A DNA stretch of 64,000 nt from Candidatus Hydrogenedentota bacterium (GTDB taxonomy: Bacteria > Hydrogenedentota > Hydrogenedentia > Hydrogenedentales > SLHB01). The stretch covers positions 41,000 to 104,999 of the forward strand of contig JABWCD010000001.1 in assembly GCA_013359265.1 (NCBI GenBank). Reading direction: 5' to 3'. Positions 1-64,000 of the stretch are shown one piece after another; within the stretch, counting starts at the first letter, position 1; each line of letters starts with the position of its first letter. A program made the position numbers and the translations under genes. The notes under the pieces are model-generated. The model searched no databases, was not told the origin of the DNA, and saw only the letters and a program-made list of their open reading frames with translations.

Positions 1-8
1 CGCAAGGT

Positions 9-1559
9 GTGTACAACGAACCGCGAACATCCGCACGCGGTGCGGTGATGTTGTGGGACGACGTTGGTTTGCTCGGCGGGTTCGCCGGCACTGAAACGAC
101 TCCGCTTGGGCGAGATTGGCTAACACATGCAACGGTCATTGACGGATCGACGGCGTTGAGCGGAGCGCCAGCGTTCAATGTGGTCTGGGCCGGCAACCGA
201 ACGAATCTCGACGGAGTTGCGGTTACAGGGGGATATGCTTCGTCGGTCCCATACGAACTGGGCGGAGGCGTGTTCGTACAGGGATCCTCGGTCCGCTTGG
301 CCAACTGCACCATCGAATACAATGCGGCCAATACGTTTGGCGGTGGAGCTTGTGTGTTCGTCGGCGCGGACGCGACGTTTGAGAATTGCACGTTTCGCCA
401 CAATACGGCTGGCGGCGAAGGCGGCGGATGCGATCTCGAATCGGGCGCATCGGGACGATTCGTCAGTTGCCGTTTCGAGAACAATTCAAGCAACATCGGC
501 GGAGGGGTGAATGGTTTCTTGCCCAACTTGATTCGACTCGAGCGCTGCCGATTCATCGAGAACCAAGGTGCGACGGGCGGCGGCGCGGTCTGTGTCCGCG
601 GCGGGAGCAGCCAGTCCCAGAATTGTGAGTTCAGCGGGAACACGGGCATTTTGGGGAGTGCGTACTACCTGTGGGATATCAATCACCAACTGGAGCAGGT
701 AACCTGTATTGGCAGCCCGGCATCGACCCACCCGCTCATCGTGATCGACGGCGTGCGATCGTGCGATATCCGCAATTCGATTTTCTGGTTGGACGGGCCG
801 TCGGCAATCCAGGTCATCGGAGGATCGGCGCCGACGGTGACATATTCGGACGTCAAAGGCTTGAGCCCCCTCGGCGACACCAATATTGACGCCGATCCGC
901 AGTTCATAGAGACGCCAGACGGGGTGTTATTGCGAACGGGTTCACCCTGCATTGATACGGCGGCAACGTTGCCGCACGTCCCGGCTGACCTGCGGGGCGT
1001 CGCGCGTCCGCAGCACGGCGCGTACGACATGGGTGCGTACGAGATGCGGCCCTATACGCTGCACGTCGGCACACGTGGAAGCGGAACGACCATTCCTCCA
1101 GCCGGTGACCATACGATTTTTGAACAGGATGCCGCGGTCCTGCAGGCCAATCCCGACCCGGGTTGGTATTGGTCAAAATGGGAAGGCGACGCAGCCTCTC
1201 TGGGGAACGGCGCGTCGATCGTCGTGGACAGCGACAAATCGGTGGTCGCGGTCTTCAAACAGTGCAAGCTTACCGTGAAATGGCCGGATGGCGGCGAATC
1301 TCTCGACGCCGGTGAAAAGTACGCGGTCAAGTGGAAGTGCCAAGGCGACACAGGAGACGCGGTGCGAATCGAGTTGGAGCGCAAAGGTTCGGTCGTCGCC
1401 GCGCTTCAATTGGACACGCCGAACGATGGTTCGCAGAAGTGCCGCATCCCGAGCAGCACGCCCGCAGCAGACGGTTACCGGATACGGGTAACGTCCACGA
1501 CGAATAGCAACTATACGGACACGAGCAATAGCGGTTTTCGGATCGAAGCCTCGCGGTAA
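9..1559 (+). CDS. right-handed parallel beta-helix repeat protein (pectin-lyase-fold/NosD-like), frame open to window start so possibly 5-prime partial
   Basis: Repeated Gly-rich beta-helix rungs (NTFGGGACVF, NTAGGEGGGCDL, NNSSNIGGG, NQGATGGGAV); Ser/Thr-rich C-terminus; no stop upstream in frame back to base 3. Confidence 0.55.
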   Translation: MYNEPRTSARGAVMLWDDVGLLGGFAGTETTPLGRDWLTHATVIDGSTALSGAPAFNVVWAGNRTNLDGVAVTGGYASSVPYELGGGVFVQGSSVRLANCTIEYNAANTFGGGACVFVGADATFENCTFRHNTAGGEGGGCDLESGASGRFVSCRFENNSSNIGGGVNGFLPNLIRLERCRFIENQGATGGGAVCVRGGSSQSQNCEFSGNTGILGSAYYLWDINHQLEQVTCIGSPASTHPLIVIDGVRSCDIRNSIFWLDGPSAIQVIGGSAPTVTYSDVKGLSPLGDTNIDADPQFIETPDGVLLRTGSPCIDTAATLPHVPADLRGVARPQHGAYDMGAYEMRPYTLHVGTRGSGTTIPPAGDHTIFEQDAAVLQANPDPGWYWSKWEGDAASLGNGASIVVDSDKSVVAVFKQCKLTVKWPDGGESLDAGEKYAVKWKCQGDTGDAVRIELERKGSVVAALQLDTPNDGSQKCRIPSSTPAADGYRIRVTSTTNSNYTDTSNSGFRIEASR

Positions 1560-1565
1560 TACGCG

Positions 1566-2252
1566 CTACGCGCCAGCCGGAGGAATGCTCTGCAATTCGT
1601 TCGCGTGGTGGCGGATGATGCGTCCTTCGACGAGATAGATGACGTCCTCCGCGATGTTGGAGGCGTGGTCCGCGATGCGCTCGATGTATCGCGAAACACC
1701 GAGCAGATGTATATAGCTGTACGCCGCTTCCGGTTGTTCGCGGATGCAGCGTTCGGTGCTCACGTACATATCTCGATTGATGGCATCGACCTCGTCGTCC
1801 GCGGCGATGACGGCGTTCGCGGCGGCGACGTCGAGATTTACAAGCGCGTCGAGACTCTTGTGCAGCATGGTCTGAGCTTTCTGCGCCATTCCGGGAAAGT
1901 CATATGGAATATCTACGCGCGGCACGGTCGACAAGAAGAGCGTGCGCTCGGAAATATTCACGGTTGCGTCGCCGATGCGCTCCAATTCGGTGTTGATTTT
2001 GAGTACGGCGATGATAAAGCGCAGGTCGTGCGCCACGGGCTGGTGCAACGCCAGGATTTTTTGGCAGTCTTCCTCGATATCGACTTCCATCTGATCAATT
2101 ACGGTGTCCGCGTCGATGACCGATCGTGCGACGGCCGTATCGCGGTCGGCGAACGCATGGATGGCGCGGTACACGGCCTCTTCCACCAGCGTGCCGAGGT
2201 CGAGAATTCTCTTTTTCAGTTTGTCGATTTCGTTTTGGAGATGCCTGGACAT
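1566..2252 (-). CDS. phoU: phosphate signalling complex protein PhoU
   Basis: 228 aa; two PhoU repeats; typical N-term MSRHLQNEIDKL; last gene of pst operon. Confidence 0.9.
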   Translation of the reverse strand: MSRHLQNEIDKLKKRILDLGTLVEEAVYRAIHAFADRDTAVARSVIDADTVIDQMEVDIEEDCQKILALHQPVAHDLRFIIAVLKINTELERIGDATVNISERTLFLSTVPRVDIPYDFPGMAQKAQTMLHKSLDALVNLDVAAANAVIAADDEVDAINRDMYVSTERCIREQPEAAYSYIHLLGVSRYIERIADHASNIAEDVIYLVEGRIIRHHANELQSIPPAGA

Positions 2253-2286
2253 TTCGTGTTCTCTCTAGCAGTTGCGGATCCGTGCG

Positions 2287-3054
2287 CTAACCGTAGCGGC
2301 CGGAGACGTAGTCTTCCGTGCGTTTGTCCTTTGGGTTTTCGAATATGTCAACGGTCGGCCCGAACTCGACCATGTCGCCAAGCAACATGAAGGCCGTTTC
2401 GGTAGCGACGCGCGCGGCTTGCTGCATGTTGTGCGTAACGATTACAATCGTATACCTTTCGCAGAGGTTCCACATGAGTTCTTCGATGTGGCCCGTCGCG
2501 ATAGGATCTAACGCGGAACAGGGCTCGTCCATGAGCAAAACTTCCGGCTTTACCGCGACGACGCGCGAGATGCATAGGCGTTGCTGCTGCTCCGGCGAGA
2601 GCGAAAGCGCGGCGCTGGACAGCTTGTCTTTGACGTCGTCCCACAGGCCCGTGGCGCGCAGGCTCTTTTCAACAATTTCGTCCATTTCCGGGCCGCGTGC
2701 CATCCCGTGAACGCGCAAACCATAGGCGACGTTTTCTTCGACCGTTAACGGAAATGGGTTGGGCCGTTGGAACACCATCCCGACGCGCCGCCGCAGGCCC
2801 GCCAAATCGACCCCCGGCCCGTGGATATCCGACCCGTCCAGCAGGATTTTGCCATCGATACGCACACCTTTGATGAGGTCGTTCATCCGGTTCAGGCAGC
2901 GCAGCAGCGTTGACTTGCCGCATCCCGACGGCCCGATGATTGCAGTCGTCATTTTCGGTTTGATTCGAAGGCTCACCTTGTTCAGGGCCTTGAACTTTCC
3001 GTAGAACAGGTCCAAGTCCTCGGTCTGAATCTTGTGTTCGTTGGGGCTATTCAT
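2287..3054 (-). CDS. pstB: phosphate ABC transporter ATP-binding protein PstB (copy 2 in operon order)
   Basis: Walker [13 protein letters not shown] signature LSGGQQQRL-like ([12 protein letters not shown]), Walker B LLMDEP, PstB-typical N-term. Confidence 0.9.
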
Positions 3055-3824
3055 CCGAATCGTCCGGTGAGGTACTCGTCGGTGCGCGGGTTCTCCGGCT
3101 TGGTGAATACCTGTTCGGTAGGCCCGGTCTCGATGAGCTCCCCCATGAGAAAGAAGGCGATCCGGTCGGACGCCCGGCTGGCCTGTTTTGTGTTATTGGT
3201 GACCAAAATGATGGTATGCCGCGCGGCGAGTTCTGCAAGCGCATCTTCGATTTTGGCGGTCGAAATGGGGTCGAGTCCAGAACACGGTTCGTCGAGAATC
3301 AGCACGTCCGGGTTCAGCGCGAGGACACGCGCAAGACACAACCGCTGTTGTTGCCCTCCGGAGAGATTTGTTGCGGGTTCCTGGAGGCGGTCCTTGACCT
3401 CGTCCCAAATTACCGCGGATTTGAGGGAGGATTCCACGCGTTCGTCAAGCGTCGTCTTGTCGTTGATGCCGGCCAGACGCAATCCAAAAACGAGATTCTC
3501 GTAGACGGAGCGCGGTAACGGCACGGGCACCGCGTAGACCATGCCGACGCGCCGGCGCAAGGCAGCGACGTCGACATCCGGGCTGTAAATGTCCCGTCCG
3601 TCGAGCAGCACAGTTCCGGAGAACGAGAATTCGTAGACGAGGTCGTTCAGCCGGTTGATGCAACGCAGGAAGGACGTCTTGCCGCTGTTTGCCGGCCCAA
3701 TAATCGCCAGTCGCTGGTTGGGAAAGATGTCGAGATTGAGCTTCCGAAGCACTTCCTTTCCGGAGTACCGGACCGTCAGATCGCGAATCTGGATTTTGGG
3801 ATTGACCGCGGCGGCGTCCGTCAT
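3051..3824 (-). CDS. pstB: phosphate ABC transporter ATP-binding protein PstB (copy 1)
   Basis: Walker [10 protein letters not shown], signature [13 protein letters not shown], Walker B LILDEP; 4-nt overlap with pstA. Confidence 0.9.
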
Positions 3825-4660
3825 TGCAGGCTCCGCGAGAAGCGATTCAATAACCAGTATGCAACCGCGTTAAGGAGCAGTATCGAAATGATGAGCACGG
3901 ACGCGGTCGCGTAGGCGTTGTCCATCGAGATACCTTCGCGAGACAGGATGTAGAAGTGCAGCGCGAGCGTGCGCGACGAGTCGAACATCGAACCGGGCAG
4001 GTGCAAAGCCGACCCGGCGGTCAACATGACGGCGGCAGTCTCGCTGATGCTGCGCCCGACGGAGAGGACGATTCCGGTGCAGATGCCCGGCGTCGCCGAC
4101 GGCAGGACCACGCGAGTGACCATCTGCCAGCGGGTGCTGCCAAGGCCATAACTGACTTCACGGTAGGAGTACGGCACGGCGCGAATTGCTTCCTCGGCCG
4201 TACGAATGATTGTGGGCAGCACCATCAATGCCAGCGTCAGCGCACCGGAAATCACGCTCAAGCCCATGCCGAGCGTGATGGTGAAAAACACAAAACCGAA
4301 CAGGCCAAAGATGATCGAGGGAATGCCGGCGAGACAGTCCGCGCCGAAGCGGATAATCGACGTCAACCGGCTTTCGCGCGTGTACTCGGTGAGATAGATT
4401 GCAGTGGCGACACCCACGGGCGCGGCGATAATCACCGCCAACCCCGCCACATAGACGGTCCCGACGATCATCGGGAAGATGCCGCCCATCCGCCCCATCC
4501 GCCGTGGAGACTGCAGAAGGAATTCCAGGGTAATGTGGGGCACGCCATGTGCGAGAATGTACGCGATGATGAACAACAACACGCTGACCGTAGTGCCGGC
4601 GAGCAACCACATGATGCCGACGGCCACGCGTTGCGCAGCGGTCGGAGACATGACCCTCAT
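3821..4660 (-). CDS. pstA: phosphate ABC transporter permease PstA
   Basis: C-terminal 280 aa of track ORF 3821..5656 is a 6-TM PstA-like permease (EAA-like loop RTAEEAIRAVP); ATG at 4660 overlaps pstC stop (ATGA); upstream 330 aa of the track ORF is out-of-frame overlap with pstC and rejected. Confidence 0.8.
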   Translation of the reverse strand: MRVMSPTAAQRVAVGIMWLLAGTTVSVLLFIIAYILAHGVPHITLEFLLQSPRRMGRMGGIFPMIVGTVYVAGLAVIIAAPVGVATAIYLTEYTRESRLTSIIRFGADCLAGIPSIIFGLFGFVFFTITLGMGLSVISGALTLALMVLPTIIRTAEEAIRAVPYSYREVSYGLGSTRWQMVTRVVLPSATPGICTGIVLSVGRSISETAAVMLTAGSALHLPGSMFDSSRTLALHFYILSREGISMDNAYATASVLIISILLLNAVAYWLLNRFSRSLQ

Positions 4661-5514
4661 CGGCCACCACCGCGAACGCCGCGCTTGGCAATGAGCAACG
4701 CGGCGGTATTCAGAATCATGATGATTATGAACAGCGTGACCGCCGTGGCAAACAACGCGTCCCGGTGTTTTCCGGAAGCGTACCCCATTTCGAGCGCAAT
4801 GTTGCTGGTGAGTGTGCGCACGGCGTCGAGTGGACCGTGCGGGATTTCGAGCGTGTTGCCGGCGACCATGATGACGGCCATCGTTTCGCCGACGGCGCGT
4901 CCCATACCCAAAATAATCGCGGCGACGATTCCGGAACGCGCCGCCTTCAGCAGGACCATGTAGGTGGACTGCCACTCTGTAGCGCCGAGTGCAATCGAAC
5001 CTTCCCAATACGATCGGGGCACGGCCTTGATTGCATCCACGGAGATGCTGGTAACCGTTGGCAGGACCATCACGCCGAGCACAATCGATGCGGCAAGCAC
5101 GGACAACCCCGGCCCGCCCAGATGCGTGCGAATCAGCGGCGCAATGGTTACGACGCCGATGAACCCGTAAACGACCGAGGGAATTCCGGCCAGGAGTTCG
5201 ATAAGCGGCTTTAGAATTGCGGCGATTTCGCGGGGGCAAAATTGCGTCAACACAATGGCAAGGCCAAGTCCAAACACGGTGCCGATGATCATGGCGCCGG
5301 CAGTGACCGCCAGCGAGCCGACGATCATGGACAGGATGCCGAAGCTTCCGTTCTTTGGGTCCCAATCGAGCGAGAGAAAGAACCCACGCGCACCTGATTC
5401 GATTATGAGGGGCAGGCCCGATTTGAAGATGAATACTGTAATCAACGCGAGCCCGGACACCGCCGAGAACGCCACGATCATCAGCGCAGCCGCTATGAGT
5501 TTGTCCTGTCTCAT
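4657..5514 (-). CDS. pstC: phosphate ABC transporter permease PstC
   Basis: 285 aa multi-TM permease, conserved loop SISVDAIKAVP; adjacent to pstS. Confidence 0.85.
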   Translation of the reverse strand: MRQDKLIAAALMIVAFSAVSGLALITVFIFKSGLPLIIESGARGFFLSLDWDPKNGSFGILSMIVGSLAVTAGAMIIGTVFGLGLAIVLTQFCPREIAAILKPLIELLAGIPSVVYGFIGVVTIAPLIRTHLGGPGLSVLAASIVLGVMVLPTVTSISVDAIKAVPRSYWEGSIALGATEWQSTYMVLLKAARSGIVAAIILGMGRAVGETMAVIMVAGNTLEIPHGPLDAVRTLTSNIALEMGYASGKHRDALFATAVTLFIIIMILNTAALLIAKRGVRGGGR

Positions 5515-6323
5515 TTCGCTCGCACGAGGCCTTCCGACTCGAGAGTGCGTTGCCCTTCAGGTGAAAGCACGTAATCCATAAACCGCTGTGCTTCGGGTCG
5601 AAGCGTCCCTTCCGTGATGAACAAGAACGGCCGGGCAAGCTTGTATTGGTCAGCAATTACGTTTTCGCCCGTCGGCTCGACGCCGTCCACTTTTATTGCT
5701 TTCAGCTCCGAGCCGACCAGGCCCAGTGACATGTAACCGATCGCGGCGGGATCGCCCTTGACCAGCTCTTTCACCGCTCCGTTCGATTCCTGCGTCAGCG
5801 CGGCGCGCGAGATTCGCTCTTTCCCCATGACGAGGTGCGTGAAGCTCTCGCGCGTGCCCGACCCTTCCTCACGCGTAATTGGCCGGACGGGTCCGTCTTC
5901 TCCGCCGACATCCTTCCAACTGCGAATTGAACCGCTGAATAGCGCGCGCAACTGGTCCGTTGTCAGTTCGGTCACTGGATTGCCCGGGTTGACCACGATT
6001 GCCAGGCCGTCCCGGGCGATTGTCGTGCCGGAGAACTGCTTTTCTTCGTCCTCGGTTAGCGAGCGCGAACACATGCCGATGTCGGCGAGTTGATTCGCAA
6101 CTGCCTGGAGTCCCGCCGTGGAGCCGCCGCCTTGCACCTCGACGTTTTCTTCAGCGTGTGCGGCCATGTATTCCTCTGCGAGGAATTCGGCGAAGGGCTG
6201 GACCGACGTGGAACCGACAACGTTCACCGCGCGCTCATGTTTTCCGCCGCACCCCAGTGCGAGAAAGCACAGTGCGACGGTCAAACAGAGTGACGATATC
6301 CACTCCGCTAACGATTTCGACAT
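5511..6323 (-). CDS. pstS: phosphate ABC transporter substrate-binding protein PstS (lipoprotein)
   Basis: PBP fold motifs GSTSVQPF, GGGSTAG; lipobox LALGCGG after chosen start MSKSLAEW (alternative upstream start at 6365). Confidence 0.8.
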   Translation of the reverse strand: MSKSLAEWISSLCLTVALCFLALGCGGKHERAVNVVGSTSVQPFAEFLAEEYMAAHAEENVEVQGGGSTAGLQAVANQLADIGMCSRSLTEDEEKQFSGTTIARDGLAIVVNPGNPVTELTTDQLRALFSGSIRSWKDVGGEDGPVRPITREEGSGTRESFTHLVMGKERISRAALTQESNGAVKELVKGDPAAIGYMSLGLVGSELKAIKVDGVEPTGENVIADQYKLARPFLFITEGTLRPEAQRFMDYVLSPEGQRTLESEGLVRAK

Positions 6324-6794
6324 GGTTCCCCGCGCGCCAGAATCCGGGACATCGGGTACGGACACCCCGGCCCTACTTCCCTCTCGTGATTAGCCGATAG
6401 GGTATCATTCAACGACCGTGAAGTCCAAAAGAATGCCGCCCCGAACAATCGTTGGATGGTGAAGTGCACACCCTATTCCCGCGGTAAACGGAAGCCGGAT
6501 TCGCTCCTCTATCGCGTTCCAAGCAACGGAGAAAAAGTTGGGATATCGGGTTGGTCGAAACTCCAACGGGGATCATCCCACGAGTTTGCACCCGGCGTTT
6601 CCGATGGTTCTCCATGAAGGGCTTCTCGGAGCCGCATCAGGAACTCGAGACCTGGTGCGTGAGCGGTACGGTTTCCAGCATGCATCGGCGGGCAGCCGAC
6701 GTCGTTTCGCTTCGTTGCGATTCGGGGATCTATCTCGTAGACTGACACCTCTCTACCTGAGGCGCACCGCGATGTCTGGGAGCTGTGGAGTCAG

Positions 6795-7943
6795 GTGCAG
6801 CACGATAGCGGCACAATTATTGTTGGAGCTGGTCCATCCGGTCTGGCGATGGCGGCGTGCCTCAAGCGCGCCGACGTGCCGTTCGAATTGATCGAACGCG
6901 CGGAGCACGTGGGATCGGCTTGGCGGTCGCATTACGAACGGCTGCACCTGCATACGGTCAAGAAACACTCGAACCTGCCGTACTTTTCGTTCCCGGCCGG
7001 CGTCGAGAAGTACCCGTCGCGCCAGGACGTAGTCGACTATCTCGATGCGTATATGCGCCATTTTGACATTGAGCCGCGCTTGGGCGAAGAAGTCATATCT
7101 ATCCGGCGAGATAACGGCGCCTGGCAAACGACGACGACGCGCCGCGCGTACACATCGCAGCGGGTGGTGATCGCGACAGGGTACAACCGAAGGCCGGTGA
7201 TACCCACGTGGCCCGGCGAAGAGTCGTTTCAGGGCGCCATCATACACAGCGCGGAGTACCGCAACGGAGAACCGTACCGCGGCAAACGCGTGCTCGTGGT
7301 CGGGATTGGCAACACGGGTGGCGAGATCGCAATCGATCTCTGCGAATATGGCGCTGCGCCGGTGCATATCAGCGTGCGCGGTCCCATCAACGTCATCCCG
7401 CGCGACTACCTTGGTACGCCCGCGCAAGTGTCCGGGATCATGTTGAGCAAACTCCCGCGCGCGGTGCGGTACCCACTGAGCAAAGCGATCGCACGCGTTG
7501 CGACGGGAGACCTTTCGCGGTACGGGATTCGTTGGCCGGAGTTTGGGCCCATCGAGAGCGTCGAACGGTTTGGCCGCGTCGCCCTTATCGATATCGGCAC
7601 CATCGATTTGATCAAGCGCGGCGAGATCACGGTCGTGCCGGGCATAAAGCGTTTCACCGAGCGCGGAGTTGCGTTCATGGATGGCGCTACCCACGAGTAC
7701 GACGCGGTGATCCTTGCGACGGGATACAAACCGCGCATCGAAGATTTTCTCCAAGATGCGCATGACGTAACCGACGAAGCCGGATACCCCGTTCCGCCGG
7801 CTGGCGAGTCCAAATGGCCGGGCCTGTACTTTCTCGGCTTCGTAAATCCTCCGACCGGATTGCTGCGGCAGATCGCCATCGATGCGCAGCGTATCGCCGC
7901 CGAGATTGCGTACACGGCGACCCGGAGTCACGCTCATGCGTAA
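6795..7943 (+). CDS. flavin-containing monooxygenase (FMO/Baeyer-Villiger-type) FAD/NADPH oxidoreductase
   Basis: FAD dinucleotide motif IIVGAGPSGLA near N-term (GTG start), second Rossmann VLVVGIGNTGGEIA, FMO-like ATGY motif; 382 aa. Confidence 0.8.
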   Translation: MQHDSGTIIVGAGPSGLAMAACLKRADVPFELIERAEHVGSAWRSHYERLHLHTVKKHSNLPYFSFPAGVEKYPSRQDVVDYLDAYMRHFDIEPRLGEEVISIRRDNGAWQTTTTRRAYTSQRVVIATGYNRRPVIPTWPGEESFQGAIIHSAEYRNGEPYRGKRVLVVGIGNTGGEIAIDLCEYGAAPVHISVRGPINVIPRDYLGTPAQVSGIMLSKLPRAVRYPLSKAIARVATGDLSRYGIRWPEFGPIESVERFGRVALIDIGTIDLIKRGEITVVPGIKRFTERGVAFMDGATHEYDAVILATGYKPRIEDFLQDAHDVTDEAGYPVPPAGESKWPGLYFLGFVNPPTGLLRQIAIDAQRIAAEIAYTATRSHAHA

Positions 7944-8955
7944 TATGGAACATTGGCATCCGGTTGCCCTGTCGGCCGAGTTGGGTACGAAACCGATCGG
8001 GGTCCGGCTGAACGGCGAAGAGATCGCATTGTTTCGCACTGTGCGCGGCGAAATCGGCGCATTGCAGGATCAGTGCCCGCACCGCCGCATGCGGCTCAGT
8101 TGCGGCGCGGTTAGGGGGGACCGGCTCGAGTGCCCGTATCATGGCTGGACATTTGACTGCTCGGGTGCGGGCGAAAGCCCCGGCACGCCAAAACTGCACG
8201 CGCAGGCGAAACACTACGAGGTTCGCGAGCAGTACGGCGCCGTTTGGATTCGGCGCGCGGGCGGGGAAACAGCGTTTCCTGAATTCGAGGTCGCGGGATA
8301 CCACCCGGCGTGCGTACTGCGGCACGTCGCGAGTGCGCCGCTTGAGGTGGTGCTCGACAACTTCACCGAAATCGAGCACACACCGACGACGCACGCGCTC
8401 CTGGGCTATGAACTCGCCCACATGCCGGAAGTGACGACGGCGGTCGAGTCCACCGAGGATTCGGTGTACGTCTTCAATCGCGGCCCGCAGAAGCGTATCC
8501 CGCTCTATTTTCGCGCGCTCCTGGGAGTCCGCGAGGGCGACATGTTTGTGGACGAATGGACGACACGCTTTTCGCCTGTGTATTCGGTGTACGATCAGTG
8601 GTGGTCAGACCCGAAGACCGGTAAGGAGCGGCGCGACCGCTTACGCATCTATGTGTTTTTCAATCCGATCGGTCCGGAAGAAACGGGGCTTGTCACATTT
8701 GCGTTCTTGAAATCTCGGCTTTGGAGTGGCGGCGCGGTGCGCGCCATCGTTGGGCCAGTGCTGCGCAAACTGGTTGACATGGAGGTGGGTCTCGATGTGC
8801 AGATGCTTTCGAGGCTCGCGGACAAAACGCCGGGAATCGAGGGGATGCGTCTGAGCCGTTTCGACAAGGTGCTGGGATTGAACCGGAAGCGCATCGCCAC
8901 AGTGTATCGAGGCGAGCGCGACGAGACCATCGATACGCCTGCGCTGCCGCATTAG
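7936..8955 (+). CDS. Rieske [2Fe-2S] non-heme iron oxygenase alpha-subunit-like protein
   Basis: Rieske motif CPHRRMRLSCG...CPYHGW; start ATG overlaps FMO stop (ATGcgTAA); about 340 aa. Confidence 0.75.
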   Translation: MRNMEHWHPVALSAELGTKPIGVRLNGEEIALFRTVRGEIGALQDQCPHRRMRLSCGAVRGDRLECPYHGWTFDCSGAGESPGTPKLHAQAKHYEVREQYGAVWIRRAGGETAFPEFEVAGYHPACVLRHVASAPLEVVLDNFTEIEHTPTTHALLGYELAHMPEVTTAVESTEDSVYVFNRGPQKRIPLYFRALLGVREGDMFVDEWTTRFSPVYSVYDQWWSDPKTGKERRDRLRIYVFFNPIGPEETGLVTFAFLKSRLWSGGAVRAIVGPVLRKLVDMEVGLDVQMLSRLADKTPGIEGMRLSRFDKVLGLNRKRIATVYRGERDETIDTPALPH

Positions 8956-8979
8956 CCGATACAAGACGGGAGTTATGGA

Positions 8980-9501
8980 TTGTCTGCGAAGAGTTTGGCA
9001 GTAGTCCTTGCCGAGAACATGTACGAGAACCTGGAATTGCATTATCCGCGGCTTCGCCTCATCGAGGCGGGCTATGAGGTGAAGGTTGTCGGGCCCAAGA
9101 AAGGCGAGACCTATGGGTCGAAGGAGGGATATCCTGCGGTAACGGATGCGGCATTCGGGGACATCGACCCGAAACAGGTGAAGATACTGGTGGTGCCGGG
9201 CGGTTTTGCGCCGGACAAATTGCGGCGGTATCCGGAGTGCAATCGATTTGTCGCCGACGCGTGGGCCGCGGGCGCGGTCGTTGGCGCGATCTGCCACGCG
9301 GGCTGGGTCCCCATCAGCGCCAAGATAGTGCGAGGAGTGCGGATGACGAGCGTGAACGCAATCAAGGACGACCTCGAAAACGCCGGAGCAATTTGGGTTG
9401 ATGAGCCGTGCGTCGTCGATGGTCGTTTCGTCTCGGCGCAAATACCGAAGGACCTGCCCGCGTTCATGGAAGCGGTCCTTCGTGTGGCGGAGGCGAAATG
9501 A
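8980..9501 (+). CDS. DJ-1/PfpI family protein
   Basis: 173 aa, conserved nucleophile elbow AICHAG, ILVVPGG motif. Confidence 0.8.
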   Translation: MSAKSLAVVLAENMYENLELHYPRLRLIEAGYEVKVVGPKKGETYGSKEGYPAVTDAAFGDIDPKQVKILVVPGGFAPDKLRRYPECNRFVADAWAAGAVVGAICHAGWVPISAKIVRGVRMTSVNAIKDDLENAGAIWVDEPCVVDGRFVSAQIPKDLPAFMEAVLRVAEAK

Positions 9502-10118
9502 TTGCGCAAATGCTTTGGCAATCGAACGGCGACCTTGCGAAGTCGTGCCTCGATCATCCCTTTGTGCTGGGATTGGCGGACGGCTCGTTGCCGCCGCAGC
9601 GGTTCGCGCGGTACATGGAACAGGACGCGTATTTTCTCGATGCGTTCGCGCGGGCGTATGCGATGGCGCTGGCCAAGAGCCCGGATCGCGAAGGGTTCTT
9701 CGCGTTCAAGGATTTGTTGGACGGTGTGCTTGATGAACTTCAACTGCACGAAGAGTTGGCTGCGCGGCACAATCTGAACCTCGAACCGGAGCCGTCGCCC
9801 GCTACGGTTTCGTATACGGATTTCCTGTTGCGCGTTGCGGCAATGGCGCCGGTGGGAGAGATCGTTGCGGCGATGACACCGTGCATGCGGCTGTACGCGT
9901 GGCTGGGACAAGAACTGGCGGAGAAGTTGTCAAAGACGAGCCCGTACCGAGATTGGGTGATGACGTACAGCAGCCCGGAGTTCGAAGGGCTTGCGACTCG
10001 GCTCGAGGACTTATTGGACAAGTACGGTAAAGGGCTCGACAAGGTCCCCGCGAATTACCGTCGCGCGATGGAGTTGGAGTTCGCTTTTTTCGATGAGGCG
10101 TGGCATTTGAATGTGTAG
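9498..10118 (+). CDS. TenA/thiaminase-II (heme-oxygenase-like fold) family protein
   Basis: TenA-like motifs FVLGLADGSLP, YMEQDAYFLDAFARAYA; ATG overlaps DJ-1 stop (ATGA). Confidence 0.7.
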   Translation: MIAQMLWQSNGDLAKSCLDHPFVLGLADGSLPPQRFARYMEQDAYFLDAFARAYAMALAKSPDREGFFAFKDLLDGVLDELQLHEELAARHNLNLEPEPSPATVSYTDFLLRVAAMAPVGEIVAAMTPCMRLYAWLGQELAEKLSKTSPYRDWVMTYSSPEFEGLATRLEDLLDKYGKGLDKVPANYRRAMELEFAFFDEAWHLNV

Positions 10119-13100
10119 AGACGCTGGCGGGGCATCTCGGAATCGATACGTCCAATGGGTCCCTTGGGTCCTATGGGTAACTTTGTTTTCCGGTATTTCT
10201 GGCGCAGGTGCTATTACCGTTGAGCCGTTGTGGACCGCCGAGACCCACTCGATCATGGAAGGTCCGCCGATGACCGTCGATTTGGATGGCGACGGCGACG
10301 CGGAGATCGTGACGGCGGCCTACGAGGAGCTGATCGCGATTGACGGCGATGGCAAGGAACGTTGGCGTTTCGACGCCCGCGGGCGATACCAGACGTGCCC
10401 CGCAATTTGGGAACGCGATGGCGCTCCCCCACTCCTTTTCGCCGGCGACAATACGGGTCAATTCACGTGCCTGGACGGCGGGGGAAAGGTCATCTGGCAA
10501 GTCGATACGAAACCGATCTTTTGCGCGGCGCCGGCAATCGGGGATCTCGATGGCGATGGCACGATGGAAGTCGTGCAGGGCGACAAGTCGGGCATGGTGC
10601 ACGCGTTCAATGCGCTGACCGGCAAAGTAGTGTGGCAAACGCAAATCGAGGGGGAATGTTCGAGCCCGGCGCTGGCGGATTTGGACGGCGACGGCAAACG
10701 TAACGTTGTGATTGCGACGGGCGCAGGCAAGGTGTTCGCGCTTGATGCCGCCGGCGCAGTGCTGTGGACGTACGCCATGGATGGAACGACACCAGATTGG
10801 GCTACATGCTCGCCAATCGTTTTTAAGGTCGGCGACGGTAAACGTCGTATCGCCTGCTCATCGGGTAATGAGACTGTCCATTGCATCGATGCGAAAGGCA
10901 AACAAGTTTGGTCACGAACGACGCGCGGCGCCGTCGCGTCGACGTTGTCGGCGGGCGATATCGACGATGATGGTTGGACCGACCTGTTCGCAGTGACCCA
11001 GTTGGGTGTTGTGTACCGATTTGACGAAGATGGGAGGACACGCTGGCAAATCGACTCGCAGGGGCGTTCGCTCGCGCCAGGTGCGCTTGTCGACATCGAT
11101 GGAGACGAAAAACTCGAATACGTGTTGTGCACGCAAAACGGCAATCTGATCGTGATCGATAACAACGGAGACGTCGCGTTTTCCTATCAGTTCAAACACC
11201 GCACGATAAACGTGACGCCTGCATTTGGCGAGATAGCGCCGGAGCGCGAGGGAATTGAATTTGTCGTTACGGGGGGCGAATCCGGACGCGTGATTTGCTT
11301 CGGCGCCCCCGCGCGCGTGGGCACGCGCAGCCAGTGGCGAAGCTATCGCGGCGATTCGCGGCTTGTCGCGGCATGGCTTCCGGAAGAGCAGGATGCTGTT
11401 GCCAGCATCGCGCCCGTGGATTTGGACGCGGACGGACTGGTCTGCGGCGACGTAGTTCGTTGTCGTGTCATGAACCATCAGCCGGAACGAAGCGATCTTT
11501 TCGCGGAAGTAGCCATCGAGGACCCCGCCGGCGAGATTCGAAGCGCGCTCGGGCGCGTCGACGGTGCGCAAACGGTCGTCGAACTGCCTGTTTCGATACG
11601 CCAGGCAGGAACGTACGCGCTGAAGTGGCGCGTCAAGGACGGCAACGGATTTGTGCTTGCGTGCGGCGAACAGAAAACGGATATCACGCCATTCAAGAAT
11701 GACCGATCCCTCCTGGAGATGACGTTGCTTCAATTGCGTGCGGCTGTAGGCGGCGCGCGGCCTGCGGATGACGACGGCAGTTTTCGCGCGGCGTTGCACT
11801 CGGAGACGAAGGAAATTCTTAGGGTTGCGGTCCCCTTACAGACGCGGTGGGGCCGCACGAATTCGCTTGCGCAAGAGGATTGGCAGGACCTCGAACGTGA
11901 CACGGCGGAATTGAACGCGCGATGCCGGCGCGCCGCCAAATTCGCAGATATGGTAGATATGGGTTTGATGAAAAGTTTTAAGGCAGGGCTGGTTCCTTTT
12001 CAGGAATCGGATGGGGACAGCCGCGATCTTGGAAAACGCGTTCCGCAATTGGTGTTCCTCCCGTATCCGATAAAGCGTCGCTGCGTGGTTGGGGAGCACG
12101 AGCCGGTTTCGATCAAATTGTTCAACGCGTCGAATGAAGCGCTTCGTCCATCCATAAAGGTTACTTCAGCGTCGGCGGGGATTCGGACTCAAGTGCTCGC
12201 CCCGAAAGAGGCGCCCACGAATCTCGGCGGCACGGCCTGGGACGCGCTCGTGCCAAGTGGCGATGCGCAGTTGGAGATTCCCCCTCTCGAGTCGCGCGAG
12301 ATTTGGCTTGATATCGATGCAACAGAGGCAAAACCAGGAGAGCACAGAATAGACGTTTCCGCCCAGACAGAATCCGGCAATACAGAAGTAAACGTTTTTC
12401 TGGATATTTTGCCGTTTGCCATGGCGGGTTACGATCAAATGCGCATGTGCGCCTGGGCGAAGTATGACGAGCACGCCGTGAGGGACCTTCTGGCGCACGG
12501 GAACACGGTATTCATCGGGAACCTGCCGCCCGCAACGGTGACGGACGGAACATCTCCCGGCATTGTGTGCGACTATGGCCCGCTGAACGGGTTTCTCGCA
12601 CCGCTGAAGGGACACGACGTGTACCTGCTGTTTCACGGCATTCCGCAGTTGGGCGTGCCGATGGAAAGCGACGAATATGTGCCGCGTTTTGCGGAGTACA
12701 TGAAGTTGGTGCTCGCGCATTTGGCGGCGAATGGGTTCGATGAGGAGCACGTTGCGTTGTATCCGTACGACGAGCCGGGCGGCAACGGTTGGAACGTCGT
12801 GAAACAGTACACGGCGTTCGCGCAGCAGGCGTTGAAGGCGCTGCCAACCCTGAGATTCTACGTCAACGGAGGGGCGGACCTTCCGAAGTTCGAGGAAATG
12901 GCGGAGTACGCGGGAATTTGGAGTCCGGGCATCTACATGCTGCCGGAGCGGTCGCCGGAGATGGAACTGCTGCGAAAAACCGGCAAGCCGTTGTGGTCGT
13001 ACGACTGCGCATACCTGTTTTCGCGGCCGATCGGCGCAAACACGAAGACGGTCAACGTCGTCGCACAATATCGATTGTCGGCGATCATCGCAATGAACTA

Positions 13101-13485
13101 CGGCGCGACGGGAATCGGCTGGTGGTGCTACAACCACGGGCCGTCGATGTGGGACCCGATACCGTTCGAGTATCCGCTCGTGTATACGAACGAGGACGGC
13201 ACGGTGACGACATCGCGGCGGTGGGAAGCGGTGCGCGAGGGAGTGGAGGACGCGCGGATATTGATTGCGCTACGGGAAAGGCTGGGCGATGATTCCGTGA
13301 GTGGCGAGGCGAAAGAGAAAATCCGGCACTTATTGGAGAAAACCGTTCCGGAACTGTCGAAGCAAACGATGGAATATGCGCGATTGGGTGTCGCGCGGTA
13401 TGTGATTGATGAGACGCATAACGACGAGTTGGTGGAGCGGCTGCGGGCGGAGATGATGAATTGTGTGGCGGCGGTGGGGAGATGA
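10111..13485 (+). CDS. large secreted protein: N-terminal PQQ/FG-GAP-like beta-propeller repeats plus C-terminal glycoside-hydrolase-like (TIM-barrel-like) domain
   Basis: 1124 aa; hydrophobic signal-like N-term; about 7 repeats with DLDGDG...VV..G..G.V.A motifs (FG-GAP/BamB-like); start overlaps TenA stop by 8 nt. Confidence 0.65.
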   Translation: MCRDAGGASRNRYVQWVPWVLWVTLFSGISGAGAITVEPLWTAETHSIMEGPPMTVDLDGDGDAEIVTAAYEELIAIDGDGKERWRFDARGRYQTCPAIWERDGAPPLLFAGDNTGQFTCLDGGGKVIWQVDTKPIFCAAPAIGDLDGDGTMEVVQGDKSGMVHAFNALTGKVVWQTQIEGECSSPALADLDGDGKRNVVIATGAGKVFALDAAGAVLWTYAMDGTTPDWATCSPIVFKVGDGKRRIACSSGNETVHCIDAKGKQVWSRTTRGAVASTLSAGDIDDDGWTDLFAVTQLGVVYRFDEDGRTRWQIDSQGRSLAPGALVDIDGDEKLEYVLCTQNGNLIVIDNNGDVAFSYQFKHRTINVTPAFGEIAPEREGIEFVVTGGESGRVICFGAPARVGTRSQWRSYRGDSRLVAAWLPEEQDAVASIAPVDLDADGLVCGDVVRCRVMNHQPERSDLFAEVAIEDPAGEIRSALGRVDGAQTVVELPVSIRQAGTYALKWRVKDGNGFVLACGEQKTDITPFKNDRSLLEMTLLQLRAAVGGARPADDDGSFRAALHSETKEILRVAVPLQTRWGRTNSLAQEDWQDLERDTAELNARCRRAAKFADMVDMGLMKSFKAGLVPFQESDGDSRDLGKRVPQLVFLPYPIKRRCVVGEHEPVSIKLFNASNEALRPSIKVTSASAGIRTQVLAPKEAPTNLGGTAWDALVPSGDAQLEIPPLESREIWLDIDATEAKPGEHRIDVSAQTESGNTEVNVFLDILPFAMAGYDQMRMCAWAKYDEHAVRDLLAHGNTVFIGNLPPATVTDGTSPGIVCDYGPLNGFLAPLKGHDVYLLFHGIPQLGVPMESDEYVPRFAEYMKLVLAHLAANGFDEEHVALYPYDEPGGNGWNVVKQYTAFAQQALKALPTLRFYVNGGADLPKFEEMAEYAGIWSPGIYMLPERSPEMELLRKTGKPLWSYDCAYLFSRPIGANTKTVNVVAQYRLSAIIAMNYGATGIGWWCYNHGPSMWDPIPFEYPLVYTNEDGTVTTSRRWEAVREGVEDARILIALRERLGDDSVSGEAKEKIRHLLEKTVPELSKQTMEYARLGVARYVIDETHNDELVERLRAEMMNCVAAVGR

Positions 13486-13573
13486 GGACGGAAGTCGTGA
13501 GTGCTCTTTCGTGCTCGTACTCGTAGTTGATCGTACCGGCTGTGCGATCGCTGGACTACACCAAGATCGAATC

Positions 13574-13620
13574 GGAGCTTTTCAAGAGTGCGTTCCCAAG
13601 CCGGAGCTTGGGAACGAGGA
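13574..13620. repeat. dispersed palindromic repeat family A copy (GGAGCTTTTCAAGAGYGCGTTCCC...GGGAACGAGGA)
   Basis: Hairpin GTTCCCAAGCCGGAGCTTGGGAAC; shares 40+ nt with copies at 25228, 59241, 61716 and 61806. Confidence 0.7.
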
Positions 13621-14574
13621 TTCGCTTGGTGCGAGGAGCAGGCAACCTACCAATACGACGTCTTCGCCGAGGGCGCAGGGGACAATTTCGTATTTGCCGC
13701 GAAAAGCGCCGAAGCAGAGGGTTGCTACATGGCCGCGAATTGGATTCAGTAGCACGTCGCCGAGGAGGCTGACGCCGCCGCCGATAGCGATGCGTTCAGG
13801 ATGAATGAGCGTGATGACATTTGAGAGCGCCACGCCGATGCCTTGCGCAATATCGTTCAGTTCATTCCGCGCGAATGGGTCGCCGGCGCGCGCGGCCTCC
13901 CCGAGGATGGCGCAAGTGATGCGCTGAGGATCGCCATCGCAAAGGCGATGGAGCGGCGATCCGGGCGCGAGTCGCGCGGAAGCGCGAACGCGTTTCTCGA
14001 TGGACCAACCACTGCAGAGGTTCTCAAGTTTGTTGAAGCCGCCGGGTGTGAAGTTCGTCCAATCGGGAATGTAGGTGTGGCCGATTTCCGCGGCGCCGAA
14101 CCCTTGGCCGTCGTGGAGCATGCCGTTTATAACGAAGCCACCGCCGATGCCGCTGCCGATGTTCATGTAGCAGAAGGTACGCGTGCCCTTGCCCGCGCCG
14201 CACACGTACTCGCCCCAGCACGAGACGCTGGAGTCGTTGCCGACGAAGACGGGTACGCCGAAGCGCGATTCGAAGTATTGCTTGAGCGGGTAGTCGCTCC
14301 AGCCGCCAACCTGGTGCGAAACGAGCGCTTTGCCCGTTGCAGTTTCGATCGGTCCACCGAAACCAACGCCAATACCGCTGACGCGAGCACCCCGCGATTG
14401 CGCTTCATTAAGCAGCTTTGGAACCGATTCGTCAAACCACGAGAGTATCGCTTGCGCGCCTTCGGATGCAGGCGCGGCGCCGCGTTCGCGAGTGATAATT
14501 TTACCGTCGTGTGTGCCGAGGGCAGCCTGGAGCTTTGTGCCGCCAATTTCGAGGGCGAGTACTAGATTTGACAT
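13582..14574 (-). CDS. ROK family sugar kinase (glucokinase-like)
   Basis: N-term ATP motif LALEIGGTKL, ROK zinc motif CxCGxxGC-like region (CYMNIGSGIGGGFVING); last about 19 codons are encoded by a dispersed repeat element. Confidence 0.8.
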   Translation of the reverse strand: MSNLVLALEIGGTKLQAALGTHDGKIITRERGAAPASEGAQAILSWFDESVPKLLNEAQSRGARVSGIGVGFGGPIETATGKALVSHQVGGWSDYPLKQYFESRFGVPVFVGNDSSVSCWGEYVCGAGKGTRTFCYMNIGSGIGGGFVINGMLHDGQGFGAAEIGHTYIPDWTNFTPGGFNKLENLCSGWSIEKRVRASARLAPGSPLHRLCDGDPQRITCAILGEAARAGDPFARNELNDIAQGIGVALSNVITLIHPERIAIGGGVSLLGDVLLNPIRGHVATLCFGAFRGKYEIVPCALGEDVVLVGCLLLAPSESSFPSSGLGTHS

Positions 14575-14587
14575 CAGGATAGTCTGG

Positions 14588-16024
14588 TTACGCGATGATC
14601 TTGTGCAGCACCTTGCCCGACACGTCCGTTAGCCGGAAGTTTCGGCCGTTGTGGACGTAGGTGAGTTCTTCGTGGTCGATGCCGCAGAGTGCGAGGATTG
14701 TGGCGTGAAGGTCGGGGACGGAGACGGGATCGACGGCGGCTTTGTAGCCGACTTCGTCGGTCTCGCCGTAGCTGGTACCGCCCTTGACGCCGCCGCCGGC
14801 CATCCACATGAGGAAGCCGTCGGGATTGTGGTCGCGGCCGATGCCGTTTTGCGAGACCGGCAGGCGGCCGAATTCCCCGCCCCAGACGACGAGCGTGGAA
14901 TCGAGCAAGCCGCGGCGCTTGAGATCGGTAAGCAAGCCCGCGATGGGCACGTCGGTCTCCGCGCAGTGCATGTCGTGGTTTTCGACTAGGCCGTTGTGCG
15001 CGTCCCAACTGTCCTGCTGGTGGCCGCCGCCGCTGTAAACCTGCACGAATCGCACACCGCGCTCGACGAGCCGGCGCGCGACGAGGAGTTGGCTGCCGAA
15101 GTATTTCGTCTTGTCCTGATCGAGACCGTAAAGTTTTTTTGTCTCGTCGTTTTCCTTCGTAATATCGACGGACTCGGGGGCGGCGCTTTGCATGCGGTAT
15201 GCAAGTTCGAAGCTTTCGATACGCGCAGCGAGATCCGCCTCGTGCGGATGTTCCTCGTAGTGCGCTTGATTAAGCTGTCCGAGCAGATCAAGTTGCGCGC
15301 GCTGTTGTTCATCGTTCATGCCGCGCTGCTTTTCAAGGTTTATGATCGGCGAACCGCTGTTGCGCAATGGTGTCGCTTGAAACGAGCTCGGCAGAAATCC
15401 CGAGCCCCAGTTCTGCGGACCGCCGATGGGGCCTCCGCGGGGATCGTACATGACGACATATCCCGGCAAGTTCTGGTTCTCGGTTCCGAGGCCATACGTT
15501 AGCCAGGAGCCAATGCTCGGGAATCCCACGCGAATGTACCCGGTGTTCATCTGGAACAGCGCGGGCGCGTGGTTGTTGCTGTCGGCATAGCAGGATTTGA
15601 TGAACGCGATGTTGTCCACGCACTGCGCGAGCGCGGGGTATTTTTCGCTCACCCACGCGCCGGATTGACCATACTGTTTGAACGCGTAGGGGCTTCTCAT
15701 TAGCGGCCCGGGATTCGGGCTGAAGGGTTTGAGTTCGCCTTTCCAGTCGAGTTTTTTGCCGTCGAACTTGTCAAGATCCGGTTTGTAGTCGAAGAGGTCG
15801 AAGGCGCTGGGACCGCCGTACATGAACAGGAATATGACCGATTTCGCCTTTGGCGCGAACTGCGCGTTCTTCGCCGCAAAGGGCGACGCGGCGTTTGCCG
15901 ATTGCAGTAAACCGCCGAGACCCAGCATACCGAAGCCGAGGCCGGTGCGTTTGAGGAAGTCGCGGCGGGTAGTAAAGGTCTGGCTGCGGCCAAAGTCGCA
16001 GTGCGTGCAGGTTGGGTTGGTCAT
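14588..16024 (-). CDS. DUF1501 domain protein (sulfatase-like, Tat signal)
   Basis: Twin-arginine signal TRRDFLKRTGLGFG; DUF1501-typical length 478 aa; paired with DUF1553 gene. Confidence 0.85.
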   Translation of the reverse strand: MTNPTCTHCDFGRSQTFTTRRDFLKRTGLGFGMLGLGGLLQSANAASPFAAKNAQFAPKAKSVIFLFMYGGPSAFDLFDYKPDLDKFDGKKLDWKGELKPFSPNPGPLMRSPYAFKQYGQSGAWVSEKYPALAQCVDNIAFIKSCYADSNNHAPALFQMNTGYIRVGFPSIGSWLTYGLGTENQNLPGYVVMYDPRGGPIGGPQNWGSGFLPSSFQATPLRNSGSPIINLEKQRGMNDEQQRAQLDLLGQLNQAHYEEHPHEADLAARIESFELAYRMQSAAPESVDITKENDETKKLYGLDQDKTKYFGSQLLVARRLVERGVRFVQVYSGGGHQQDSWDAHNGLVENHDMHCAETDVPIAGLLTDLKRRGLLDSTLVVWGGEFGRLPVSQNGIGRDHNPDGFLMWMAGGGVKGGTSYGETDEVGYKAAVDPVSVPDLHATILALCGIDHEELTYVHNGRNFRLTDVSGKVLHKIIA

Positions 16025-16399
16025 GATACTTCAATTCCAGAATTAGCCACGAAAGAACACAAAGAGCGCAAAGAAATCGCGCGAAAGGACTCAGAGAACC
16101 TAAGACGGCCTCGGCCCGAAACGAAATTATGTGAAGGGTTCAGCAGATCGGGTATCGGGTTTCGGGTATCGGGTTTCGGGAACACAGCGAGCGAAGTAGG
16201 AATCTCAGAATCTGAAATTTGAGACCTCAAAGAATTGGAGACGCTGAACTTGCGATCTCGTCTCATTCGTTGCAGATGGATACAGAATTTCCTTTGCGCA
16301 TTTACGAGAATCGACGCGAAAAGAATAGTCGCACTGAGACGAGTATTAGTTCTAAGACGCGCGCGTACGTCCTTAAAGTTGTTGAAGCACGAAGAGAAA

Positions 16400-16741
16400 T
16401 CAGATGTCTTCATCGCTTTCTGCCCAGTATTTTGCAGATCTCTTCGTATCTCTTTCTACATCGCGCGCATGTGGCAATTGTATACCATGATGCACGAGTA
16501 CATCCTCGTAATGCAGCAGGGCCGATTCTAATAGTTCCGCCAACCGCAAAGCTGTCAGAAAAGTTTCGTCGTCAACCTTTCCTTCCAAACGTTCAATAAG
16601 CTCGATACTTAATGCGACGTTAATAGATAACGAATCACCTTGAATGACCACACCTGGGAACTTTCTTTCCGGCATTCTAATGACGCATGCATTCGTCGCG
16701 TGAGAATAGACTTCGATCTGCTCTTTGATCATCTGATCCAT
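16400..16741 (-). CDS. hypothetical small acidic protein in low-GC islet
   Basis: 113-aa ORF, coherent composition, sits 13 nt after DUF1553 stop on same strand; GC about 45 percent versus about 62 percent flanks. Confidence 0.4.
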   Translation of the reverse strand: MDQMIKEQIEVYSHATNACVIRMPERKFPGVVIQGDSLSINVALSIELIERLEGKVDDETFLTALRLAELLESALLHYEDVLVHHGIQLPHARDVERDTKRSAKYWAESDEDI

Positions 16742-16753
16742 CCCGGCAAGAGT

Positions 16754-19186
16754 TCAGTCGACATACACGAACTCGTTCAGGCTCAGGATTACCTGGGCGA
16801 AGTCGACGAGAGCGGATTGGACGACGTCCTTGTCCTTTAGCGCGTAGTAGTTTGTCTTGGTTTCGTCGGCTTCCTGCTTGATGTGTCGCTGCACCTGCTT
16901 TTCGAGAAAACCGAGGGAGAGCGCCAGTTCGTGATCGGTTGGCGGGCGGTTGAGTGCAAACGCGAATGCGCGGCGGACCCAGCCTTCGCGGTTATCGCCG
17001 GCTTCTGCGCGCAGGCGATCGGCAAAGAATCTGGCCTGATCGCTGCTGAACGCGCTGTTCATCATCGAGAGCGATTGCGTGGGCGTGACGGTTGCGAGGC
17101 GGCGTCCGCAACTGACGACGGTATCCGGCGCGTCGAAGGATTCGATCATCGGCATGCGCGCGGAACGGCGTACGAAGATGTAGATGCTGCGCCGCCACGT
17201 GTCCGGGCCATCTTTCGCGTCGAGCGGCCACTTGGGCGTAGAGCCGGTGGCCACGGCGTCGGGCGGCATGAACGGAAACACGCCCGGCCCGTACATGCGC
17301 GGATTGAGGCAATTCGTAATCGCGAGGGTCGCGTCCCGAATGATTTCCGCTTCGAGGCGTTTGGGGTTTTGCCGCCACAGCAGCCGATTGTCCGGATCGA
17401 TTGCGGCGGCCGTCTCGTCATATTCGGAGGACTGTTGATACACGGCGCTCATGAGGATGAGTTTGTGAATGTGTTTCAGGCTCCACCCGTTCTGCACCAA
17501 TTCCGCCGCGAGCCAATCGAGTAGTTCCGGGTGCGAGGGCCGGTCGCCCTGGCGGCCAAAGTCGTTCGGCGTGCGCACAATGCCGTGGCCAAAATAGTGA
17601 TTCCATACCCTGTTCACGATCACGCGTGCGGTCAGGCGGCCCGCACCGCGGTCGACATCTGTCAGCCATTCGGCGAGCGCCGCGCGGCGAAAGGTGGTTT
17701 TCGCATCGGCGGTGCGCAGTGTCGCGGGCGCAAATCGATCATCTTCCGAACCCGGCAGGACCGAGAGGAACCCCAGCGCCACCTTCTCCTGTTTCGCATC
17801 CGGATTGCCGCGCGCGAGGAAGTAGCTGTCCGCAGGCTCCGGTTTCGCGTCGGTAAGCGCGAGGGCAAGCGGCGGCGAGACCGGCTTTTCGATCTCGATA
17901 GCGGCAATCGATGCGAGCGCGGCATCGGCCTTTGCGATGGACTCGGCGTCGAGCTGTGTGCGGATTTCCTCGTCCGGGACTTTTAACGCTTCCGCGTGTT
18001 TCGCGAGGAGTTTCTTTTGGCTTTCGTTCGTGTCGTCCTTCGCCAGTTTCAATAGCGACTTCTCGTCGTCGGTGGCCCGGAGGGCGTCGATCCTTGCGAT
18101 GCGCAGTTGGTCGCGGACCGGCGAATAGATTGCCTGAAGCGCGGCATGCGCCTCCGCGTTCCTCCCCTCCCACTCCGCCACCTTCACGCGGTACGCATCC
18201 GCCTCCGCACGCGGCGCCATCAACGCTTCGTAGCGTTTCGTCGAGGTGAACGCAGAGAGCATGCGGTAGTAGTCGTGCGAGGAGATCGGATCGTACTTGT
18301 GATCGTGGCAGCGGGCGCAGGCGACGGTCATACCGAGGAACGCGACGCTCGTAGTCGAGAGCATGTCGTCCCATTCGTCGTACTTGTTCAGTTCGAGTTC
18401 CTGGTTCGAAACCGTGGGGCCGCTCGTGCAGAACCCGGTGGCCGCAAGCGCGAGCGGATTCTCCGGCGCGCACTCGTCGCCGGCGAGTTGCCACTTAACG
18501 AAGGTGTCGAAGGGCAGGTCGTCGTTGAAGGCACGGATGACGAAATCGCGGTAGTGGTAGGCATTGGGCCGTTCGATATCGAACTCATACCCGTCGCTGT
18601 CGGCGTAGCGGGCGACGTCAAGCCAGTGGCGTCCCCAGCGTTCGCCGAAGTGCGGGCTGGCGAGCAAGTGGTCCACCAACTTTTCGTAGGCCTCTGGCGA
18701 CGGATCTCGCTCGAATGCTTCGATTTCCTCCGGTGACGGTGGGAGGCCGATGAGATCGTAATAGAGACGGCGAACGAGTTTGCCTGGCGAGACCTGTGGC
18801 GATGGGGCGATGCCTTTCGCTTCGAGCGCCGCGCCGATGAATGTGTCGATCAGCGTCGTTGACCAAGAGGAATTGCGCATGGCCGGTGGATCGACTCGTT
18901 TCAGCGGCTGGAACGACCAGAACGCGCGGTCCTCATCGGTCACTTTCCGATGCGGGATTTTGGGATTCTTGGCCGGCGAGACGGCTTTATCAATCGAATC
19001 GAGGCGTCGAAGCAGCGACTCGCGCTGCGCCTGCACTTCGGTTACGGACGCCCGCAGCCTCTCAAGCTGCGCCGAGGGGTCCTCCGCGGCGGAAATCGGG
19101 TAGGTGAGCGTTAGAACGGCGACCGCCAGCGGTGCAACGAGGCACCGGCGCGATCGTCCCCCAAACCCTGTAACCAAGCCAGCCAT
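16754..19186 (-). CDS. DUF1549/DUF1553 (PSD1) domain protein with signal peptide
   Basis: DUF1549 motif SPHFGERWGRHWLDVARYADSDGYE, DUF1553 motif CARCHDHKYDP; signal-like start MAGLVTGF...LAVAVLTL (track ORF extends further upstream to 19399). Confidence 0.85.
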   Translation of the reverse strand: MAGLVTGFGGRSRRCLVAPLAVAVLTLTYPISAAEDPSAQLERLRASVTEVQAQRESLLRRLDSIDKAVSPAKNPKIPHRKVTDEDRAFWSFQPLKRVDPPAMRNSSWSTTLIDTFIGAALEAKGIAPSPQVSPGKLVRRLYYDLIGLPPSPEEIEAFERDPSPEAYEKLVDHLLASPHFGERWGRHWLDVARYADSDGYEFDIERPNAYHYRDFVIRAFNDDLPFDTFVKWQLAGDECAPENPLALAATGFCTSGPTVSNQELELNKYDEWDDMLSTTSVAFLGMTVACARCHDHKYDPISSHDYYRMLSAFTSTKRYEALMAPRAEADAYRVKVAEWEGRNAEAHAALQAIYSPVRDQLRIARIDALRATDDEKSLLKLAKDDTNESQKKLLAKHAEALKVPDEEIRTQLDAESIAKADAALASIAAIEIEKPVSPPLALALTDAKPEPADSYFLARGNPDAKQEKVALGFLSVLPGSEDDRFAPATLRTADAKTTFRRAALAEWLTDVDRGAGRLTARVIVNRVWNHYFGHGIVRTPNDFGRQGDRPSHPELLDWLAAELVQNGWSLKHIHKLILMSAVYQQSSEYDETAAAIDPDNRLLWRQNPKRLEAEIIRDATLAITNCLNPRMYGPGVFPFMPPDAVATGSTPKWPLDAKDGPDTWRRSIYIFVRRSARMPMIESFDAPDTVVSCGRRLATVTPTQSLSMMNSAFSSDQARFFADRLRAEAGDNREGWVRRAFAFALNRPPTDHELALSLGFLEKQVQRHIKQEADETKTNYYALKDKDVVQSALVDFAQVILSLNEFVYVD

Positions 19187-19303
19187 GGGACTAGAGTAAA
19201 CATGTAGACACGATGGCGCAACTGCGCGTTGTTTCAGGGGTTGCGGGCAGATACCATATGGGCTGCACGACTCCATTGGCGCCTGCGGGTGAAGGACGAC
19301 TCG

Positions 19304-19555
19304 ATGAGCAGCAAATCTTCGGGGGAGAAATCGGCGAATCCGGACAATCCGTACAACATCGATTTTGCGCGGGAGCGCCGGTTGAAAAAGACGTTTCAAC
19401 TGCTTATCGGCGGCGCGTTTGTCGTCGCGCTTATCCTTCTGGTCGTCGCATATGCGATGGATACACTACTCCGAGAGAACGTGGACGGCGGCGCTCCGGT
19501 AACCCCATACAGCACACCCGCGCAGGCGACCGATCGGCAGGTTGCGCCAAAGTAA
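19304..19555 (+). CDS. hypothetical small membrane protein
   Basis: Single TM helix LLIGGAFVVALILLVVAYA; start chosen at MSSKSS (track ORF begins 19229). Confidence 0.3.
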   Translation: MSSKSSGEKSANPDNPYNIDFARERRLKKTFQLLIGGAFVVALILLVVAYAMDTLLRENVDGGAPVTPYSTPAQATDRQVAPK

Positions 19556-19720
19556 GCTGGTTACGGCCGCGAGGTGGAGTATTCGATGCGAAGACCTGCT
19601 GAGACTTTTGATTTTCCGGGGACCGTACCATAAACTTTTCGGTTCGTTCGACAATGCGCATGCCATCAAGTATGCGTAGTAGGCGGGCGAAGACAGGTAA
19701 ACCGGGTTAAATCGAAGAGT

Positions 19721-19758
19721 CGATTACGATTACGAGCACGATTACGAGCACGAGCACG
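19721..19758. repeat. hexanucleotide repeat block (CGATTA)n(CGAGCA)n
   Basis: cgattacgattacgagcacgattacgagcacgagcacg. Confidence 0.65.
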
Positions 19759-19802
19759 GAAGGAACGGCGCGTGACACGGGATGTGTTCGCCAGGAAGGG
19801 CA

Positions 19803-21104
19803 ATGCGTCGAAATATTGTACACATGGGGGCGGGCAGCCTCAGTTACGAAATCCGCGAGATTGTGCTCGTGGCGCGGCAGATTCGCGAGATGGGCCAGAC
19901 AATCACGTGGGAGAACATCGGCGATCCCGTGCAGAAGGGCGAGATCGTTCCCGACTGGATTCGGGATATCGTGCGGGAGTTGGTTGACGATCCGAAGTCG
20001 TGGGCATACTGCGACACGGCGGGCGTGCCGGAAACACGCGAGTTCCTGGCGGGGAACGTGAACAAGCGGCCGGGCGGGCTGAAGATTACTACAGACGATA
20101 TCCTCTTCTTCAACGGTCTGGGCGACGCCGTCGCGAAGGTGTACGGGTTCCTGCGGCGCGAGGCGCGCATTTTAGGCCCGTCGCCCGCGTACAGCACACA
20201 CTCGTCCGCGGAGGCGGCGCATTCGGGGTACAACCACGTTACGTACAATCTCGACCCGTTCAACGGGTGGCAACCCGACGTGGACGATATCCGCAACAAG
20301 GTGAAGTACAACGATTCGATTGCGGGCATTTTGCTGCTGACGCCGGACAATCCGACCGGGGCGGTGTATCCGCGGGACGTATTGGAGGAGATTGCGGAGA
20401 TCGCGCGGCAGAACAAGATTTTTTTGATCACGGACGAAATCTACGCGCACATCGTTTATAACGGCAACGAGCGGTGCCATTTGAGCGAATGGATCGGCGA
20501 CGTGCCGGGGTTGGCCATGCGCGGCATCAGCAAGGAGTACCCGTGGCCGGGATCGCGGTGCGGCTGGCTCGAGGTATTGAACCGCGACAAGGACGAGAAC
20601 TTCGCCACGTATGTGAATAGCCTGCTCGCGGCCAAACGCCTGGAGGTTTCCTCGACGACCCTGCCGCAGATGTCTATCCCTAAAGTGATGGGTGACCCGC
20701 GGTACAAGGCACACCTGGACCGGCGCGAGGACATGTTCGACAGGCGCGCGGAACAGGCAGTGCGCGCGTTCGACGGATGCGACGAAGTGATCGTGAACAA
20801 GCCGGGCGGCGCGTTCTACTTTACGGTGATGTTCAAGCCCGGCGTGCTCAACGACACACAGACGCTCAAAATCGAGAACAAGCAAATCCGCGAGAAGATC
20901 GAACTCTTGGTCAAGAACGTGGCGCCGGACAAACGGTTTGTCTACTACCTCATGGGCGCAACGGGAATCGTTGTGGTGCCGCTGACGGGGTTCCAATGCG
21001 CGCACGACGGTTTCCGGATGACGCTGCTCGAAACCGACGACACGAAACGCGCCTGGATTTTCAAGACGCTGCGCGCGGCGATTGAGGAATACGTGAGTTC
21101 ATAA
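19803..21104 (+). CDS. PLP-dependent aminotransferase, class I/II fold
   Basis: About 433 aa; aminotransferase class I motifs (NPTGAVY, lysine region ISKEYPWPGSRCGW); followed by hairpin terminator. Confidence 0.8.
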   Translation: MRRNIVHMGAGSLSYEIREIVLVARQIREMGQTITWENIGDPVQKGEIVPDWIRDIVRELVDDPKSWAYCDTAGVPETREFLAGNVNKRPGGLKITTDDILFFNGLGDAVAKVYGFLRREARILGPSPAYSTHSSAEAAHSGYNHVTYNLDPFNGWQPDVDDIRNKVKYNDSIAGILLLTPDNPTGAVYPRDVLEEIAEIARQNKIFLITDEIYAHIVYNGNERCHLSEWIGDVPGLAMRGISKEYPWPGSRCGWLEVLNRDKDENFATYVNSLLAAKRLEVSSTTLPQMSIPKVMGDPRYKAHLDRREDMFDRRAEQAVRAFDGCDEVIVNKPGGAFYFTVMFKPGVLNDTQTLKIENKQIREKIELLVKNVAPDKRFVYYLMGATGIVVVPLTGFQCAHDGFRMTLLETDDTKRAWIFKTLRAAIEEYVSS

Positions 21105-21131
21105 GATATAGGATCCAAGAGTTGTCTGATA

Positions 21132-21159
21132 GGGGCGGCAATGCCGCCCTTTGCTCTTT
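21132..21159 (+). terminator. rho-independent terminator after aminotransferase gene
   Basis: Perfect 8-bp stem GGGCGGCA/TGCCGCCC with 1-nt loop followed by TTTGCTCTTT. Confidence 0.5.
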
Positions 21160-21354
21160 ATGCGGAAGAAATCGAGGGGGAACAATTGGTTCGTGGCGCT
21201 GCAGATGCCGGCGAAATCGCGAGAATCTGCACGATTACGAGTGCGGGCGCGAAGGCAAGTACGGGTGAAGTCATGCGGATTCTGCGCGTTGGGAAAGTGC
21301 GCATGCGCTGTTGTATTCTTGGATAGGTGCGAATACGGATAAACCCCGGCAGCC

Positions 21355-22026
21355 GTGCGGAGGTCAGGCACGGACCAATTGGCGCTCGAATGGAGCGCTA
21401 CGGAGGCTGCGGAGTTGGACACGGTCTATTTGCTGATGGGGGCGGTAGGATCGACCGTACTCATTCTTCAGTTCGCATTCACCCTCTTCGGCTTCGGCCA
21501 CCACGAACTCGACTCCAGCGGCCTTGACGCGGGCGGCGTGGACGTCGACCACGGCGTCGATGATGGACACGGCCACGGCGCGGACCACGGCGACGGTTCC
21601 GTCGTGTTCAAGATGCTGAGCTTTCGCGCGCTGGTCGCGGCGGTCACGTTTTTCGGGTGGAGCGGGCGTGCTGCGACGGAAAGCGGACTCAGTACGATGC
21701 GCGCGTTCAGCGTCGCCTTCGGCGCGGGCCTGCTCGCGATGTACGTTGTGGCGTGGCTGTTGCATCTCCTCACGAAACTGAATGCCGAAGGCAACGTCCA
21801 GATTGCGCAGGCCGTCGGAGCGAATGGCACGGTCTATCTCTCCATTCCCGGCAATCGCGAAGGCATCGGGAAGGTTCATGTCAACGTTCAGCAACGCACG
21901 ATGGAGTACAGCGCCGTCACGGCGGACGAAAAGCTCCCCACAGGAATGCCGATCGTCGTCGTGGGCGTGGTGGATAACGAAACGTTGGAAGTGCGGCCCG
22001 CGCCGCGCATGGAGGTCGTCGAGTAA
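21355..22026 (+). CDS. NfeD-family membrane protein (partner of flotillin)
   Basis: N-terminal TM helices, Gly/His/Asp-rich linker, C-terminal OB-fold-like segment; stop overlaps flotillin start; true start may be ATG at 21436. Confidence 0.65.
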   Translation: MRRSGTDQLALEWSATEAAELDTVYLLMGAVGSTVLILQFAFTLFGFGHHELDSSGLDAGGVDVDHGVDDGHGHGADHGDGSVVFKMLSFRALVAAVTFFGWSGRAATESGLSTMRAFSVAFGAGLLAMYVVAWLLHLLTKLNAEGNVQIAQAVGANGTVYLSIPGNREGIGKVHVNVQQRTMEYSAVTADEKLPTGMPIVVVGVVDNETLEVRPAPRMEVVE

Positions 22027-23678
22027 TGGGACCCATCTCGTTCTTTGCGATTGTCGGATCGGTACTGGTCGTGCTCAGTTCGTTCGTGCTGCTGATGGCG
22101 AAGCGGTACAAGCGGTGCCCGAGCAACCGCGTACTGGTGATTTACGGTAAGGTCGGCAGCGGCGAAACGGCGAAGTGCATCCACGGCGGCGCGGCGTTTG
22201 TGTGGCCGCTGATCAACGACTACGCGTTTCTAAGTCTCGAACCCATCCAAATCGAAATTCCGCTGAAGGACGCGCTGTCGGCGGAGAACATTCGCGTCAA
22301 CGTGCCAAGCGTGTTTACAGTCGCGATTGGCACGCAGAAAGAGTTTATGCAGAACGCGGCCATCCGCTTGCTCGGTCTGAACATTATGCAGATCAAGAAA
22401 CAGGCGGAAGACATCATCTTCGGTCAGATGCGGCAGGTAATCGCGTCGATGGGTATCGAGGAGATCAACAAGGACCGCGAAAAGTTTCTCCATAGCATTC
22501 AGACGTCGCTCGAACCCGAACTGCGCAAGATCGGTCTCGTGTTGATCAACGTGAACATCACGGACATTACCGACGAGTCGGGTTATATCGAGGCCATCGG
22601 GCAGAAGGCAGCGTCGCAGGCGGTGCAGCAGGCCCGCGGCGACGTGGCGGACCAGGTAAAGCTGGGCGAGGTGCGCGTGGCGCAGGCGGACCGGGACAAG
22701 CAGATTCAGGTCGCGGACGCGGGTAAGTTACGCAACATCGGTATTCGCGAGGCGCAGCGCGAACAGGCGGTTCGCGTGGCGGAGTTGGACAAAGAGCAGC
22801 AGACCGGCGAGCAGACGGCGGCGTTCCAGCGCGAGTCGCTGGTCAAGGAAGCGGAGCGCCAGAAGCGTATCGCCGTGGCGGAGGCTGAAGCGCACGCGGT
22901 GAAGGGCGAAAAGGACGCCGAGCGCGCGAAGCGCATCGCGGTCGCGGAGGCGAATGCCGTCGCCATCACTGGCGAGAATACGGCACAGGAAAAGGTCGCG
23001 CTGTCGAACGCCGAACTGCAGGTAAAGCAGGCGGAAGCGTATCAGATTGCCGAGACGCGCCGGCGTCAGGCCGAGGCGGCCGTGCTCGAGGCGCAAAACG
23101 TCGCGATGGCGAAGGCGGCGCTGGCGGAGGCCGAGCGCGTCGAGGCGGAACGCCGCGCGCAGCTCGAAGCGCCCGCCAAGGCACAAAAGGCGCAGACCAT
23201 CGTCGAGGCGGAGGCCTTGGCAGAGCGCATCCGTATTCAGGCGCAAGGCGAGGCGGCGGCAATCTACGCGAAGCTGGAGGCCGAGGCCAAAGGCCAATAC
23301 GAAATTCTCGCGAAGAAAGGCGAAGGCTTGCAGCGCATCGTCGAAGCGTGCGGCGGACCGAACCAGGCGTTCCAGATGCTGATGCTCGAACACCTAGACA
23401 ATCTCGCCGATTCCGCGGCGAAAGCGATCTCCAACATCAAGTTCGACAAAGTGATTGTTTGGGAAGGCGGCGGAAACGGTTCGGGGTCGAATACGGCGAA
23501 CTTCATTCAGGGCATGGCGCGGACGCTACCGCCGATGCTGCAAGTCATGCGCGACATCGGCGGAGTCGAATTGCCGGAGTCACTGATCAAATTGAGCGGC
23601 GAGAGTACCGACAGAAAGAAAGCCGAAGCTGCACCGGCCGCGGAAGAGAAGAAAACGCCCGCGCCTCCGAAGGCATAA
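22026..23678 (+). CDS. flotillin/SPFH (band 7) family protein
   Basis: N-terminal TM, SPFH domain, long Ala/Glu-rich coiled-coil (EAERQKRIAVAEAEA repeats) typical of FloT/YqiK. Confidence 0.85.
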   Translation: MGPISFFAIVGSVLVVLSSFVLLMAKRYKRCPSNRVLVIYGKVGSGETAKCIHGGAAFVWPLINDYAFLSLEPIQIEIPLKDALSAENIRVNVPSVFTVAIGTQKEFMQNAAIRLLGLNIMQIKKQAEDIIFGQMRQVIASMGIEEINKDREKFLHSIQTSLEPELRKIGLVLINVNITDITDESGYIEAIGQKAASQAVQQARGDVADQVKLGEVRVAQADRDKQIQVADAGKLRNIGIREAQREQAVRVAELDKEQQTGEQTAAFQRESLVKEAERQKRIAVAEAEAHAVKGEKDAERAKRIAVAEANAVAITGENTAQEKVALSNAELQVKQAEAYQIAETRRRQAEAAVLEAQNVAMAKAALAEAERVEAERRAQLEAPAKAQKAQTIVEAEALAERIRIQAQGEAAAIYAKLEAEAKGQYEILAKKGEGLQRIVEACGGPNQAFQMLMLEHLDNLADSAAKAISNIKFDKVIVWEGGGNGSGSNTANFIQGMARTLPPMLQVMRDIGGVELPESLIKLSGESTDRKKAEAAPAAEEKKTPAPPKA

Positions 23679-23729
23679 TCGAAGCCACCTGCGACACGCC
23701 CGACTTGAGATTGCCGACGGGGCATTTCG

Positions 23730-23800
23730 GGTGGGGCGAGGCTCCGTCCGAGCCGATCAGACTGAGTGCATAGGCGGCTCGGACAGAGCCTCGCCCCACC
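23730..23800. repeat. repeat family B inverted pair (GGCGGCTYGGWCNGAGCCTCGCCCCACCC), 27-bp stem hairpin between convergent genes
   Basis: 23730-23756 is reverse complement (1 mismatch) of 23774-23800; same 29-mer at 30441-30468. Confidence 0.65.
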
Positions 23801-23815
23801 CGTTCGTACCGCGTT

Positions 23816-24313
23816 TCAGTTGTTTCGCCCGTTCTGATCGTCGATGCCCAGCGGCGCTTGCCCGCGGATGCGGCGGAAGAAGTTGGTGAGCAGCGCGCCG
23901 CATTCGTCGGCGCAGAGGCCGGGCGCGACTATAGGCTGGTGGTTGAAGCGACGGTCTGCGAGCAAGTTCATGAGCGTGCCGCACGCGCCGGCCTTCGGGT
24001 CGTACGCGCCGAAATATACTTCCGCGACGCGCGCGAGGATAATCGCGCCGGCGCACATCGGGCAGGGCTCGAGCGTGACGAAGAGTTTGGTGTCTTCGAG
24101 CCGCCAACTGCCGAGGTGGTTCGCGGCCTGGGTTATCGCGAGGACCTCGGCGTGCGCGGTGGGGTCCTGCAACCGCTCGCGTTGGTTGTGCGCCTTGCCG
24201 ATGATCTCGCCGTTGTGAATGATCACGCAGCCGATGGGCACCTCGCCCTCTTCCTCCGCGCGCATCGCCTCGCGAATGGCGTATTGCATGTACCGTGAGT
24301 TGTCGTCCAGCAT
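23816..24313 (-). CDS. tadA: tRNA adenosine(34) deaminase TadA
   Basis: CDA zinc motifs HAEVLAI and PCPMCAGA; start chosen at MLDDNS (track ORF extends to 24469). Confidence 0.85.
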   Translation of the reverse strand: MLDDNSRYMQYAIREAMRAEEEGEVPIGCVIIHNGEIIGKAHNQRERLQDPTAHAEVLAITQAANHLGSWRLEDTKLFVTLEPCPMCAGAIILARVAEVYFGAYDPKAGACGTLMNLLADRRFNHQPIVAPGLCADECGALLTNFFRRIRGQAPLGIDDQNGRNN

Positions 24314-24429
24314 GCGGGGGATTGTGCGAAGCGCGCCCGGCCAAGTCAAACTGGATTGTGCGGAAGAGCGATGATTGCGATGCGCCGGTGTAGTCGGCCA
24401 TGCTCTTCGGAGCTTAGGGAGTTCCCACC

Positions 24430-25167
24430 ATGAACAATGTTCCTCGCATGACGCGTACACGAGTCGCATTGCGTGTAGTCCTCCTTACAGGATGCGCATT
24501 CGCGTTGGGATGTGTGTCCCGCCCATATCTTGTCGGCCTGTTTGACCGCGAACCCGTTCCGGCGGGGACGCCCACATCGCGGCCCGAGGGCACGGGTTGG
24601 ATCGATCTGCTGGACGAGGAGCATGCGGCGCTGTGGAAAAACGTGGGCGACGACATGGACATTTTTAAGGTGCAGGATGGTGTGCTGCACATTTTCGGGC
24701 GGACGGTGTATCCGTTGCGGTATGTGACGTATACGGGCGAGACGTTTGGCGATTTCGACCTGCATCTCGAGTATAAGGTTGCGCGGCGGGCAAACAGTGG
24801 CGTGTTCCTGCGTACGCAGCCGAACGATCCCGTGAACCGCGGGTTCGAGGTGCAAGTGTTGGACGACTTCGGAAAGCGCCCGACGAAGAACAGTTGCGGC
24901 GCGATTTACGATGTGGTCACGCCCATGTTCAACATGTCGCGACCCGCGGGCGAGTGGAATTCGTTTGATATTTCGGTGAAGGGGAAGAAGGTTGTCGTCG
25001 TAATGAACGGCTGGACGATCATCGATACGGACTTGAGCAAGATGACGACGCCGCTGGGGAAGTTTCCGATAGCCTACAACGATCTGCCGTTGGTGGGAAA
25101 CGTCGCGCTACAGGACCACGGCGGCGAGGTGTGGTATCGGAATGTGATGGTACGGCCGGCGGTGTGA
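24430..25167 (+). CDS. DUF1080 (3-keto-disaccharide hydrolase / LamG-like) domain lipoprotein
   Basis: Signal plus lipobox LTGCAF; motifs NSGVFLR, QDHGGEVWYRNV characteristic of DUF1080. Confidence 0.7.
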   Translation: MNNVPRMTRTRVALRVVLLTGCAFALGCVSRPYLVGLFDREPVPAGTPTSRPEGTGWIDLLDEEHAALWKNVGDDMDIFKVQDGVLHIFGRTVYPLRYVTYTGETFGDFDLHLEYKVARRANSGVFLRTQPNDPVNRGFEVQVLDDFGKRPTKNSCGAIYDVVTPMFNMSRPAGEWNSFDISVKGKKVVVVMNGWTIIDTDLSKMTTPLGKFPIAYNDLPLVGNVALQDHGGEVWYRNVMVRPAV

Positions 25168-25227
25168 TGGTTCGAATTGTTGGGTGCGTGTGCACGACTA
25201 AATTGGGTCAATTGGGTCCGATCCAAA

Positions 25228-25276
25228 GCGGAGCTTTTCAAGAGCGCGTTCCCGAGTCGGAGCTTGTGAACGAGGA
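25228..25276. repeat. repeat family A copy
   Basis: GCGGAGCTTTTCAAGAGCGCGTTCCCGAGTCGGAGCTTGTGAACGAGGA. Confidence 0.7.
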
Positions 25277-25279
25277 TGG

Positions 25280-25807
25280 TTAAGGCCCACGCTCAGCCGC
25301 CGGAGTGATGGCTCCGGAACGCCGGAATTCCACATGACCATCGGCGAAGAGACAATTCATGCCACGAGGGATATGTGCATCCTCGTGTTTCTCTTGAATA
25401 ACAATGACGTCTTTGTTTCCCTCGTCAGCGCCAGTTATCACGATCTCGTACGACGTCCACGAATCGATAGAGTTTAGATCGCCGACGACGTCGGTAGACG
25501 ACGGGCATACAAAGACCGACGGATTCGAGAGGTATTTGGGGTAGAGTTCGCTAAGGTTTTGCGGCAGTTGGTTGTTATGGTCGCCCGCGAACATCTTGCA
25601 CGAGATTCCGATTTGTTTGAGGTTGTTTTGGCACGATGCGCGGCGGGCGGCTTCACGGGCGCGGGCGAGGGCTGGCAGCAAGATTGCCGCGAGGATTGGG
25701 ATGAGCAGCGGCACTACGATGGCCACCGCGATGAGCAAACCCGGCGTTGAACTGGAACTCTTCACGCGCGGCGGCTGGAAATGAGGGATTGGCGGCGGCT
25801 CGGACAT
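25280..25807 (-). CDS. DUF1559 (H-X9-DG) family protein with degenerate prepilin-type N-terminus
   Basis: [10 protein letters not shown] and [10 protein letters not shown] motifs; N-terminal hydrophobic segment [14 protein letters not shown] lacks GFTLIE cleavage/methylation motif. Confidence 0.7.
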
Positions 25808-26022
25808 GGCACTTCACCTCGCTCGTTGTGGCAGCAGTGTAACCCACTCGAAAGGCACTGCGGGAAAGCATATCACGCCCACTGTAGCGCTTCAATGGTC
25901 ATCCTACGTTGTCGTTAATGCACTGAGGCGTGCCGCCGCGTCAGTCAGCCAAGTCGGTTCGCCTCGGAGAACTGCCCGCCACCGCACTCCGCAAAGGCGA
26001 ACTTTCATATCGGGTTCTGCAA

Positions 26023-26937
26023 TTAGTTTGTGTCGCGCGTCAGCCAGAATTTGAGGGTCCTCGAAACCAAGTCCGGGGCGTCGTGGTGGACCCAGTGGTC
26101 GGCGTTAGGGACGGTGACGAGGGTGAGGTCGCTGCCGAGCCATTCCCAAGTGTCGTTGAGGGCCTTGTAGCCGAGGGCCTTGTCTTTGAGGCCGTGGAAC
26201 ATGAGGACAGGGACGTTGATTCTAACGACCGGGGACTCGTCCTGCGTGTAGGGTTCGTGCGGGTAGTTGACGCGGTAGTACGCGAGCATGGCGGAAAAGT
26301 CGGATTTCTTGAACGCATCGATGTAGCGCGCGGCGATTTCGGGGTCGCCTTTGGCGACGAAGCCGGCAAGGCTTTCGGCATCGATGGTTTGTTCGGCGCC
26401 GGGCTGCTGGAAGCCGCGGGCATAGGCGCTGTTTTTCTGTTGTTCGGGGTTGGTGGCGAGTTCGCGGGTGAAGCCGCGGGGGTGGGGCAGATTGCAGATG
26501 ACGAGGCGCTCGACCATATTCGGCATGTGCATGGCGAACTGCCACGCGATGGCGCCGCCCCAGTCGTGCCCGACAACGATCGCTTTTTCCACACCTTGCG
26601 CTTTAATCACCGCCGCGACGTCGCCGAGCAGGTGCGGAACGGCGTAGTTCTCGTCGCCCGATGGATTGTCGCTCAAGTTGTATCCGCGGAGGTCCATCGC
26701 GACGCATTTGAACTGGCCCGAGAGCGCGGCCATCTGGTGTCGCCACGAATACCAGAAGTCGGGGAAGCCGTGGACCATGACGACAACAGGGCCTTCGCCG
26801 AGCGCGGCGTAGTGAATCTTCACCCCGTTGTTGTCGGCGTAGCCGTGCTGTACCTGATCGAAGATGTCCGCGGGCGGTTCCGCGGACGCGATCGCGATCG
26901 CCGCGAAGCAACAAACAAGGGCCGTAAGTACGCGCAT
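26023..26937 (-). CDS. alpha/beta hydrolase (epoxide-hydrolase-like) with signal peptide
   Basis: [10 protein letters not shown] oxyanion region, nucleophile elbow GHDWGG; GGAGG RBS 8 nt upstream of ATG at 26937. Confidence 0.8.
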
Positions 26938-27020
26938 TGGAAAAACCTCCATAGAGCTGATGCAGTCCAATCGAGCGGGCATGATATCCGTTTCGTCCCG
27001 CCCCGCAAAAGGGCCAATCC

Positions 27021-27050
27021 TTGAACGATTCCGGCGAAGGCGGCTAGAAT
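27021..27050 (+). promoter_or_regulatory. candidate sigma70-type promoter for sigma factor gene
   Basis: TTGAAC - 18 nt - TAGAAT, about 110 nt upstream of start 27162. Confidence 0.4.
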
Positions 27051-27161
27051 GCGGCGCAAACGGAACTGTGCGGCAGCCGTTTCGGGGCCGGCGCATCTGC
27101 AAGGCGCGCGCGGGAATTTGGTGCGTGTGGCGCCGCAGTTACGGGAACCCTAGGAGAGCGG

Positions 27162-27992
27162 ATGTCGGACCTTCGTGAGAGCGGGCTGAGCACGTACCTC
27201 GCCGAAATCTCGCGCATACCGCTGTTATCGTCCGCGGAAGAAATCCGCCTCGCCCAACTCGCGCAGAAGCACGACGGCGAAGCGCGCCGCAAGCTTATCG
27301 TATCGAACCTGCGGCTTGTCGTGAGCATCGCGAAAAAGTATTTGTACTTCGGCTTGCCGTTGCAGGACTTGATCGAGGAGGGCAACATCGGCCTGATGAA
27401 GGCGGTCGATCGGTACGACCCGACGCGCGGATGCAAGTTCTCGACGTATGCGACGTGGTGGATTCGGCAGGCAATCACGCGCGCGCTCTCAAACTACGGG
27501 CGCACGGTGCGCATTCCGGTGTACGTGACCGACAACGTGTCGCGCTACAAGAAGACAGCCGAAGAACTGTACATCAAATCCGGCAAACGCCCCGAACCGG
27601 AAGAAGTGGCCGAGGCGATGGGAATCAAGAAGGCCGAGGCGCTCAAGCTGCAGGCGTTCGTCGAAGACGTCTCCCCGCTGGACAACATGGAATCGACGAG
27701 TGACGACGAAGGGCGTGGGATACCGGAGAGCATCGAACCGCGGCGAATCGACGAGGCGATCGCGCAGATCGAACTCGATCAGCAACTCGACGAGATCATG
27801 AAGCAGCTCTCGCCGCGCGAGCAGAATATCGTGAAGTACCGCTATGGTCTTGTGGATGGGCACGCGCACACGTTGGAGCAGACGGGGCGCTATTTCAATC
27901 TCACGCGCGAGCGCATCCGGCAGATTGAGAACGATGTAATGAAGCGGCTGCGGAAGTTTGTCGCGGAACGGCAGGACGATTTTAGTCCGTAG
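27162..27992 (+). CDS. RNA polymerase sigma factor, sigma-70 family (RpoD/RpoS-like, regions 2-4, no region 1.1)
   Basis: Region 2 motifs [30 protein letters not shown]; region 4 [22 protein letters not shown]; 276 aa. Confidence 0.85.
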
Positions 27993-28118
27993 ATGATTTC
28001 GCGCGGGACCGACATCCCCCTAAATCCCCCTTCAAAGGGGGACTGAATACGAATGAGAAGAAATTGGCTCAATACAGAAGTTCCTTCGGATCTACTTGAG
28101 AAAGGGAAGTCGTTCGAA

Positions 28119-28640
28119 ATGGATCTTGCTTCGCTGATTCGGAATGTGCCGGACTTTCCGGTGCCGGGCATTCAGTTCAAAGACATCACAACGCTGCTGC
28201 TGCATCCCGCGGCGTTCCGGTTCATTATCGACGGGTGGAAGGCGCGATACGCGAACAAGAACCTCTCGGCGATCGTCGGCGCGGATGCGCGGGGGTTTGT
28301 GTTCGGCGGCGCGCTGGCGTACGCGATGGGGCTCCCGCTTGTGCTTGCGCGCAAGAAGGGCAAGCTGCCCGCGGACACCATCGAGGAAGAATACGCACTG
28401 GAATACGGCACGGCGACACTCGAGATTCATCGCGATGCGCTGAAGAAGGGCGACCGAGCGGTGTTGGTGGACGATTTGTTGGCGACCGGCGGCACCATGC
28501 GCGCCATCGCAAACATGGTCGAAGACCTCGGCGCGGAGATTGTCGAGATAGCGTTTGTGGTGGAGCTGCCGCCGCTCAAGGGGCGCCTGAAGCTGGAACC
28601 GCATCCGGTGCATTCGCTGGTGGAATTCATGGTGGACTAG
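28119..28640 (+). CDS. apt: adenine phosphoribosyltransferase
   Basis: PRPP-binding motif VLVDDLLATGGT; Apt N-term DLASLIRNVPDFPVPGIQFKDIT. Confidence 0.85.
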   Translation: MDLASLIRNVPDFPVPGIQFKDITTLLLHPAAFRFIIDGWKARYANKNLSAIVGADARGFVFGGALAYAMGLPLVLARKKGKLPADTIEEEYALEYGTATLEIHRDALKKGDRAVLVDDLLATGGTMRAIANMVEDLGAEIVEIAFVVELPPLKGRLKLEPHPVHSLVEFMVD

Positions 28641-28652
28641 AAAGAGGAATCA

Positions 28653-29480
28653 ATGCAGTCGTTGGTAAGTAAGGACATTCAGATTATTCGCGATACGGAG
28701 CGCGGCCGGTTCAAGTACGCGCTGTTCGATTTTGACGGCACTGTCAGCCTGTTGCGTGAGGGATGGCAACAGGTCATGGGGCCGCTCATGGTGGAGATGA
28801 TTTGCGGAGACGCGACGCCCACTCCGGAAATCGAGAAAGCATGCGCGGACTATATCGACGAATCGACGGGGATCAATACCATCCTCCAGATGGAACACCT
28901 CGTGAAAATGGTGCGCGAGTACGGTCTGGTGCCGGAGGACAAGATTCTCGACGCGCACGGGTACAAGGCCATCTACAACGAGCGATTGATGGTGCGCGTG
29001 CGCGAACGCATCGAGCAGTTGCGCGCGGGCACGCTGCCGCTCGAACAGGTCACGGTGCGCGGATCGATCGAATTCGTGAAGGCGCTCGCATCGCGCGGGT
29101 TGCAGATGTACATCTTTAGCGGCACCGATCGCGACGACGTGCGCAATGAGTCGTCGCTTGTCGGGGTGGCGCCGTACTTCGCGGAAATCTGGGGCGCACT
29201 GCGCACCTACGCCGAAAGCAACAAGGAGATGATCATCAAACAGATCATCGCCAACCACGATCTACACGGAACGGAGGTACTCGTCGTCGGCGACGGGCCG
29301 GTCGAAATCCGCCTCGCGCACGAGCACGGCTGCGTTTCGGTGGGTGTGTGTTCGGACGAATTGCGTGGCCACGGCTGGAGCGAGGAGAAGCGCGAGCGAC
29401 TAACGAAGGCCGGGGCGGATATTCTCATACCCGACTTCGGCGAGAATGAGGCGTTGTTGGAGTATTTGTTCCCGGGGTAA
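28653..29480 (+). CDS. HAD-superfamily hydrolase
   Basis: Motif I FDFDGTV, motif IV-like VVGDGPVEIRLAHE. Confidence 0.7.
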   Translation: MQSLVSKDIQIIRDTERGRFKYALFDFDGTVSLLREGWQQVMGPLMVEMICGDATPTPEIEKACADYIDESTGINTILQMEHLVKMVREYGLVPEDKILDAHGYKAIYNERLMVRVRERIEQLRAGTLPLEQVTVRGSIEFVKALASRGLQMYIFSGTDRDDVRNESSLVGVAPYFAEIWGALRTYAESNKEMIIKQIIANHDLHGTEVLVVGDGPVEIRLAHEHGCVSVGVCSDELRGHGWSEEKRERLTKAGADILIPDFGENEALLEYLFPG

Positions 29481-29487
29481 ATCGTCG

Positions 29488-29973
29488 ATGCCAGCAAGAA
29501 CTACAGGCGTTTACGGACGGCGTGATTTAATCTCGGCGGGAATTCTGGGTGCGGTCCTCGTCTTACCGCCGTTAGCATGTATACAGATAGCCAGGTGGCG
29601 CCCGCGACAGTTCTATAAGCGATATCACCTACTTGAAATCGGCATGACCGAGGCGAGGATCGCCGAAATCTTTGATAGGGCGCCGGATCAAGTGTGCGGA
29701 CTGGGCAGCAACCGCATCGTATATTACCGCAGAGGCGCCATTGGTGATACGCGCCCGAGCCCAGGCTTCTTGACCATTTCCAACATGACGGAAATTCCGT
29801 CGCATTTCGGGTGCGCGCAACTCTTGTTCGACACTCACGGGCGCCTGAGCGCATATACTGTCGTTCGAGAAGAGGTCTCGGTGACCACGCGAGAAGGCAA
29901 GTTTAGGGGAGATAACATCAGGCAACTTGATGTGACACTATTTGAAAGGCTTCGCTTGCCCGTGAAGGAATGA
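29488..29973 (+). CDS. hypothetical membrane-anchored protein
   Basis: ATG at 29488, N-terminal TM ISAGILGAVLVLPPLA; no recognisable domain. Confidence 0.35.
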   Translation: MPARTTGVYGRRDLISAGILGAVLVLPPLACIQIARWRPRQFYKRYHLLEIGMTEARIAEIFDRAPDQVCGLGSNRIVYYRRGAIGDTRPSPGFLTISNMTEIPSHFGCAQLLFDTHGRLSAYTVVREEVSVTTREGKFRGDNIRQLDVTLFERLRLPVKE

Positions 29974-29989
29974 CTTGCACTTGAAGAAA

Positions 29990-30409
29990 ATGAAAGCCAC
30001 GCGCATCCTCGAAACCTGCCTTTACGTCAACGATCTCGACGCGGCCGAGCGGTTTTACCGCGACGTGATGGGGTTGGACTTCTACGCGAAGCAGGAAGGG
30101 CGGCACGTCTTCTTCCGATGCGGGACAACGATGTTTTTGTTGTTCGATCCGGAGGGGACGAGCGACCCGACGCAGCCGCTTGGTGGGCATGGGTGCCGGG
30201 GGCCGGGGCATGCCGCGTTTGAGATTGGCGACGACGAAGTGAACGCGTGGCGGGATTACCTGACGTCGTGCGGTGTGCCCATCGATTCGGAGATAGACTG
30301 GCCGAGCGGCGGCCATTCGCTGTATTTCCGCGATCCGGCAGGGAACATTCTGGAGGTCGCTACGCGATCGACGTGGGACTGGCCGGAGAAAGAGCGCTGT
30401 AGCGAATAG
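29990..30409 (+). CDS. VOC family (glyoxalase/bleomycin-resistance/dioxygenase fold) protein
   Basis: About 140 aa, paired beta-alpha-beta-beta-beta modules with His/Glu metal ligands (HAAFEI, EVATRS). Confidence 0.65.
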   Translation: MKATRILETCLYVNDLDAAERFYRDVMGLDFYAKQEGRHVFFRCGTTMFLLFDPEGTSDPTQPLGGHGCRGPGHAAFEIGDDEVNAWRDYLTSCGVPIDSEIDWPSGGHSLYFRDPAGNILEVATRSTWDWPEKERCSE

Positions 30410-30440
30410 CAAAATGGGGAAAAAGCAACACGTTTGTGGC

Positions 30441-30468
30441 GGCTTGGTCGGAGCCTCGCCCCACCCAG
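30441..30468. repeat. repeat family B single copy
   Basis: GGCGGCTTGGTCGGAGCCTCGCCCCACCC between convergent VOC and PPTase genes. Confidence 0.6.
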
Positions 30469-30482
30469 TGTAGCGGCTCTAT

Positions 30483-31220
30483 TCACGGTTGGTTCGTGGT
30501 ACACCAATCGAATGTGGAAAGTACTGGTGACGCCAACTCGACGGTGATCGCCGCGGCGTAGTCATCGCCGACGTCGAGGTCGCGGACACACCACGCGTCC
30601 GTTTCGCCCGGTCTCGCATGCACAAGGACGCGGAGCCTGTCGTTATCGTCTTCCGCGATCGAAAACGCGTTCAGCGGATAGGACAACCCTTCGCCATGCG
30701 CCTTGATGAACGACTCTTTCCGCGTCCATTGTTGAGTAAATGCGCGGACGCGATCGGCGTCGCGCACGGCGCGAAGGAGCGCCGATTCGGATTCCGTGAA
30801 AAACCGGTCCGCGATGCGCTGGCCGTCGAAGTCGGGGCGGCACCGCTCGACGTCGATGCCGATGCGCGCGGCGCGCGCAAACGCGATCAGTACGATGTCG
30901 CCGGAGTGCGCGAGGTTGAAGCGCAAATCGCTTCCGTGCGCCGCTGCGAGGTCCGGCTTGCCATGCGATGTGTATGTGAGCTGGACGCCGGCCGGCGGGA
31001 TGTTCAGGTACATGCCGAGCAGTTCTCTCAGGACACCGCGCGCGGCGACGTAGTTGTCGCGGCCCCGCTCGAAATGGAAACGCGCGGCGCGGTCGCGTTC
31101 GTCGGGCGCGAGCGAATTAATGAAACGGGTAATCGCGCTGTGTGACGCATCAGACGATGCTTTCCACACGTGCACGTCATCCGATTCGAGCTGGGGATCG
31201 GCTGGTGGCGACTTCCACAT
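30483..31220 (-). CDS. Sfp-type 4-prime-phosphopantetheinyl transferase
   Basis: Motifs FNLAHSGD, GIDVE, WTRKESFIKAHG. Confidence 0.8.
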   Translation of the reverse strand: MWKSPPADPQLESDDVHVWKASSDASHSAITRFINSLAPDERDRAARFHFERGRDNYVAARGVLRELLGMYLNIPPAGVQLTYTSHGKPDLAAAHGSDLRFNLAHSGDIVLIAFARAARIGIDVERCRPDFDGQRIADRFFTESESALLRAVRDADRVRAFTQQWTRKESFIKAHGEGLSYPLNAFSIAEDDNDRLRVLVHARPGETDAWCVRDLDVGDDYAAAITVELASPVLSTFDWCTTNQP

Positions 31221-31380
31221 GGAATGAAGCTACCGCATCGCGCGCGAAAATGCGAGTGTCAAACGCCAGCTTTGCTGGGAGCCAAAACGTCGGCGCTGGT
31301 CCTGTCACCCCCTTTCGCCGCGCACCACATTGTCCCGATAGAGGAATCCGGCCTTTCGGCGTTGTCAATCGAAAATCGCG

Positions 31381-32277
31381 CTAACCGCCTGCGAGGCGCG
31401 CTTCGGCAAGCTCGATAGCGTCGCGCAGGCTCTCCCCCACGACTTCGATCGCGGGTTGCAACATCAGCGTAACGTGGTTGCCGGGGGTGTCGTAGACTTT
31501 GAGGCCCTCGAGCGCGACGCCGCCCCAGCCCATTGCGGGGTCAGGATCGTGCAGTCCGAGCGAGGCGCTGTCACTGGCTTTGATGAGCGCGCCGTGGGCG
31601 TGAATGGGTTGTGGTTTGTACTTCCGGAGAACGGTCATGTTTGCGACGAGCACGCGCAGGCTGCGGAAGAGGCCCGGCGGCTGCAAGTCGAGGTGCGGGC
31701 GACGCTCAATCACGTCGGCGATTGGCGCACGCCCGAGCAGACGCATACATACGCGCATAAACGGCGCGAGCACGGAGCCGTGCTTAATGCGGTCGCCAAA
31801 CATGACGTAGAACCCGTCGCGGAAGTACGGGCCGGTGTGGCTGAACACGGCGATGATTATTTTCGGTATTACGTAGAGCCGCTGGATCGGCGTCAGGTTT
31901 GCGATCGGCGATTCGCGGCCCGGCCCATTCACGCGCATATCGAGCACGATGAGTTCGACTCTATCGCCGGTCTTCTCGAGTTGATGTGCCATCTCGAGCG
32001 CAACCATCGCACCGAAGGACCAGCCGCCGATAATGTACGGACCTGCGGGCTGGTGCGCCTTCAGTGCGGCAACATCGGCGCGCGCAAGGTCTTCGACCGT
32101 GCGAAACACGGGCGTTTCCGGGTTCAGGCTGGGGTCTTGGATCGCGTAAAACGGCCGGTCTTCGTCCCAATACTCGAGCACATGGTAGCAGGGGAAGACG
32201 ACGCCGCTGGCGGGCGCGCACAGGTAGAACGGGCGCTTTGAACCGGTGGGGTGCAGAGCAAACAGATGCGGGACCAT
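31381..32277 (-). CDS. type II thioesterase (alpha/beta hydrolase, editing TE)
   Basis: GGWSFGAMVA nucleophile elbow, 298 aa, 12 nt downstream of PKS stop. Confidence 0.8.
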   Translation of the reverse strand: MVPHLFALHPTGSKRPFYLCAPASGVVFPCYHVLEYWDEDRPFYAIQDPSLNPETPVFRTVEDLARADVAALKAHQPAGPYIIGGWSFGAMVALEMAHQLEKTGDRVELIVLDMRVNGPGRESPIANLTPIQRLYVIPKIIIAVFSHTGPYFRDGFYVMFGDRIKHGSVLAPFMRVCMRLLGRAPIADVIERRPHLDLQPPGLFRSLRVLVANMTVLRKYKPQPIHAHGALIKASDSASLGLHDPDPAMGWGGVALEGLKVYDTPGNHVTLMLQPAIEVVGESLRDAIELAEARLAGG

Positions 32278-32289
32278 GCGGAGGCGGGT

Positions 32290-35200
32290 CTACGCTTCTT
32301 CGTCCGGCGCGGGGCCGCCGCGCTCCGCGATCGCTTTGTCCATTCCTTCGCGCAGCACTTTCGCAACGTGCTCGACATATGGCGGGTTCATCAGCACGGC
32401 ATGGTTGCCCGGAACTTCGACAATATCGATTCCGCCTTCGGCCAGGTCGCCCCAGCCAAGCGTCCAGTCTTCGTGCAACTTGTGCATGATGGACTGGTCT
32501 TCGGCGCGCAGGAGCGTGATGCGGCCACGATAGGGCTGCAGCTTGTACGCAAGCAAAGCCTTCAAATTGGCCTTCAGCACGCGGACGGTCCGCCGCGTCT
32601 TCGGTTGCTTTATCAATAGCACGCGATTGTTGCGCGTGGCAATCTGCGCCATGTCCGCCTTTTTCACGAGCGTGTGGCGAATGACATCCGCGAACGCGAA
32701 CGAGAAGTATTCCCACAACGACGGCTCGTCGGCGGATTTTTTCCGGTTCTTCAGTTTTGACGGAAGGATGATGTAGATGAAATCGCGCGCGTAGGGCGGC
32801 CAGTGGCCCACGACTTTCACCGACATTTTCAACTGGCCCCACAGGTATCTCAGCCATTCGCCCGCGGTGCGCGCGCGATGCTTCTCGATGCGCGCCTCGG
32901 TGTCGATGATGCCGAGGAAGGCCACGTCTTCGCCTGCGGCGATGAGCTGCTGCGCCGTCTCGAATGCGACGGCGCCACCGAATGACCAGCCGCCGATGTA
33001 GTACGGGCCACTGGGCTGGATGCTGCGGATCGCCTTTACCTGTTCGGCGCAGAGCAACTCCATCGTGGGCAGCGGATCGATCGCGGGGTTGAGCGCGGGG
33101 TCCTGCAAGCCGTAGATGGGCTGGTTTTCGCCCATGTAGCGCGGCAGGTGGAAGTACATGAACGTCATGCCGCCTGCCGGCGCGCAACAGAAGAACGGAG
33201 GGCGGTCGCCCTTGGGCTGAATCGCAACGACGTGCGGCACCGTCGCTGACAGACCGACCTCGGCATTCACGGAACCGGGCACTTCGACGGGCAGCGGGTA
33301 CTCGAGTTCCGCGGCGACGCGGCGCGCGAACCCGCCGAGTTTGCGCGGCAGCCGCGTGCGTTTCCATACGTCGCCCAGCGATGCGTCAATGCCATCGTGT
33401 TTCTTAAAGTTCGGATCGCCGATGTGCATGGACGTCGCGTGGACGCCATCAGTCATGCGGTCGCCTTCGTAGGGCGTAAGCACCGCCGGATCAAAGGGAA
33501 TGCCGAGAAACGCGCACATCGCCTTCATCGATTCCTCGGGCTTCGCGACGATGTCCTCGTACTTCACAACGTATTTGCGATCGGAATCGATATTCTCCAG
33601 GAAGTCGGAGATGTTTGCGTTATGGGCGGTCCACACGTCCTCTCCCGCGGCCATGGGGTCGGCCTCACCGTCCATCATGAGGCGATCGAAGCGGTTGCGG
33701 ATGAAGGACTCGATCACCGAATACGGATGGCGCACGAGATGGATGTATTTCGCGCCGTCGAAGATGCGTTCGGCGTGATCGAGAATGTCGGCGCCCTCGC
33801 CGTACGAGGGCGATTTATCCACGAGCAGCCTGGGCGCGACGAGTTCCTGCATGTCGGCGTAGACCTTCTCGACGGGCACATCGTTTCTAACGTACTCGTC
33901 GACGTGCGCCTTAGCCTGTTCGGCGGTGAATCCGCGCAGCTCCATCCAAGCGCGCGGCAGGCCTTCCCCAAGGAACGAGGTGCCAAGGCCGTTATGCCAT
34001 TCGCGCATCGTGTTGTACTGGAGCAGGTGAAACTCCGGCGGGCTGAACAATTGCGGGTGCCCGGCGAGCATGACGCGAAGCAGTGTCGAGCCCGAACGCG
34101 GCGCGGACAGGAGAAACACCGCCGGCTTGTTCTTGACTGCCGGGCCAATGCGCCGCAGGCGCGGACGCAACCGCGCCGCTGTGGACCGCGCCGTAGTCTG
34201 CGCGGGCTGCGCGTCGGCACGGTGATCAAGCTGCGCGACTTCGTGAACGAGGTAAGGCGCGAGATCGGCGATTGTTGGCCGATCGAAGAGCTCCTTCGGG
34301 AACAGGCGCACGCCGAGATCGCGTTCGATGCTGTTCACGATTTCCATCATCATGATCGAGTCCACGCCCAACTCGCCGAAGTTGCGGTCGATCGCGATAG
34401 AGTCTTCGTTCCGACTGAGCACCTGCGCGACCTGGCGACGAAGATACGCCTCGATCGCTTCGACGTCATTTGCCGCGGGTTTTGCCGGCGCCTTCGGCGC
34501 CGCGGCAGCGGGCGATTTCGCGTGACCGTTTATCAGTTCGGAGAACATCGGCGATTCCGCAAACATTGGAATGCGGTTTCCAATCCGGTCCCAGTCGGCG
34601 TGCAACACGCCGATGTGCGACTCCCCGCTGGACATAAGCGAATCGAGCACGGCGATGCCTTCGCTAGGCTGCAGGCTGTCAATGCCTTGCGCGGCCCAGC
34701 GGTGGACCAATTGTGTGCGCGCGGCCATGCCCGTTTCGGCCCACGGGCCCCAATTGATGCACAGGGCCGGCTGACCGTGGGCCCGGCGATGGTGCGCCAA
34801 CGCATCCATGAAAGCGTTGCCCGCCGCGTAGTTTGCCTGGCCGGGCGCGCCCATGACGGCGGCGACCGACGAGAACAGCACGAAGAAATCGAGCCGGTTC
34901 GCCGCGCCGTTTCCGTTGGCGTCGAAGTGGCGATGCAGCAGCATCGTGCCGTCCACCTTGGGCCGCATCACGGCCGTGAGCGAATCCATGCTCAGATTGG
35001 TGACGGCATGATCGTCAATCACGCCCGCCGCGTGCACGACTCCGCGAATCGGCGGGAGGCCGCTCCGATCATACGCGGCGAGGAAATCGCGGACCTGCAT
35101 TTCGTCCGTCACATCGACGGACGCGCAGCGCACCTCCACACCGTCAGCCTCGAGGGCCACGACGGTGTCGATCCGCTCGCGTATCGCGGTGTCCGATACC

Positions 35201-38200
35201 GTGTTCCATTCTTCGCGCGGAGGCAATGGCGTACGGCCAAACAGCACGACGTGCTTCGCGCCGCGCCCGCCCAGCCACTTTGCGACGTGCAGGCCGAGGC
35301 CGCCAAGACCACCGGTAACGACGTAGGTCGCATCGGGCCGGCATTGAATCGCAGCGCCCTTCCCATTACCCGTTGTGCCATTATTCTTCGCGAGCCGGGC
35401 GGCAAATCGCCGGCCCGAGCGGAAACCGATCTGGTCCTCGCCATCGGGTGCGTCAAGCTCGCGCAATAGCAAATCGGCGGACGAATCGCCGGCATGCGGG
35501 TCGAGATCGACGAGTCCGCCCCACAGGCGCGCGTGTTCGAGCGCGACACTGCGGCCGAATCCCCACAACGGGGCTTGCGCCGCCGCGACACCGCCGTTCA
35601 ACGCCTCGATGCTTTGCGCGCCGCGCGTGACGCACCAGAGCAGACGTTGCGAACGGCTCGCGAAATGCCCATCACGCTCTCCGGACTCGGAAATCGATTG
35701 GACGAGGTGGAGCATTGCGCCGCACCCAAGCGCATGCGCATGGTGCAACGATTGCAGCGTTGCGTCGTCAATATTGGGCGCATCGAGCGACCAGAGGTGA
35801 ACGATGCGATCGCATGTACGGCCAATTTCGTTCCAAAGCCGATCAAAATCGGCGCCATTCATTGGATCGAGGGAAATGTCGTCCGCGGCGGCGGCCTCAT
35901 AGGAGTCCGCTGCCCGCACAATAATCGCGGACCCACCGCGCGCACGCACGCGTTGCGCCAACGCGTCCCCCGCTCCGGACTTATCGGCAAGAATCAACCA
36001 ACGCGAGGGCATTGCGCCGGGCTGGGTGGCGTTGTTCTTCTGAATCCACTTGACCTGATACAGCCAATCGCTTACGCGACTCGCACTGACTGTTTGCGCA
36101 GAAGCCGCCGTTGGCGCGGGCGCTTTGCGTGTCGTCGCCGAATTATCGAGCCAGTGGCGCTGCTTCGCGAACGGATAGGTCGGCAGTGAAATGCGCGAAC
36201 GCACGTACGGTGCGTCGAATCCTTTCCAATCGATCTTCGCCCCGGCGACATACAGCGACTGCAGCGAACGCAGGATGACTTGCCAGTCGTCTTGTCCCTT
36301 CGCAAGCGACGGAAGCCAAACCGCGGCATCCTTCGCCACGCAGCGGGCGCCCATGCCGGACAACGTGGCCTGCGGGCCCACTTCGAGAAACGTGTTGAAT
36401 CCGAGTCCTGTAATTGACTTTATGCCGTCCAGGAACTGCACGGCTTCGCGCAGGTGATTGCGCCAATAGTTCGCAGTGAATGCGTTCGCGTCGTCCGGCA
36501 CGCCGCCGTAGAGATTCGAGACGACAGGTATCTGCGGCGATTTGAACGCGATCGTGGAAGCGAATTGCTCGAACGCGTCCAACATCGGGTCCATAAGTGG
36601 AGAATGAAACGCGTGCGAGACGTTCAGTTTGATCGATTTCACGCCGCGCTCTTTGAATTCGGCAAGCAGCGCATCCACTTCTTGTTCCGGACCGGAGACA
36701 ACTGTATTTGCGGGGCCGTTGATGCCCGCGATCGCGACTACGCCAGTGCGCGAGACAAGTCCCGCCGCGACTGTATCGCGATCGGTGAGGACCGCGGCCA
36801 TCGTGCCGCCGGGTGGCATCGACCCCATGAGACGGGCCCGCTCGGCGATAAGGTTGAGGCCATCCTCGAACGAGAACACGCCTGCTACGCACGCCGCGAC
36901 GTATTCGCCGACGCTGTGCCCCATCACGATCGAGGGCGTGATGCCCCACGACTTCCACAGTCCCGCGAGCGCGTATTCAATCGCAAACAGCGCGGGCTGT
37001 GTGTATGCGGTTTCGTCAAGCGGCGTCGCAGAGCCTTCTTCGGGATATATTGCCTTCAAGAGAGGGACTTCGAGCCTCGGGCGCAACACTTCGTCGCACT
37101 CGTTCATGACACGGCGAAACACGGGACTGGCTTCGTAGAGTCCGCGGCCCATTTGGGGGAACTGCGCGCCCTGCCCAGTGAAGAGGAACGCGAGTCGCGT
37201 TTCCGTATTTGGTTTCGCCTCGCCAACGACGGCGGACTTAGCAGAGCCATTCTCGGCGAATTCGCGTAAGGTGTTTACAGCTTCGCCGGTAGTACCTGCA
37301 ATGATTGCAACTCGTTTTGCGAGGTGTGCGCGGCCCGTATTCGCCGAATAGCAGAAATCGGCCAAAGGCGCCGAATCGATCGCATCCGCATACCGTCCCG
37401 CGAGCGTCGTCAATGCGTCGTCGGTCTGCGCGGACAGCGCGAGTGCGTGCAGTGGGCGCTCAGCCTGCGACTCGGGCTTTGGCGCGGTTGCAGGCGGCGC
37501 TTCGAGAACGACGTGCGCATTCGCTCCGCCGAAACCGAACGAACTCACACCGGCAACGCGCTTGCGCTTCGACGTTTCCCACTGCTCCGTCTGCGTCGCG
37601 ATGCGCAGGGGCGTGCCTTCTATTTCGATAAGGGGGTTGATCTGCTTTAGGTGGAGGTGGGCCGGAATCGTACCACGTTCCAACACCAAGGCCGTTTTGA
37701 TTAGACCGGCAATACCGGCGGCCGCCTCGAGATGTCCAATGTTCGTTTTGACCGAGCCAAGCACGCAAGGCTCGTTTGCCGCGCGTTCGGGCAGCAGGAC
37801 CGCTTTCAGCGCATCCACCTCGATTGGGTCACCCAGCGATGTGCCGGTGCCGTGCGCCTCGACATAGCCGACGTCGCGATGCGAGACGCCCGCATCGGCG
37901 AGTGCGCGCCGGATAACGTCCTGTTGCGCGAGTTGGTTTGGCGCCGTAATTCCATTGCTGCGGCCATCGTGATTCACCGCGGAGCCGCGAATGACCGCAT
38001 GGATCGCGTCGCCATCGGCAATCGCCTCGGACAACCGTTTTAGCACGACGACGCCGCAGCCTTCGCCGCGCACATAACCGTCGGCGGATGCGTCGAACGT
38101 CTTGCACAGTCCATCCGGCGCCATCATGCGCGCATGCGAAAACACCATATTCACTTCGGGCGAGAGAATCACGTTGACGCCGCCTGCGAGTGCGAGCGAG

Positions 38201-39072
38201 CTTTCACCCTTACGCAGGCTTGTCACGGCTTGATGCACCGCGACGAGGGACGACGAGCACGCGGTATCGACGGCGATGCTCGGCCCGCGCAAGTCAAGGA
38301 AATAGGAAATGCGGTTTGGCGCGAGGCTGTGCGCGTTGCCGGTGCCTGCGTACGCATCGACGCGGTTGGCGTCGCCGAGTTGCAGACTCGAGTAGTCACT
38401 CGAACTGATGCCGACGAATACGCCTGTTTGCGATCCCGCGAGCGACGTTGGTGGCACGCCCGCGTCCTCGAGCGCTTCCCACGCGGTCTCCATGAGCAGG
38501 CGCTGCTGCGGGTCCATGCGCGCGGCCTCGCGCGGCGATATGCCGAAGAAATCGGCGTCGAACGTATCGACACGATCGAGGAACCCGCCGCGGCGCGTGT
38601 ACATTTTCCCCGGCGCGCCGGGGTTTGCATCGAAATAGTCGTCGATCTTCCAGCGGTCAGCGGGCACTTCCGAGATTGCGTCTGTGCCATTCGTCAACAA
38701 GGACCAGAACGCGTTTACTGAAGCGGCGCCGGGCGCACGGATTCCCATGCCGATAATGGCGACGGGTTCATTCGACACGCCAACGGCCGGAGGTGCGTCA
38801 AGAGCAGCCGCCTGATTCTCGCCCGCAAGATGCGCGGCAAGTTGCGCAATGGACGGATACTCCCACAGGAGCGTCGGCGACAGCTTCTTGCCGAGCCAAT
38901 CTTCGAGATCGCCGGAAATCGTCACGGCGTCGCGCGACGCCATCCCGAGATCGTCGAACGCTGCCGACGGTTTGATCGCACTGCGGTCGACCCCCAACTC
39001 TGCGGCGACGTGCTCGATGAGCCACGCCTGTATAGCTTCCTTACTCGGCAATCGCATCTTCCTGTCGCACAC
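32290..39072 (-). CDS. type I polyketide synthase, CurM/Ols-type olefin-forming module: ACP-KS-AT-KR-ACP-sulfotransferase-thioesterase
   Basis: 2260 aa. ACP0 (LGMAS, aa 43-47); KS DTACSSS (C271), HGTGT (407-411), NIGH; AT GHSVGE (S720) with HAFH malonyl motif; KR GGLGGLG (1254-1260), VIDD, YAAGN; ACP GVDSIM (S1572); ST PAPS loop PRSGST (1658-1663) and RHPYSVIES; TE GGWSFGG (S2030) and GNHAV; no DH/ER. Confidence 0.9.
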   Translation of the reverse strand: MCDRKMRLPSKEAIQAWLIEHVAAELGVDRSAIKPSAAFDDLGMASRDAVTISGDLEDWLGKKLSPTLLWEYPSIAQLAAHLAGENQAAALDAPPAVGVSNEPVAIIGMGIRAPGAASVNAFWSLLTNGTDAISEVPADRWKIDDYFDANPGAPGKMYTRRGGFLDRVDTFDADFFGISPREAARMDPQQRLLMETAWEALEDAGVPPTSLAGSQTGVFVGISSSDYSSLQLGDANRVDAYAGTGNAHSLAPNRISYFLDLRGPSIAVDTACSSSLVAVHQAVTSLRKGESSLALAGGVNVILSPEVNMVFSHARMMAPDGLCKTFDASADGYVRGEGCGVVVLKRLSEAIADGDAIHAVIRGSAVNHDGRSNGITAPNQLAQQDVIRRALADAGVSHRDVGYVEAHGTGTSLGDPIEVDALKAVLLPERAANEPCVLGSVKTNIGHLEAAAGIAGLIKTALVLERGTIPAHLHLKQINPLIEIEGTPLRIATQTEQWETSKRKRVAGVSSFGFGGANAHVVLEAPPATAPKPESQAERPLHALALSAQTDDALTTLAGRYADAIDSAPLADFCYSANTGRAHLAKRVAIIAGTTGEAVNTLREFAENGSAKSAVVGEAKPNTETRLAFLFTGQGAQFPQMGRGLYEASPVFRRVMNECDEVLRPRLEVPLLKAIYPEEGSATPLDETAYTQPALFAIEYALAGLWKSWGITPSIVMGHSVGEYVAACVAGVFSFEDGLNLIAERARLMGSMPPGGTMAAVLTDRDTVAAGLVSRTGVVAIAGINGPANTVVSGPEQEVDALLAEFKERGVKSIKLNVSHAFHSPLMDPMLDAFEQFASTIAFKSPQIPVVSNLYGGVPDDANAFTANYWRNHLREAVQFLDGIKSITGLGFNTFLEVGPQATLSGMGARCVAKDAAVWLPSLAKGQDDWQVILRSLQSLYVAGAKIDWKGFDAPYVRSRISLPTYPFAKQRHWLDNSATTRKAPAPTAASAQTVSASRVSDWLYQVKWIQKNNATQPGAMPSRWLILADKSGAGDALAQRVRARGGSAIIVRAADSYEAAAADDISLDPMNGADFDRLWNEIGRTCDRIVHLWSLDAPNIDDATLQSLHHAHALGCGAMLHLVQSISESGERDGHFASRSQRLLWCVTRGAQSIEALNGGVAAAQAPLWGFGRSVALEHARLWGGLVDLDPHAGDSSADLLLRELDAPDGEDQIGFRSGRRFAARLAKNNGTTGNGKGAAIQCRPDATYVVTGGLGGLGLHVAKWLGGRGAKHVVLFGRTPLPPREEWNTVSDTAIRERIDTVVALEADGVEVRCASVDVTDEMQVRDFLAAYDRSGLPPIRGVVHAAGVIDDHAVTNLSMDSLTAVMRPKVDGTMLLHRHFDANGNGAANRLDFFVLFSSVAAVMGAPGQANYAAGNAFMDALAHHRRAHGQPALCINWGPWAETGMAARTQLVHRWAAQGIDSLQPSEGIAVLDSLMSSGESHIGVLHADWDRIGNRIPMFAESPMFSELINGHAKSPAAAAPKAPAKPAANDVEAIEAYLRRQVAQVLSRNEDSIAIDRNFGELGVDSIMMMEIVNSIERDLGVRLFPKELFDRPTIADLAPYLVHEVAQLDHRADAQPAQTTARSTAARLRPRLRRIGPAVKNKPAVFLLSAPRSGSTLLRVMLAGHPQLFSPPEFHLLQYNTMREWHNGLGTSFLGEGLPRAWMELRGFTAEQAKAHVDEYVRNDVPVEKVYADMQELVAPRLLVDKSPSYGEGADILDHAERIFDGAKYIHLVRHPYSVIESFIRNRFDRLMMDGEADPMAAGEDVWTAHNANISDFLENIDSDRKYVVKYEDIVAKPEESMKAMCAFLGIPFDPAVLTPYEGDRMTDGVHATSMHIGDPNFKKHDGIDASLGDVWKRTRLPRKLGGFARRVAAELEYPLPVEVPGSVNAEVGLSATVPHVVAIQPKGDRPPFFCCAPAGGMTFMYFHLPRYMGENQPIYGLQDPALNPAIDPLPTMELLCAEQVKAIRSIQPSGPYYIGGWSFGGAVAFETAQQLIAAGEDVAFLGIIDTEARIEKHRARTAGEWLRYLWGQLKMSVKVVGHWPPYARDFIYIILPSKLKNRKKSADEPSLWEYFSFAFADVIRHTLVKKADMAQIATRNNRVLLIKQPKTRRTVRVLKANLKALLAYKLQPYRGRITLLRAEDQSIMHKLHEDWTLGWGDLAEGGIDIVEVPGNHAVLMNPPYVEHVAKVLREGMDKAIAERGGPAPDEEA

Positions 39073-40875
39073 TTACCCGATGGCGACGACGTCCAGCGTG
39101 CCGTCGAGGAAGCCCCGCTTGCACGCCTGGCGCTGCAGTTTGCCGCTGCTCGTCTTGGTAATCGAGCGCGGCGTTATCACACACACTTTGTGCACGCGCA
39201 AGTCGTGGTCGCGCGCGACAGCCTTTCGCACGGCGGCGAACACCGGCGCGGCGCCCTCGGCGTCCACAATGCCGCCAGCCTCCGCGACAACGACGACGTT
39301 TTCGGCGCCATTTTCGTCCACCGGGAACGAAATGACACAACCGGGACGAATCGCCGCGTGCGCTTTTTCGACGGTCTCCTCGATGTCCTGCGGGTAGTGG
39401 TTCGCACCATCCACAATAATGACGTCCTTAATTCGGCCGGTAACGTAAACGTTGCCATTGTGGATGAAGCCAAGATCGCCCGTGCGCAGGAACGGTCCTT
39501 CACTCGTATCGGAAAGGCGCGCGTTGAACACGCGTTCGGTTTCACGTTCGTTGTTATAGTAGCCCTTCGCGACGGTAGGCCCACTGACCCAAATTTCGCC
39601 GACGGTACCGGGCTTGCACTGAATCCCGGTCTCCGAATCAACGATAATCGTGCGCGTCTGCAGGTGCGACGCGCCGCTGGAAACCAACGTCCGCGATCCG
39701 GGCGCGCCGCGCTCCATGACTACGACACGGTGCTTGATCAACTCGGCTGAGGAAACGGTCAGCACATCGGTCTCGAGGTCCGGCCGCGTTCCGCTGACTT
39801 TCAGCGTCGCCTCGGCAAGACCGTAGCCGGATTTGAAGATGCTCCACGAGACGCCGCATTCCCGGAAAGCCTCGACGAACCGTTCCAGCGTTTCGATGCG
39901 GATCGGTTCCGAACCGTTCGCGGCCGCCACCCAGCATGACAGATCGAGCGACGCCTTCTGCTCCGGCGTGACCTTTCGCGCGCACAAGTCGTACGCGAAG
40001 TTGGGCCCCACGCTCCACGTTGCGCGGTATTTCGATATCGCCTGCAGCCACCGCGCGGGATGCTGAAGGAAATCGAGCGGCGACATGACATAGCAGGGCA
40101 GCTTGCGGTAGATCGGAAGCAACAACCCAAAGATCAGACCCATGTCGTGGTACGCAGGCAGCCAGGTGACTTGGCTCGCTTCCGGTTGTTCGGAGTGCCA
40201 GTAGTAGGACATGTCCCACAGGTTGTAGAGCAAGTTTCCGTGCGTGACCATGACGCCCTTCGGGTCCGACGTCGAGCCTGAAGTGTACTGAAGAAACGCC
40301 ACCGCATCAGTGGTCGAGACGGGACCATGCCAATTCGCGGCTTCGGAATCTTGCACGGTATCCACGGCGATCCAATCGAACTTCGCGAAATCCGCATCCT
40401 GCTGCGCCATCATTTCGACGAGCGGCAGCACCATCGACGTGGTTAGCGCGACGTGCGTGTTCGCATCGTTTGCAATCACTTTGAGGCGCGGCAAACTGCG
40501 ATTCAACCGGCTTGGGTCCGGTGGATACACCGGAACGGCAACGACCCCCGCGTAGAGACAGCCGAGAAAAGTCGCGATGTAATCGAGCCCCGGCGGAAAA
40601 ATCAGTAACGCGCGATCGCCGGGAGAACAATGATTCCGCAAGTGCGCGGCGATTGCGCGCGCACGAATATCGAGTTCCTCGTAGGTCAGTCGCGCGCCTT
40701 CGGTCTCACCGTCGTCCAGGTATTGGTAGGCCATACAGGAGGGGTCGCTCTCAGCGCGCGCTCGGACAAACTCGTCGACCGTCTTGGCATGTATGGGAAT
40801 GCCGGCCGCCAACGCGCGCCGTTCCACATCGTCACTCTGCGCGGCCCATGCGGCGACCGCGGATGATTTCGTCAT
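39073..40875 (-). CDS. fatty acyl-AMP ligase (FAAL)
   Basis: 600 aa adenylate-forming enzyme, FAAL-like N-term and AMP-binding core (YTSGSTSDPKGV), stop abuts PKS start. Confidence 0.85.
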   Translation of the reverse strand: MTKSSAVAAWAAQSDDVERRALAAGIPIHAKTVDEFVRARAESDPSCMAYQYLDDGETEGARLTYEELDIRARAIAAHLRNHCSPGDRALLIFPPGLDYIATFLGCLYAGVVAVPVYPPDPSRLNRSLPRLKVIANDANTHVALTTSMVLPLVEMMAQQDADFAKFDWIAVDTVQDSEAANWHGPVSTTDAVAFLQYTSGSTSDPKGVMVTHGNLLYNLWDMSYYWHSEQPEASQVTWLPAYHDMGLIFGLLLPIYRKLPCYVMSPLDFLQHPARWLQAISKYRATWSVGPNFAYDLCARKVTPEQKASLDLSCWVAAANGSEPIRIETLERFVEAFRECGVSWSIFKSGYGLAEATLKVSGTRPDLETDVLTVSSAELIKHRVVVMERGAPGSRTLVSSGASHLQTRTIIVDSETGIQCKPGTVGEIWVSGPTVAKGYYNNERETERVFNARLSDTSEGPFLRTGDLGFIHNGNVYVTGRIKDVIIVDGANHYPQDIEETVEKAHAAIRPGCVISFPVDENGAENVVVVAEAGGIVDAEGAAPVFAAVRKAVARDHDLRVHKVCVITPRSITKTSSGKLQRQACKRGFLDGTLDVVAIG

Positions 40876-41121
40876 CGCAGAATTCTCCAGACCCTAATAT
40901 GGAATCGCCCGGTGCGGAACATGCGCTCGGCAAACCCCACACGCAGACTTTGACCACGCGACAATGAGGGCGGTTGCACGGCGTCCACACGTCCTGTGGG
41001 CGCGCCGCTTCGACCCTGCCACCCCTAACCTCGCACCGCGTATGCGGTTACGTAATACGTTGACAACAGCTTACCACGTTCCTCTTAGGAACGCAAAACC
41101 CGGATGTGCATGTTCCCGTAA

Positions 41122-41937
41122 TTGACGGGATTCTGGAGCGACTGGAGGTGTGACGTGCGGCTTCCCATTTACCAGATAGACGCATTTACCGGACAGGTAT
41201 TCGGCGGAAACCCGGCGGCGGTCTGCCCACTGGAGCGGTGGCTTCCCGCAGAGCAAATGCAGGCCATCGCCGCGGAGAACAACCTGGCGGAGACCGCCTA
41301 CTTCGTCAAGGAAGGCGAGGCATTCAGGCTTCGATGGTTTACTCCGACGGTCGAAGTAGACTTGTGTGGACACGCCACGCTCGCAGCAGCGTATGTGCTT
41401 TTCGAGTGCCTTGGCTACTCCGGCGACAGAGTAACGTTTCAATCGCAGAGCGGCCCACTTACCGTTGTTCAACGAGGCGCGTTGCTGGAAATGGATTTCC
41501 CCAGCCGGCCGCCGGAACAGTGTGCCGTTCACCCCGAACTCGTCCCCGCGCTGGGTAAGGACCCAGTATCGGTTACTGCGTCGCGCGATTACCTTTGCGT
41601 GTTCGAGTCCGCGGAGGAGGTGCTTGCCCTCAACCCGGACTTCACCCGGTTGAAACAGATCGATCGCTTCGCCGTCATCGCCACCGCGCCGGGAACCGAT
41701 TGCGATTTCGTCTCCCGTTTCTTTGCCCCAGCACAAGGCGTCGACGAAGACCCCGTAACCGGATCGGCGCACTGCACGCTCGTACCGTACTGGTCAAAGC
41801 GCCTCGGCAAGCGATCGCTTCATGCGCGGCAAGTTTCCCGCCGGGGCGGCGAACTCTTCTGCGAGGACAGGGATGATCGCGTGGCGATTGCGGGAAACGC
41901 AGTCCTGTATATGCGGGGTGAGATTGAGATCGCGTAG
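41122..41937 (+). CDS. PhzF family isomerase
   Basis: LPIYQIDAFT N-terminal signature, 2 DAP-epimerase-like halves; possible GTG start near 41158. Confidence 0.8.
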   Translation: MTGFWSDWRCDVRLPIYQIDAFTGQVFGGNPAAVCPLERWLPAEQMQAIAAENNLAETAYFVKEGEAFRLRWFTPTVEVDLCGHATLAAAYVLFECLGYSGDRVTFQSQSGPLTVVQRGALLEMDFPSRPPEQCAVHPELVPALGKDPVSVTASRDYLCVFESAEEVLALNPDFTRLKQIDRFAVIATAPGTDCDFVSRFFAPAQGVDEDPVTGSAHCTLVPYWSKRLGKRSLHARQVSRRGGELFCEDRDDRVAIAGNAVLYMRGEIEIA

Positions 41938-41964
41938 GTTGGCTCGCGCGTAGCCCTACCCAGA

Positions 41965-42630
41965 TTATTCGGCTGGACCACACACCGCCGGGATGCCGAT
42001 ATCGGCGACAACCACCCTGCCGAGGTAAGTCCGCGCGTTCGGATTGGTGAAGCCGCACTTTTGAAACTGAAACGTGACCGTTACGTCCGCTCGGATGCAA
42101 TTGCCACAGACCTCGCCCGTATCGGCGTTTAGGCCGGAGGGTAAATCGACCGCGATCGTGCGCACGCCGGGCCACGCATCGATGGCGGCGCGGATGGGGC
42201 CTCTGACCTCACCCTGAGTTCCAGTGCCAAGCAGCGCGTCCACGAGCACCGCGCAGTCGGAGAGTTCGCGAACGGCGTCTGCTGCTTGGTCCTCGGTTTG
42301 CGCGACGCGAATCGCCCCCCCGAGGTTTTGGTAAACGCGCAGGTACGCCGCCGCGTCGCCTACGATCACCGCGGGATCGGCTATTAGAACGACCCGCGTT
42401 TCGAGGCCGGCCAGGAGCGCAAACCGCGCGACCACGAATCCATCGCCGCCGTTGTTGCCCTTGCCGCAGACCACGCCGACCGGGCCACGTTCAATCTCGC
42501 GGAACACCGCGGCGCCCGCGTTATTCATCAGCACTGCACCGGGAATGCCAATCTCTTCTATGCACCTGCGATCAATTTCGCGCATTTCCGCCGCGGTTAC
42601 ATAGCGGACGACTCTTTCGTCCACATTCAT
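41965..42630 (-). CDS. NAD(P)H-hydrate epimerase (YjeF N-terminal domain only)
   Basis: GKGNNGGDG motif; 221 aa; 4-nt overlap with upstream gene. Confidence 0.8.
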   Translation of the reverse strand: MNVDERVVRYVTAAEMREIDRRCIEEIGIPGAVLMNNAGAAVFREIERGPVGVVCGKGNNGGDGFVVARFALLAGLETRVVLIADPAVIVGDAAAYLRVYQNLGGAIRVAQTEDQAADAVRELSDCAVLVDALLGTGTQGEVRGPIRAAIDAWPGVRTIAVDLPSGLNADTGEVCGNCIRADVTVTFQFQKCGFTNPNARTYLGRVVVADIGIPAVCGPAE

Positions 42631-43778
42631 TTTGCGACCGGGCGTTCGGCAGTCCGCAGCGACGACGGCATACCAGGGACGTCAATACGGACTTTGGAAT
42701 CGCGGACTGTTTCGCCGTCAACGTCGTACACCCACAGTTTTCGCACGGGGTGGCAGCCGACAACGATATGTTTGCCGTCTTGTGTGAACGCGACACCTTC
42801 GGGTATTGGGCCGGTGGCGAGTATCTGGACTACTTCAAATGTCTTGCCGCGCCGCGCAAGGATGATCAGCTTACCGCCGTCCTCGTGAAACGGCTCGCCC
42901 TTCGGAAGGTTGCTGCCGCCAATGAGTACAGCGGCTATCAGCGTGCCGTCCGGGCTGACCTCGAGGGACTCCGGCCCCCCGCCAATCGGGATGTAGTCGG
43001 TCGTCCGCGGCGGCTCCTGCGTCAGGTCAACGACGGTAATCGCGTCTGTATCCGGGATTCCCTGGCCCGAACCCGCGGTGACTCCGAGCGTGCCGTCCGG
43101 CGTGATAGCGACGCGGTACGGCTTTCCGCAGGTGGACAGCTTTCGCTTGTCCGAGGTCACCATACCCTCGTGGAGGTGAAGCATCGCCAGATATCCGCCA
43201 TTGCACACACTTGCGAGGGCCAACTTGCCGTCAGGACTAATCGCGACGTCCGCGACGTTGTCCTCCGGTTTACACAACTCGATGGTTTGCCTCAGGGTGA
43301 CGGTTTTGCCCTCGATACTGAGCAGTGAAACGGTTCCTCCCGCACGATTGGCGACAAGGGCAAAACGGCCATCGCGAGTAATGGACAGGCCGGACGGCTG
43401 CTTTCCGCCCTCGATCTCCTGGATGACAGACGGCGGATCCGACTGCAAATCAAGCACATAGATGCGGCTGGCGGGCACGTATTTCGATGTGTCGGCAGGG
43501 TCCTGCTGAATCGAGTCCGCGACCAGCGCTATGGATTCGTCCGGCGCGACGGCGACATTTGACGGGGGCCCGATGACGCTGTTGCTGACCCCGGTCACAT
43601 GACGCACCGAAGGGGGAAAAGACGCGAAATCGAGAATGGAAATCGAGTCGGGCGGCGCGCCGGGAATGAATTTTGGGGTGCCCTTGGTCAGGTCCACCTT
43701 GTTTTCGTTTCCGGAGATCATCAACTGACCGTGGGCGCACGTAAGGCACGCCAACGCCGCGAACAGGACCGTCTTCAT
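42627..43778 (-). CDS. secreted beta-propeller protein (YncE/lactonase-like)
   Basis: Signal MKTVLFAALACLTCAHG; repeated ISPDG / VSPDG blade motifs. Confidence 0.6.
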   Translation of the reverse strand: MKTVLFAALACLTCAHGQLMISGNENKVDLTKGTPKFIPGAPPDSISILDFASFPPSVRHVTGVSNSVIGPPSNVAVAPDESIALVADSIQQDPADTSKYVPASRIYVLDLQSDPPSVIQEIEGGKQPSGLSITRDGRFALVANRAGGTVSLLSIEGKTVTLRQTIELCKPEDNVADVAISPDGKLALASVCNGGYLAMLHLHEGMVTSDKRKLSTCGKPYRVAITPDGTLGVTAGSGQGIPDTDAITVVDLTQEPPRTTDYIPIGGGPESLEVSPDGTLIAAVLIGGSNLPKGEPFHEDGGKLIILARRGKTFEVVQILATGPIPEGVAFTQDGKHIVVGCHPVRKLWVYDVDGETVRDSKVRIDVPGMPSSLRTAERPVAK

Positions 43779-43906
43779 ACACCTCTCCCCTGCGCTGTTT
43801 GGACATGGCACGTCGCCAATGCGCGATAATAGCGCATTGACCGCCACTGAAACAGCTTTGGTTCAGGTGGTTTGAAAGACGCTGGCGAACTGGGCGCGAA
43901 GGACTA

Positions 43907-44089
43907 CTACTTGCCGCAGGTGGGCACCGGGTCCATTTTCCCGGTGCGTTCGCACAGGCTTACCCATTCCTCATCGGACATGGTGTCGTAGGCATCGGAT
44001 TCCAGCGCGAGCCAGCACAATTCCTGCTCGCGAAGCATCGCGTTTGCGTCGTGCCCGCTCTTCTCGGGCTGTGAGGGTTGCTTGACCAT
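43907..44089 (-). CDS. possible small hypothetical protein in divergent intergenic region
   Basis: 60-aa ORF with protein-like composition (MVKQPSQPEK...); no domain. Confidence 0.2.
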   Translation of the reverse strand: MVKQPSQPEKSGHDANAMLREQELCWLALESDAYDTMSDEEWVSLCERTGKMDPVPTCGK

Positions 44090-44281
44090 AGAACCGATAC
44101 TATAGCAAAAAAGGAAGCGCGGAGCAACGGTCGCGTTGGACGAACAAGTTTCCGTACATTTTCGCACTCGCCTCACTTTCGGGCCTGCCGAACGTGGCGC
44201 GTGACTTTCCGTGCCCACTCCTGTATCCTACGCCCGCACTGTAACGATACGACCAAAATACCCGCTCGGACACCACAATAT

Positions 44282-45313
44282 ATGACCGAATCCATCCCCC
44301 CCCAAGACCCCGAAAGTTCACTCCGTAGCCAATGGAAAGCGCTGGTCGCACGTTACCACCGGCCAAGCCACGGCAGAAGCATCTGGCAACTCGCCAACAC
44401 CATCGTTCCGTATGCACTGGGCCTTGGCCTTATGTATTGGAGCCTGAACATCTCGTACCTCCTGACGCTCGTCTTGGCCGTACCGACGGCTGGGCTGCTT
44501 GTGCGCATTTTCATAATTTCGCACGACTGCGGGCACGGCGCGTACTTCCGGTCGCGCCGCGCAAACGATATCGTGGGCGGTATTACGTCGTTTCTGTGCC
44601 TCACCCCCTACCACTATTGGAAGCACGAGCACGCCGTTCACCATGCCTGTGCGGGCAATCTGGATGAGCGAGGCCGGGGCGACATTTGGACGATGACGGT
44701 GAAGGAATACGCCGCGGCATCCCGCATCAAGCGGCTCGCATACCGCCTGTACCGCAATCCCATCATTTTGTTTGGAATCGGCGCGTTCTCGGTATTCATG
44801 TTCGAGTACCGGGTGCCGCCCAAGAACGGGACCGCCCGCGACAGAAGAAGCGTTTGGCGCACGAACGCGGGCTTGGCCGCCGTCCTCGTGCTGGCGCATT
44901 TCACGATCGGCCTGAAGGCGCTGGCGCTGATACACATGCCGGTGCTCTTACTGGCGGCGGGCGCCGGCGCATGGCTGTTCTATGTGCAGCACCAATTCGA
45001 GGACGTTTACTGGGCGCGGGACAACGAGTGGGACTACGTCGCGGCGTGCATGCAGGGCAGTTCCTACTACAGGCTGCCGCGCGTGTTGCAGTGGTTTACG
45101 GGGAACATCGGCTTTCACCACATCCATCATTTAAGCGCGAAGATTCCAAACTACTTCCTTGAGAAATGCCACAAAGAAAACCCGATTATGCAGCGGGTGC
45201 ACCAATTGTCGTTGTGGTCGAGCCTGCGGTGCATGCGCTTTCGCCTCTGGGACGAGGAAAAGAGACAACTCATCACCTTCGCACAGTACCGGAGGTATGA
45301 CCGCGCCGCCTGA
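44282..45313 (+). CDS. membrane fatty acid desaturase
   Basis: Three His boxes HDCGH, HAVHH, HHIHH with TM segments; ATG at 44282. Confidence 0.85.
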   Translation: MTESIPPQDPESSLRSQWKALVARYHRPSHGRSIWQLANTIVPYALGLGLMYWSLNISYLLTLVLAVPTAGLLVRIFIISHDCGHGAYFRSRRANDIVGGITSFLCLTPYHYWKHEHAVHHACAGNLDERGRGDIWTMTVKEYAAASRIKRLAYRLYRNPIILFGIGAFSVFMFEYRVPPKNGTARDRRSVWRTNAGLAAVLVLAHFTIGLKALALIHMPVLLLAAGAGAWLFYVQHQFEDVYWARDNEWDYVAACMQGSSYYRLPRVLQWFTGNIGFHHIHHLSAKIPNYFLEKCHKENPIMQRVHQLSLWSSLRCMRFRLWDEEKRQLITFAQYRRYDRAA

Positions 45314-45723
45314 AGGCGGGTCCCGCGCCCGGTTCCTACTTGCGGCCCGAAGGTTTGTGGAACGAGAGCGGGGCTTTGCGCGCCGCGGGGATACGCCCCG
45401 CTTTAACCGAGGGGCCGTGCGGCTTTTTCAACAACTCGTCGCCGTGGCGGTCGTTTGCCCACGGAACGTTGTGGGCCGGCTTTACAGTGGAATCGCGTGA
45501 AGCAAGTTTCGCGGCGGCCTTTGCTAGCATCATGGCAGGTGCCTTTCGTTGAAATCGTTTCCAACGTCGGCGCTGATGGCTACATGCCGAGAGCGTCTAC
45601 CCGCATTATACCACGCGCGTATGCTTTCGACCTCGTATCTCCTGTAAACTGACCACGTAGCGTGGCCGAGTGGGGCGAGTCAGCAGCCGCGCAGGACCCC
45701 CAACAGACCTTTAGATTGCGGTA

Positions 45724-48700
45724 ATGGAATATCAACGAAGCACCTATTTCCCCTTCGGGTTCGCCCTGCGCGGCGACGTGTGGCGCCGCTACAACGTAGG
45801 CGAACTTGCCGGTACCGGCGAACAGGACAACAAACCGATCGATACGCGATCGGTGCGGCTCTTCGCGCAGCGCGTCAACGACGACCACGGCGCCCACGCC
45901 GAGTCCGCTCCTCCTCTCGGCGCGGGACAACTGCTCACGCTCGGCGTTCTGACGGAAATCCTCCGCTACCTCATCGACTATTATTGCGTCCGGCAAGTCC
46001 CGGGCGCGATGCAGTCCGCGTTCGCCTTCACGAAGTCCCGCGAAGGCGGACCCGTCGTGGACGAGCCGCCACCCGTGTTTGTCGAAGAATTCCCTCCGCA
46101 ACGCGTGCAGTTGGGCAACGTTCGGCCGGCTGAGTTCTTGGCGTCGACGGAAGAGGACCGCCCCGCACGAGAATTGACCGCGCGGGAAATGGTCTTGCTC
46201 AGTTTGTCGATGTCGAACCCCGCCATGCGCGCCTTCTTTCCATTGTTTGCCGACGACTCGTTGCGCGCCCGCGCGCCGTATGTGCCGCTCGTGGTGAACA
46301 TCGAGCAGTTCTTCAACGGTCAGCCCGAGCTCGATCTCCTGGGCGAGCCGCTTTTCGAATGCTTGCGCGCACCCATGCGCGCCGCGCCCGATTCGCTCGA
46401 AGGCCAACTCGACTTCATCCGCAAGAAATGGGGCCACATCCTTCCATCGGGCCTCGTCGATCGGCTGTTGAAAATTCAGGACATCCTCGGCGAGGAATAC
46501 AAGCATCGTGGCGGCTTCGTTCCCGGCGGCATGGTCGAGGTCATGCGCTTTGGCGCGCGTCCGGGCGAAGGCGCGGACGTCTATCCCGAGTTCGAGCGCT
46601 TTTCCGCGGACGCGGACTGGATGTCGAACGTCGTCATGATCGCCAAGAGCGCGTACGTGTGGCTCGACCAGTTGTCGAAGAAATACAAGCGGCACATTCA
46701 CCGGCTCGATCAGATTCCGGAGGAAGAACTCGATCGATTGGCGCGATGGGGTTTCAACGGGTTGTGGTTGATTGGTCTGTGGGAACGCTCCGAAGCGTCG
46801 GCGACCATCAAGCGAATCATGGGCAATCCGGACGCAGTGTCGTCGGCGTACTCGCTATTCGATTATGACATCGCGCACGACCTCGGCGGGGAGGAAGCCT
46901 ACGCGAATTTGCGCGAACGCGCGCGCGCGCGCGGCATTCGACTGGCGAGCGATATGGTGCCGAATCACATGGGCATGTTCTCGCGGTGGGTGATCGAGCA
47001 TCCGCATTGGTTCATTCAGTTGCCCCACCCGCCATACCCGAATTACTCGTTCAACGGCCCAAACCTGTCGCACGATCCGCGCGTAGGACTGTATATCGAA
47101 GACGGATACTGGACGCATCGCGACGCGGCGGTCGTGTTCAAGCGCGTCGACCATCACACCGGCGAAACGCGCTACATCTACCACGGCAACGATGGCACGA
47201 GTATGCCGTGGAACGATACGGCGCAACTGAACTATCTGATGCCGGAAGTGCGCGAAGCGGTGATCCAGACGATCCTGCACGTCGCAAGGAAGTTCCCAAT
47301 CATCCGGTTCGATGCGGCGATGACGCTTGCCAAGAAACATTTTCAGCGCCTGTGGTACCCGAAGCTGGGCGACGCCGGCGCGATTCCGTCACGCGCCGAG
47401 CATGGCATGAGCCGCCACGAGTTCGATCGCGCGATGCCGGAGGAATTCTGGCGCGAAGTCGTCGACCGCGTGGCGCGCGAGGTTCCGGATACGCTGCTCC
47501 TCGCCGAAGCGTTTTGGCTCATGGAGGGCTACTTCGTCCGCACGCTGGGCATGCACCGCGTGTACAACAGCGCGTTCATGAACATGCTGAAAATGGAGCA
47601 AAACGCAAATTACCGCGCGACTGTGCGAAACGTGCTCGAGTTCAGTCCCGAAATTCTCAAACGGTTCGTGAATTTCATGAACAATCCGGACGAACGCACT
47701 GCTGTCGAGCAATTTGGCAAGGGCGACAAGTACATCGGGTGCTGCCTGCTGATGATCACGATGCCGGGCCTGCCGATGTTCGGGCACGGCCAAATCGAGG
47801 GCTACACCGAAAAATACGGCATGGAATACCGCCGCGCGTACTGGGACGAACACGTGGACGAAGACCTCGTCCGCCGGCACGAACGCGAACTTTTTCCGCT
47901 CATGCATAAGCGATACCTATTCAGCGGGGTCGAGCACTTCGCCTTCTATGATTTCCACACGCCGCACGGACACGTGGACGAGAACGTGTTCGCGTACTCG
48001 AACCGTGCCGGCGGCGAGCGATCGCTGATCTTTTACAACAACGCCTACAGCACGACAGCGGGATGGATCAAGCAATCGACCGGGCTCAACACCGGCCGGG
48101 GCGACGAGGGCCGAATTATCTCGAAGTCGCTCTCCGAATCTCTTGGGCTGCGCCGGGAAGATAATCTTTACTATGCGTTTCGCGATCACCGGGACGGGCT
48201 CGAGTACATTCGGCACTCGAAGCAACTCTGCGACGAGGGCATGTTTGTGAACCTGCACGGATATCAATGGCACGCGTTCATCGATTGGCGCGAAATTGTC
48301 GATACCGACGGTTCCTGGGGCGACCTCGCGTGGCATCTCGAAGGCCGCGGTGTCGGAGACCTTGGGTACGAGCGACGCGCACGTGAACTCGCCCCTGTGC
48401 TGAACTCGTTCAACGCGTACTTCAACGACGGTCAATTGAAATCGTTGTTGGCTACGGCAGCGCCGGATACGGCCGAGACGCAACGCGCCGGCGCAATGCG
48501 CCGGCCCTTGGAGGATTTTCTGCGCGAACTCGGCGCGCGAACTCGCATCCACGATGATGCCGGCGAACTGCTCATGCCTTCGGTACATAGCATTCAATAT
48601 TGGCGCCGCCAGATTGCTGAACACCGGAAACACGCCGGCGCCGGCGAGGAAACGACTGTCGACGTTACGCGCTGGGTCCTCCCGATGGCGTATGCGCTGC

Positions 48701-49209
48701 TGAAACCCGTAAGTGTTGCGGTCGCGCGCGGCGGCGATTTGCACGACGGCGCAGCCTGGCTTGATTCGTGGCTTGTTTCCCGAAACGTCTTGTCGACCTT
48801 GGCCGAAGTATTGGGAGACCAATGGAAAGGCGAGTTGGCCTTCCGCGCATTGCGCGTGGCGCTGCGTTTCGCCGAACATGGACTCCACCGCGTGGACGCG
48901 CCGCCGGCGCTGCTGTCGCAATTCCAGCACATGCTCGATGATCCCGATGCGCAACAGTTTCTTATGTTCAACGAGCACGAGGGCGTTGTCTACTTCAATC
49001 GTGAACAACTGGAGGATTTGCTTCGCGCATTCGGCGACGTTCGCGCACCCGCGTTCGAGCGGATTCACCATGCCGAAGCCCGGGGTGTCGCGCTGGAAGA
49101 GGAACGCGCTGCGCGGCAGGCCCTTCTCGATGCGGCCGCGTTCGGTGGCTATCGCGTTGAGCGGCTGCGGGAGTTCATCGACGAGCAGATTGAAGACGGC
49201 GAGGTTTGA
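45724..49209 (+). CDS. large alpha-amylase-family (GH13-like) multidomain protein
   Basis: GH13 regions I DMVPNHMG, II IRFDAAMTL, III LLAEAFW, IV FMNNPDE in central third; 1161 aa with long N- and C-terminal extensions. Confidence 0.65.
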   Translation: MEYQRSTYFPFGFALRGDVWRRYNVGELAGTGEQDNKPIDTRSVRLFAQRVNDDHGAHAESAPPLGAGQLLTLGVLTEILRYLIDYYCVRQVPGAMQSAFAFTKSREGGPVVDEPPPVFVEEFPPQRVQLGNVRPAEFLASTEEDRPARELTAREMVLLSLSMSNPAMRAFFPLFADDSLRARAPYVPLVVNIEQFFNGQPELDLLGEPLFECLRAPMRAAPDSLEGQLDFIRKKWGHILPSGLVDRLLKIQDILGEEYKHRGGFVPGGMVEVMRFGARPGEGADVYPEFERFSADADWMSNVVMIAKSAYVWLDQLSKKYKRHIHRLDQIPEEELDRLARWGFNGLWLIGLWERSEASATIKRIMGNPDAVSSAYSLFDYDIAHDLGGEEAYANLRERARARGIRLASDMVPNHMGMFSRWVIEHPHWFIQLPHPPYPNYSFNGPNLSHDPRVGLYIEDGYWTHRDAAVVFKRVDHHTGETRYIYHGNDGTSMPWNDTAQLNYLMPEVREAVIQTILHVARKFPIIRFDAAMTLAKKHFQRLWYPKLGDAGAIPSRAEHGMSRHEFDRAMPEEFWREVVDRVAREVPDTLLLAEAFWLMEGYFVRTLGMHRVYNSAFMNMLKMEQNANYRATVRNVLEFSPEILKRFVNFMNNPDERTAVEQFGKGDKYIGCCLLMITMPGLPMFGHGQIEGYTEKYGMEYRRAYWDEHVDEDLVRRHERELFPLMHKRYLFSGVEHFAFYDFHTPHGHVDENVFAYSNRAGGERSLIFYNNAYSTTAGWIKQSTGLNTGRGDEGRIISKSLSESLGLRREDNLYYAFRDHRDGLEYIRHSKQLCDEGMFVNLHGYQWHAFIDWREIVDTDGSWGDLAWHLEGRGVGDLGYERRARELAPVLNSFNAYFNDGQLKSLLATAAPDTAETQRAGAMRRPLEDFLRELGARTRIHDDAGELLMPSVHSIQYWRRQIAEHRKHAGAGEETTVDVTRWVLPMAYALLKPVSVAVARGGDLHDGAAWLDSWLVSRNVLSTLAEVLGDQWKGELAFRALRVALRFAEHGLHRVDAPPALLSQFQHMLDDPDAQQFLMFNEHEGVVYFNREQLEDLLRAFGDVRAPAFERIHHAEARGVALEEERAARQALLDAAAFGGYRVERLREFIDEQIEDGEV

Positions 49210-49212
49210 AAG

Positions 49213-50172
49213 ATGAAACGACGTGATTTCGTTCGTCGCGTAAGCCTGCTCGGACTTCTTGGCGCACTCGGGCCTCGTCACTCGGCAGGCGCGGCGGAGA
49301 CGTCCAATGCGGGCAAAAAGCCTCGCCGCTACGTTGACGTTCACACCCACATCACGCAACGGTTTGGCGAGAAGCCGCCCTTGTCGGCAAGCGAACTCGT
49401 ACGGTGGATGGACTCCGCGGAGATTGAAATCGCATTTGTTCTGCCGCTGGTCAATCCGGAGTCGTGGGACCACTTGATATCCGTCGAGTACGTGCTGCGC
49501 GAGACCGAACCGTACCGCGATCGGTTGGTGCCATCGTGCTGCATCGACCCGCGCGCGAACTACCTCAATTCGCTCGAGGCGAAGGTGAAACATCTGAAGC
49601 GGTACATCGACGCGGGCGTGAAGGGGTACGGCGAACACAAATGCGGCGTGAACATCGATGATCCACGCAACATCGAAGTGTTCGCGGCGGCGGCAGAGTT
49701 GAGGCTGCCCATCCTGTTCCATCTCGACAACGTACGGAATATGGACAGGCCGGGATTGCCGGGCTTGGCAAAAGTGCTCGAAGCCGTGCCGAACGGCATC
49801 TTCATCGGCCACGCGAACGGCTGGTGGGCAAGCATCTCCGGCGATGCGACGCAACAGGATTTTGGCGCCTACCCGAACCGCAAGACAACTCCGGGCGGCG
49901 CGATAGACGCGTTAATGGATCGATTTCCGAACATATACGGGGACTTGAGCGCGGGCAGCGGATCGAACGCGATCTTGCGCGACGTCGAGTTCGGAAAAGA
50001 GTTTCTTGTGAGGCGCGCAGACAGGCTCATGTTCGGGACGGACTATCTGATGCCGGGTCAACACGTGCCGCAATTGAGCATGTATCGGGAGATTGAGCTG
50101 CCCGTGGAAGCGCAGGAAAAAATATTCCGGAGAAACGCCGAACGGCTGTTCGGAATCTCACTGAACAATTAG
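49213..50172 (+). CDS. amidohydrolase-2 family metal-dependent hydrolase with Tat-like signal
   Basis: RRDFVRRVSLLGLLG signal; VDVHTHI metal-binding start, TIM-barrel hydrolase pattern. Confidence 0.7.
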   Translation: MKRRDFVRRVSLLGLLGALGPRHSAGAAETSNAGKKPRRYVDVHTHITQRFGEKPPLSASELVRWMDSAEIEIAFVLPLVNPESWDHLISVEYVLRETEPYRDRLVPSCCIDPRANYLNSLEAKVKHLKRYIDAGVKGYGEHKCGVNIDDPRNIEVFAAAAELRLPILFHLDNVRNMDRPGLPGLAKVLEAVPNGIFIGHANGWWASISGDATQQDFGAYPNRKTTPGGAIDALMDRFPNIYGDLSAGSGSNAILRDVEFGKEFLVRRADRLMFGTDYLMPGQHVPQLSMYREIELPVEAQEKIFRRNAERLFGISLNN

Positions 50173-50209
50173 CCGCGAGAGCACCCAACGAGTGCAAAGA
50201 AAGTATCGA

Positions 50210-50914
50210 TCATCCAACACGATCGATCACCTCCGTGAGCGACTGAATCGTCGTTCCATCGGAATCACCGGCACCCTTCCGATCGATATGTAGACCCCGA
50301 AGGCCCGCGTTTTGAGCAGCGCGCACATCGTCGTCGAGGGAATCACCAATGTGGAGGACTTCGTGCGTGAGCAAGCCAAGGCGTGCGACGGCCTGTAGAA
50401 AGATTTCCGGAGACGGCTTGCTCACGCCCGCTTCAGCGGACGTAAGGATGAACTGAAAACGGTTGGCGACTCCCATCGCGTGCATTAATCGCGGGAGGCG
50501 CGAGTCCCAATTCGACACGATGGCAATGGGGATGCCGCGGTCGCGCAACGCGTCGAGAGCCGGCATAACGTCACCGTACAGTCGCCAAACCTCGGGTTCT
50601 TCAAACCGCAGGTAGAGCGATTCGAAGAAAGTCTCAAAACCATCGCCGAACGAATCCAGACCCACGGCGTCGTCGAATACCCGCTCTACCAGCTTCCGCC
50701 ACCATTCGCGCTCGATTGCCTCGGACGTGTGGAACGGAGACGTGCCGTCCGCGTAGGGGCGAAGTTCCCGCCACACCTTGCGGAACACGGCGCTAAGCGA
50801 TTCGGTTGCTGCGCTCACCCCGAAGCGTTCGGCTTCCCGCGCATATATTTCGCCGACGGATGGATACACGTGCAGAAGTGTGCCCGCAGCGTCAAAGAAA
50901 ACGGCTCGAACCAT
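50210..50914 (-). CDS. HAD-IA family hydrolase
   Basis: Motif I VFFDAAGTL, motif III/IV IGDSLDDDVRAA. Confidence 0.75.
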   Translation of the reverse strand: MVRAVFFDAAGTLLHVYPSVGEIYAREAERFGVSAATESLSAVFRKVWRELRPYADGTSPFHTSEAIEREWWRKLVERVFDDAVGLDSFGDGFETFFESLYLRFEEPEVWRLYGDVMPALDALRDRGIPIAIVSNWDSRLPRLMHAMGVANRFQFILTSAEAGVSKPSPEIFLQAVARLGLLTHEVLHIGDSLDDDVRAAQNAGLRGLHIDRKGAGDSDGTTIQSLTEVIDRVG

Positions 50915-51161
50915 CGTCCGACTATACCACGGAAGATCGGGAACCGCACCAGGCAATACGTGTGGCCGAATGGGCCTCGTTGACTTCGCCGACGGCTACG
51001 CAAGCCATGTTGGCGCTGCGTCCTGTACGGGACGCGACTGCATTCGCCCGTGCGGACAGATTGTTGGGGGGTTAATCCGGCACGCAGCACATACGGTCCG
51101 AATGCCAGCTTCTCCGTGATGGAAGAATCGGACATCCCACAGCGTACATGCGGCCGCCTTT

Positions 51162-52532
51162 TTATCCGTTTAGCTCCTTGATCTTGTCTTCGATTAACTT
51201 GCGAATCTCCGCGAGACGCTCCGGGTTCTCCGCTTCGCACCGCATAACGAGAACCGGCGACGTGTTTGACGCGCGCACGAGGCCCCAGCCGTCGTCAAAC
51301 TCGATGCGCGCGCCGTCGATGGTATTCACGTTCAACTTCAGTTCGTTTTTGAAGTAGTGGGTCGCCGCTTTCACGATGTCGAACTTTTTCGCCTCCGTCG
51401 TTTCGATCCGCACCTCGGGCGTGTTGTACATCTTGGGCACGTTTGCAAAATGTTCGGATAACGGTTTCTTGCTCGCGGCGACGATCTCCAGCAGGCGCGC
51501 CCCCGCGTAAATCGCGTCGTCGAAGCCGTACCAGCGGTGCTTGAAAAACATGTGCCCGCTCATTTCGCCGGCGAGCTGCGACTTGTGCTTCTTCATCGCC
51601 GCCTTGATGAGCGAATGCCCCGTCTTCCACATCACCGGCTTCCCGCCGTGCTTCGCAATGTCCGCGTACAACGTGCGCGAACTTTTCACCTCCCCGATAA
51701 TCGTCGCCTTCGGTTTCGCCTTCAGCACGGCGCGCGCGAACAGGATCAGCAACTGGTCGCCAAAAATCACATTGCCCGTCTCGTCCACCGCCCCGATTCG
51801 GTCGGTGTCGCCGTCGTACGCGATGCCCAGGTCGGCCTTGGCGCTCCGGACCTTCGCGATGAGGTCCTTGAGGTTCTCCGGGACCGTCGGGTCGGGATGA
51901 TGGTTCGGGAACGTCCCGTCCACGTCGCAATACAGTGGAATGACTTTGCAGCCCAGTTGCTTGTACAACGGCACGCCGACCGGGCCGCCCGTGCCGTTGC
52001 CGCCATCTAGCACCACCTTCAGTTTGCGCTTGAGCTTGATATCGCCCGCGACGCGCTTCAGATATTTCGGCACAATGTCCATCCGCGTGATCGTCACCGG
52101 GCCGCCCTTGCCCCGCGGAAACTTCCCCGCCTGGGCGATCTTCATCAACTTCTGGATGTCATGACCGTGAATGGTCGACTCTCCGACGGCCACCTTCATT
52201 CCGTTGTATTCTTTCGGGTTGTGGCTCGCCGTGATCATCACACCGCCGTCTACCGGCAGTGTGAACAGTCCGAAGTACAACAACCCCGTCGGCACTTCGC
52301 CGATATCGATTACGTTGACCCCGCACGACGTAATGCCCTCGATCAGCGCGTTCGCGTACGCTTTCGACGTGACGCGCCCGTCACGCCCCACCACCAGGCA
52401 TTTCTTCTTCAGCTTGCCCTTCATGAATGCGCAGACCGCCCTGCCAACCGTTTCGTACGTCGTCTCGTCGAGGTCTTTGCCTGCGATGCCGCGAATGTCG
52501 TACTCGCGGAAAATATGCGGATGGATTTGCAT
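51162..52532 (-). CDS. phosphomannomutase/phosphoglucomutase (alpha-D-phosphohexomutase)
   Basis: Active-site TASHNP, metal loop DGDTDR, sugar loop GEMSGH. Confidence 0.85.
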   Translation of the reverse strand: MQIHPHIFREYDIRGIAGKDLDETTYETVGRAVCAFMKGKLKKKCLVVGRDGRVTSKAYANALIEGITSCGVNVIDIGEVPTGLLYFGLFTLPVDGGVMITASHNPKEYNGMKVAVGESTIHGHDIQKLMKIAQAGKFPRGKGGPVTITRMDIVPKYLKRVAGDIKLKRKLKVVLDGGNGTGGPVGVPLYKQLGCKVIPLYCDVDGTFPNHHPDPTVPENLKDLIAKVRSAKADLGIAYDGDTDRIGAVDETGNVIFGDQLLILFARAVLKAKPKATIIGEVKSSRTLYADIAKHGGKPVMWKTGHSLIKAAMKKHKSQLAGEMSGHMFFKHRWYGFDDAIYAGARLLEIVAASKKPLSEHFANVPKMYNTPEVRIETTEAKKFDIVKAATHYFKNELKLNVNTIDGARIEFDDGWGLVRASNTSPVLVMRCEAENPERLAEIRKLIEDKIKELNG

Positions 52533-52620
52533 TGAAAACTCCCTGAAAACGTGCTTTGGACCCCAAACAACGGCGAAAGCGTAGCAAGCATCGCGCGGTT
52601 GCCGCAACGTATGCGGCATC

Positions 52621-52670
52621 CCAAGAAACGCGCGCGGCGCGAGAGCGATACTGACCTCTCGCGCCGCGCG
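52621..52670 (-). terminator. candidate rho-independent terminator after amt
   Basis: Perfect 15-bp inverted repeat 52631-52645/52656-52670 with 10-nt loop; minus strand continues CGCGTTTCTTGG. Confidence 0.45.
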
Positions 52671-52701
52671 GGTCTATTGCGACGGCAAACGTGTTGCCAG
52701 G

Positions 52702-54120
52702 TTAGGTCAGGTTGTAGCCCGCCTCGTTGTGACCCGTCGTATCGAGACCTTCGGTCTCCGCCGCCTCGTCCACGCGCAGACCAACAATGAGATCAACGAC
52801 CTTGTACAGGATGGCGGACACGATACCGCAATATAGGATCGTCACAGCGCATGTAATGGCCTGTGTCGTCATCTGCGGCCCAAAGCCCGGGTACGCCGCG
52901 TACGTCCCGCCCAACGCCGGGTTCGCGAACACGCCGGTCAGCATCGCGCCGACAAGTCCGCCAACACCGTGGACACCGAACGCATCGAGCGAGTCGTCGT
53001 ATCCAAGCGCCTTCTTCACACTAGTGGCAGCGATAAAGCACACCACCGAGACTATGACGCCGATTGCGAGCGCGCCAATGGGGCCCGCGGTTCCGGATGC
53101 AGGTGTGATTGCGACAAGGCCGGCGACGGCGCCGGTGATTGCGCCCAACGCGCTCGGCTTGCCGTGCTTGATCCATTCAATCACCATCCAGGTAAAGGCC
53201 GCCGTTGCCGCGCAGATGTGCGTAACAAGCATCGCCATGCCCGCCGTGCCGTTCGCAGCCACCGCGCTGCCGGCATTGAACCCGAACCACCCAACCCACA
53301 GCATGCCGGCGCCGGTCACCGCCATCGTCATGTTGTGCGGCATCATCGGGGTCGTCGGATATCCCCTGCGTTTGCCGACCATAAGCGCGCCCACAAGTGC
53401 CGCGATTCCCGCGTTAATGTGAACGACAGTACCACCGGCGAAATCAAGCGCGCCCATGTCGAAGAACCACGCCCCCGCGCCGCCCCACACCATGTGGGCA
53501 ATCGGGCTATACACGAAGACCGACCACAGGCAGCAGAACAGCAGCACCGCGGAAAACTTCATGCGCTCGGCGAAAGCGCCGATGATCAGTGCGGGCGTAA
53601 TGATTGCAAACGTGCTCTGGAACGCGATGAACACGGTCTCCGGAATGGTGAGCGTCAAGGAATCGACCCCCACACCCTTCAAGAAAAGCTTGCCGAAGCC
53701 GCCAACATACTTGTTCATCGAGCCTGTCGTATCGAATGCGATCGAGTACCCAACGATCACCCAAAGCACCGTGATTGCAGCCGTAATCGCGAAACACTGC
53801 ATCAGGATCGACAACACGTTCTTCGACCGCACCAGGCCGCCGTAGAACAGCGACAGCCCCGGAATCGTCATGAACAACACCAGCGCCATCGAGGTCAACA
53901 TCCACGCCGTGTCACCGCTATTCAGTTCCGGCGCCGGTGCCGGTGCGGCCGCCTCTTCCGTAGCCACCTCGTCTGCCGGAGCCGCATCCGTGGCGGCGGC
54001 GTCCGCTGGCGGGTCCTGCGCAAGCGCGGGCAACGCCACAAAGGTCATCATCATCAGAAGGACCGCGACGAGCAGGCCCCCCGTTAATGTCGTCCCCAGT
54101 TTCAACCCAAACAATCGCAT
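52702..54120 (-). CDS. amt: ammonium transporter
   Basis: 11-TM Amt/MEP family, signal peptide, conserved DFAGG, twin-His region. Confidence 0.9.
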   Translation of the reverse strand: MRLFGLKLGTTLTGGLLVAVLLMMMTFVALPALAQDPPADAAATDAAPADEVATEEAAAPAPAPELNSGDTAWMLTSMALVLFMTIPGLSLFYGGLVRSKNVLSILMQCFAITAAITVLWVIVGYSIAFDTTGSMNKYVGGFGKLFLKGVGVDSLTLTIPETVFIAFQSTFAIITPALIIGAFAERMKFSAVLLFCCLWSVFVYSPIAHMVWGGAGAWFFDMGALDFAGGTVVHINAGIAALVGALMVGKRRGYPTTPMMPHNMTMAVTGAGMLWVGWFGFNAGSAVAANGTAGMAMLVTHICAATAAFTWMVIEWIKHGKPSALGAITGAVAGLVAITPASGTAGPIGALAIGVIVSVVCFIAATSVKKALGYDDSLDAFGVHGVGGLVGAMLTGVFANPALGGTYAAYPGFGPQMTTQAITCAVTILYCGIVSAILYKVVDLIVGLRVDEAAETEGLDTTGHNEAGYNLT

Positions 54121-54244
54121 TTCGTGTCTCCTTAAACATGCCCGCTGATCGCGCCACCCGCGTTCAGGGCTCCCGTTACCGGCGGCACCGCGTCACCACC
54201 CGGGACCGCCGCCTTTCGTTCAGTTCCTACGCACCCGACAGGAC

Positions 54245-54634
<390 letters not shown>

Positions 54635-54684
54635 CTAGTGGAAACGCCCGGAATGTCGTGCACGACATGTTTGACGCCCGGTAC

Positions 54685-54700
54685 AGCAACGGCTGTGCCA
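54685..54700 (-). promoter_or_regulatory. candidate sigma54 (-24/-12) promoter for glnK-amt
   Basis: Minus-strand TGGCAC-AGCCG-TTGCT about 85 nt upstream of glnK start. Confidence 0.35.
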
Positions 54701-54955
54701 ATGTGAAAAATGAGTTAGGCCATCAGGACTCCGCGCCGTTGTCTAAGTTCCTGTATTTAGTAGCCTTTCGAGCTTTGACAAATTCCTCAACGTAAACGTA
54801 GATACCGTTGCTCACCATGACGAAACTGTAGCTGCACATCGCAGACCCTACATTCACGTATGATTTTCTATCCCGCACGACTTGTGGCCCTCGCGACCGA
54901 ACACCCATCTGCGAGCGGAGTCAACCAACGCCAATCCATGTCCATAAAACATGCC

Positions 54956-54984
54956 TATTGACTTGGACGACTACTTTATGTATT
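54956..54984 (+). promoter_or_regulatory. candidate sigma70 promoter for wHTH regulator gene
   Basis: TTGACT - 17 nt - TATTCT in AT-rich spacer, about 60 nt upstream of 55044. Confidence 0.3.
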
Positions 54985-55043
54985 CTTCACCTGTTGAACG
55001 TGATATCGATTGTCATGTAACGCGGTGAAGTAGACTGCAACCA

Positions 55044-55664
55044 GTGATTGCTCTGACGGTGGGAAGAACAGCCAAATCGCCCAGGGGGAACGAAACCCTC
55101 AGCGCCCTGCTCGGCTCCGGCGCACGCGCCGAAGTGTTGCGCCTGTTCCTCATCGATCCCATGCGGGACTACTACCAGCGCCAGATCGAAGCGGCCACGG
55201 GGCTTCCTATCCGCGCCGTGCAACGCGAACTCGAGCGCCTCGCTAAGATCCGCCTTCTCTACCGGCGCAACGAAGGCAATCGCACCTACTACCAGGTCGA
55301 TACGCAGTTCCCCCTGTTTCACGATCTGCGCAGCCTCTTTCTCCGCGCCGGCGGGCCGCTCGACCGGGTCCGCGGCGACGCCGCCATCGACCCCACCGTC
55401 ATCCTGCTGATCCACAGCGAGAAGGAAAACCGGCTGCTGATGGTGTACACGGGCCGTCGCGCGCCCGAGATCGGCGCAACGGAATTGCTGCCAATGGACG
55501 CGCTGACGCGCGACGAATTCATGCTCGGACTGGCTGGTGAAGACCCCCGCATCGACGAGTTTCTGCGCACCGGCGTGGACCTGCTCGGCCGGCGGGAGGA
55601 CGTCATTTGGCGGCGCATCGAAGCCGCCGGTTACGACGTCCCGAAAGGAAAGGGTGTGGCATAG
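55044..55664 (+). CDS. winged-helix transcriptional regulator with uncharacterised C-terminal domain
   Basis: N-terminal wHTH (ARAEVLRLFL...GLPIRAVQRELERLAKIRLL); 206 aa; stop 1 nt before next gene. Confidence 0.55.
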   Translation: MIALTVGRTAKSPRGNETLSALLGSGARAEVLRLFLIDPMRDYYQRQIEAATGLPIRAVQRELERLAKIRLLYRRNEGNRTYYQVDTQFPLFHDLRSLFLRAGGPLDRVRGDAAIDPTVILLIHSEKENRLLMVYTGRRAPEIGATELLPMDALTRDEFMLGLAGEDPRIDEFLRTGVDLLGRREDVIWRRIEAAGYDVPKGKGVA

Positions 55665-55665
55665 C

Positions 55666-57099
55666 ATGCGAAGTGCGATTGACATCCAGCGCCTGTGCGA
55701 GTCGTGGTGGGAACGTCTTGCCGATTCCACCCGCGACGACCAGCACCGCTTTGCGGAGAAGTTCCTGGCCCTGCTCGGTTGGACCGACCACGACCAGGTC
55801 GAACCCGCCGCGGTGCCCGGCCTGCCCAGCACGGCGGCCTACGTCATCCGTCTGAAGTCGCACGCCCCGCTTGTCACCTACTTCACGTTGCCGGGCATGC
55901 TCGAACCACCCGCCGCCGTCGTCAAGCGCGGGCTCGACTTCTGCGAAACCACCCGCACCCTCGTGGACACCAACCGCTTCTTCAACGCCGGGTACGCCTT
56001 CGTCACCGATTTGTTCCGTTCGTATCTCTACGACGCGCGGACCGACGAACTCCTTCTTTACGCCGACGCGCCCGCGCAGTTTACGCAGGAGTTTGGCGAC
56101 GTCCTGGGCAAGGACCGCGTCGAGGCGGGTTCGCTCGACGAAGTCCGCCGCCAACCCCGCAGCTACACCGCGCGCCAACTGCGCGAATGGATTCAGCGCT
56201 GGTCCGAAACCTTGTGCGTGGACTGGCGCGCGCCCGAGGAAATCGCGTGGCTCGCGCTCGACCGTCTCGTCGCGCTGCGCTACATCTGCGAGCGCGATCT
56301 CGCGAAAAAACCCGGCTGGCAGCACGTGCAGGACTTCGAGCGCCTCATGACGCTCGCGATCAACGGCCGTTCCGAGGGCATCGGCCGCCAACTCATCGGT
56401 CTATTCACCGACGTGCACCAGGCCTGGGGCGCCGACCTGTTTGCGCCGCAGCCGCCGCTCGAAGCCACCTTCGAACAGGACGGCCTCGCCGGCCCGCTCC
56501 TGCGCGAACTGGCCCTGCTCTCGAAGGCGAAGTTCTCGATCCCCACCGTCCTCGAAAGCTTCAACTACGGCGACGCCACGGAAAAGGCGCGCGTCCGCAT
56601 GATCCCCGAGGTGAACGAGGACCGCCAGATGTACCTCGCGCAGCGCACCGCCGCGAACGTGGACGCGACGCAGATCGAACTCGACGTCGCGGACGAAGGC
56701 TATCGCGCGATCGCGCACTGGCTCGACCAACTGATCGACACGTTCGAGCGCCTCCACGTCGAATACGAAACCGCCCCGAACGTCAAACCCGCCGCGAACG
56801 AAGACATGGACCTCTTCGGCTGGTCCGAACGCGACTCGCTCGTGCCGCTCGCGTTCACGGACACCGTCCACCACGCCGCGGAGCACTGCGTCACGATCTA
56901 CTGCTCGTCCCCGCGCCAGTACCGCACCGCGCGATTGATTCTGTATCTGCACCTCGTCGAACGGTTCACCAAGTCCAGCGCGCGCTTCCACGGCTTCCCC
57001 AGCTTAGAAACCGTGTTCAAGCGCCGTCCGAACGTACTCGAAACCGATCGCCGCAGAATCTTCCAGCCCCAACGCGAAAGCGAGTGGGAAGTTATCTAA
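55666..57099 (+). CDS. hypothetical protein (477 aa), no recognisable domain
   Basis: ATG at 55666 immediately after regulator stop; coherent codon usage; C-terminal HAAEH (HxxEH-like) motif of uncertain meaning. Confidence 0.5.
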   Translation: MRSAIDIQRLCESWWERLADSTRDDQHRFAEKFLALLGWTDHDQVEPAAVPGLPSTAAYVIRLKSHAPLVTYFTLPGMLEPPAAVVKRGLDFCETTRTLVDTNRFFNAGYAFVTDLFRSYLYDARTDELLLYADAPAQFTQEFGDVLGKDRVEAGSLDEVRRQPRSYTARQLREWIQRWSETLCVDWRAPEEIAWLALDRLVALRYICERDLAKKPGWQHVQDFERLMTLAINGRSEGIGRQLIGLFTDVHQAWGADLFAPQPPLEATFEQDGLAGPLLRELALLSKAKFSIPTVLESFNYGDATEKARVRMIPEVNEDRQMYLAQRTAANVDATQIELDVADEGYRAIAHWLDQLIDTFERLHVEYETAPNVKPAANEDMDLFGWSERDSLVPLAFTDTVHHAAEHCVTIYCSSPRQYRTARLILYLHLVERFTKSSARFHGFPSLETVFKRRPNVLETDRRRIFQPQRESEWEVI

Positions 57100-57253
57100 T
57101 CCCGATGCACACCGGAGTAGCAGTACCGTGCTCGTACTCGTAGTTCTTCGCGTATTCCTCGTCAGCTTTCTCGCCTTGATCGAAGCTCCCGCACGCCCGT
57201 AATTCGGGCCGTGGATAGCATCCCGCAAAAGGAGCTCGGCCTTCTATACAATC

Positions 57254-57370
57254 TCGTGCTCATGCTCATCCTCGTGCTCGTGCTCGTGCTCGTGCTCGTA
57301 ATCGTAATCGTAATCGATTCAGTTCGAGTGTCGAGCCACGAGTACGATGACGACTCACGAGCACGAGCAC
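57254..57370. repeat. hexanucleotide microsatellite block (CTCGTG)n-(AATCGT)3 ... (CACGAG)n, potential long hairpin
   Basis: Direct reading of tandem hexamers; same composite units at 19721-19758. Confidence 0.7.
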
Positions 57371-57471
57371 GTTTTCCTCGTTATCTCTGCTTTGCTCCTC
57401 CCACCACGCGGTTGCACTTCCTCCCCATCAAGATCACAATACCCCCATTCACATCGGGGGGAACACCGGCC

Positions 57472-59238
57472 ATGCGCGCAATTCGTTTCTCGATTCTTCT
57501 CGGCTTCGCCGCCGCTGTCTCCGCCGTCGCGGTAGAATCCATCCCGGACAAGACCGTCGTCCTAACCTTCGACGATGCCGTAAAGTCGCACCGCACGTTC
57601 GTAGGCCCGCTGCTGAAGGAATACGGGTTCGGCGCGAGCTTCTTCGTGACCGCCCTCTGGATGTCGGACACCGAAAACTTCATGAACTGGCAGGACATCG
57701 CCGAACTGCACCAGATGGGCTTCGAGATTGGCAACCACAGTTGGAGTCACTCGAACTTCGGCAACCCGAAATACGCCGCTCAACTCGAAGGCCAAATCTT
57801 CCTCGTCGAACAGGAACTCGCGAAGGCCGGCGTCCCCAAGCCCACGAGCTTCGCGTGGTGCGGCAACACGTTCTCGCCCGAAGGCGTTGACGTGCTGAAG
57901 AAATGCGGCTACACGCTCGCCCGGCGCGGCATGCAACCCGAGATCCCCTACGGCCAGATCAAGCCCGGCCCGATGTATGCACCCGCGAACTACGACCCGC
58001 TGCTCATCCCGTCCGCGGGCGACGCGTATCCAAGCTGGACGCTCGACGACTTCAAGCGCGTCGTCGACCGCGCGAAAGACGGCACAATCGCCGTTGTCCA
58101 GTTCCACGGCGTGCCCGACATCGCGCACCCCTGGGTCCACACCCCGCCCGAACGGTTCCGCGAATACATGGACTACCTCAAGCAAAACGGTTTCAACGTG
58201 ATTGCGATGCGCGGCCTCGCGCGCTACATCGACCCGGAACAACCGGCGAAAGACGCCATGACCATGGTCCGTTACACCTCCCAGCCCGTCGACCTCCCCG
58301 CCGAAGTCCACGCCACCCGCGCGAACCCCGCGTTCTGGTTCAACGTTATGAAAGCGCACAACTACACCGAAGAGGAGCTCGCTTCGGTGTTCGGCTGGCC
58401 CGTCAAAACGTTGCAGGCGCGCGCGCCGAAATTCGCGGACGTGCCGCCTGCATGGCCGCCCGCCGGCAAGAAACCCCGCATCGTCGTCCTCCCCTATCCG
58501 GGCGGACGCCACCCCCGCATCGGGTTCCTCGACGGCGCGGTCAGCCCGCTGCGCGGCTCGAAAGTCAGCATCTTCGCCCCGTGGCAGGACGGCGATCGGG
58601 AATCGACAGGAGCGCGGGCGCCCGGACCTCGGACCGATCCGAACTACGTCGTGCTCGATATTCCCGAGGCCATCTTCAGCAACCTCGGGCTGACGTTCCT
58701 TGCGCACACCCACGTGCAAAGCATGTGGGACAAGCAACACCAGCCCATCGAAAACAACGACTGGGAACTGCTTCCCAACGGCGATCTCGAAAACGAATGG
58801 ACCTTGCCCAACAACATAAAGTTCGGCGCGCGCGTCATGCCCAAGGAGGACGCCGTCGATCTCGAACTCTGGCTCGAGAACGGCTCCGGACAACCGCTAA
58901 CGGGCCTCCGCACCCAAATCTGCGCCATGCTCAAGGGCATGCCCGGCTTCAACGCACAAACGAAAGACAATAAACGGTTCGACGGAAGCGTCGCGTCTAC
59001 CAGGATGGACAGCGGGGAACGCGAAATCCTGATCGCGTTCGACCGCTGCGGCCGCGTCTGGGGCAATGAAAAATGCCCCTGCATGCACTCCGACCCTGTC
59101 CTACCCGACGCCGCCCCCGGCCAACGCGTCAGCGTCAAGGGACGCCTCTGGTTCCTCGACGCGATCGCGAATCGTGACAAGGAAGTCCGCCGCGCCCAAA
59201 GAGAATTCGCCGCGCTCGAACGCCCACCGGTGAAGTAA
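57472..59238 (+). CDS. polysaccharide deacetylase (CE4-like) with C-terminal extension, secreted
   Basis: Signal MRAIRFSILLGFAAAVSA; CE4 motifs LTFDDA, HSWSH; ATG at 57472. Confidence 0.75.
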   Translation: MRAIRFSILLGFAAAVSAVAVESIPDKTVVLTFDDAVKSHRTFVGPLLKEYGFGASFFVTALWMSDTENFMNWQDIAELHQMGFEIGNHSWSHSNFGNPKYAAQLEGQIFLVEQELAKAGVPKPTSFAWCGNTFSPEGVDVLKKCGYTLARRGMQPEIPYGQIKPGPMYAPANYDPLLIPSAGDAYPSWTLDDFKRVVDRAKDGTIAVVQFHGVPDIAHPWVHTPPERFREYMDYLKQNGFNVIAMRGLARYIDPEQPAKDAMTMVRYTSQPVDLPAEVHATRANPAFWFNVMKAHNYTEEELASVFGWPVKTLQARAPKFADVPPAWPPAGKKPRIVVLPYPGGRHPRIGFLDGAVSPLRGSKVSIFAPWQDGDRESTGARAPGPRTDPNYVVLDIPEAIFSNLGLTFLAHTHVQSMWDKQHQPIENNDWELLPNGDLENEWTLPNNIKFGARVMPKEDAVDLELWLENGSGQPLTGLRTQICAMLKGMPGFNAQTKDNKRFDGSVASTRMDSGEREILIAFDRCGRVWGNEKCPCMHSDPVLPDAAPGQRVSVKGRLWFLDAIANRDKEVRRAQREFAALERPPVK

Positions 59239-59240
59239 AG

Positions 59241-59310
59241 CTCTCGTTCTCAACTGGAAAGTCGGGAACGAGGAGGGTACTGGAAAGTTGAGAACGAGGA
59301 GGGAACACAA
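59241..59310. repeat. repeat family A partial tandem copies
   Basis: CTGGAAAGTCGGGAACGAGGAGG and CTGGAAAGTTGAGAACGAGGAGG units. Confidence 0.6.
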
Positions 59311-59923
59311 GGAGGAAAAGCCCCCGCGGCGGCGTTCCCTGTGGCGAGTGCGGGACACACTTATCTATTTATGGACGCCATTGGAGAAAGTGCGCGGGCG
59401 CGCGAATGTCGCCGAAAATCCCGCACTTCGCGGGCGGCCACCGGCGCGGCCGAATGCCCCCGGCGCGCGGCGGGATTCAATGGTCCATCCAAAACACGCA
59501 GCGAAAATACATTATACATAACCAATTCAAAATGAATATCTTACATATATCACACAACCCAATACGTTCGGGTACTTCCGCGAATCCGCGTACCTGGTCC
59601 GGGGGAAGCGGAAAGTCGCTGAAGGATCGTTTTCTGCGAAATCAAAAAAAAGTCTTGCCAACGATCTGAAAAAGGATTAACGTTTTTGTGGGCAAGTTCG
59701 GGTACACGCAAGCCGGGGTCGGCAACGTCATGTCGGTTTGCGTGCAGGTGAAGGAGGGCGCGCAGGGCAAAACACACACCGTTCAGTACGCTGAGTGTTC
59801 CGTATCATTGCATTTTTCGATTCATGACTACTTGTAATGGGTTCAAAAGGCGATATTGGGGTCGCCGCTCGGTGAAAAAACCGGTGTGCAGACAAAGCAC
59901 ACTTCTCGATGGGGAGAAAGTAG

Positions 59924-61048
59924 ATGAGAGGAAGAGTACGAGGCTTTACGCTGATCGAACTGCTCGTCGTCATCGCGATCATCGCGATTCTCGCGGCAAT
60001 CCTCCTGCCGGCGCTGGCGCGCGCGCGCGAGGCGGCCCGCCGGGCATCGTGCCAGAACAACCTCAAGCAGTTGGGGATTGTCCACAAGATGTTCGCGAAC
60101 GAAGCGTCAGAAAATCGTTGGCCGCAGAACGGTATCGACCACACGAATACCGGCTTCAACGCGACCAAGCGCATGAATGCCTACCACATGTGGAAGGACA
60201 TCATTCCCGAGTACCTGTCGGACATCAAAGTCCTGACCTGCCCGTCGCAGGGTCGCCAGGGCTTGTATGCCGCGACGGAGCTCAACAATGCCCGCAACCT
60301 GAACGCGGGTTGCGATCCGTCGATCGTCACGTATGCCACGACGAACAACGAACGCGACAATCCCTGCTTCGGCAAGACAGGCGTGACCGCGGCGGACATC
60401 GCCACCTATGGCGTCACCGGTTCGCCGCCGGCGCGCTGGTTCAATGGCTGCGACGTTCTCCCGGATCGCTGCCAGGTGCAGCCGCACACCGACCTGGTGA
60501 AGACGGGATACAATGACGTCCGCGCGTACCGTTACTTCGGGTGGGCCATCAATCCCGACTGGATGACGAACCTCGAAGACTACTGGTACGTCGGCATGCT
60601 GTACGCGAAGAATAGCTTGAGCGTCGGCGTAGAGGTTACCGGTGGTACCACCGGCACCAACATCACGCCCGCCGTTTGGTCAAACCGCAACAACGACCGC
60701 ACGTACAACTTGCCGTCCGGTAAGGTGGCATTTGTAGGCCGTCTCCGCGAAGGGCTCGAGCGGTTCTTCATTACCGACATCAATAACCCGGGCGGCAGCG
60801 CGGCGGCACAGTCCAACATCCTCGTGATGGCGGACGAGGCCCGCGCGTACAATGGTTCGGGTCAGGTGTTCGGCGGTTTGGACGGCTCTGGCCGCTTCAA
60901 CCATGTCCCGGGCGGCGTGAACGCCCTGTACATGGATGGTCACGTGGAATGGCTCAAGTATGTCACGCCGGGTGGTCGCACTTGGCACGTCAACGAGTTC
61001 GCATACAAGCGTCCGGCTGGCGTTACCGCGACCCCGGACTTTCCGTAG
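59924..61048 (+). CDS. DUF1559 family protein with canonical prepilin-type N-terminal cleavage/methylation motif and H-X9-DG C-terminus
   Basis: [36 protein letters not shown]. Confidence 0.85.
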
Positions 61049-61156
61049 GCCGAGTAGTGCTGACCCGATACCAACGCGTGTAGCGTAGTATGAAGTGTGC
61101 GCGGAGCGCCGGAGTACTTCTGTACTCCGGCCTCCGCATGTCTAAGGAGATGCGTC

Positions 61157-61603
61157 ATGAGGGGCTTGATTCTGGGTACTGCCTTTTGCTTTCTATTCGT
61201 GGCAATGCTTTCTGGCTGTTCAGGCGGGAGCACACCCCTGCAAGAGGAGCAGCGTGACATTTCAGGGATGGCGCCTATACAGGTCCTTTGTGCCGCCGCT
61301 TATGAGGGACAGTTAGACGAAGTGAAGAACCTCCTCGCCGCCGATCCGTCACTCATCAACGCGAAAGGCGAACTCGGCCGCACAGCACTCCATGCTGCGG
61401 CCGGCGGCGGGCAATCGGGCATCGTAGACTATCTGTTGTCGCAAGGTGCCGATCCCACGATTACCGACGAAGACGGCAATTCGCCCGCGAGCGCAGCGCT
61501 CGAATTCGCCCATACGGGAATAGCCAAGACCCTGCGCGAGGCGGAAGTAAAGGCGCTGGAAGCGGGCGGCGCCGCTGCACCGGCCGCGCCACCCGCACAG
61601 TAG
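61157..61603 (+). CDS. ankyrin-repeat lipoprotein
   Basis: AAGGAG RBS 7 nt upstream; lipobox LSGCSG; two to three ANK repeats (GRTALHAAAGGGQSGIVDYLLSQGADP). Confidence 0.75.
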   Translation: MRGLILGTAFCFLFVAMLSGCSGGSTPLQEEQRDISGMAPIQVLCAAAYEGQLDEVKNLLAADPSLINAKGELGRTALHAAAGGGQSGIVDYLLSQGADPTITDEDGNSPASAALEFAHTGIAKTLREAEVKALEAGGAAAPAAPPAQ

Positions 61604-61682
61604 GTTTCCCAGCAACCGCGGTATCGCCTTCACGGTACGACGGCGCAGCAAGAGAACGCAGCCGCCGACACCGGCATAGTGC

Positions 61683-61990
61683 GCTGCATTCTCGTCCCGT
61701 CGTTGCATTCGCTGCATTCTCGTTACCAACTTTCCAGTTGGTAACGCGCTCTTGAAAAGCTCCGCTTTGCACTGCGCGCACTCCGGCTGCGGCAACGTGG
61801 CAAGACGGAGCGAAGCAGAGCTTCGCAAGAGCGCGTTCCCAACTGGAAAGTTGGGAACGAGTTAAAACTGGAAGGTTGGGAACGAGTTAAAAAGTCGGGA
61901 ACGAGGAATCAACGAAAGTTGGGAACGAGTTAACGAGGAGATCGAAAGGTTGGGAGCGAGGAATCAACGAGGGCATCGAGTTAACTGAGG
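61683..61990. repeat. repeat-dense intergenic region: inverted pair of family A elements plus five degenerate GTTGGGAACGAG units
   Basis: 61716-61765 is reverse copy, 61806-61860 forward copy; hairpins GTTACCAACTTTCCAGTTGGTAAC and GTTCCCAACTGGAAAGTTGGGAAC; tandem units 61838-61975. Confidence 0.7.
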
Positions 61991-61998
61991 GGACCATC

Positions 61999-64000
61999 AT
62001 GCTGGTGCGAAGTGTGTACGGTGTAGTTTTGGGCCTGTTGGTGGTGGTTTTCGCGGCCGGGGCGCAGCCGTTTGAACTCACGAAGGCCGTCGTCGTGCGC
62101 GGGAGCGACGATCCCGTTGTCGCGAAGAGCGCAACGATGCTCGTCGAGGAGATCGCGCGGATCAGCGGCGTCACGCTAATCGAGAAGCCGGGCAAACCGG
62201 ACGGTTCCGCGATCGTCGTCGTCCTTGAAAAGGACCTGGCAGGCGTATCCGGCAAACTCCCCAGCGGTCTCACCGTGCCCGCCAAAGCCGAGGGCTACGC
62301 GCTGTGGACCGCCGGCGATCAGGTTTGGATCGTCGGCCATGACCCGCGCGGGGCGCTCTTCGGCGTCGGCCATCTGTTGCGCAAGCTCGAACTGCGCGAC
62401 GGCTCCGTCACGCTTCCCGCACCGCTAAAGGTATCCACCGCGCCCGTCGATCGCATCCGCGGCCATCAACTGGGCTACCGCAACGCGAACAACACGTGGG
62501 ACGCGTGGGACGAGAAGCAGTTCGATCAATACATCCGCGACCTCATCGTTTTCGGTATGAACGCGGTCGAGCTTATCCCCGATTTCGACGAAACGCCGAA
62601 GGAGAGTCCGGTCATGAAGATGACCGCGACGGAAATGAACGAGAAGCTGTGCCACATTATCCATTCCTACGGAATCGACGTCTGGGCGTGGCACGCGCTG
62701 AAGGGGGACGTCGCCGACGCGGCCCTCGCGGAGACGGAACTGGCGCGCAGCCGCGAGGTGTTCAAGCAGTTGCCCGTGCTCGATGCGCTGTTCATTCCCG
62801 GCGGCGATCCGGGCGATACGCTGCCCAAACACCTGATGCCGTTCCTCGAGAAGCTGGTCGCCATCCTGCACGAGGTGCACCCGAAGTGCGAGTTCTGGCT
62901 TTCGACGCAGGGCTTCGAGGACGAGGACAGCGAGTTCTTCTTCAACTATCTCGCGACCCAAAAGCCAAAATGGTTCACGGGGGTCATCTTCGGTCCCTGG
63001 GCCAAGATGAACTTGAAAGAGATTCGCGAACGCACGCCGAAGGAGTACCGCGTGCGCTCGTATCCGGACATCACGCACACCGTGCGCTGCCAGTATCCCG
63101 TGCCGCGTTGGGACCGCGCGTTCGCGCACACGCTGGGCCGCGAACCCGCAAACCCGCGGCCCTTCGCGCAGACCCACATCCACAACGGCGAACTCGACGA
63201 CAGCGAAGGGTTTGTCACCTACTCCGACGGCGTGAACGACGACGTGAACAAAGTCATCTGGACTTCCGTGGGCTGGGACCCGAAGGCCGATATCACCGAA
63301 GTGCTCGAGGACTATGGCCGCTATTTCATCGGCGCGGATTTCGCCGAGCAAACCGCCAAGGGTCTTATCGGCCAGGAAGACAATTGGAAGGGCGCGCTGG
63401 CGGAGAATGCGTCCGTGGATAAGACCCTCGCGCTGTGGCAGGACGTCGAGAAACGTTCGACCGAAAAGGCGCTGAAAGAAAACTGGCGCCTGCAGCAGTG
63501 CCTCATCCGCGCGTATTACGACGCGTACCAGAAGGCGCGGCTCGTCGTGGAAACGGACGCGGAGAAGAAGGCCTACTCGGAACTCGCGAAAGCGCCGCAG
63601 GTGGGCGCGGACAAGGCAATGCAGGCGGCGATCGCGGCGTTGGCCGCGCCGGACAAATCGCCCGCCACGCCGGAACTGAAGCAACGCGTCGAAAAACTCG
63701 GCGACGAACTGTTCCACAGCATCGGCATGCAGTTGCACGTCGAGAAGTACAAGGCCAGCGGCGCCGAGCGCGGCGCGATTCTCGAAGGGTTGGACCGCCC
63801 CCTGAACGACCGTTACTGGTTGCAGGGCCACTTCCTCGAAATTTTCCACGAAAAAGACGAGAAGGTGAAGTTAGATCGAATCAGCAAGGTGATCAATTGG
63901 GAGACGCCCGCACCCGGCGCGCTGTACGACGATCTCGGCAACGGGCGCAAGGAACCGCATCTCGTAATCGCGAACAAGTGGGAAGACGATCCCGGATACG
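61999..64000 (+). CDS. secreted glycoside-hydrolase-like protein, 3-prime partial (frame open to window end)
   Basis: ATG at 61999 with signal peptide LGLLVVVFAAGAQP; frame 1 read by eye has no stop to 64000; not in track because unterminated; family not assigned. Confidence 0.5.
   Translation, partial: MLVRSVYGVVLGLLVVVFAAGAQPFELTKAVVVRGSDDPVVAKSATMLVEEIARISGVTLIEKPGKPDGSAIVVVLEKDLAGVSGKLPSGLTVPAKAEGYALWTAGDQVWIVGHDPRGALFGVGHLLRKLELRDGSVTLPAPLKVSTAPVDRIRGHQLGYRNANNTWDAWDEKQFDQYIRDLIVFGMNAVELIPDFDETPKESPVMKMTATEMNEKLCHIIHSYGIDVWAWHALKGDVADAALAETELARSREVFKQLPVLDALFIPGGDPGDTLPKHLMPFLEKLVAILHEVHPKCEFWLSTQGFEDEDSEFFFNYLATQKPKWFTGVIFGPWAKMNLKEIRERTPKEYRVRSYPDITHTVRCQYPVPRWDRAFAHTLGREPANPRPFAQTHIHNGELDDSEGFVTYSDGVNDDVNKVIWTSVGWDPKADITEVLEDYGRYFIGADFAEQTAKGLIGQEDNWKGALAENASVDKTLALWQDVEKRSTEKALKENWRLQQCLIRAYYDAYQKARLVVETDAEKKAYSELAKAPQVGADKAMQAAIAALAAPDKSPATPELKQRVEKLGDELFHSIGMQLHVEKYKASGAERGAILEGLDRPLNDRYWLQGHFLEIFHEKDEKVKLDRISKVINWETPAPGALYDDLGNGRKEPHLVIANKWEDDPGY

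Follow-up and report, generated by a model that had tools for sequence, protein, structure and literature searches.

The closest described relatives of the repeat family reported here are the repetitive extragenic palindromes (REPs) and the RAYT enzymes that partner them. In E. coli, REPs are short multicopy extragenic palindromes which lie mainly downstream of ORFs, many of them near stop codons, and which also form BIME clusters; inverted REPs flank the RAYT gene, and its product, TnpA-REP (yafM, 4ER8, Group 2 or subclass 2.2), is an HUH/Y1 enzyme. The REPIN–RAYT systems of Pseudomonas (Group 3 or subclass 2.5) also place the RAYT between inverted REPs, are largely lineage-specific, contain head-to-head doublets that fold into a long hairpin and show turnover between related genomes. 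REPs typically form head-to-head dimers and lie downstream of ORFs (PMC3733652), and both features are seen too in the CGTC-tagged REPs of Di Nocera et al. 2013 (PMC3733652), which have a 9–11 bp stem with outer A–T pairs (TT/AA after CG), a 4-nt loop and a short unpaired tail, and are without an associated transposase. The RAYTs of subclass 2.6 (Bertels Group 5) are found mostly in Bacteroidetes and have been described with 'atypical secondary structures' and no defined repeat consensus (Quentin et al. 2018, PMC6006769), and no link between Group 5 RAYTs and abundant 16-mers was found (PMC5581495). Finally, the insertion sequences of the IS200/IS605 family (IS608, ISDra2), which are 0.7–2 kb in size, use related HUH/Y1 enzymes that recognise imperfect hairpins on one strand. 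The ends of these elements are asymmetric, without terminal inverted repeats (TIRs) or target duplication, and their orientation is biased relative to the replication strand.

The family described here was recognised in a 64-kb window (the whole stretch of Candidatus Hydrogenedentota DNA that was analysed) and is an atypical REP/REPIN family, lacking the GTAG tag and linked to a RAYT that resembles those of subclass 2.6. It belongs to a known class of bacterial mobile repeat, and what is new is the family itself. We consider it very probable that its copies are REPs, that is, non-autonomous single-strand hairpins partnered by a RAYT (HUH/Y1 enzyme).

An earlier note on this DNA, made from the letters alone, had proposed a dispersed palindromic family of at least five copies with an element length of 45–50 nt. 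The family is real, as its 47-nt consensus occurs exactly at 13574–13620, where the note had placed it, and with one mismatch at 25230–25276, 2 nt away from the position given (25228), against a chance expectation of 0.00. There are indeed five sites, although only four hold full copies (69–78 bits with the covariance model, E 1e-16 to 1e-18) and the fifth (59238) is partial, at 17 bits and without the 5′ module. The element reaches ~8 nt further 5′ (CAAAGCG) than had been noted and there forms a second, small hairpin. The 5′ module GGAGCTTTTCAAGAGCGCG is present with up to three mismatches at 13574 (+), 25230 (+), 61745–61763 (−) and 61817–61835 (+), where the chance expectation is 0.04.

The complete unit is ~55 nt long and consists of the small 5′ hairpin (CAAAGC-GGA-GCTTTG), the linker CAAGAGYG and an 11-bp large hairpin (CGTTCCCAAGC-nGGA-GCTTGGGAACG) ending in AG. 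The family consensus, AAGAnCAAAGCGGAGCTTTTCAAGAGYGCGTTCCCAAGCnGGAGCTTGGGAACGAG, was taken from an alignment of 48 copies gathered from the window and from MAGs related to it, on which the covariance model was also built. In this alignment 93% of the stem cells are paired and seven pairs are changed on both sides, a level of pairing reached by none of 500 shuffles and compared with 25–49% in slid controls, and RNAalifold returns the same two helices. The unit is thus a short imperfect palindrome whose stem is maintained by compensatory change, as expected of a REP. The stem length, outer A–T pairs, loop size and short unpaired tail are those of the CGTC-tagged REPs, as are the preference for head-to-head dimers and the location downstream of ORFs, but no unpaired CGTC is present, the CG beside TT being itself paired, and the family here has an associated transposase (PMC3733652). 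Compared with the REPs of E. coli, the unit lacks the GTAG tag and has two hairpins joined by a conserved 8-nt linker. Neither GTAG/GT[AG]G nor CGTC occurs as an unpaired tag on either strand of the family consensus, and where a tag would stand there is a ~30-nt head that forms a hairpin of its own; the missing tag counts against the REP reading, as does a unit that exceeds the classical REP in length and carries two hairpins.

Copy 1 (13568..13620, +; 75.6 bits, model span 13561–13622) comprises a degenerate 5′ hairpin region CGAATCGGAGCTTTT, the linker CAAGAGTG, the hairpin CGTTCCCAAGC-CGGA-GCTTGGGAACG and the tail AG. It lies between convergent genes at 10111–13485 (+) and 13582–14574 (−), the latter a ROK gene (the Pfam match covers residues 6–316 of 330) that ends within the copy, so that its last ~13 codons and TGA are antisense to the element. 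Copy 2 (25224..25276, +; 69.4 bits, model span 25217–25278) is a full copy in decay (its large hairpin has two mismatches) and occupies a 112-nt gap between convergent genes for a 3-keto-disaccharide hydrolase (24430–25167, +) and a DUF1559 protein (25280–25807, −). Copies 3 (61715..61776, −; 78.0 bits) and 4 (61804..61865, +; 76.4 bits) are the left and right members of a REPIN-like head-to-head doublet (61715..61865) with a 27-nt spacer. Copy 3 has the hairpin variant CGTTACCAACT-GGAA-AGTTGGTAACG, and copy 4, which precedes the start codon of a GH20b-like gene (ATG, 61999) by 134 nt, has a compensated variant of the 5′ hairpin, CGAAGC-AGA-GCTTCG. The arms of the doublet (61719–61770 and 61810–61861, 52 nt) are 88% complementary, in agreement with the inverted pair noted before at 61716/61806, and its single strand is predicted to fold into one long hairpin (−58.3 kcal/mol, z −10.5) like those of the Pseudomonas REPINs. 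The fifth site (59238..59302, +; 17 bits at 59216–59276) is a hairpin-only relative, CTCGTTCTCAAC-TGGAAA-GTCGGGAACGAG, followed by one extra 3′-arm unit, GTTGAGAACGAG, and begins on the last base of the TAA (59236–59238) of a polysaccharide-deacetylase gene (57211–59238). A Pfam-supported gene map upholds the earlier placing of the copies between genes or at the 3′ ends of genes; two of the sites overlap a gene, at the ROK end in copy 1 and at the TAA base 59238.

The 3′ hairpin arm (..GTTGGGAACGAG..) also recurs in tandem, which the earlier note did not mention, at 59278–59302 (the site 59238..59302 has a period of 26 with two copies) and at 61866–61970. The latter, on the + strand directly behind copy 4, is an array of four further 3′-arm units without a 5′ arm (..GGAAGGTTGGGAACGAG.., ..AAAGTCGGGAACGAG.., ..AAAGTTGGGAACGAG.., ..AAAGGTTGGGAGCGAG..) which has a period of 25 and reaches to ~30 nt from the ATG at 61999; over all loci, at least one extra 3′ arm is present in 9 of 68 copies. 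When folded individually, four of the five window copies form stable hairpins (DNA z −3.5 to −6.2), with energies as DNA and RNA respectively of −13.7 and −20.3 kcal/mol for copy 1, −14.1 and −19.7 for copy 3, −17.9 and −27.0 for copy 4 and −7.3 and −17.0 for the relative at 59238, but copy 2 folds no better than its shuffles (z −0.11 as DNA, +0.41 as RNA).

The view that the family is genome-wide is supported by dozens of copies in related Hydrogenedentota MAGs, from which the copy number of the window's own organism is an extrapolation. A scan of a genome collection with a pattern of 17 specified bases, too loose in that it gave ~70 chance or coding matches (Collinsella, Chlorobiaceae and clostridial genes) beside the true copies, showed the family, among the matches listed, to be almost confined to Candidatus Hydrogenedentota MAGs. 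Full copies among these matches came from the Hydrogenedentota-type MAGs SJ475, P2IB.85 and AMX-MBFR-84, from SRR1506987_bin.88 (labelled 'uncultured bacterium') and from two Planctomycetaceae-labelled MAGs. The covariance model finds at least 63 copies above 25 bits in 38 loci, and in MAG SJ475 at least 37 copies in 23 loci. All loci were picked for containing the repeat and therefore give biased copy densities. The window and an SJ475 contig have 71–76% nucleotide identity over two genes, and their repeat copies are 92–96% identical. Unlike the Pseudomonas REPINs, the repeat is therefore conserved across genomes with ~71–76% gene identity and, in a diverged form, across phyla. Head-to-head doublets with spacers of up to 80 nt are present in the window (61715/61804) and in three loci of relatives (L072 2902/2970, L017 4838/4898 and L077 3465/3606), and no close tail-to-tail pair was seen in the window or in relatives' loci. 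These four doublets account for 8 of 68 copies, a minority in contrast to the Pseudomonas REPINs, and most copies are singletons rather than clusters of the BIME type, which again counts against the REP reading.

The REP reading draws on the association with a RAYT gene, which is flanked head-to-head by two copies, their 5′ heads pointing towards the gene, in all ten loci examined (L083, L109 and L126–L133), the arrangement known from E. coli and Pseudomonas; with it, the earlier suggestion of a REP-like family is supported. In L083 a frameshifted RAYT, whose reconstructed protein scores 102.6 bits with the NCBIfam model NF047646, lies between copies at 6978–7033 (+) and 6365–6426 (−), and in L109 a RAYT with an in-frame TAG (2363–2806, −) lies between copies at 2816–2877 (+) and 2226–2266 (−); these two disrupted genes of the ten are counted against the reading. 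L126–L131 have a RAYT with head-to-head flanking copies (66–81 bits), and in L132 (Scalindua) and L133 (a Nitrospiraceae-labelled MAG) the flanking copies are diverged two-hairpin versions. The doublet of the window has the same geometry with no gene in between, and the absence of any RAYT gene from the 64-kb window is a further point against a REP–RAYT pairing.

RAYT proteins score 102–112 bits with NF047646 (cutoff 80) and fail the IS200 model NF033573 (19–25 bits, cutoff 55), and all seven intact proteins are above the first cutoff and below the second. The RAYT gene also lies outside the repeated unit, which at ~55 nt is far from an insertion sequence of the IS200/IS605 type. A tblastn search with approximate E. 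coli YafM and IS200 TnpA queries gave weak matches (E 0.42), one of them at L083, which NCBIfam then confirmed independently. A PDB search with a profile of the RAYTs has 4ER8, TnpA-REP, as its best match, whereas the same search with a single RAYT sequence returned nothing, 4ER8 included. The HUH (NHLH) and tyrosine (YIHNNP) motifs are invariant, within the alignment patterns ENH[LVIMFA]H[LM], VWQEG and Y[IVL]H[NESDQ]NP. The set NHLH/WQ/YIHNNP differs from the DHLH/WE/YIHYNP of subclass 2.2 and agrees with the signature of subclass 2.6, NH[LIV]H/WQ/YIH[QN]NP, as does the length, 178 aa in the alignment against 179 aa (PMC6006769, Table 1). By length and motif signature, and not by a tree, the RAYT would accordingly be classed as subclass-2.6-like (Bertels Group 5), although its hosts here are Hydrogenedentota and Scalindua- and Nitrospiraceae-labelled MAGs and its repeat is abundant, unlike the subclass as described.

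Two syntenic loci of related genomes, L010 and L114 (70–80% identity over ~7 kb), share only one of six occupied junctions, and seven of eight copies are at junctions that are empty in the other genome, where filled and empty sites can be aligned and show no target-site duplication. Since occupancy differs at homologous junctions between species, copies appear to come and go, being gained and lost at homologous gene junctions. Exact-protein look-ups for closer strains with empty sites matched the same strain only, or nothing. On gene calls from our own crude gene caller, 65 of the 68 copies are outside called genes and 26 start 0–25 nt past the stop of an ORF in the same orientation, so that the insertion target appears to be at or immediately behind TAA/TGA. 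Of the copies that lie between co-directional genes, 33 are in sense and 8 in antisense orientation (p 1e-4), and the spacing from a copy to the downstream gene ranges from 6 to >2000 nt. In 53 of 68 copies the element lies on the G-rich strand (p 4e-6), a bias comparable with that of IS200/IS605 elements. This orientation bias correlates with both replication strand and transcription, which the small discordant classes do not allow us to separate.

Several of these observations could also be expected if the family were primarily a transcribed regulatory RNA (a CsrA-like or other protein-binding site, a 3′-UTR stabiliser or an intercistronic processing signal), with its spread and its link to a RAYT being secondary. 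The sense bias and the post-stop position would fit such a role, as would 3′-arm arrays that reach a start codon and an element far better conserved than the neighbouring genes; GGA is moreover the usual sequence in both loops (small hairpin, 33 of 48 copies; large hairpin, 40 of 48 as nGGA or GGAA), and G–U mismatches outnumber A–C mismatches by 12 to 5. The loops are nevertheless AGA (14 of 48 small hairpins), AGAA or ACGA in a sizeable minority, the G–U excess is not significant (p 0.14), and the strand bias follows GC skew at least as well as gene direction, as expected of single-strand transposition. A regulatory RNA also fits poorly with the fixed head-to-head geometry around the RAYT in 10/10 loci, with the unconserved occupancy of homologous junctions and with so variable a distance to the downstream gene. 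Rfam has no family at gathering score anywhere in the window, and a permissive search of 61650–62010 gave only miRNA-type matches far below threshold, caused by the long inverted repeat. Overall we regard the regulatory RNA as improbable. A CsrA-type sponge or leader, suggested by the GGA loops, was set aside as the loops vary and the RAYT link explains the family. Promoters (ECF-type GGAAC..CGT, sigma-54 or sigma-70) were discarded because nothing is conserved at a fixed distance after the element and the sigma-70 scan was negative.

It is less likely still that the copies are Rho-independent terminators that look alike through a terminator sequence shared across the genome. Stable GC-containing hairpins do follow genes and occupy gaps between convergent ones, but a terminator scan of the five window copies finds none and no T-run follows any of them (tails GAGGATTCG, GAGGATGGT, GAGAATGCA and GAGTTAAAA), so that the terminator role once suggested for them is not borne out in its classical intrinsic form. 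A terminator would have no need of the ~30 conserved nucleotides 5′ of the hairpin, and copies are also found antisense, head-to-head, within 5′ leaders and flanking RAYT genes on either side. A MITE, derived by deletion from a DDE-type insertion sequence and moved by the transposase of the latter, would equally be small, multicopy, intergenic and present or absent between genomes; we give this even less weight, as the two termini of the element (..AAGAnCAAAGCG and ..GGGAACGAG) do not form an inverted repeat, no duplication is seen where filled and empty sites are aligned and the sole transposase consistently beside copies is an HUH/Y1 enzyme. The MITE-like character claimed in the earlier note thus falls. 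Scarcely credible, lastly, is a similarity due to a conserved coding motif, which the earlier note had named as a refutation, or to chance. The consensus core is free of stop codons in all three forward frames and a few ORFs enter copies (e.g. the ROK C-terminus), but the chance expectation is 0.00–0.04, the copies lie almost entirely outside called genes, and the conserved parts are paired stems whose variation is compensatory and not codon-like. attC sites, CRISPR repeats and iterons were also considered and rejected, there being no R′/R″ cores, no regular spacers and arrays only of half-units.

Taking the family as REPs partnered by a RAYT, the enzyme, presumably encoded elsewhere in the genome, would recognise the folded top strand by analogy with E. 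coli TnpA-REP and the IS200/IS605 enzymes, the large hairpin and conserved head perhaps replacing the usual GTAG tag. The same analogy suggests that the RAYT would cut and rejoin the top strand in its single-stranded state at the replication fork, and such fork-coupled insertion could spread copies in one orientation. Because most copies are on the sense strand just after stop codons, transcription would place them at the 3′ ends of mRNAs or between cistrons, where so stable a hairpin (−13 to −27 kcal/mol as RNA) may act as a barrier to 3′ exonucleases or make terminating ribosomes stall. Both effects have been demonstrated for E. coli REPs. REPs within 15 nt of a stop codon are stated to stall ribosomes in PMC12306157, where Liang 2015 is cited for this. 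A role as mRNA stabiliser is plausible and is consistent with the strand bias and the post-stop position.

A bolder proposal, which we think rather unlikely, is that a Group-5-type RAYT maintains a large population of two-hairpin REPs, near-unchanged across Hydrogenedentota genera and recognisable in the MAGs labelled Scalindua (Planctomycetota) and Nitrospiraceae, which the host has co-opted as a layer of post-transcriptional control. Sense insertion behind stop codons, the GGA loops and the expandable 3′-arm array in a gene leader (61866–61970) would then be parts of that control layer and not tolerated junk.

The analysis describes a REP family of a candidate phylum without a cultured model organism by its consensus, structure and covariance model. 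It also indicates that an abundant cognate repeat without the GTAG tag can accompany a RAYT class known only with 'atypical secondary structures'. It would extend the REPIN–RAYT phenomenon, that of long-lived intragenomic replicators, beyond Proteobacteria, and offers an unusually conserved repeat–enzyme pair with which rules of recognition can be tested. For annotation, copies of the repeat explain why contigs of these MAGs break, why a gene such as ROK has an odd C-terminus and why long hairpins occur between genes; in the window's organism, contigs assembled from short reads stop within the repeat.

Four full copies of the palindromic repeat (the REP) are recovered in the window by a covariance model at 69-78 bits, at 13561-13622, 25217-25278 and 61804-61865 on the + strand and at 61715-61776 on the - strand. 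The earlier note had counted at least five, and its remaining site near 59241 scores 17 bits, having the large hairpin but lacking the 5' module. The 47-nt consensus of that note is exact at 13574-13620 and has one mismatch at 25230-25276, against 0.00 matches in shuffled sequence. A repeat finder picked out these copies again, together with the inverted pair that the note reported, formed by the copies at 61715 and 61804, with 52-nt arms that are 88% complementary. The element itself starts about 8 nt further 5' than this consensus, at CAAAGCG, and its 5' module GGAGCTTTTCAAGAGCGCG occurs four times in the window (≤3 mismatches) against an expectation of 0.04. At 61866-61970 and 59278-59302 there are also tandem repeats of the large hairpin's 3' arm (..GTTGGGAACGAG..) that lack the partner arm; such arrays accompany 9 of 68 copies (including those in the related loci L012, L084, L090 and L121), the four-unit array of the window being the largest, and the lone 5' arm could pair with any of the units.

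The repeat is structured and strand-asymmetric. An alignment of 48 copies over 63 columns gives the consensus nnAAGAnCAAAGCGGAGCTTTTCAAGAGYGCGTTCCCAAGCnGGAGCTTGGGAACGAG, in which a small 5' hairpin (HP1, CAAAGC/GCTTTG) is joined by a near-invariant 8-nt linker, CAAGAG(Y)G, to a second hairpin (HP2) with the 11-bp stem CGTTnnnnnnn/nnnnnnnAACG, followed by a similarly near-invariant AG tail; the loops are GGA or nGGA in most copies, with exceptions. HP1 is compensated to CGAAGC/GCTTCG in the window copy at 61804 and in L072 and L120, and to CGAAAC/GTTTCG in Scalindua, and the HP2 variants CCCAAGC, ACCAAGC, ACCAAAT, ACGAAAT, CCAAAGC and CCCAACT each have the matching partner arm. Pairing holds in 93% of stem cells, with both-sided change at seven pairs and none of 500 shuffles as good, against only 25-49% when the partner columns are slid as a control; RNAalifold predicts the same two helices. 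Folded individually, as had been proposed, four of the five window copies are as single strands far more stable than shuffles, the exception being the copy at 25217, which has two stem mismatches and folds no better than shuffles, and the inverted pair as a single strand forms one long hairpin of -58 kcal/mol. Variants with a nested palindrome, TTCGCCGCGGCGAA, in the large-hairpin loop occur in L114 (7198-7270) and L115 (7022-7087). An Rfam search returned no family matching the repeat.

The claim that copies are intergenic or at gene 3' ends agrees with a Pfam-supported gene map, save that the end of a ROK-family gene lies inside the first copy. This copy lies between convergent genes, and its antisense strand (13582-13626) supplies the last ~13 codons and the TGA (within CTCTTGA) of the ROK-family gene (13582-14574, -), in which residue 316 of 330 is the last of the Pfam ROK domain. 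On the same map the copy at 25217 occupies a 112-nt gap between convergent genes, the first base of the partial copy at 59238 is the last base of a deacetylase gene's stop codon, and the inverted pair has an ankyrin-repeat gene on one side and a GH20b-like gene on the other, with the half-unit array downstream of the pair extending into the leader of the latter, to ~30 nt before its ATG. A role as terminators, suggested previously, is not supported for terminators of the classical intrinsic type, as no T-run lies 3' of any window copy; the sigma-70 promoter pattern has no match at these copies. Across 68 copies (63 from 38 related loci and the five of the window), by crude gene calls from a simple in-house caller and in loci picked for containing the repeat, orientation between co-directional genes is 33 sense to 8 antisense, and 26 copies follow a co-oriented ORF, starting 0-25 nt past its stop codon. 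The element's strand is the G-rich strand in 53 of the 68, so that replication-strand bias and transcription bias are inseparable in these data. Cumulative GC skew in the window rises to ~33 kb, plateaus and falls from ~50 kb, indicating a sign change within it, and to either side of the change every singleton copy is on the + strand. A REP copy adjoins each of two prepilin-type N_methyl/DUF1559 genes (25280-25807, -, and 59924-61048, +), whose paralogous N-termini account for a 124-nt inverted repeat (25581-25704/59979-60102, 77% complementary).

In the ten RAYT loci examined in other genomes, the repeat has an exclusive partner in a RAYT (REP-associated tyrosine transposase), of which the 64-kb window itself holds no gene. 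A weak tblastn match in L083 to an E. coli RAYT query was taken as a lead only. There, a frameshifted gene lies between two copies with their 5' heads toward it, and the protein reconstructed from it reaches 102.6 bits against NCBIfam NF047646 ('REP-associated tyrosine transposase', cutoff 80); a homologue is similarly placed in L109. Of 2817 homologues retrieved from a database, many bear the name RayT or transposase of Candidatus Hydrogenedentes. In all eight further loci fetched (L126-L133) the gene is flanked head-to-head by copies. Where the whole element is on the contig these score 66-81 bits in L126 (from the MAG SJ475), L127 and L128 (AMX-MBFR-84 or a sample with the same protein), L129, L130 and L131, apart from the upstream copy of L128 (51.5); the downstream copy of L131, cut by the contig end, scores 26.3, and the diverged two-hairpin flanks of L132 (Candidatus Scalindua) and L133 (a Nitrospiraceae-labelled MAG) score 31-49 bits. 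The downstream flanking copy starts 0-3 nt past the RAYT stop codon, a layout shared with copies that follow ordinary genes. Each of the seven intact proteins tested lies above the RAYT model cutoff and below the IS200 model cutoff, NHLH and YIHNNP are invariant, and the closest solved structure to the RAYT profile is E. coli TnpA-REP (4ER8). Two of ten genes are damaged, L083 6439-6975 being readable only with two frameshifts and L109 2279-2806 having an in-frame TAG in place of the relatives' Tyr in RRGY, through either gene decay or assembly error. The window's inverted pair is this flanking arrangement without the gene, a REPIN-like doublet, and three other head-to-head doublets occur in related loci.

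Further copies were sought beyond the window, and several related MAGs contain them. One scan of a species-representative genome collection with a loose pattern gave, among the matches listed, at least ~45 clear-cut copies alongside ~70 chance or coding matches; the hosts of clear copies among these matches are the Candidatus Hydrogenedentota MAGs SJ475, P2IB.85 and AMX-MBFR-84, SRR1506987_bin.88 (bin.88, labelled only 'uncultured bacterium') and two Planctomycetaceae-labelled MAGs. The only exact-protein matches to the window's organism came from SRR10914234-36 and SRR25608322, in Logan assemblies whose contigs break off within the repeat, as expected of a multi-copy element. Between the window and SJ475 two genes have 71-76% DNA identity and the repeat copies 92-96%.

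Copies turn over between genomes. Synteny between L010 (SJ475) and L114 (bin.88) extends for ~7 kb, with 70-80% identity. L010 has three copies and L114 five, each in the sense orientation, and a single gene junction is occupied in both. Pairwise alignment of filled and empty sites places one copy immediately 3' of a shared TAA stop codon and shows a second as a ~70-nt insertion between the end of a gene and the ribosome-binding site of the gene that follows. At one orthologous gene pair two copies lie downstream in SJ475 and none in the window. Two IMG/VR 'viral' contigs, IMGVR_UViG_3300005688_000017 and IMGVR_UViG_2619618927_000002 (L134-L140), each with 4-6 co-oriented copies, are 99.9% identical to parts of bin.88 (L060, L114) and syntenic with SJ475 (L010, L106). 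Given this presence as 'viral' contigs, the L010/L114 block may be a prophage common to two species that gathered REPs at differing junctions.

By analogy with the biochemistry of E. coli TnpA-REP and IS200/IS605 (PMC3479197, PMC6006769), the RAYT would recognise the folded top strand, with the long head made up of HP1 and CAAGAG standing in for the GTAG guide tag, and would cut and rejoin DNA in single-stranded form at the fork; such single-strand cutting and rejoining would give a one-strand orientation bias. Copies transcribed right after stop codons may stabilise the upstream mRNA or stall terminating ribosomes, an idea taken from E. coli REP work as cited in PMC12306157. The family has the compensated stem-loop, the flanked RAYT, the head-to-head doublets and the copy turnover of REP/REPIN-RAYT systems but no GTAG or CGTC tag, and as this is missing, filing it in those tagged superfamilies is unwarranted (PMC3733652). 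In length and motifs its RAYT matches subclass 2.6 (Bertels Group 5), for which a description mostly from Bacteroidetes gives genes 'flanked by atypical secondary structures' (PMC6006769) and for which a link to abundant 16-mers was not reported (PMC5581495). Among the papers searched, none mentions RAYTs or REPINs together with Hydrogenedentes; the family is of modest overall interest, with some value to REPIN-RAYT research.

Other repeats were also noted. An unrelated palindromic repeat, CGGGTGGGGCGAGGCTCCGTCCGAGCCG, forms an inverted pair 19 nt apart and 96% complementary (23728-23755/23775-23802), with a further arm 6.7 kb away (30440-30466). A 3-kb gene-poor stretch in SJ475 (L028 3295-6415, contig JADLHJ010000023) contains a different repeat of ~45 nt (..GCGTGTGCCTCTATACATTAGCCCAACGTGTTGCA..), whose three copies, near 3420, 3965 and 4350, are interspersed with two of the REP; the stretch has no counterpart 3' of the orthologous gene in the window. 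Intergenic tandem arrays of CGAGCA/CGATTA/CGAGTA hexamers lie at 19717-19758 and 57253-57371, with a remnant near 13505-13530, and arrays of the same units occur in L114 (about 7100-7150) and L039 (7790-7879). Those at window 19717 and in L114 end ~20 nt 5' of a start codon, and that at 57253 has the opposite orientation.

Follow-up and report, generated by a model that had tools for sequence, protein, structure and literature searches.

The window analyzed here is a 64-kb stretch of DNA, and all positions below refer to it. Four ORFs in the same direction on the minus strand occupy exactly positions 30483-40875: a probable stand-alone FAAL (39073..40875, 600 aa), a single-module type I PKS (32290..39072, 2260 aa), a stand-alone thioesterase (TE; 31381..32277, 298 aa), and a phosphopantetheinyl transferase (PPTase; 30483..31220, 245 aa). 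The FAAL and PKS genes abut (0 nt), and gaps of 12 and 160 nt separate the PKS gene from the TE gene and the TE gene from the PPTase gene, respectively. Catalytic motifs are intact throughout the four genes, and Pfam E-values for the encoded domains are far past chance expectation. These ORFs and their Pfam domains match the cluster of FAAL, megasynthase, TE, and PPTase that had been predicted at this position, the type of the TE aside. A scan of positions 30000-41300 revealed no promoter-like site and 16 terminator-like sites, with no clear excess over shuffled controls (11.2 ± 3.7).

NCBI record NUM52061.1 and its neighboring records place the host in Candidatus Hydrogenedentota, and the cluster is chromosomal. 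Flanking genes had earlier been taken to indicate a planctomycete. Those genes, encoding DUF1501 (14588-16024), DUF1549/1553 (16754-19399), and DUF1559 (59924-61048) proteins, are all present in the window, and the taxon read from them is incorrect. A scan of ORFs in the window that are 200 aa or longer identified no cysC-, cysD-, or cysN-like genes for PAPS supply.

The FAAL matched Pfam AMP-binding (1e-62) and, at its C terminus, the FAAL-type domain PF23024 (AMP-dom_DIP2-like). Its best named NCBIfam models were all FAALs (PRK05850, 456 bits; FadD32, 434 bits; both below their curated cut-offs), and the identical protein NUM52063.1 is named "fatty acyl-AMP ligase" by NCBI. As anticipated, the FAAL has a gene of its own adjoining that of the PKS, and the PKS begins with an ACP, carrying Ser46, that the FAAL is expected to feed. 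The protein encoded at 30483-31220 combines an ACPS domain (PF01648, 1.8e-20) with an AASDHPPT N-terminal domain (PF22624, AASDHPPT_N, 2.9e-12) in about 240 aa, which bears out its assignment as an Sfp-type PPTase; its top NCBIfam match was HetI (6e-49), under the equivalog cut-off.

Pfam analysis of the 2260-aa PKS reproduced the predicted order ACP-KS-AT-KR-ACP-ST-TE, with successive matches to PP-binding, ketoacyl-synt N and C (2e-101 and 5e-44), Acyl_transf_1 (6e-59), KR (7e-62), PP-binding, Sulfotransfer_3 (4e-31), and Thioesterase PF00975 (3.5e-25), all encoded on the minus strand. The N-terminal loading ACP (38809..39045, about residues 10-88) has its Ser46 in an LGMAS motif that starts at residue 42. 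The KS with the KS-AT linker (37345..38769, residues 102-576) retains Cys272 in DTACSS as well as EAHGTG and NIGH, and the AT (36241..37188, residues 629-944) has GHSVG and the malonyl-CoA signature HAFH, a motif that by rule denotes malonyl specificity (PMC7327777). The KR with its structural subdomain (34735..36072, residues 1001-1446) contains GGLGGLG and the catalytic YAAGN, and the region also matched the NCBIfam KR prefix domain. Its predicted B-type character was confirmed by an IDD motif (HAAGVIDD), of the same LDD type as in KRs upstream of CurM-type ST-TEs. The second ACP (34252..34446, residues 1543-1607) carries Ser1572 in LGVDS. No DH or ER domain was found in the PKS by Pfam, even at E ≤ 10 on the isolated AT-KR segment, the region in which a DH had been named beforehand as evidence against the original prediction. 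The PKS thus has a FAAL-fed ACP ahead of the KS and a KS-AT-KR-ACP module that, having neither DH nor ER, would leave the beta-hydroxyl in place, as is characteristic of Ols-type synthases.

The sulfotransferase domain (ST; 33274..34125, residues 1650-1933) aligned across its full length with the ST of CurM (4GBM, phmmer 1.2e-92) and with the Ols ST (4GOX, 6.4e-90). It shares about 50-57% identity with cyanobacterial Ols/CurM-type STs and groups with the His-containing, CurM-like members. The motifs PRSGST (1662-1667), RHPYSVIES (1785-1793), PPEFHLL (Glu/His), and VDKSP (Lys) are all conserved. We take these Glu, His, and Lys residues to follow the published CurM numbering, the residues with assigned roles in the CurM ST and TE being Glu60, His62, Lys133, and Arg205; Glu, His, and Lys reportedly have catalytic roles in the activating ST. 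Judged by its alignments and motifs, this domain is an intact PAPS-dependent "activating" ST of the CurM/Ols clade, in agreement with the original prediction.

The other half of the predicted CurM/Ols ST-TE di-domain did not hold. The fused TE (32293..33234, residues 1947-2260) has a Ser2030-Asp2057-His2224 triad and belongs to PF00975, not to Abhydrolase_1/6. Its PDB matches were TEs of NRPSs, EntF, Pks13, and FAS, and it gave no match at E ≤ 10 to the CurM TE (3QIT) in a PDB search; in the same database, a genuine Moorea ST-hydrolase (P0039), used as a control, matched 3QIT at 3e-88. Pairwise BLAST and phmmer comparisons of the fused TE with a CurM-type hydrolase were likewise not significant. 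When an AF2 model of the domain (pLDDT 82) was searched with Foldseek, the best 50 matches were all PKS, NRPS, or FAS TEs. By sequence and modeled fold, the fused TE is a canonical type-I TE from a different alpha/beta-hydrolase family than the decarboxylating TE of CurM and Ols. Since no sequence relationship to the CurM TE is detectable, the decarboxylative elimination attributed earlier to this domain is not transferable by homology. The CurM TE is said to use a Ser-His-Glu triad together with a sulfate-binding Arg. A small alignment of TEs suggested that Arg2161 (lid "TRR"), Asp1991 (LQDP), Glu2059, and Arg2096 were specific to ST-linked TEs. Among 146 representatives of the subfamily, however, many NRPS TEs from proteins without an ST also carried Arg2161, Asp1991, and Arg2096, and the idea of a sulfate-specific signature was therefore abandoned; Glu2059 alone was still enriched in ST-linked TEs (11/16).

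The stand-alone TE (motifs GWSFGA, VLDM, and PGNH) had been called a type II TE. It belongs to the same subfamily as the fused TE, with which it shares 34% identity along its whole length (310 columns, lid included; 8e-56), and its best PDB matches were type-I TE domains (AB3403, 4ZXH, 4e-16; NocB, 9e-15). Solved TEII structures were barely matched (RedJ, 3QMV/3QMW, 0.08-0.09; SrfTEII, 2K2Q/2RON, up to 0.48-0.5). These alignments identify the 298-aa protein as type-I-like, not as a type II TE. Orthologs are encoded at related loci L001 and L003, and in a neighbor-joining (NJ) tree the stand-alone TEs, P0319 included, formed a clade of their own beside P0216/P0238. Two origins were considered and rejected: recent duplication of the fused TE within the genome, since the two are separate in the NJ tree, and descent from the remains of an NRPS C-A-T-TE gene, since the protein lies apart from the L010 NRPS TE in the tree and is only 29% identical to that of L016. 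NJ analysis only hints that the pairing of a PF00975 TE with an ST is basal.

The FAAL and PKS core was present at one syntenic locus (YjeF_N ... glyoxalase-HAD-PRT-sigma70) in at least four Hydrogenedentota genomes, and it recurred on at least five further metagenomic contigs. Divergence of the cluster among the four genomes resembles that of flanking housekeeping genes, which, with the conserved synteny, is consistent with vertical inheritance of a lipid function, as for Ols in cyanobacteria. The PPTase gene follows the TE gene in L001 and the PKS gene in L010 and L013, and is missing in L003. L011/L012, L014, and L015 have a minimal FAAL and PKS pair with no other biosynthetic partner, so the PKS's own TE must finish the pathway there. 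Two loci have longer lines. In L010, FAAL-PKS(ST-TE) is followed by TubC_N-C-A-T-TE and a PPTase, and in L016 (Hydrogenedentota GCA_016215105.1), FAAL-PKS-ACP-ST is followed by C-A-T-TE. The FAAL, KS, AT, KR, and ST of L016 are homologous to those of the window (45-68% identity). Because STs of this clade deliver their product to an NRPS module in L016 and L010, sulfonation in the family is not always coupled to decarboxylative release.

Among characterized systems, cyanobacterial Ols (Synechococcus/Picosynechococcus PCC 7002, and in split form Cyanobacterium stanieri PCC 7202) shares with the window the loading of a fatty acid by a FAAL, a single KS-AT(malonyl)-KR(B-type)-ACP extension that lacks DH and ER, and a PAPS-dependent ST of the CurM/Ols clade placed between the ACP and a terminal hydrolase. 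Even the rare division into FAAL and ACP-KS-AT-KR-ACP-ST-TE genes is that reported for C. stanieri PCC 7202 (PMC11730487; PMC11837247). The terminal hydrolases differ, that of the window being a PF00975 Ser-Asp-His TE and that of Ols an Abhydrolase_1/6 protein related to 3QIT and credited with decarboxylation and desulfation (PMC3903477; PMC11730487). The window system also adds a stand-alone TE and an adjacent PPTase and comes from an uncultured Hydrogenedentota host. The terminal module of the curacin A synthase, CurM (ACP-ST-TE; ST 4GBM, TE 3QIT), has an ST that aligns end to end with ours (1e-92). CurM, however, terminates a multimodular PKS/NRPS, and its TE subfamily is missing from the window PKS. 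In mycolic acid synthesis, a stand-alone FAAL (FadD32) similarly feeds the N-terminal ACP of Pks13 (ACP-KS-AT-ACP-TE), the TE of which has the PF00975 fold and, like the fused TE, places the Asp 27 residues from the Ser. Pks13 was the second-best NCBIfam model for the window PKS, with 924 bits against an equivalog cut-off of 2100 (NF040607). That identity was rejected on the score and on the inserted KR and ST; in addition, the window AT carries the malonyl HAFH instead of the long-chain carboxyacyl motif, and the host is not an actinobacterium. The swf PKS-ST family of sponge symbionts, with its architecture of KS-AT-DH-ER-KR-ACP plus R-ST (PMC3908369), was set aside as unrelated.

We propose that the operon encodes an Ols-like pathway to n+1 alkenes in which chain release falls to a non-orthologous enzyme, an interpretation that we give about an even chance of being correct. 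The FAAL would adenylate a free fatty acid (Cn) and load it onto the N-terminal ACP of the PKS, the KS and malonyl-specific AT would extend the chain by two carbons, and the B-type KR would produce a (3R)-3-hydroxyacyl-ACP that undergoes no DH or ER action. The ST would then sulfonate the 3-hydroxyl with PAPS as donor, the C-terminal PF00975 TE would hydrolyze the chain off through its Ser-Asp-His triad, and loss of CO2 and sulfate would yield a Cn+1 1-alkene of odd chain length. The Sfp-type PPTase would prime both ACPs, and the stand-alone TE may be a lineage-specific accessory that edits or helps release. Strong homology and intact motifs argue for loading, extension, reduction, and sulfonation, and the intact triad suggests hydrolytic release by the fused TE. 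Decarboxylative elimination to the alkene is the weak link, as it would follow by analogy with CurM and Ols only. Alkene production by the Hydrogenedentota PKS is thus plausible, not assured.

A generic release domain is also compatible with retention of the sulfate as a head group, the TE hydrolyzing the chain, or transferring it in the manner of Pks13, to give a 3-sulfooxy fatty acid or ester; we consider this the main alternative, possible if rather unlikely. We would expect a secondary alkyl sulfate monoester to survive fairly well in water, so that its spontaneous fragmentation is not guaranteed. The fused PF00975 TE has neither the features of the CurM TE nor an ST-specific residue signature, and its nearest folds include hydrolytic and acyl-transferring TEs (such as AB3403, FAS, and Pks13). 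In L016 and L010, moreover, the sulfated chain would pass to C-A-T-TE, where decarboxylative elimination of the carboxyl is impossible, so sulfate is probably retained somewhere in the FAAL-PKS-ST family. Sulfated metabolites are likewise expected from ST-containing homologs that lack the TE (PMC11730487). Against sulfate retention in the window, the FAAL-KS-AT-KR-ACP-ST-TE logic is otherwise identical to that of Ols, and no conserved exporter, acceptor-forming, or tailoring gene adjoins the core at the loci compared. To our knowledge, no lipid family built from 3-sulfooxy fatty acids has been described.

The ST might instead stand in for a dehydratase, with sulfate leaving on the ACP or TE while the carboxyl is kept, and a 2- or 3-enoyl unsaturated fatty acid released. 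The module has no DH, sulfate should be a good leaving group, and non-hydrolytic TEs such as the oocydin branching TE (7R0X) are among the structural neighbors of the fused TE; we nevertheless regard this as improbable, as the fused TE has a standard hydrolase triad, a DH domain would do the job with less waste, and we know of no precedent for such a route. We think it about as improbable that the window encodes a fragment of a hybrid line in which the sulfated chain goes to a partner, such as an NRPS, encoded at another site, with the stand-alone TE as the remnant or partner of that step. The lines in L010 and L016 provide the model, and both end in PF00975 TEs, that of L010 clearly of the window TE subfamily (LQDP, lid RR, 34-35% identity). 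However, the 64-kb window, unlike L010 and L016, contains no C or A (NRPS) domain, nor do the syntenic loci L001, L003, and L013, and the stand-alone TE shows no specific relationship to the NRPS TEs of L016 and L010 (29-34% identity). A literal CurM/Ols ST-TE in a planctomycete, with an orthologous decarboxylating TE and a type II TE for editing, agrees with the domain order and ST identity and is scarcely credible, being refuted by the TE family (PF00975, no 3QIT match) and by the Hydrogenedentota host; the type-I-like stand-alone TE also speaks against it.

In searchable literature, Ols-type alkene synthesis is described as a cyanobacterial trait, and the ST-TE pair is handled as a single functional unit (PMC11730487, PMC11837247, PMC3903477). 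The suggestion of an unreported lineage for 1-alkenes still stands in altered form: Ols is treated in searchable papers as cyanobacterial only, the lineage is Hydrogenedentota, and the TE is not of the CurM kind. In the window, an ST of that clade has a generic, non-homologous TE as its partner, and the locus is a conserved chromosomal one in a candidate phylum on whose lipid or hydrocarbon chemistry nothing was found in searchable papers. With somewhat less than even confidence, we suggest that FAAL-PKS-ST lines ending in a canonical TE or NRPS form an undescribed family, vertically inherited in Hydrogenedentota and present on other metagenomic contigs, in which ST activation may be untied from the CurM-type hydrolase. 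Either an ordinary TE would suffice for sulfate-driven alkene formation, making the CurM TE dispensable for the chemistry, or these bacteria would make fatty-acyl lipids or lipoamino acids of a new, 3-O-sulfated class. The locus allows a direct test of whether decarboxylative elimination is catalyzed by the CurM-type TE or results whenever a beta-sulfated thioester is hydrolyzed. If the generic TE works, engineering of terminal alkenes into PKSs would be simpler; if it fails, these loci would point to new sulfated lipids in widespread uncultured bacteria.

For the taxonomy of L010, L011, L014, and L015, gene content gives the only hints. A DUF1559 gene is present at L011, and L010 has a shared Rieske/FMO-like gene pair.

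Four closely packed ORFs on the minus strand occupy positions 30483-40875 of the window, the coordinates of the original prediction, and all of the domains and catalytic motifs claimed for them were found in place. The ORFs encode a FAAL-type adenylating enzyme (39073-40875, 600 aa; Pfam and NCBIfam), a type I PKS that follows with zero gap (32290-39072, 2260 aa; Pfam), a stand-alone thioesterase (free TE; 31381-32277, 298 aa) 12 nt after the PKS, and an Sfp-type PPTase (30483-31220, 245 aa) after a further 160 nt. For the 2260-aa protein, Pfam returned the predicted order ACP-KS-AT-KR-ACP-ST-TE (PP-binding, KS, AT, KR, PP-binding, Sulfotransfer_3, and Thioesterase PF00975; E values from 1e-101 to 3.5e-25). 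No DH or ER domain, both predicted to be missing, was detected between AT and KR when this segment was searched separately at E ≤ 10; it contained just the end of the AT and the start of the KR, with one weak KR-prefix-like match besides. All catalytic motifs of the PKS are intact: the ACP serines (positions 46 and 1572), DTACSS, EAHGTG, and NIGH in the KS, GHSVG and the malonyl signature HAFH (PMC7327777) in the AT, GGLGGLG, the predicted B-type IDD, and YAAGN in the KR, PRSGST, PPEFHLL, VDKSP, and RHPYSVIES in the ST (the first and last already noted originally), and the triad Ser2030, Asp2057, and His2224 in the fused TE at the C terminus.

The ST is of the CurM/Ols type, as proposed. The C-terminal 646 residues of the PKS aligned end to end with the structures of the CurM ST (4GBM, 1.2e-92) and the Synechococcus Ols ST (4GOX, 6.4e-90), with the Glu, His, and Lys motifs kept. 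Glu60 and His62 of the CurM ST correspond to the Glu and His in PPE(L/F)HLL, and its Lys133 to the Lys in VDKSP. Among 120 database relatives, ST domains with the His motif were 47-57% identical to the PKS ST, and the majority were joined to a CurM-type hydrolase. A second, more remote clade (39-46% identity to the PKS ST), located after NRPS A-T domains, has the motif PPELELL, with Glu replacing His at the CurM His62 position (the P0008-P0053 group of proteins, e.g., P0013, P0036, and P0073). In this clade, from MAGs labelled Pyrinomonadaceae, Blastocatellia, Thermoanaerobaculia, and Planctomycetota, the ST is always preceded by A-T and followed by a PF00975 TE (A-T-ST-TE), and it could sulfonate a carrier-bound hydroxy-amino acid.

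The proposed CurM-like ST-TE di-domain thus held for the ST but not for the TE, which belongs to PF00975. In a PDB sequence search, the fused TE had no match to the CurM TE (3QIT), even at E ≤ 10, and matched NRPS TEs (7CRN, AB3403/4ZXH, EntF, and NocB), the Pks13 TE, and the FAS TE, whereas in that database the Moorea ST-hydrolase P0039, used as a control, matched 3QIT at 3e-88 and then epoxide hydrolases and haloalkane dehalogenases. Pairwise BLAST and phmmer comparisons of the fused TE with the CurM-type hydrolase of P0039 were not significant. The top 50 Foldseek matches of its AlphaFold model (pLDDT 82) were exclusively canonical PKS, NRPS, and FAS TEs. Precomputed Pfam labels were PF00561, PF12697, and PF12146 for the partners of CurM/Ols-type STs, and PF00975 for the window PKS and a minority of other ST proteins. 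The triad Ser and Asp are separated by 27 residues, the same spacing as in the Pks13 TE, where they are Ser1533 and Asp1560. Judged by sequence and modelled fold, the fused TE is of a type other than CurM/Ols, which is the main correction to the earlier reading. A lid arginine that seemed ST specific lost this specificity in a larger sample, and the alignments gave no residue signature tying the fused-TE subfamily to sulfated substrates.

In the Ols pathway, the TE is held to couple hydrolysis to decarboxylation and desulfation (PMC3903477, PMC11730487), whereas the fused TE is from a different family with canonical PKS, NRPS, and FAS relatives. Alkene formation therefore cannot be inferred from homology of the release enzyme, and in the window it would follow solely from analogy with the overall Ols logic. 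The non-orthologous TE makes it possible to test cleanly which part of the chemistry the CurM TE itself provides. The CurM-type ST-TE pair is also found in Haliangium, where the haliamide TE is 37% identical to the CurM TE.

The free TE, predicted to be a type II TE, more closely resembles type I TE domains (4ZXH, 4e-16; NocB, 9e-15) and matched the TEII structures RedJ and SrfTEII weakly (E values of 0.08-0.5). Its identity to the fused TE is 34% across its full length, lid included, and its triad is intact (GWSFGA / D / PGNH). Neighbour-joining placed the free TEs of the window, the related loci L001 and L003, and protein P0319 in a clade of their own inside the fused-TE subfamily, and the gene is restricted to this sub-lineage. 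Since it is absent from five other inspected loci (L008, L011, L013, L014, and L017), the free TE is an accessory of the cluster and not a core part.

The planctomycete context originally proposed was not borne out. Window proteins are identical to NUM52061.1, NUM52063.1, NUM52056.1, and NUM52045.1, which are encoded on a 300,827-bp contig and labelled Candidatus Hydrogenedentes/Hydrogenedentota bacterium; the NCBI names of the window proteins are generic (e.g., 'alpha/beta fold hydrolase'). The DUF1501 and DUF1549/DUF1553 gene pair (14588-19399) and the DUF1559 prepilin-like gene (59924-61048) are real, but such genes, customarily taken as planctomycete markers, are annotated in Hydrogenedentota too and are thus poor taxonomic markers by themselves. 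In the species-representative genome set, the nearest loci were in two Hydrogenedentota MAGs (L001 and L003), which share with the window the order YjeF_N, PhzF-like (reversed), FAAL, PKS, and TE; beyond the TE, L001 also matches in PPTase, glyoxalase, HAD, PRT, and sigma-70 genes. This neighbourhood recurs in a third Hydrogenedentota genome that is more divergent (L013, GCA_019695095.1), where the PKS has an additional C-methyltransferase and a free TE is absent. Across these four genomes, cluster proteins are 68-84% identical (PPTase, 51%) and flanking genes 66-89%, figures that fit vertical inheritance of a cluster conserved in an uncultured phylum. The PhzF-like isomerase gene (41122-41937, plus strand) is divergent from the FAAL gene and adjoins the cluster in L001 and L003 only; the YjeF_N gene (41965-42630, minus strand) does so in L001, L003, and L013. 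No functional link of either to the cluster was evident in these neighbourhoods.

An exhaustive search with the fused TE domain gave 1690 cluster representatives (E ≤ 1e-30). Among the best 150 of these, 16 also had an ST and seven were full-length ACP-KS-AT-KR-ACP-ST-TE proteins (2176-2648 aa), one of which also has a C-methyltransferase; in an eighth protein, P0216, a methyltransferase is present and the KR is encoded by a separate upstream gene. The methyltransferase (cMT) variants, P0222 (L013:10001-17947) and P0216 (L017:3353-10129), have the domain inserted in the same PKS. Because a separate FAAL gene lay directly upstream in every context fetched (L010, L011/L012, L013, L014, L015, and L017), the unit FAAL / ACP-KS-AT-(cMT)-KR-ACP-ST-TE(PF00975) is a recurrent family. 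No other adjacent biosynthetic genes were found in the fetched contexts of L011/L012, L014, and L015. Among cyanobacteria, the same FAAL/PKS gene split is reported for Cyanobacterium stanieri PCC 7202 only (PMC11730487, PMC11837247). The reviews and surveys searched, to 2026, describe Ols as cyanobacterial (these two among them), and no relevant paper came up in literature searches pairing Hydrogenedentes with terms for PKSs or hydrocarbons.

Homology and intact motifs strongly support a predicted pathway of acyl chain loading by the FAAL, one malonyl extension, B-type ketoreduction, and 3-O-sulfonation by the ST. Hydrolytic release by the Ser-Asp-His fused TE is a reasonable inference. Subsequent loss of CO2 and sulfate would yield an n+1 1-alkene or, through alpha-methyl intermediates in the cMT variants, 2-alkenes, an outcome to which, by analogy, we give roughly even chances. 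Retention of the sulfate in the product, a tentative alternative, gains weight from relatives that couple the ST to NRPS modules. In Hydrogenedentota GCA_016215105.1 (L016, 3640-15639), FAAL, ACP-KS-AT-KR, ACP-ST, and TubC_N-C-A-T-TE are encoded consecutively, with domains 45-68% identical to those of the window. Here a CurM-like ST has no TE immediately behind it and instead feeds an NRPS module, which points to N-acyl amino acids, sulfated or sulfate-activated, as products. In L010 (8153-21947), the FAAL gene is followed directly by one for a full ACP-KS-AT-KR-ACP-ST-TE PKS, which ends in an acidic tail, and then by genes for a TubC_N-C-A-T-TE NRPS and a PPTase; the PKS and the NRPS each contribute a TE, both of the same subfamily. 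Among the TE-search representatives, P0202 and P0265 also have the ST joined straight to an NRPS module. Once amide formation ties up the acyl carboxyl, that carbon can no longer undergo decarboxylative elimination; in part of the family the sulfate must therefore be dealt with differently, by retention, elimination, or displacement. The remaining probability for the window falls jointly on sulfate elimination without decarboxylation and on a missing partner.

A gene for a membrane fatty-acid desaturase (44078-45313, plus strand; PF00487, 8e-29), possibly tied to the substrate of the cluster, is found 3 kb upstream of the FAAL gene, with a beta-propeller gene, YjeF_N, and the PhzF-like gene in between. 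Elsewhere in the window, a phosphate-uptake operon (1566-6365, minus strand) encodes PhoU, a pair of ABC ATPases, a PstS-like binding protein, and a permease of 611 aa in which PstC and PstA are probably fused. Consecutive genes at 6795-10118 (plus strand) encode an FMO-like flavin monooxygenase, a Rieske [2Fe-2S] protein, and TENA/PQQC-family proteins; L010 also has an adjacent Rieske/FMO-like pair, 54-60% identical to window positions 6795-8955.

Follow-up and report, generated by a model that had tools for sequence, protein, structure and literature searches.

A two-gene operon in the genome of Candidatus Hydrogenedentota bacterium (contig JABWCD010000001.1) encodes an ArsR-like winged-helix protein, ORF1, and a 477-residue protein, ORF2, which, judged from sequence profiles, is a truncated and inactivated homologue of type IIG/IIL restriction-modification (R-M) enzymes. 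The pair lies within a 64-kb stretch of this contig, referred to below as the window. We hold with moderate confidence that the module is an autoregulated two-protein unit, vertically inherited in Hydrogenedentota, in which ORF2 would serve as a non-enzymatic partner or sensor. The features of the locus are listed in Table 1.

Table 1. Features of the ORF1-ORF2 locus (nucleotide positions in the window)
Feature	Position	Strand	Remarks
amtB (ammonium transporter)	52702..54120	-	downstream of glnK; Pfam Ammonium_transp in orthologous loci
glnK (P-II)	54245..54601	-	divergent from ORF1/ORF2; recurrent neighbour
Operon promoter, sigma70-like	54958..54986	+	TTGACT-17-TATTCT; consensus scan
Candidate operator O1	54968..54986	.	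CGACTAC-TTTAT-GTATTCT; degenerate palindrome copy, 3 mismatches
ORF1	55044..55664	+	GTG start, 206 aa
ORF1, ArsR/SmtB-like winged-helix (wHTH) domain	about aa 18-110		206-aa numbering
ORF1, conserved C-terminal alpha/beta domain	about aa 117-206		fold without assignment
ORF2	55666..57099	+	ATG start, 477 aa
ORF2, nuclease-like domain (HsdR_N/MmeI_N-type)	55738..56070	+	aa ~25-135; without D...ExK; hhalign
ORF2, helical connector	56071..56541	+	aa ~136-292; hhalign and helices in the model
ORF2, remnant of a gamma-class N6-adenine methyltransferase domain (first half)	56542..56973	+	aa ~293-436; hhalign

ORF1 and ORF2 are translationally coupled: only one nucleotide, a C, separates the TAG stop codon of ORF1 (55662-55664) from the ATG of ORF2, so that the 1-nt gap reported in the initial annotation is correct, as are the positions of both reading frames. 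The other boundaries that it had proposed were also found, namely AT-rich spacers around the module (GC content 0.48-0.53, against 0.62-0.69 within the genes), a candidate sigma70 promoter, which a consensus scan recovered, and a hexamer repeat tract after the module (57253-57316). Most orthologous loci also have a TTGACA...GTATACT promoter ahead of ORF1. The regulator, described earlier as a protein of 206 residues, lies where it had been placed, but translation probably begins at the second GTG (55059), which gives 201 residues, because most orthologues are 200-201 residues long and two orthologous loci (L007 and L008) have an ATG at this point.

The pair is present in 66 of 78 species-level Hydrogenedentota loci, and the intergenic distance is between -4 and +4 nt in 66 of 67 loci, which bears out its conservation as a unit. 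Searches at E <= 0.001 returned 342 matches to ORF1, the best 120 of which are full-length relatives of about 200 residues, and 261 matches to ORF2, of which the 120 listed are almost without exception about 477 residues long. Thirty-six columns are invariant in an alignment of 32 ORF1 sequences, and 46 in the ORF2 alignment, which extends down to 44% identity. No untruncated locus has a broken reading frame, and dN/dS values of 0.07-0.12 indicate purifying selection on the two genes. With hundreds of full-length orthologues and these dN/dS values, the two open reading frames are clearly not paired by chance. Each genome of the species-level set yielded one copy, or fragments of one; the pair is syntenic within clades, and its base composition is host-like. 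In six loci ORF2 has no ORF1 beside it, and its remote relatives stand alone among housekeeping genes (with queH, ftsZ and ruvX as neighbours); the function of ORF2 is therefore not strictly dependent on an adjoining ORF1. A phage origin was considered and set aside, as a pattern-limited search of IMG/VR found no relative on viral contigs.

Direct searches with ORF2 gave no match in Pfam, NCBIfam, PADLOC, PHROG or PDB sequences, and assignment to a family by this route was abandoned, since sequence and profile searches yielded nothing beyond a chance COP9 match. Neither protein of the pair matches a housekeeping family, in keeping with its earlier description as uncharacterised. A profile search with ORF2, however, reaches the N-termini of proteins of 950-1300 residues, with HMM matches covering residues 27-292 of the query, and in these long proteins Pfam recognizes Eco57I, N6_Mtase, MmeI_Mtase, TaqI_C, HSDR_N and MmeI_N. 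Alignment of the ORF2 family with type IIG proteins by hhalign (Prob 98.6, E 1.1e-15, 394 columns) places the homology at residues 27-435, opposite the N-terminal half of Eco57I/MmeI-like enzymes; a remote sister family of ~440 residues aligns with Prob 99.3 and E 1.6e-20. The AF2 model of ORF2 (pLDDT 89.7, pTM 0.87) has DrdV, PglX/BrxX and BsaXI as its top Foldseek matches in the PDB; in a viral library, an adenine methylase and an HsdR_N protein rank highest. These structural matches are individually weak (E 0.008-0.25, TM <0.3), and the homology therefore rests on the sequence profiles. ORF2 and its ~440-residue relatives lack a curated family model and would merit one.

Over the first ~435 residues, ORF2 corresponds in order and sequence to type IIG/IIL (Eco57I/MmeI/DrdV-like) and PglX/BrxX proteins. 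The common elements are an LGW helix, an alpha/beta domain of the HsdR_N/MmeI_N type, a helical connector with DRLxxxRY, the KF...ES block of motif X and the first beta-alpha-beta of the methyltransferase fold. In the nuclease-like domain the ORF2 block YAFITDLxRSYLYD aligns with KWAILTNFERLxLFNA of type IIG enzymes. The connector is homologous to the nuclease-methyltransferase linker described for MmeI and PglX (PMC11341690), with DRLLVLRYL aligned to LDRLIIIRYADD; ORF2 shares both the N-terminal domain and the helical connector with type IIG/PglX proteins. The likeness to type IIG R-M enzymes had not been remarked on in the initial annotation.

What ORF2 lacks is the catalytic and target-reading equipment of these enzymes. 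The nuclease triad D63, E77 and K79 is invariant in 15 type IIG homologues, whereas the hhalign-aligned columns of ORF2 are variable, F-V/T-M/L-P-G, and a gap. In motif I, defined for gamma-class methyltransferases in PMC11341690, the GxG SAM loop is absent: LDPACGSGSF aligns with LDxxDEGYRA, the columns read D-x-x-D-E-G-Y-R, and the sole glycine kept is G345. The alignment to type IIG proteins stops at residue 435 (template column ~500), before NPPY (motif IV), and [ND]PP[YFW] is absent from all 42 sequences of the ORF2 family. No target-recognition domain (TRD) is present; the protein ends at residue 477 without a Pfam match, whereas its type IIG homologues, of 900-1300 residues, have a C-terminal region, with TaqI_C at about residues 800-1000. 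The ORF2 gene also differs from those of type IIG enzymes in being apparently single-copy, phylum-wide and paired with a winged-helix gene. On this sequence evidence, ORF2 is not a member of the type IIG/IIL or BREX PglX families, and it appears unable to restrict or modify DNA by known chemistry. A literature search for R-M or domesticated type IIG proteins of Hydrogenedentes returned nothing relevant.

The positions of motifs X, I and II are nevertheless conserved in ORF2 with other residues (ILESFNYG, LDxxDEGYR and YxSPRQxRTARL, respectively). These blocks are invariant yet chemically different, which suggests that a ligand pocket was put to a new use and did not simply decay. The invariant acidic residues D91, D115, D123, E297, D340 and E344 might constitute an active site of a new kind, which weakens the description of ORF2 as non-enzymatic. 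A C-terminal HAAEH sequence, put forward earlier as a possible HxxEH-like catalytic hint, is present in ORF2 but did not survive comparison with the orthologues: only E406 is conserved, position 407 being H, K, Q or R, and an HExxH-like metal site was rejected.

The winged-helix domain of ORF1 is ArsR-like. Foldseek with the AF2 model (pLDDT 89.6) finds SmtB (1smt, E 4e-4), AntR, SqrR and HlyU at E 4e-4 to 3e-3, all with probability 1.0; the SmtB match is confined to the N-terminal half. ORF1 nonetheless stands apart from ArsR/SmtB proteins in several respects. Its match to the NCBIfam model HTH_metalloreg (NF033788; E 3e-4, 20.5 bits) falls under the curated 55-bit cut-off, and neither HTH_5 nor HTH_20 of Pfam matches at E<=1. 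No Cys or His occurs in the columns that are invariant or at least 90% conserved among 32 orthologues, which argues against a conserved metal or redox site. ORF1 further carries an extra C-terminal domain of ~90 residues. The view of ORF1 as a winged-helix regulator whose C-terminal domain lacks an assignment was upheld, as Foldseek, PADLOC and PDB profile matches cover the winged helix only. The PADLOC profile PDC-M05A, for instance, matches residues 18-110 alone (E 4.5e-18, profile positions 5-97 of 201), leaving its nucleotidyltransferase half unmatched although the overall length is the same. The C-terminal domain by itself gave no match to PADLOC or Pfam at E<=10, and no relatives of it were detected by Foldseek or PDB profiles. 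Two identities proposed for this domain were rejected: a degenerate nucleotidyltransferase of the PDC-M05A kind, which PADLOC, Pfam, Foldseek and PDB profiles did not support, and the methyltransferase or TRD part that ORF2 is missing, as if a type IIG gene had been split in two (hhalign Prob 0.7%).

The promoter of ORF1 is marked by a 7-5-7 palindrome, TGACTAC-N5-GTAGTCA, which is conserved phylum-wide. In the window its copy O1 sits between the -35 and -10 hexamers, with the right half doubling as the -10, and is the sole match at <=3 mismatches in the 64 kb. Across the phylum O1 lies within the core promoter or just 5' of it; in many clades a second copy, O2, falls exactly over the ORF1 start codon, whereas the window's own clade has O1 only. 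Thirty-six of the 48 upstream regions from orthologous loci have a site with <=3 mismatches; among shuffled sequences the figure is 10 of 960 (about 1%). At <=2 mismatches there are 43 sites in 628 kb, where about 2 are expected, and all 43 are at ORF1; none occurs in the six loci that have ORF2 without ORF1 or in the remote-family loci. Altogether, 54 of 61 testable loci have at least one site. Autoregulated repressors of the ArsR/SmtB type usually have a palindromic operator over their promoter, and ORF1 likewise has a conserved candidate operator overlapping its own, as befits an autoregulated repressor. The copy on the start codon could also act as an RNA hairpin. A limited literature search found no account of Hydrogenedentota transcription factors or operators. 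The palindrome was likewise absent from the initial annotation, which had proposed a novel regulatory or defence-type module; the defence-type part found no support (see below).

In the mechanism that we propose, a dimer of ORF1 would bind the palindrome and repress its own operon by occluding RNA polymerase, the site in the window filling the spacer between -35 and -10. ORF2, made in step with ORF1, would act on it non-enzymatically, as a co-repressor, an anti-repressor or a signal sensor, and would probably dock on the highly conserved C-terminal domain of ORF1. As a functional analogy only, the arrangement, with a small DNA-binding gene in first place, an operator over its own promoter and an R-M-derived, translationally coupled gene after it, recalls C-protein R-M and toxin-antitoxin operons. 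C proteins are, however, Xre-type HTH proteins of ~80 residues that autoregulate through C-boxes, whereas ORF1 has an ArsR-type winged helix and an extra domain, and ORF2 lacks restriction or modification by known chemistry.

The neighbourhood of the pair raises another reading, that of a nitrogen-control module in which ORF1 and ORF2 regulate the divergent glnK-amtB genes; we consider it unlikely. Of 78 loci, 18 have an adjacent GlnK and 20 an adjacent AmtB, mostly in clades with at least 50% ORF2 identity, and no other neighbour is conserved in more than 10 loci. The head-to-head arrangement of glnK-amtB with the pair is seen here and in about 20 loci with ORF2 identities of 45-85%, is kept even with a different amtB paralogue (31-34% identity), and recurs in two loci without ORF1 (L019 and L040). 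Yet glnK and amtB are not nearby in most loci with enough flank, and with a presence in about 20 of 78 loci they were rejected as an obligatory part of the module. The operator, moreover, belongs to the promoter of ORF1 and is separated by about 270 bp from that of glnK, with no second copy near glnK, and a perfect sigma54 promoter, TGGCACAGCCGTTGCT, serves glnK itself at 54700-54685; a sigma54 promoter implies an enhancer-binding activator.

The overlapping or abutting genes, the operator over the promoter and the opposite charges of the proteins (ORF1 basic, pI 9.3; ORF2 acidic, pI 5.3) would also suit a toxin-antitoxin-like addiction module, with ORF1 as the autorepressing antitoxin and ORF2 as a toxin whose novel active site might draw on its invariant acidic and arginine residues. 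Modules of this kind are, as a rule, mobile, patchily distributed and present in several copies, whereas this pair is phylum-wide, apparently single-copy and syntenic within clades, and a toxin would not tolerate the six loci without ORF1 or the solo occurrence elsewhere. This makes the addiction module quite improbable.

We judge it more improbable still that the pair functions in anti-phage defence or as a restriction-like system, in which ORF2 would be the effector and ORF1 would control it. ORF2 does descend from R-M/BREX-type enzymes, the winged helix of ORF1 resembles that of the defence candidate PDC-M05A, and a small autoregulated DNA-binding gene placed first is reminiscent of controller-protein R-M and toxin-antitoxin operons. 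ORF2, however, has no nuclease, SAM-binding, NPPY or TRD motifs and no PADLOC match, and the resemblance of ORF1 ends with the winged helix. PDC-M05 is a pair of a wHTH-nucleotidyltransferase and a HEPN protein (PMC12988326); neither the nucleotidyltransferase nor HEPN was found here, ORF2 being instead akin to the N-terminal half of type IIG enzymes. The apparently single copy per genome in the species-level set, the purifying selection and the host-like composition also speak against defence, as do the remote relatives among housekeeping genes and the lack of relatives on viral contigs in the pattern-limited search. Beyond glnK-amtB, the genes around the pair differ from locus to locus, and no cluster of mobile-element or defence genes recurs beside it. 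That ORF2 is merely a decaying R-M remnant without current function, as the loss of catalytic motifs and the truncation relative to type IIG enzymes might imply, is in practice refuted by its conservation, that is, the constant length of about 477 residues among the listed orthologues, the 46 invariant columns, the low dN/dS and the intact frames of untruncated loci.

Returning to the autoregulated two-protein unit, we think it possible, if rather doubtful, that the phylum domesticated a type IIG scaffold which, having lost cleavage, methylation and sequence recognition, became indispensable to a winged-helix autorepressor as its vertically inherited partner, the relic cofactor pocket being re-tooled to sense a ligand or for a new kind of action on DNA or chromatin. 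If this is true, the solo relatives beside queH, ftsZ and ruvX would do a comparable housekeeping job, and these proteins would form a new functional class of R-M-derived proteins. Methyltransferases of R-M and BREX systems are normally treated as mobile defence genes of fast turnover; ORF2, in contrast, appears to be devoid of known cutting, methylating or target-reading chemistry and is under strong purifying selection in an essentially uncultured phylum. Wired to a dedicated putative repressor with a definable operator, it would offer a clean case of defence-gene exaptation. The ORF1-ORF2 pair is a lineage signature for Hydrogenedentota, and TGACTAC-N5-GTAGTCA provides this candidate phylum with a testable cis-element.

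The gene pair comprises ORF1, encoding a winged helix-turn-helix (wHTH) protein, and ORF2, encoding its 477-aa partner. The architecture described in the initial annotation was reproduced: both ORF calls fall where it had placed them, the ORF1 stop codon (TAG, 55662-55664) is followed after one base by the ATG of ORF2, a candidate sigma70 promoter precedes ORF1, a hexamer repeat tract lies 3′ of the pair, and the bounding spacers are AT-rich (GC ~0.48-0.53 versus 0.62-0.69 in both genes). Since the neighbouring genes resemble the pair in GC, composition gives no sign of recent transfer. ORF1 probably starts at its second GTG (55059), giving 201 aa, because orthologues are mostly 200-201 aa long and ATG occupies this position in the closest of them. 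An annotated protein of a Candidatus Hydrogenedentes MAG (P0001) is identical to ORF2 and thereby identifies the source organism. The hexamer repeats (CTCGTG x~8 followed by TCGTAA x3.5) and their reverse complement (CGAGCA x~6), 20-60 nt downstream, make up an extended, imperfect inverted repeat whose perfect arms measure 16 nt; no canonical terminator was found between ORF2 and the next gene. Further downstream, a 374-aa ORF resembles members of 'DUF1559/H-X9-DG', a large family of paralogues in PVC-type bacteria.

Coordinates of features at the gene pair (window positions unless a locus is named)
Feature	Position	Strand	Remark
glnK ORF as listed	54245-54601	-	118 aa from GTG
Perfect 16-bp palindrome ATGTCGTGCACGACAT	54653-54668		glnK leader, between sigma54 promoter and glnK start; found by eye
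Sigma54 promoter, perfect consensus TGGCACAGCCGTTGCT	54685-54700	-	~84 nt upstream of annotated glnK start
Sigma70-like promoter TTGACT-17-TATTCT	54958-54986		upstream of ORF1
Single operator-like site CGACTAC-TTTAT-GTATTCT	54968-54986		fills -35/-10 spacer
ORF1	55044-55664	+	
ORF2	55666-57099	+	
Hexamer tract and inverted partner	57253-57371		between ORF2 and next gene
374-aa ORF	59924-61048	+	prepilin-type N-terminal methylation motif at start
O2 examples	L069:1462-1480; L081:564-582; L026:574-592		over first codons of ORF1

One genome per GTDB species was scanned, and all ORFs at the loci obtained were clustered. The scan yielded 78 loci, almost all of them labelled Hydrogenedentota, each genome having one copy of ORF2 or fragments of one. 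ORF2 was present at all 78 loci, ORF1 directly upstream at 66, AmtB at 20, GlnK at 18 and any other gene at no more than 10, so the neighbourhood check bears out a conserved unit. Six of the 12 loci without ORF1 are cut by contig ends, and six (L019, L030, L040, L062, L063, L067) genuinely lack it. The ORF1 stop and ORF2 start are -4 to +4 nt apart in 66 of 67 loci, which indicates translational coupling. Against the three closest orthologues dN/dS was 0.08-0.09 for ORF1 and 0.07-0.12 for ORF2, values that are approximate given dS >1. A pattern-limited search of IMG/VR viral contigs found no relative. Hydrogenedentota-type pairs also occur on contigs whose MAG records carry other labels (L011, L025, L030, L033, L053, L079 and others; 'uncultured Nitrospiraceae/Nitrospirales', 'Candidatus Bathyarchaeia archaeon', 'FCB group', 'Rhodothermaeota'); these contigs are probably taxonomically mislabelled or mis-binned.

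Regions upstream of ORF1 are otherwise unalignable across the phylum; most share TTGACA-N3-4-TGACTAC-N5-GTATACT, in which the left half of the palindrome TGACTAC-N5-GTAGTCA is joined to a right half resembling a -10 element. The full palindrome lies further upstream in other loci (for example ATGACTACTGTATGTAGTCAAT in L027). The best site has at most three mismatches in 36 of 48 upstream regions versus 10 of 960 shuffled controls. The 628 kb of all 78 loci contain 43 sites with at most two mismatches (~2 expected), all of them located 5′ of ORF1 or on its start; the six loci without ORF1 have none, nor do loci of the remote ORF2 relatives described below. Besides the promoter copy (O1), a second copy (O2) coincides exactly with the ORF1 start codon (A/TGACTAC-N5-GTAGTCA/G), which explains the odd N-terminal consensus M-T-T-x-x-S-Q: in many clades the palindrome lies within the first seven codons (ATG ACT ACN NNN NGT AGT CAG), so that a cis-element dictates the protein's N-terminal sequence. 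Both sites occur in 26 of the 61 testable loci, the upstream site alone in 17, the start-codon site alone in 11 and neither in 7; site-to-site spacings cluster near 95-108 and 144-166 bp. The window has one match with at most three mismatches in its 64 kb, and its clade has lost O2. The wHTH protein is accompanied by a palindrome of the dimer type that is restricted to the promoter and start codon of its own gene.

Head-to-head glnK-amtB in several clades, even where amtB is a different paralogue, would fit nitrogen control of these genes by the pair. However, most loci lack glnK-amtB, no operator copy lies near glnK, and glnK is preceded by a perfect sigma54 promoter of its own (no other zero-mismatch match occurs in the window), suggesting that glnK-amtB is probably sigma54- and enhancer-binding-protein-dependent; we consider such control unlikely. 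The palindrome in the glnK leader may serve as a binding site for a protein or fold as an RNA hairpin. Orthologues of GlnK are 113 aa with the N-terminus MRK(I/V)EAIIKPFKL, and the true start is probably a GTG within the listed ORF, five codons further on (near 54586).

The wHTH assignment of ORF1 was upheld. An ArsR/SmtB-type winged helix spans residues ~18-110 (Foldseek of the model, pLDDT 89.6, against SmtB, E 4e-4; NCBIfam E 3e-4, under cut-off). ORF1 shares the fold of the ArsR family but not its sensing sites, no Cys or His for a metal site being among the conserved columns of the orthologue alignment, and has an extra C-terminal domain. These ~90 residues, ending in the near-invariant VDLLGRREDVIWRRIEAAGYxVxKGKGV, are, as initially annotated, unassigned, with no match in Foldseek, PADLOC, Pfam or PDB profile searches. 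An origin as a piece of a type IIG restriction-modification (R-M) enzyme was ruled out, the domain being unrelated to any part of these enzymes.

ORF2 had no match in Pfam, NCBIfam, PADLOC, PHROGs or PDB sequences, and both proteins fall outside the curated families. A word-indexed search gave 261 matches; among the 120 listed, nearly all are ~477 aa, and those named are almost all labelled Hydrogenedentes. An alignment of 42 sequences (identity down to 44%) has 46 invariant columns. When 1.84 billion representatives were searched exhaustively with a profile, three groups emerged: the family itself, looser ~430-470-aa proteins matching end to end, and ~950-1300-aa proteins whose first ~320 residues match ORF2 27-292. 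By Pfam the last are type IIG enzymes (Eco57I, N6_Mtase, MmeI_Mtase, TaqI_C) with an N-terminal HSDR_N or MmeI_N. Profile-profile alignment of the ORF2 family to 15 type IIG proteins covered 394 columns (ORF2 27-435 to template 30-500) with Prob 98.6%, E 1.1e-15; the looser ~440-aa family gave Prob 99.3%, E 1.6e-20. The confident AlphaFold model (pLDDT 89.7, pTM 0.87) best matched DrdV, PglX/BrxX and BsaXI in the PDB and an adenine methylase and an HsdR_N protein in the viral library; as individual scores are weak (E 0.008-0.25), the structures serve as corroboration of the sequence evidence.

Genes for the remote ~440-aa relatives stand alone amid housekeeping genes, without a wHTH partner (neighbours QueH/MnmA; QueH/OTCase/SMC; RuvX/HisD; Fur/FtsZ-FtsA-FtsQ). 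The tRNA-modification gene queH lies just upstream of two ~430-440-aa relatives, P0356 and P0295 (L084:6903-7409, L089:6222-6797), with mnmA downstream in one; the arrangement may reflect synteny within a clade or hint at a function.

Although its shared ancestry with type IIG/PglX enzymes is clear, ORF2 lacks four of their five defining features. The long relatives keep an invariant D63...E77-x-K79 nuclease motif, at whose columns ORF2 has variable residues, F-V/T-M/L-P-G and a gap. Motif I (methyltransferase motifs as in PMC11341690), 'LDPACGSGSF' in type IIG enzymes, is an invariant 'LDxxDEGYRA', and 'LYGVDLD' in the motif II region is 'YxSPRQxRTARL'. All 42 family members examined lack an NPPY-like motif, and ORF2 ends ahead of motif IV, with no target-recognition domain. 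The HAAEH (HxxEH-like) signature noted initially is not conserved, E406 being its only conserved residue. Judged by these motifs, ORF2 cannot work like its type IIG/PglX relatives. The blocks substituted at motifs X, I and II rank among the family's most conserved parts, which suggests that the old cofactor pocket is re-used rather than decayed.

The operon design is compatible with a toxin-antitoxin module, yet the pair is conserved phylum-wide and ORF2 also exists without ORF1, making this quite improbable. The defence-type role first proposed is highly improbable: ORF2 has lost the catalytic motifs, inheritance is apparently vertical and single-copy, and no defence or mobile-element neighbour recurs. 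PADLOC has no hit for ORF2 and matches ORF1 to PDC-M05A (E 4.5e-18) over the wHTH part only; PDC-M05 is a nucleotidyltransferase and HEPN pair (PMC12988326), whereas the present pair has neither domain. Some orthologous loci carry mobile or defence genes a few kb from the pair, namely an Mrr_cat and N6_N4_Mtase pair with an integrase (L003:323-2676) and DDE transposases (L001:11173-14363), none of them recurring across loci. Pseudogene decay is excluded by the conservation data.

We are highly confident in the anatomy, an autoregulator with a TGACTAC-N5-GTAGTCA operator together with a type IIG homologue that has been inactivated. ORF1 is tightly coupled to ORF2, an R-M homologue that is conserved and stripped of its catalytic features. 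ORF1 dimers would bind the palindrome, occlude the promoter and repress the operon; at two-site loci the second site may serve as a roadblock or loop anchor. ORF2 would be made in proportion to ORF1 and act as its partner without the ancestral chemistry, perhaps as co-repressor, anti-repressor or sensor via the re-tooled pocket. The basic ORF1 (pI 9.3) and acidic ORF2 (pI 5.3) are compatible with, though no proof of, a protein-protein complex. The specific partner or sensor role is tentative, and the explanation as a whole, anatomy and role together, we hold to be evenly balanced. The literature searched, within its limits, described neither the pair, nor a stand-alone dead type IIG N-terminal half, nor the operator. 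We rate the pair as not categorically new, an R-M-derived protein and a wHTH autorepressor both being of known kinds; it is relevant to defence-gene exaptation and to research on candidate phyla.
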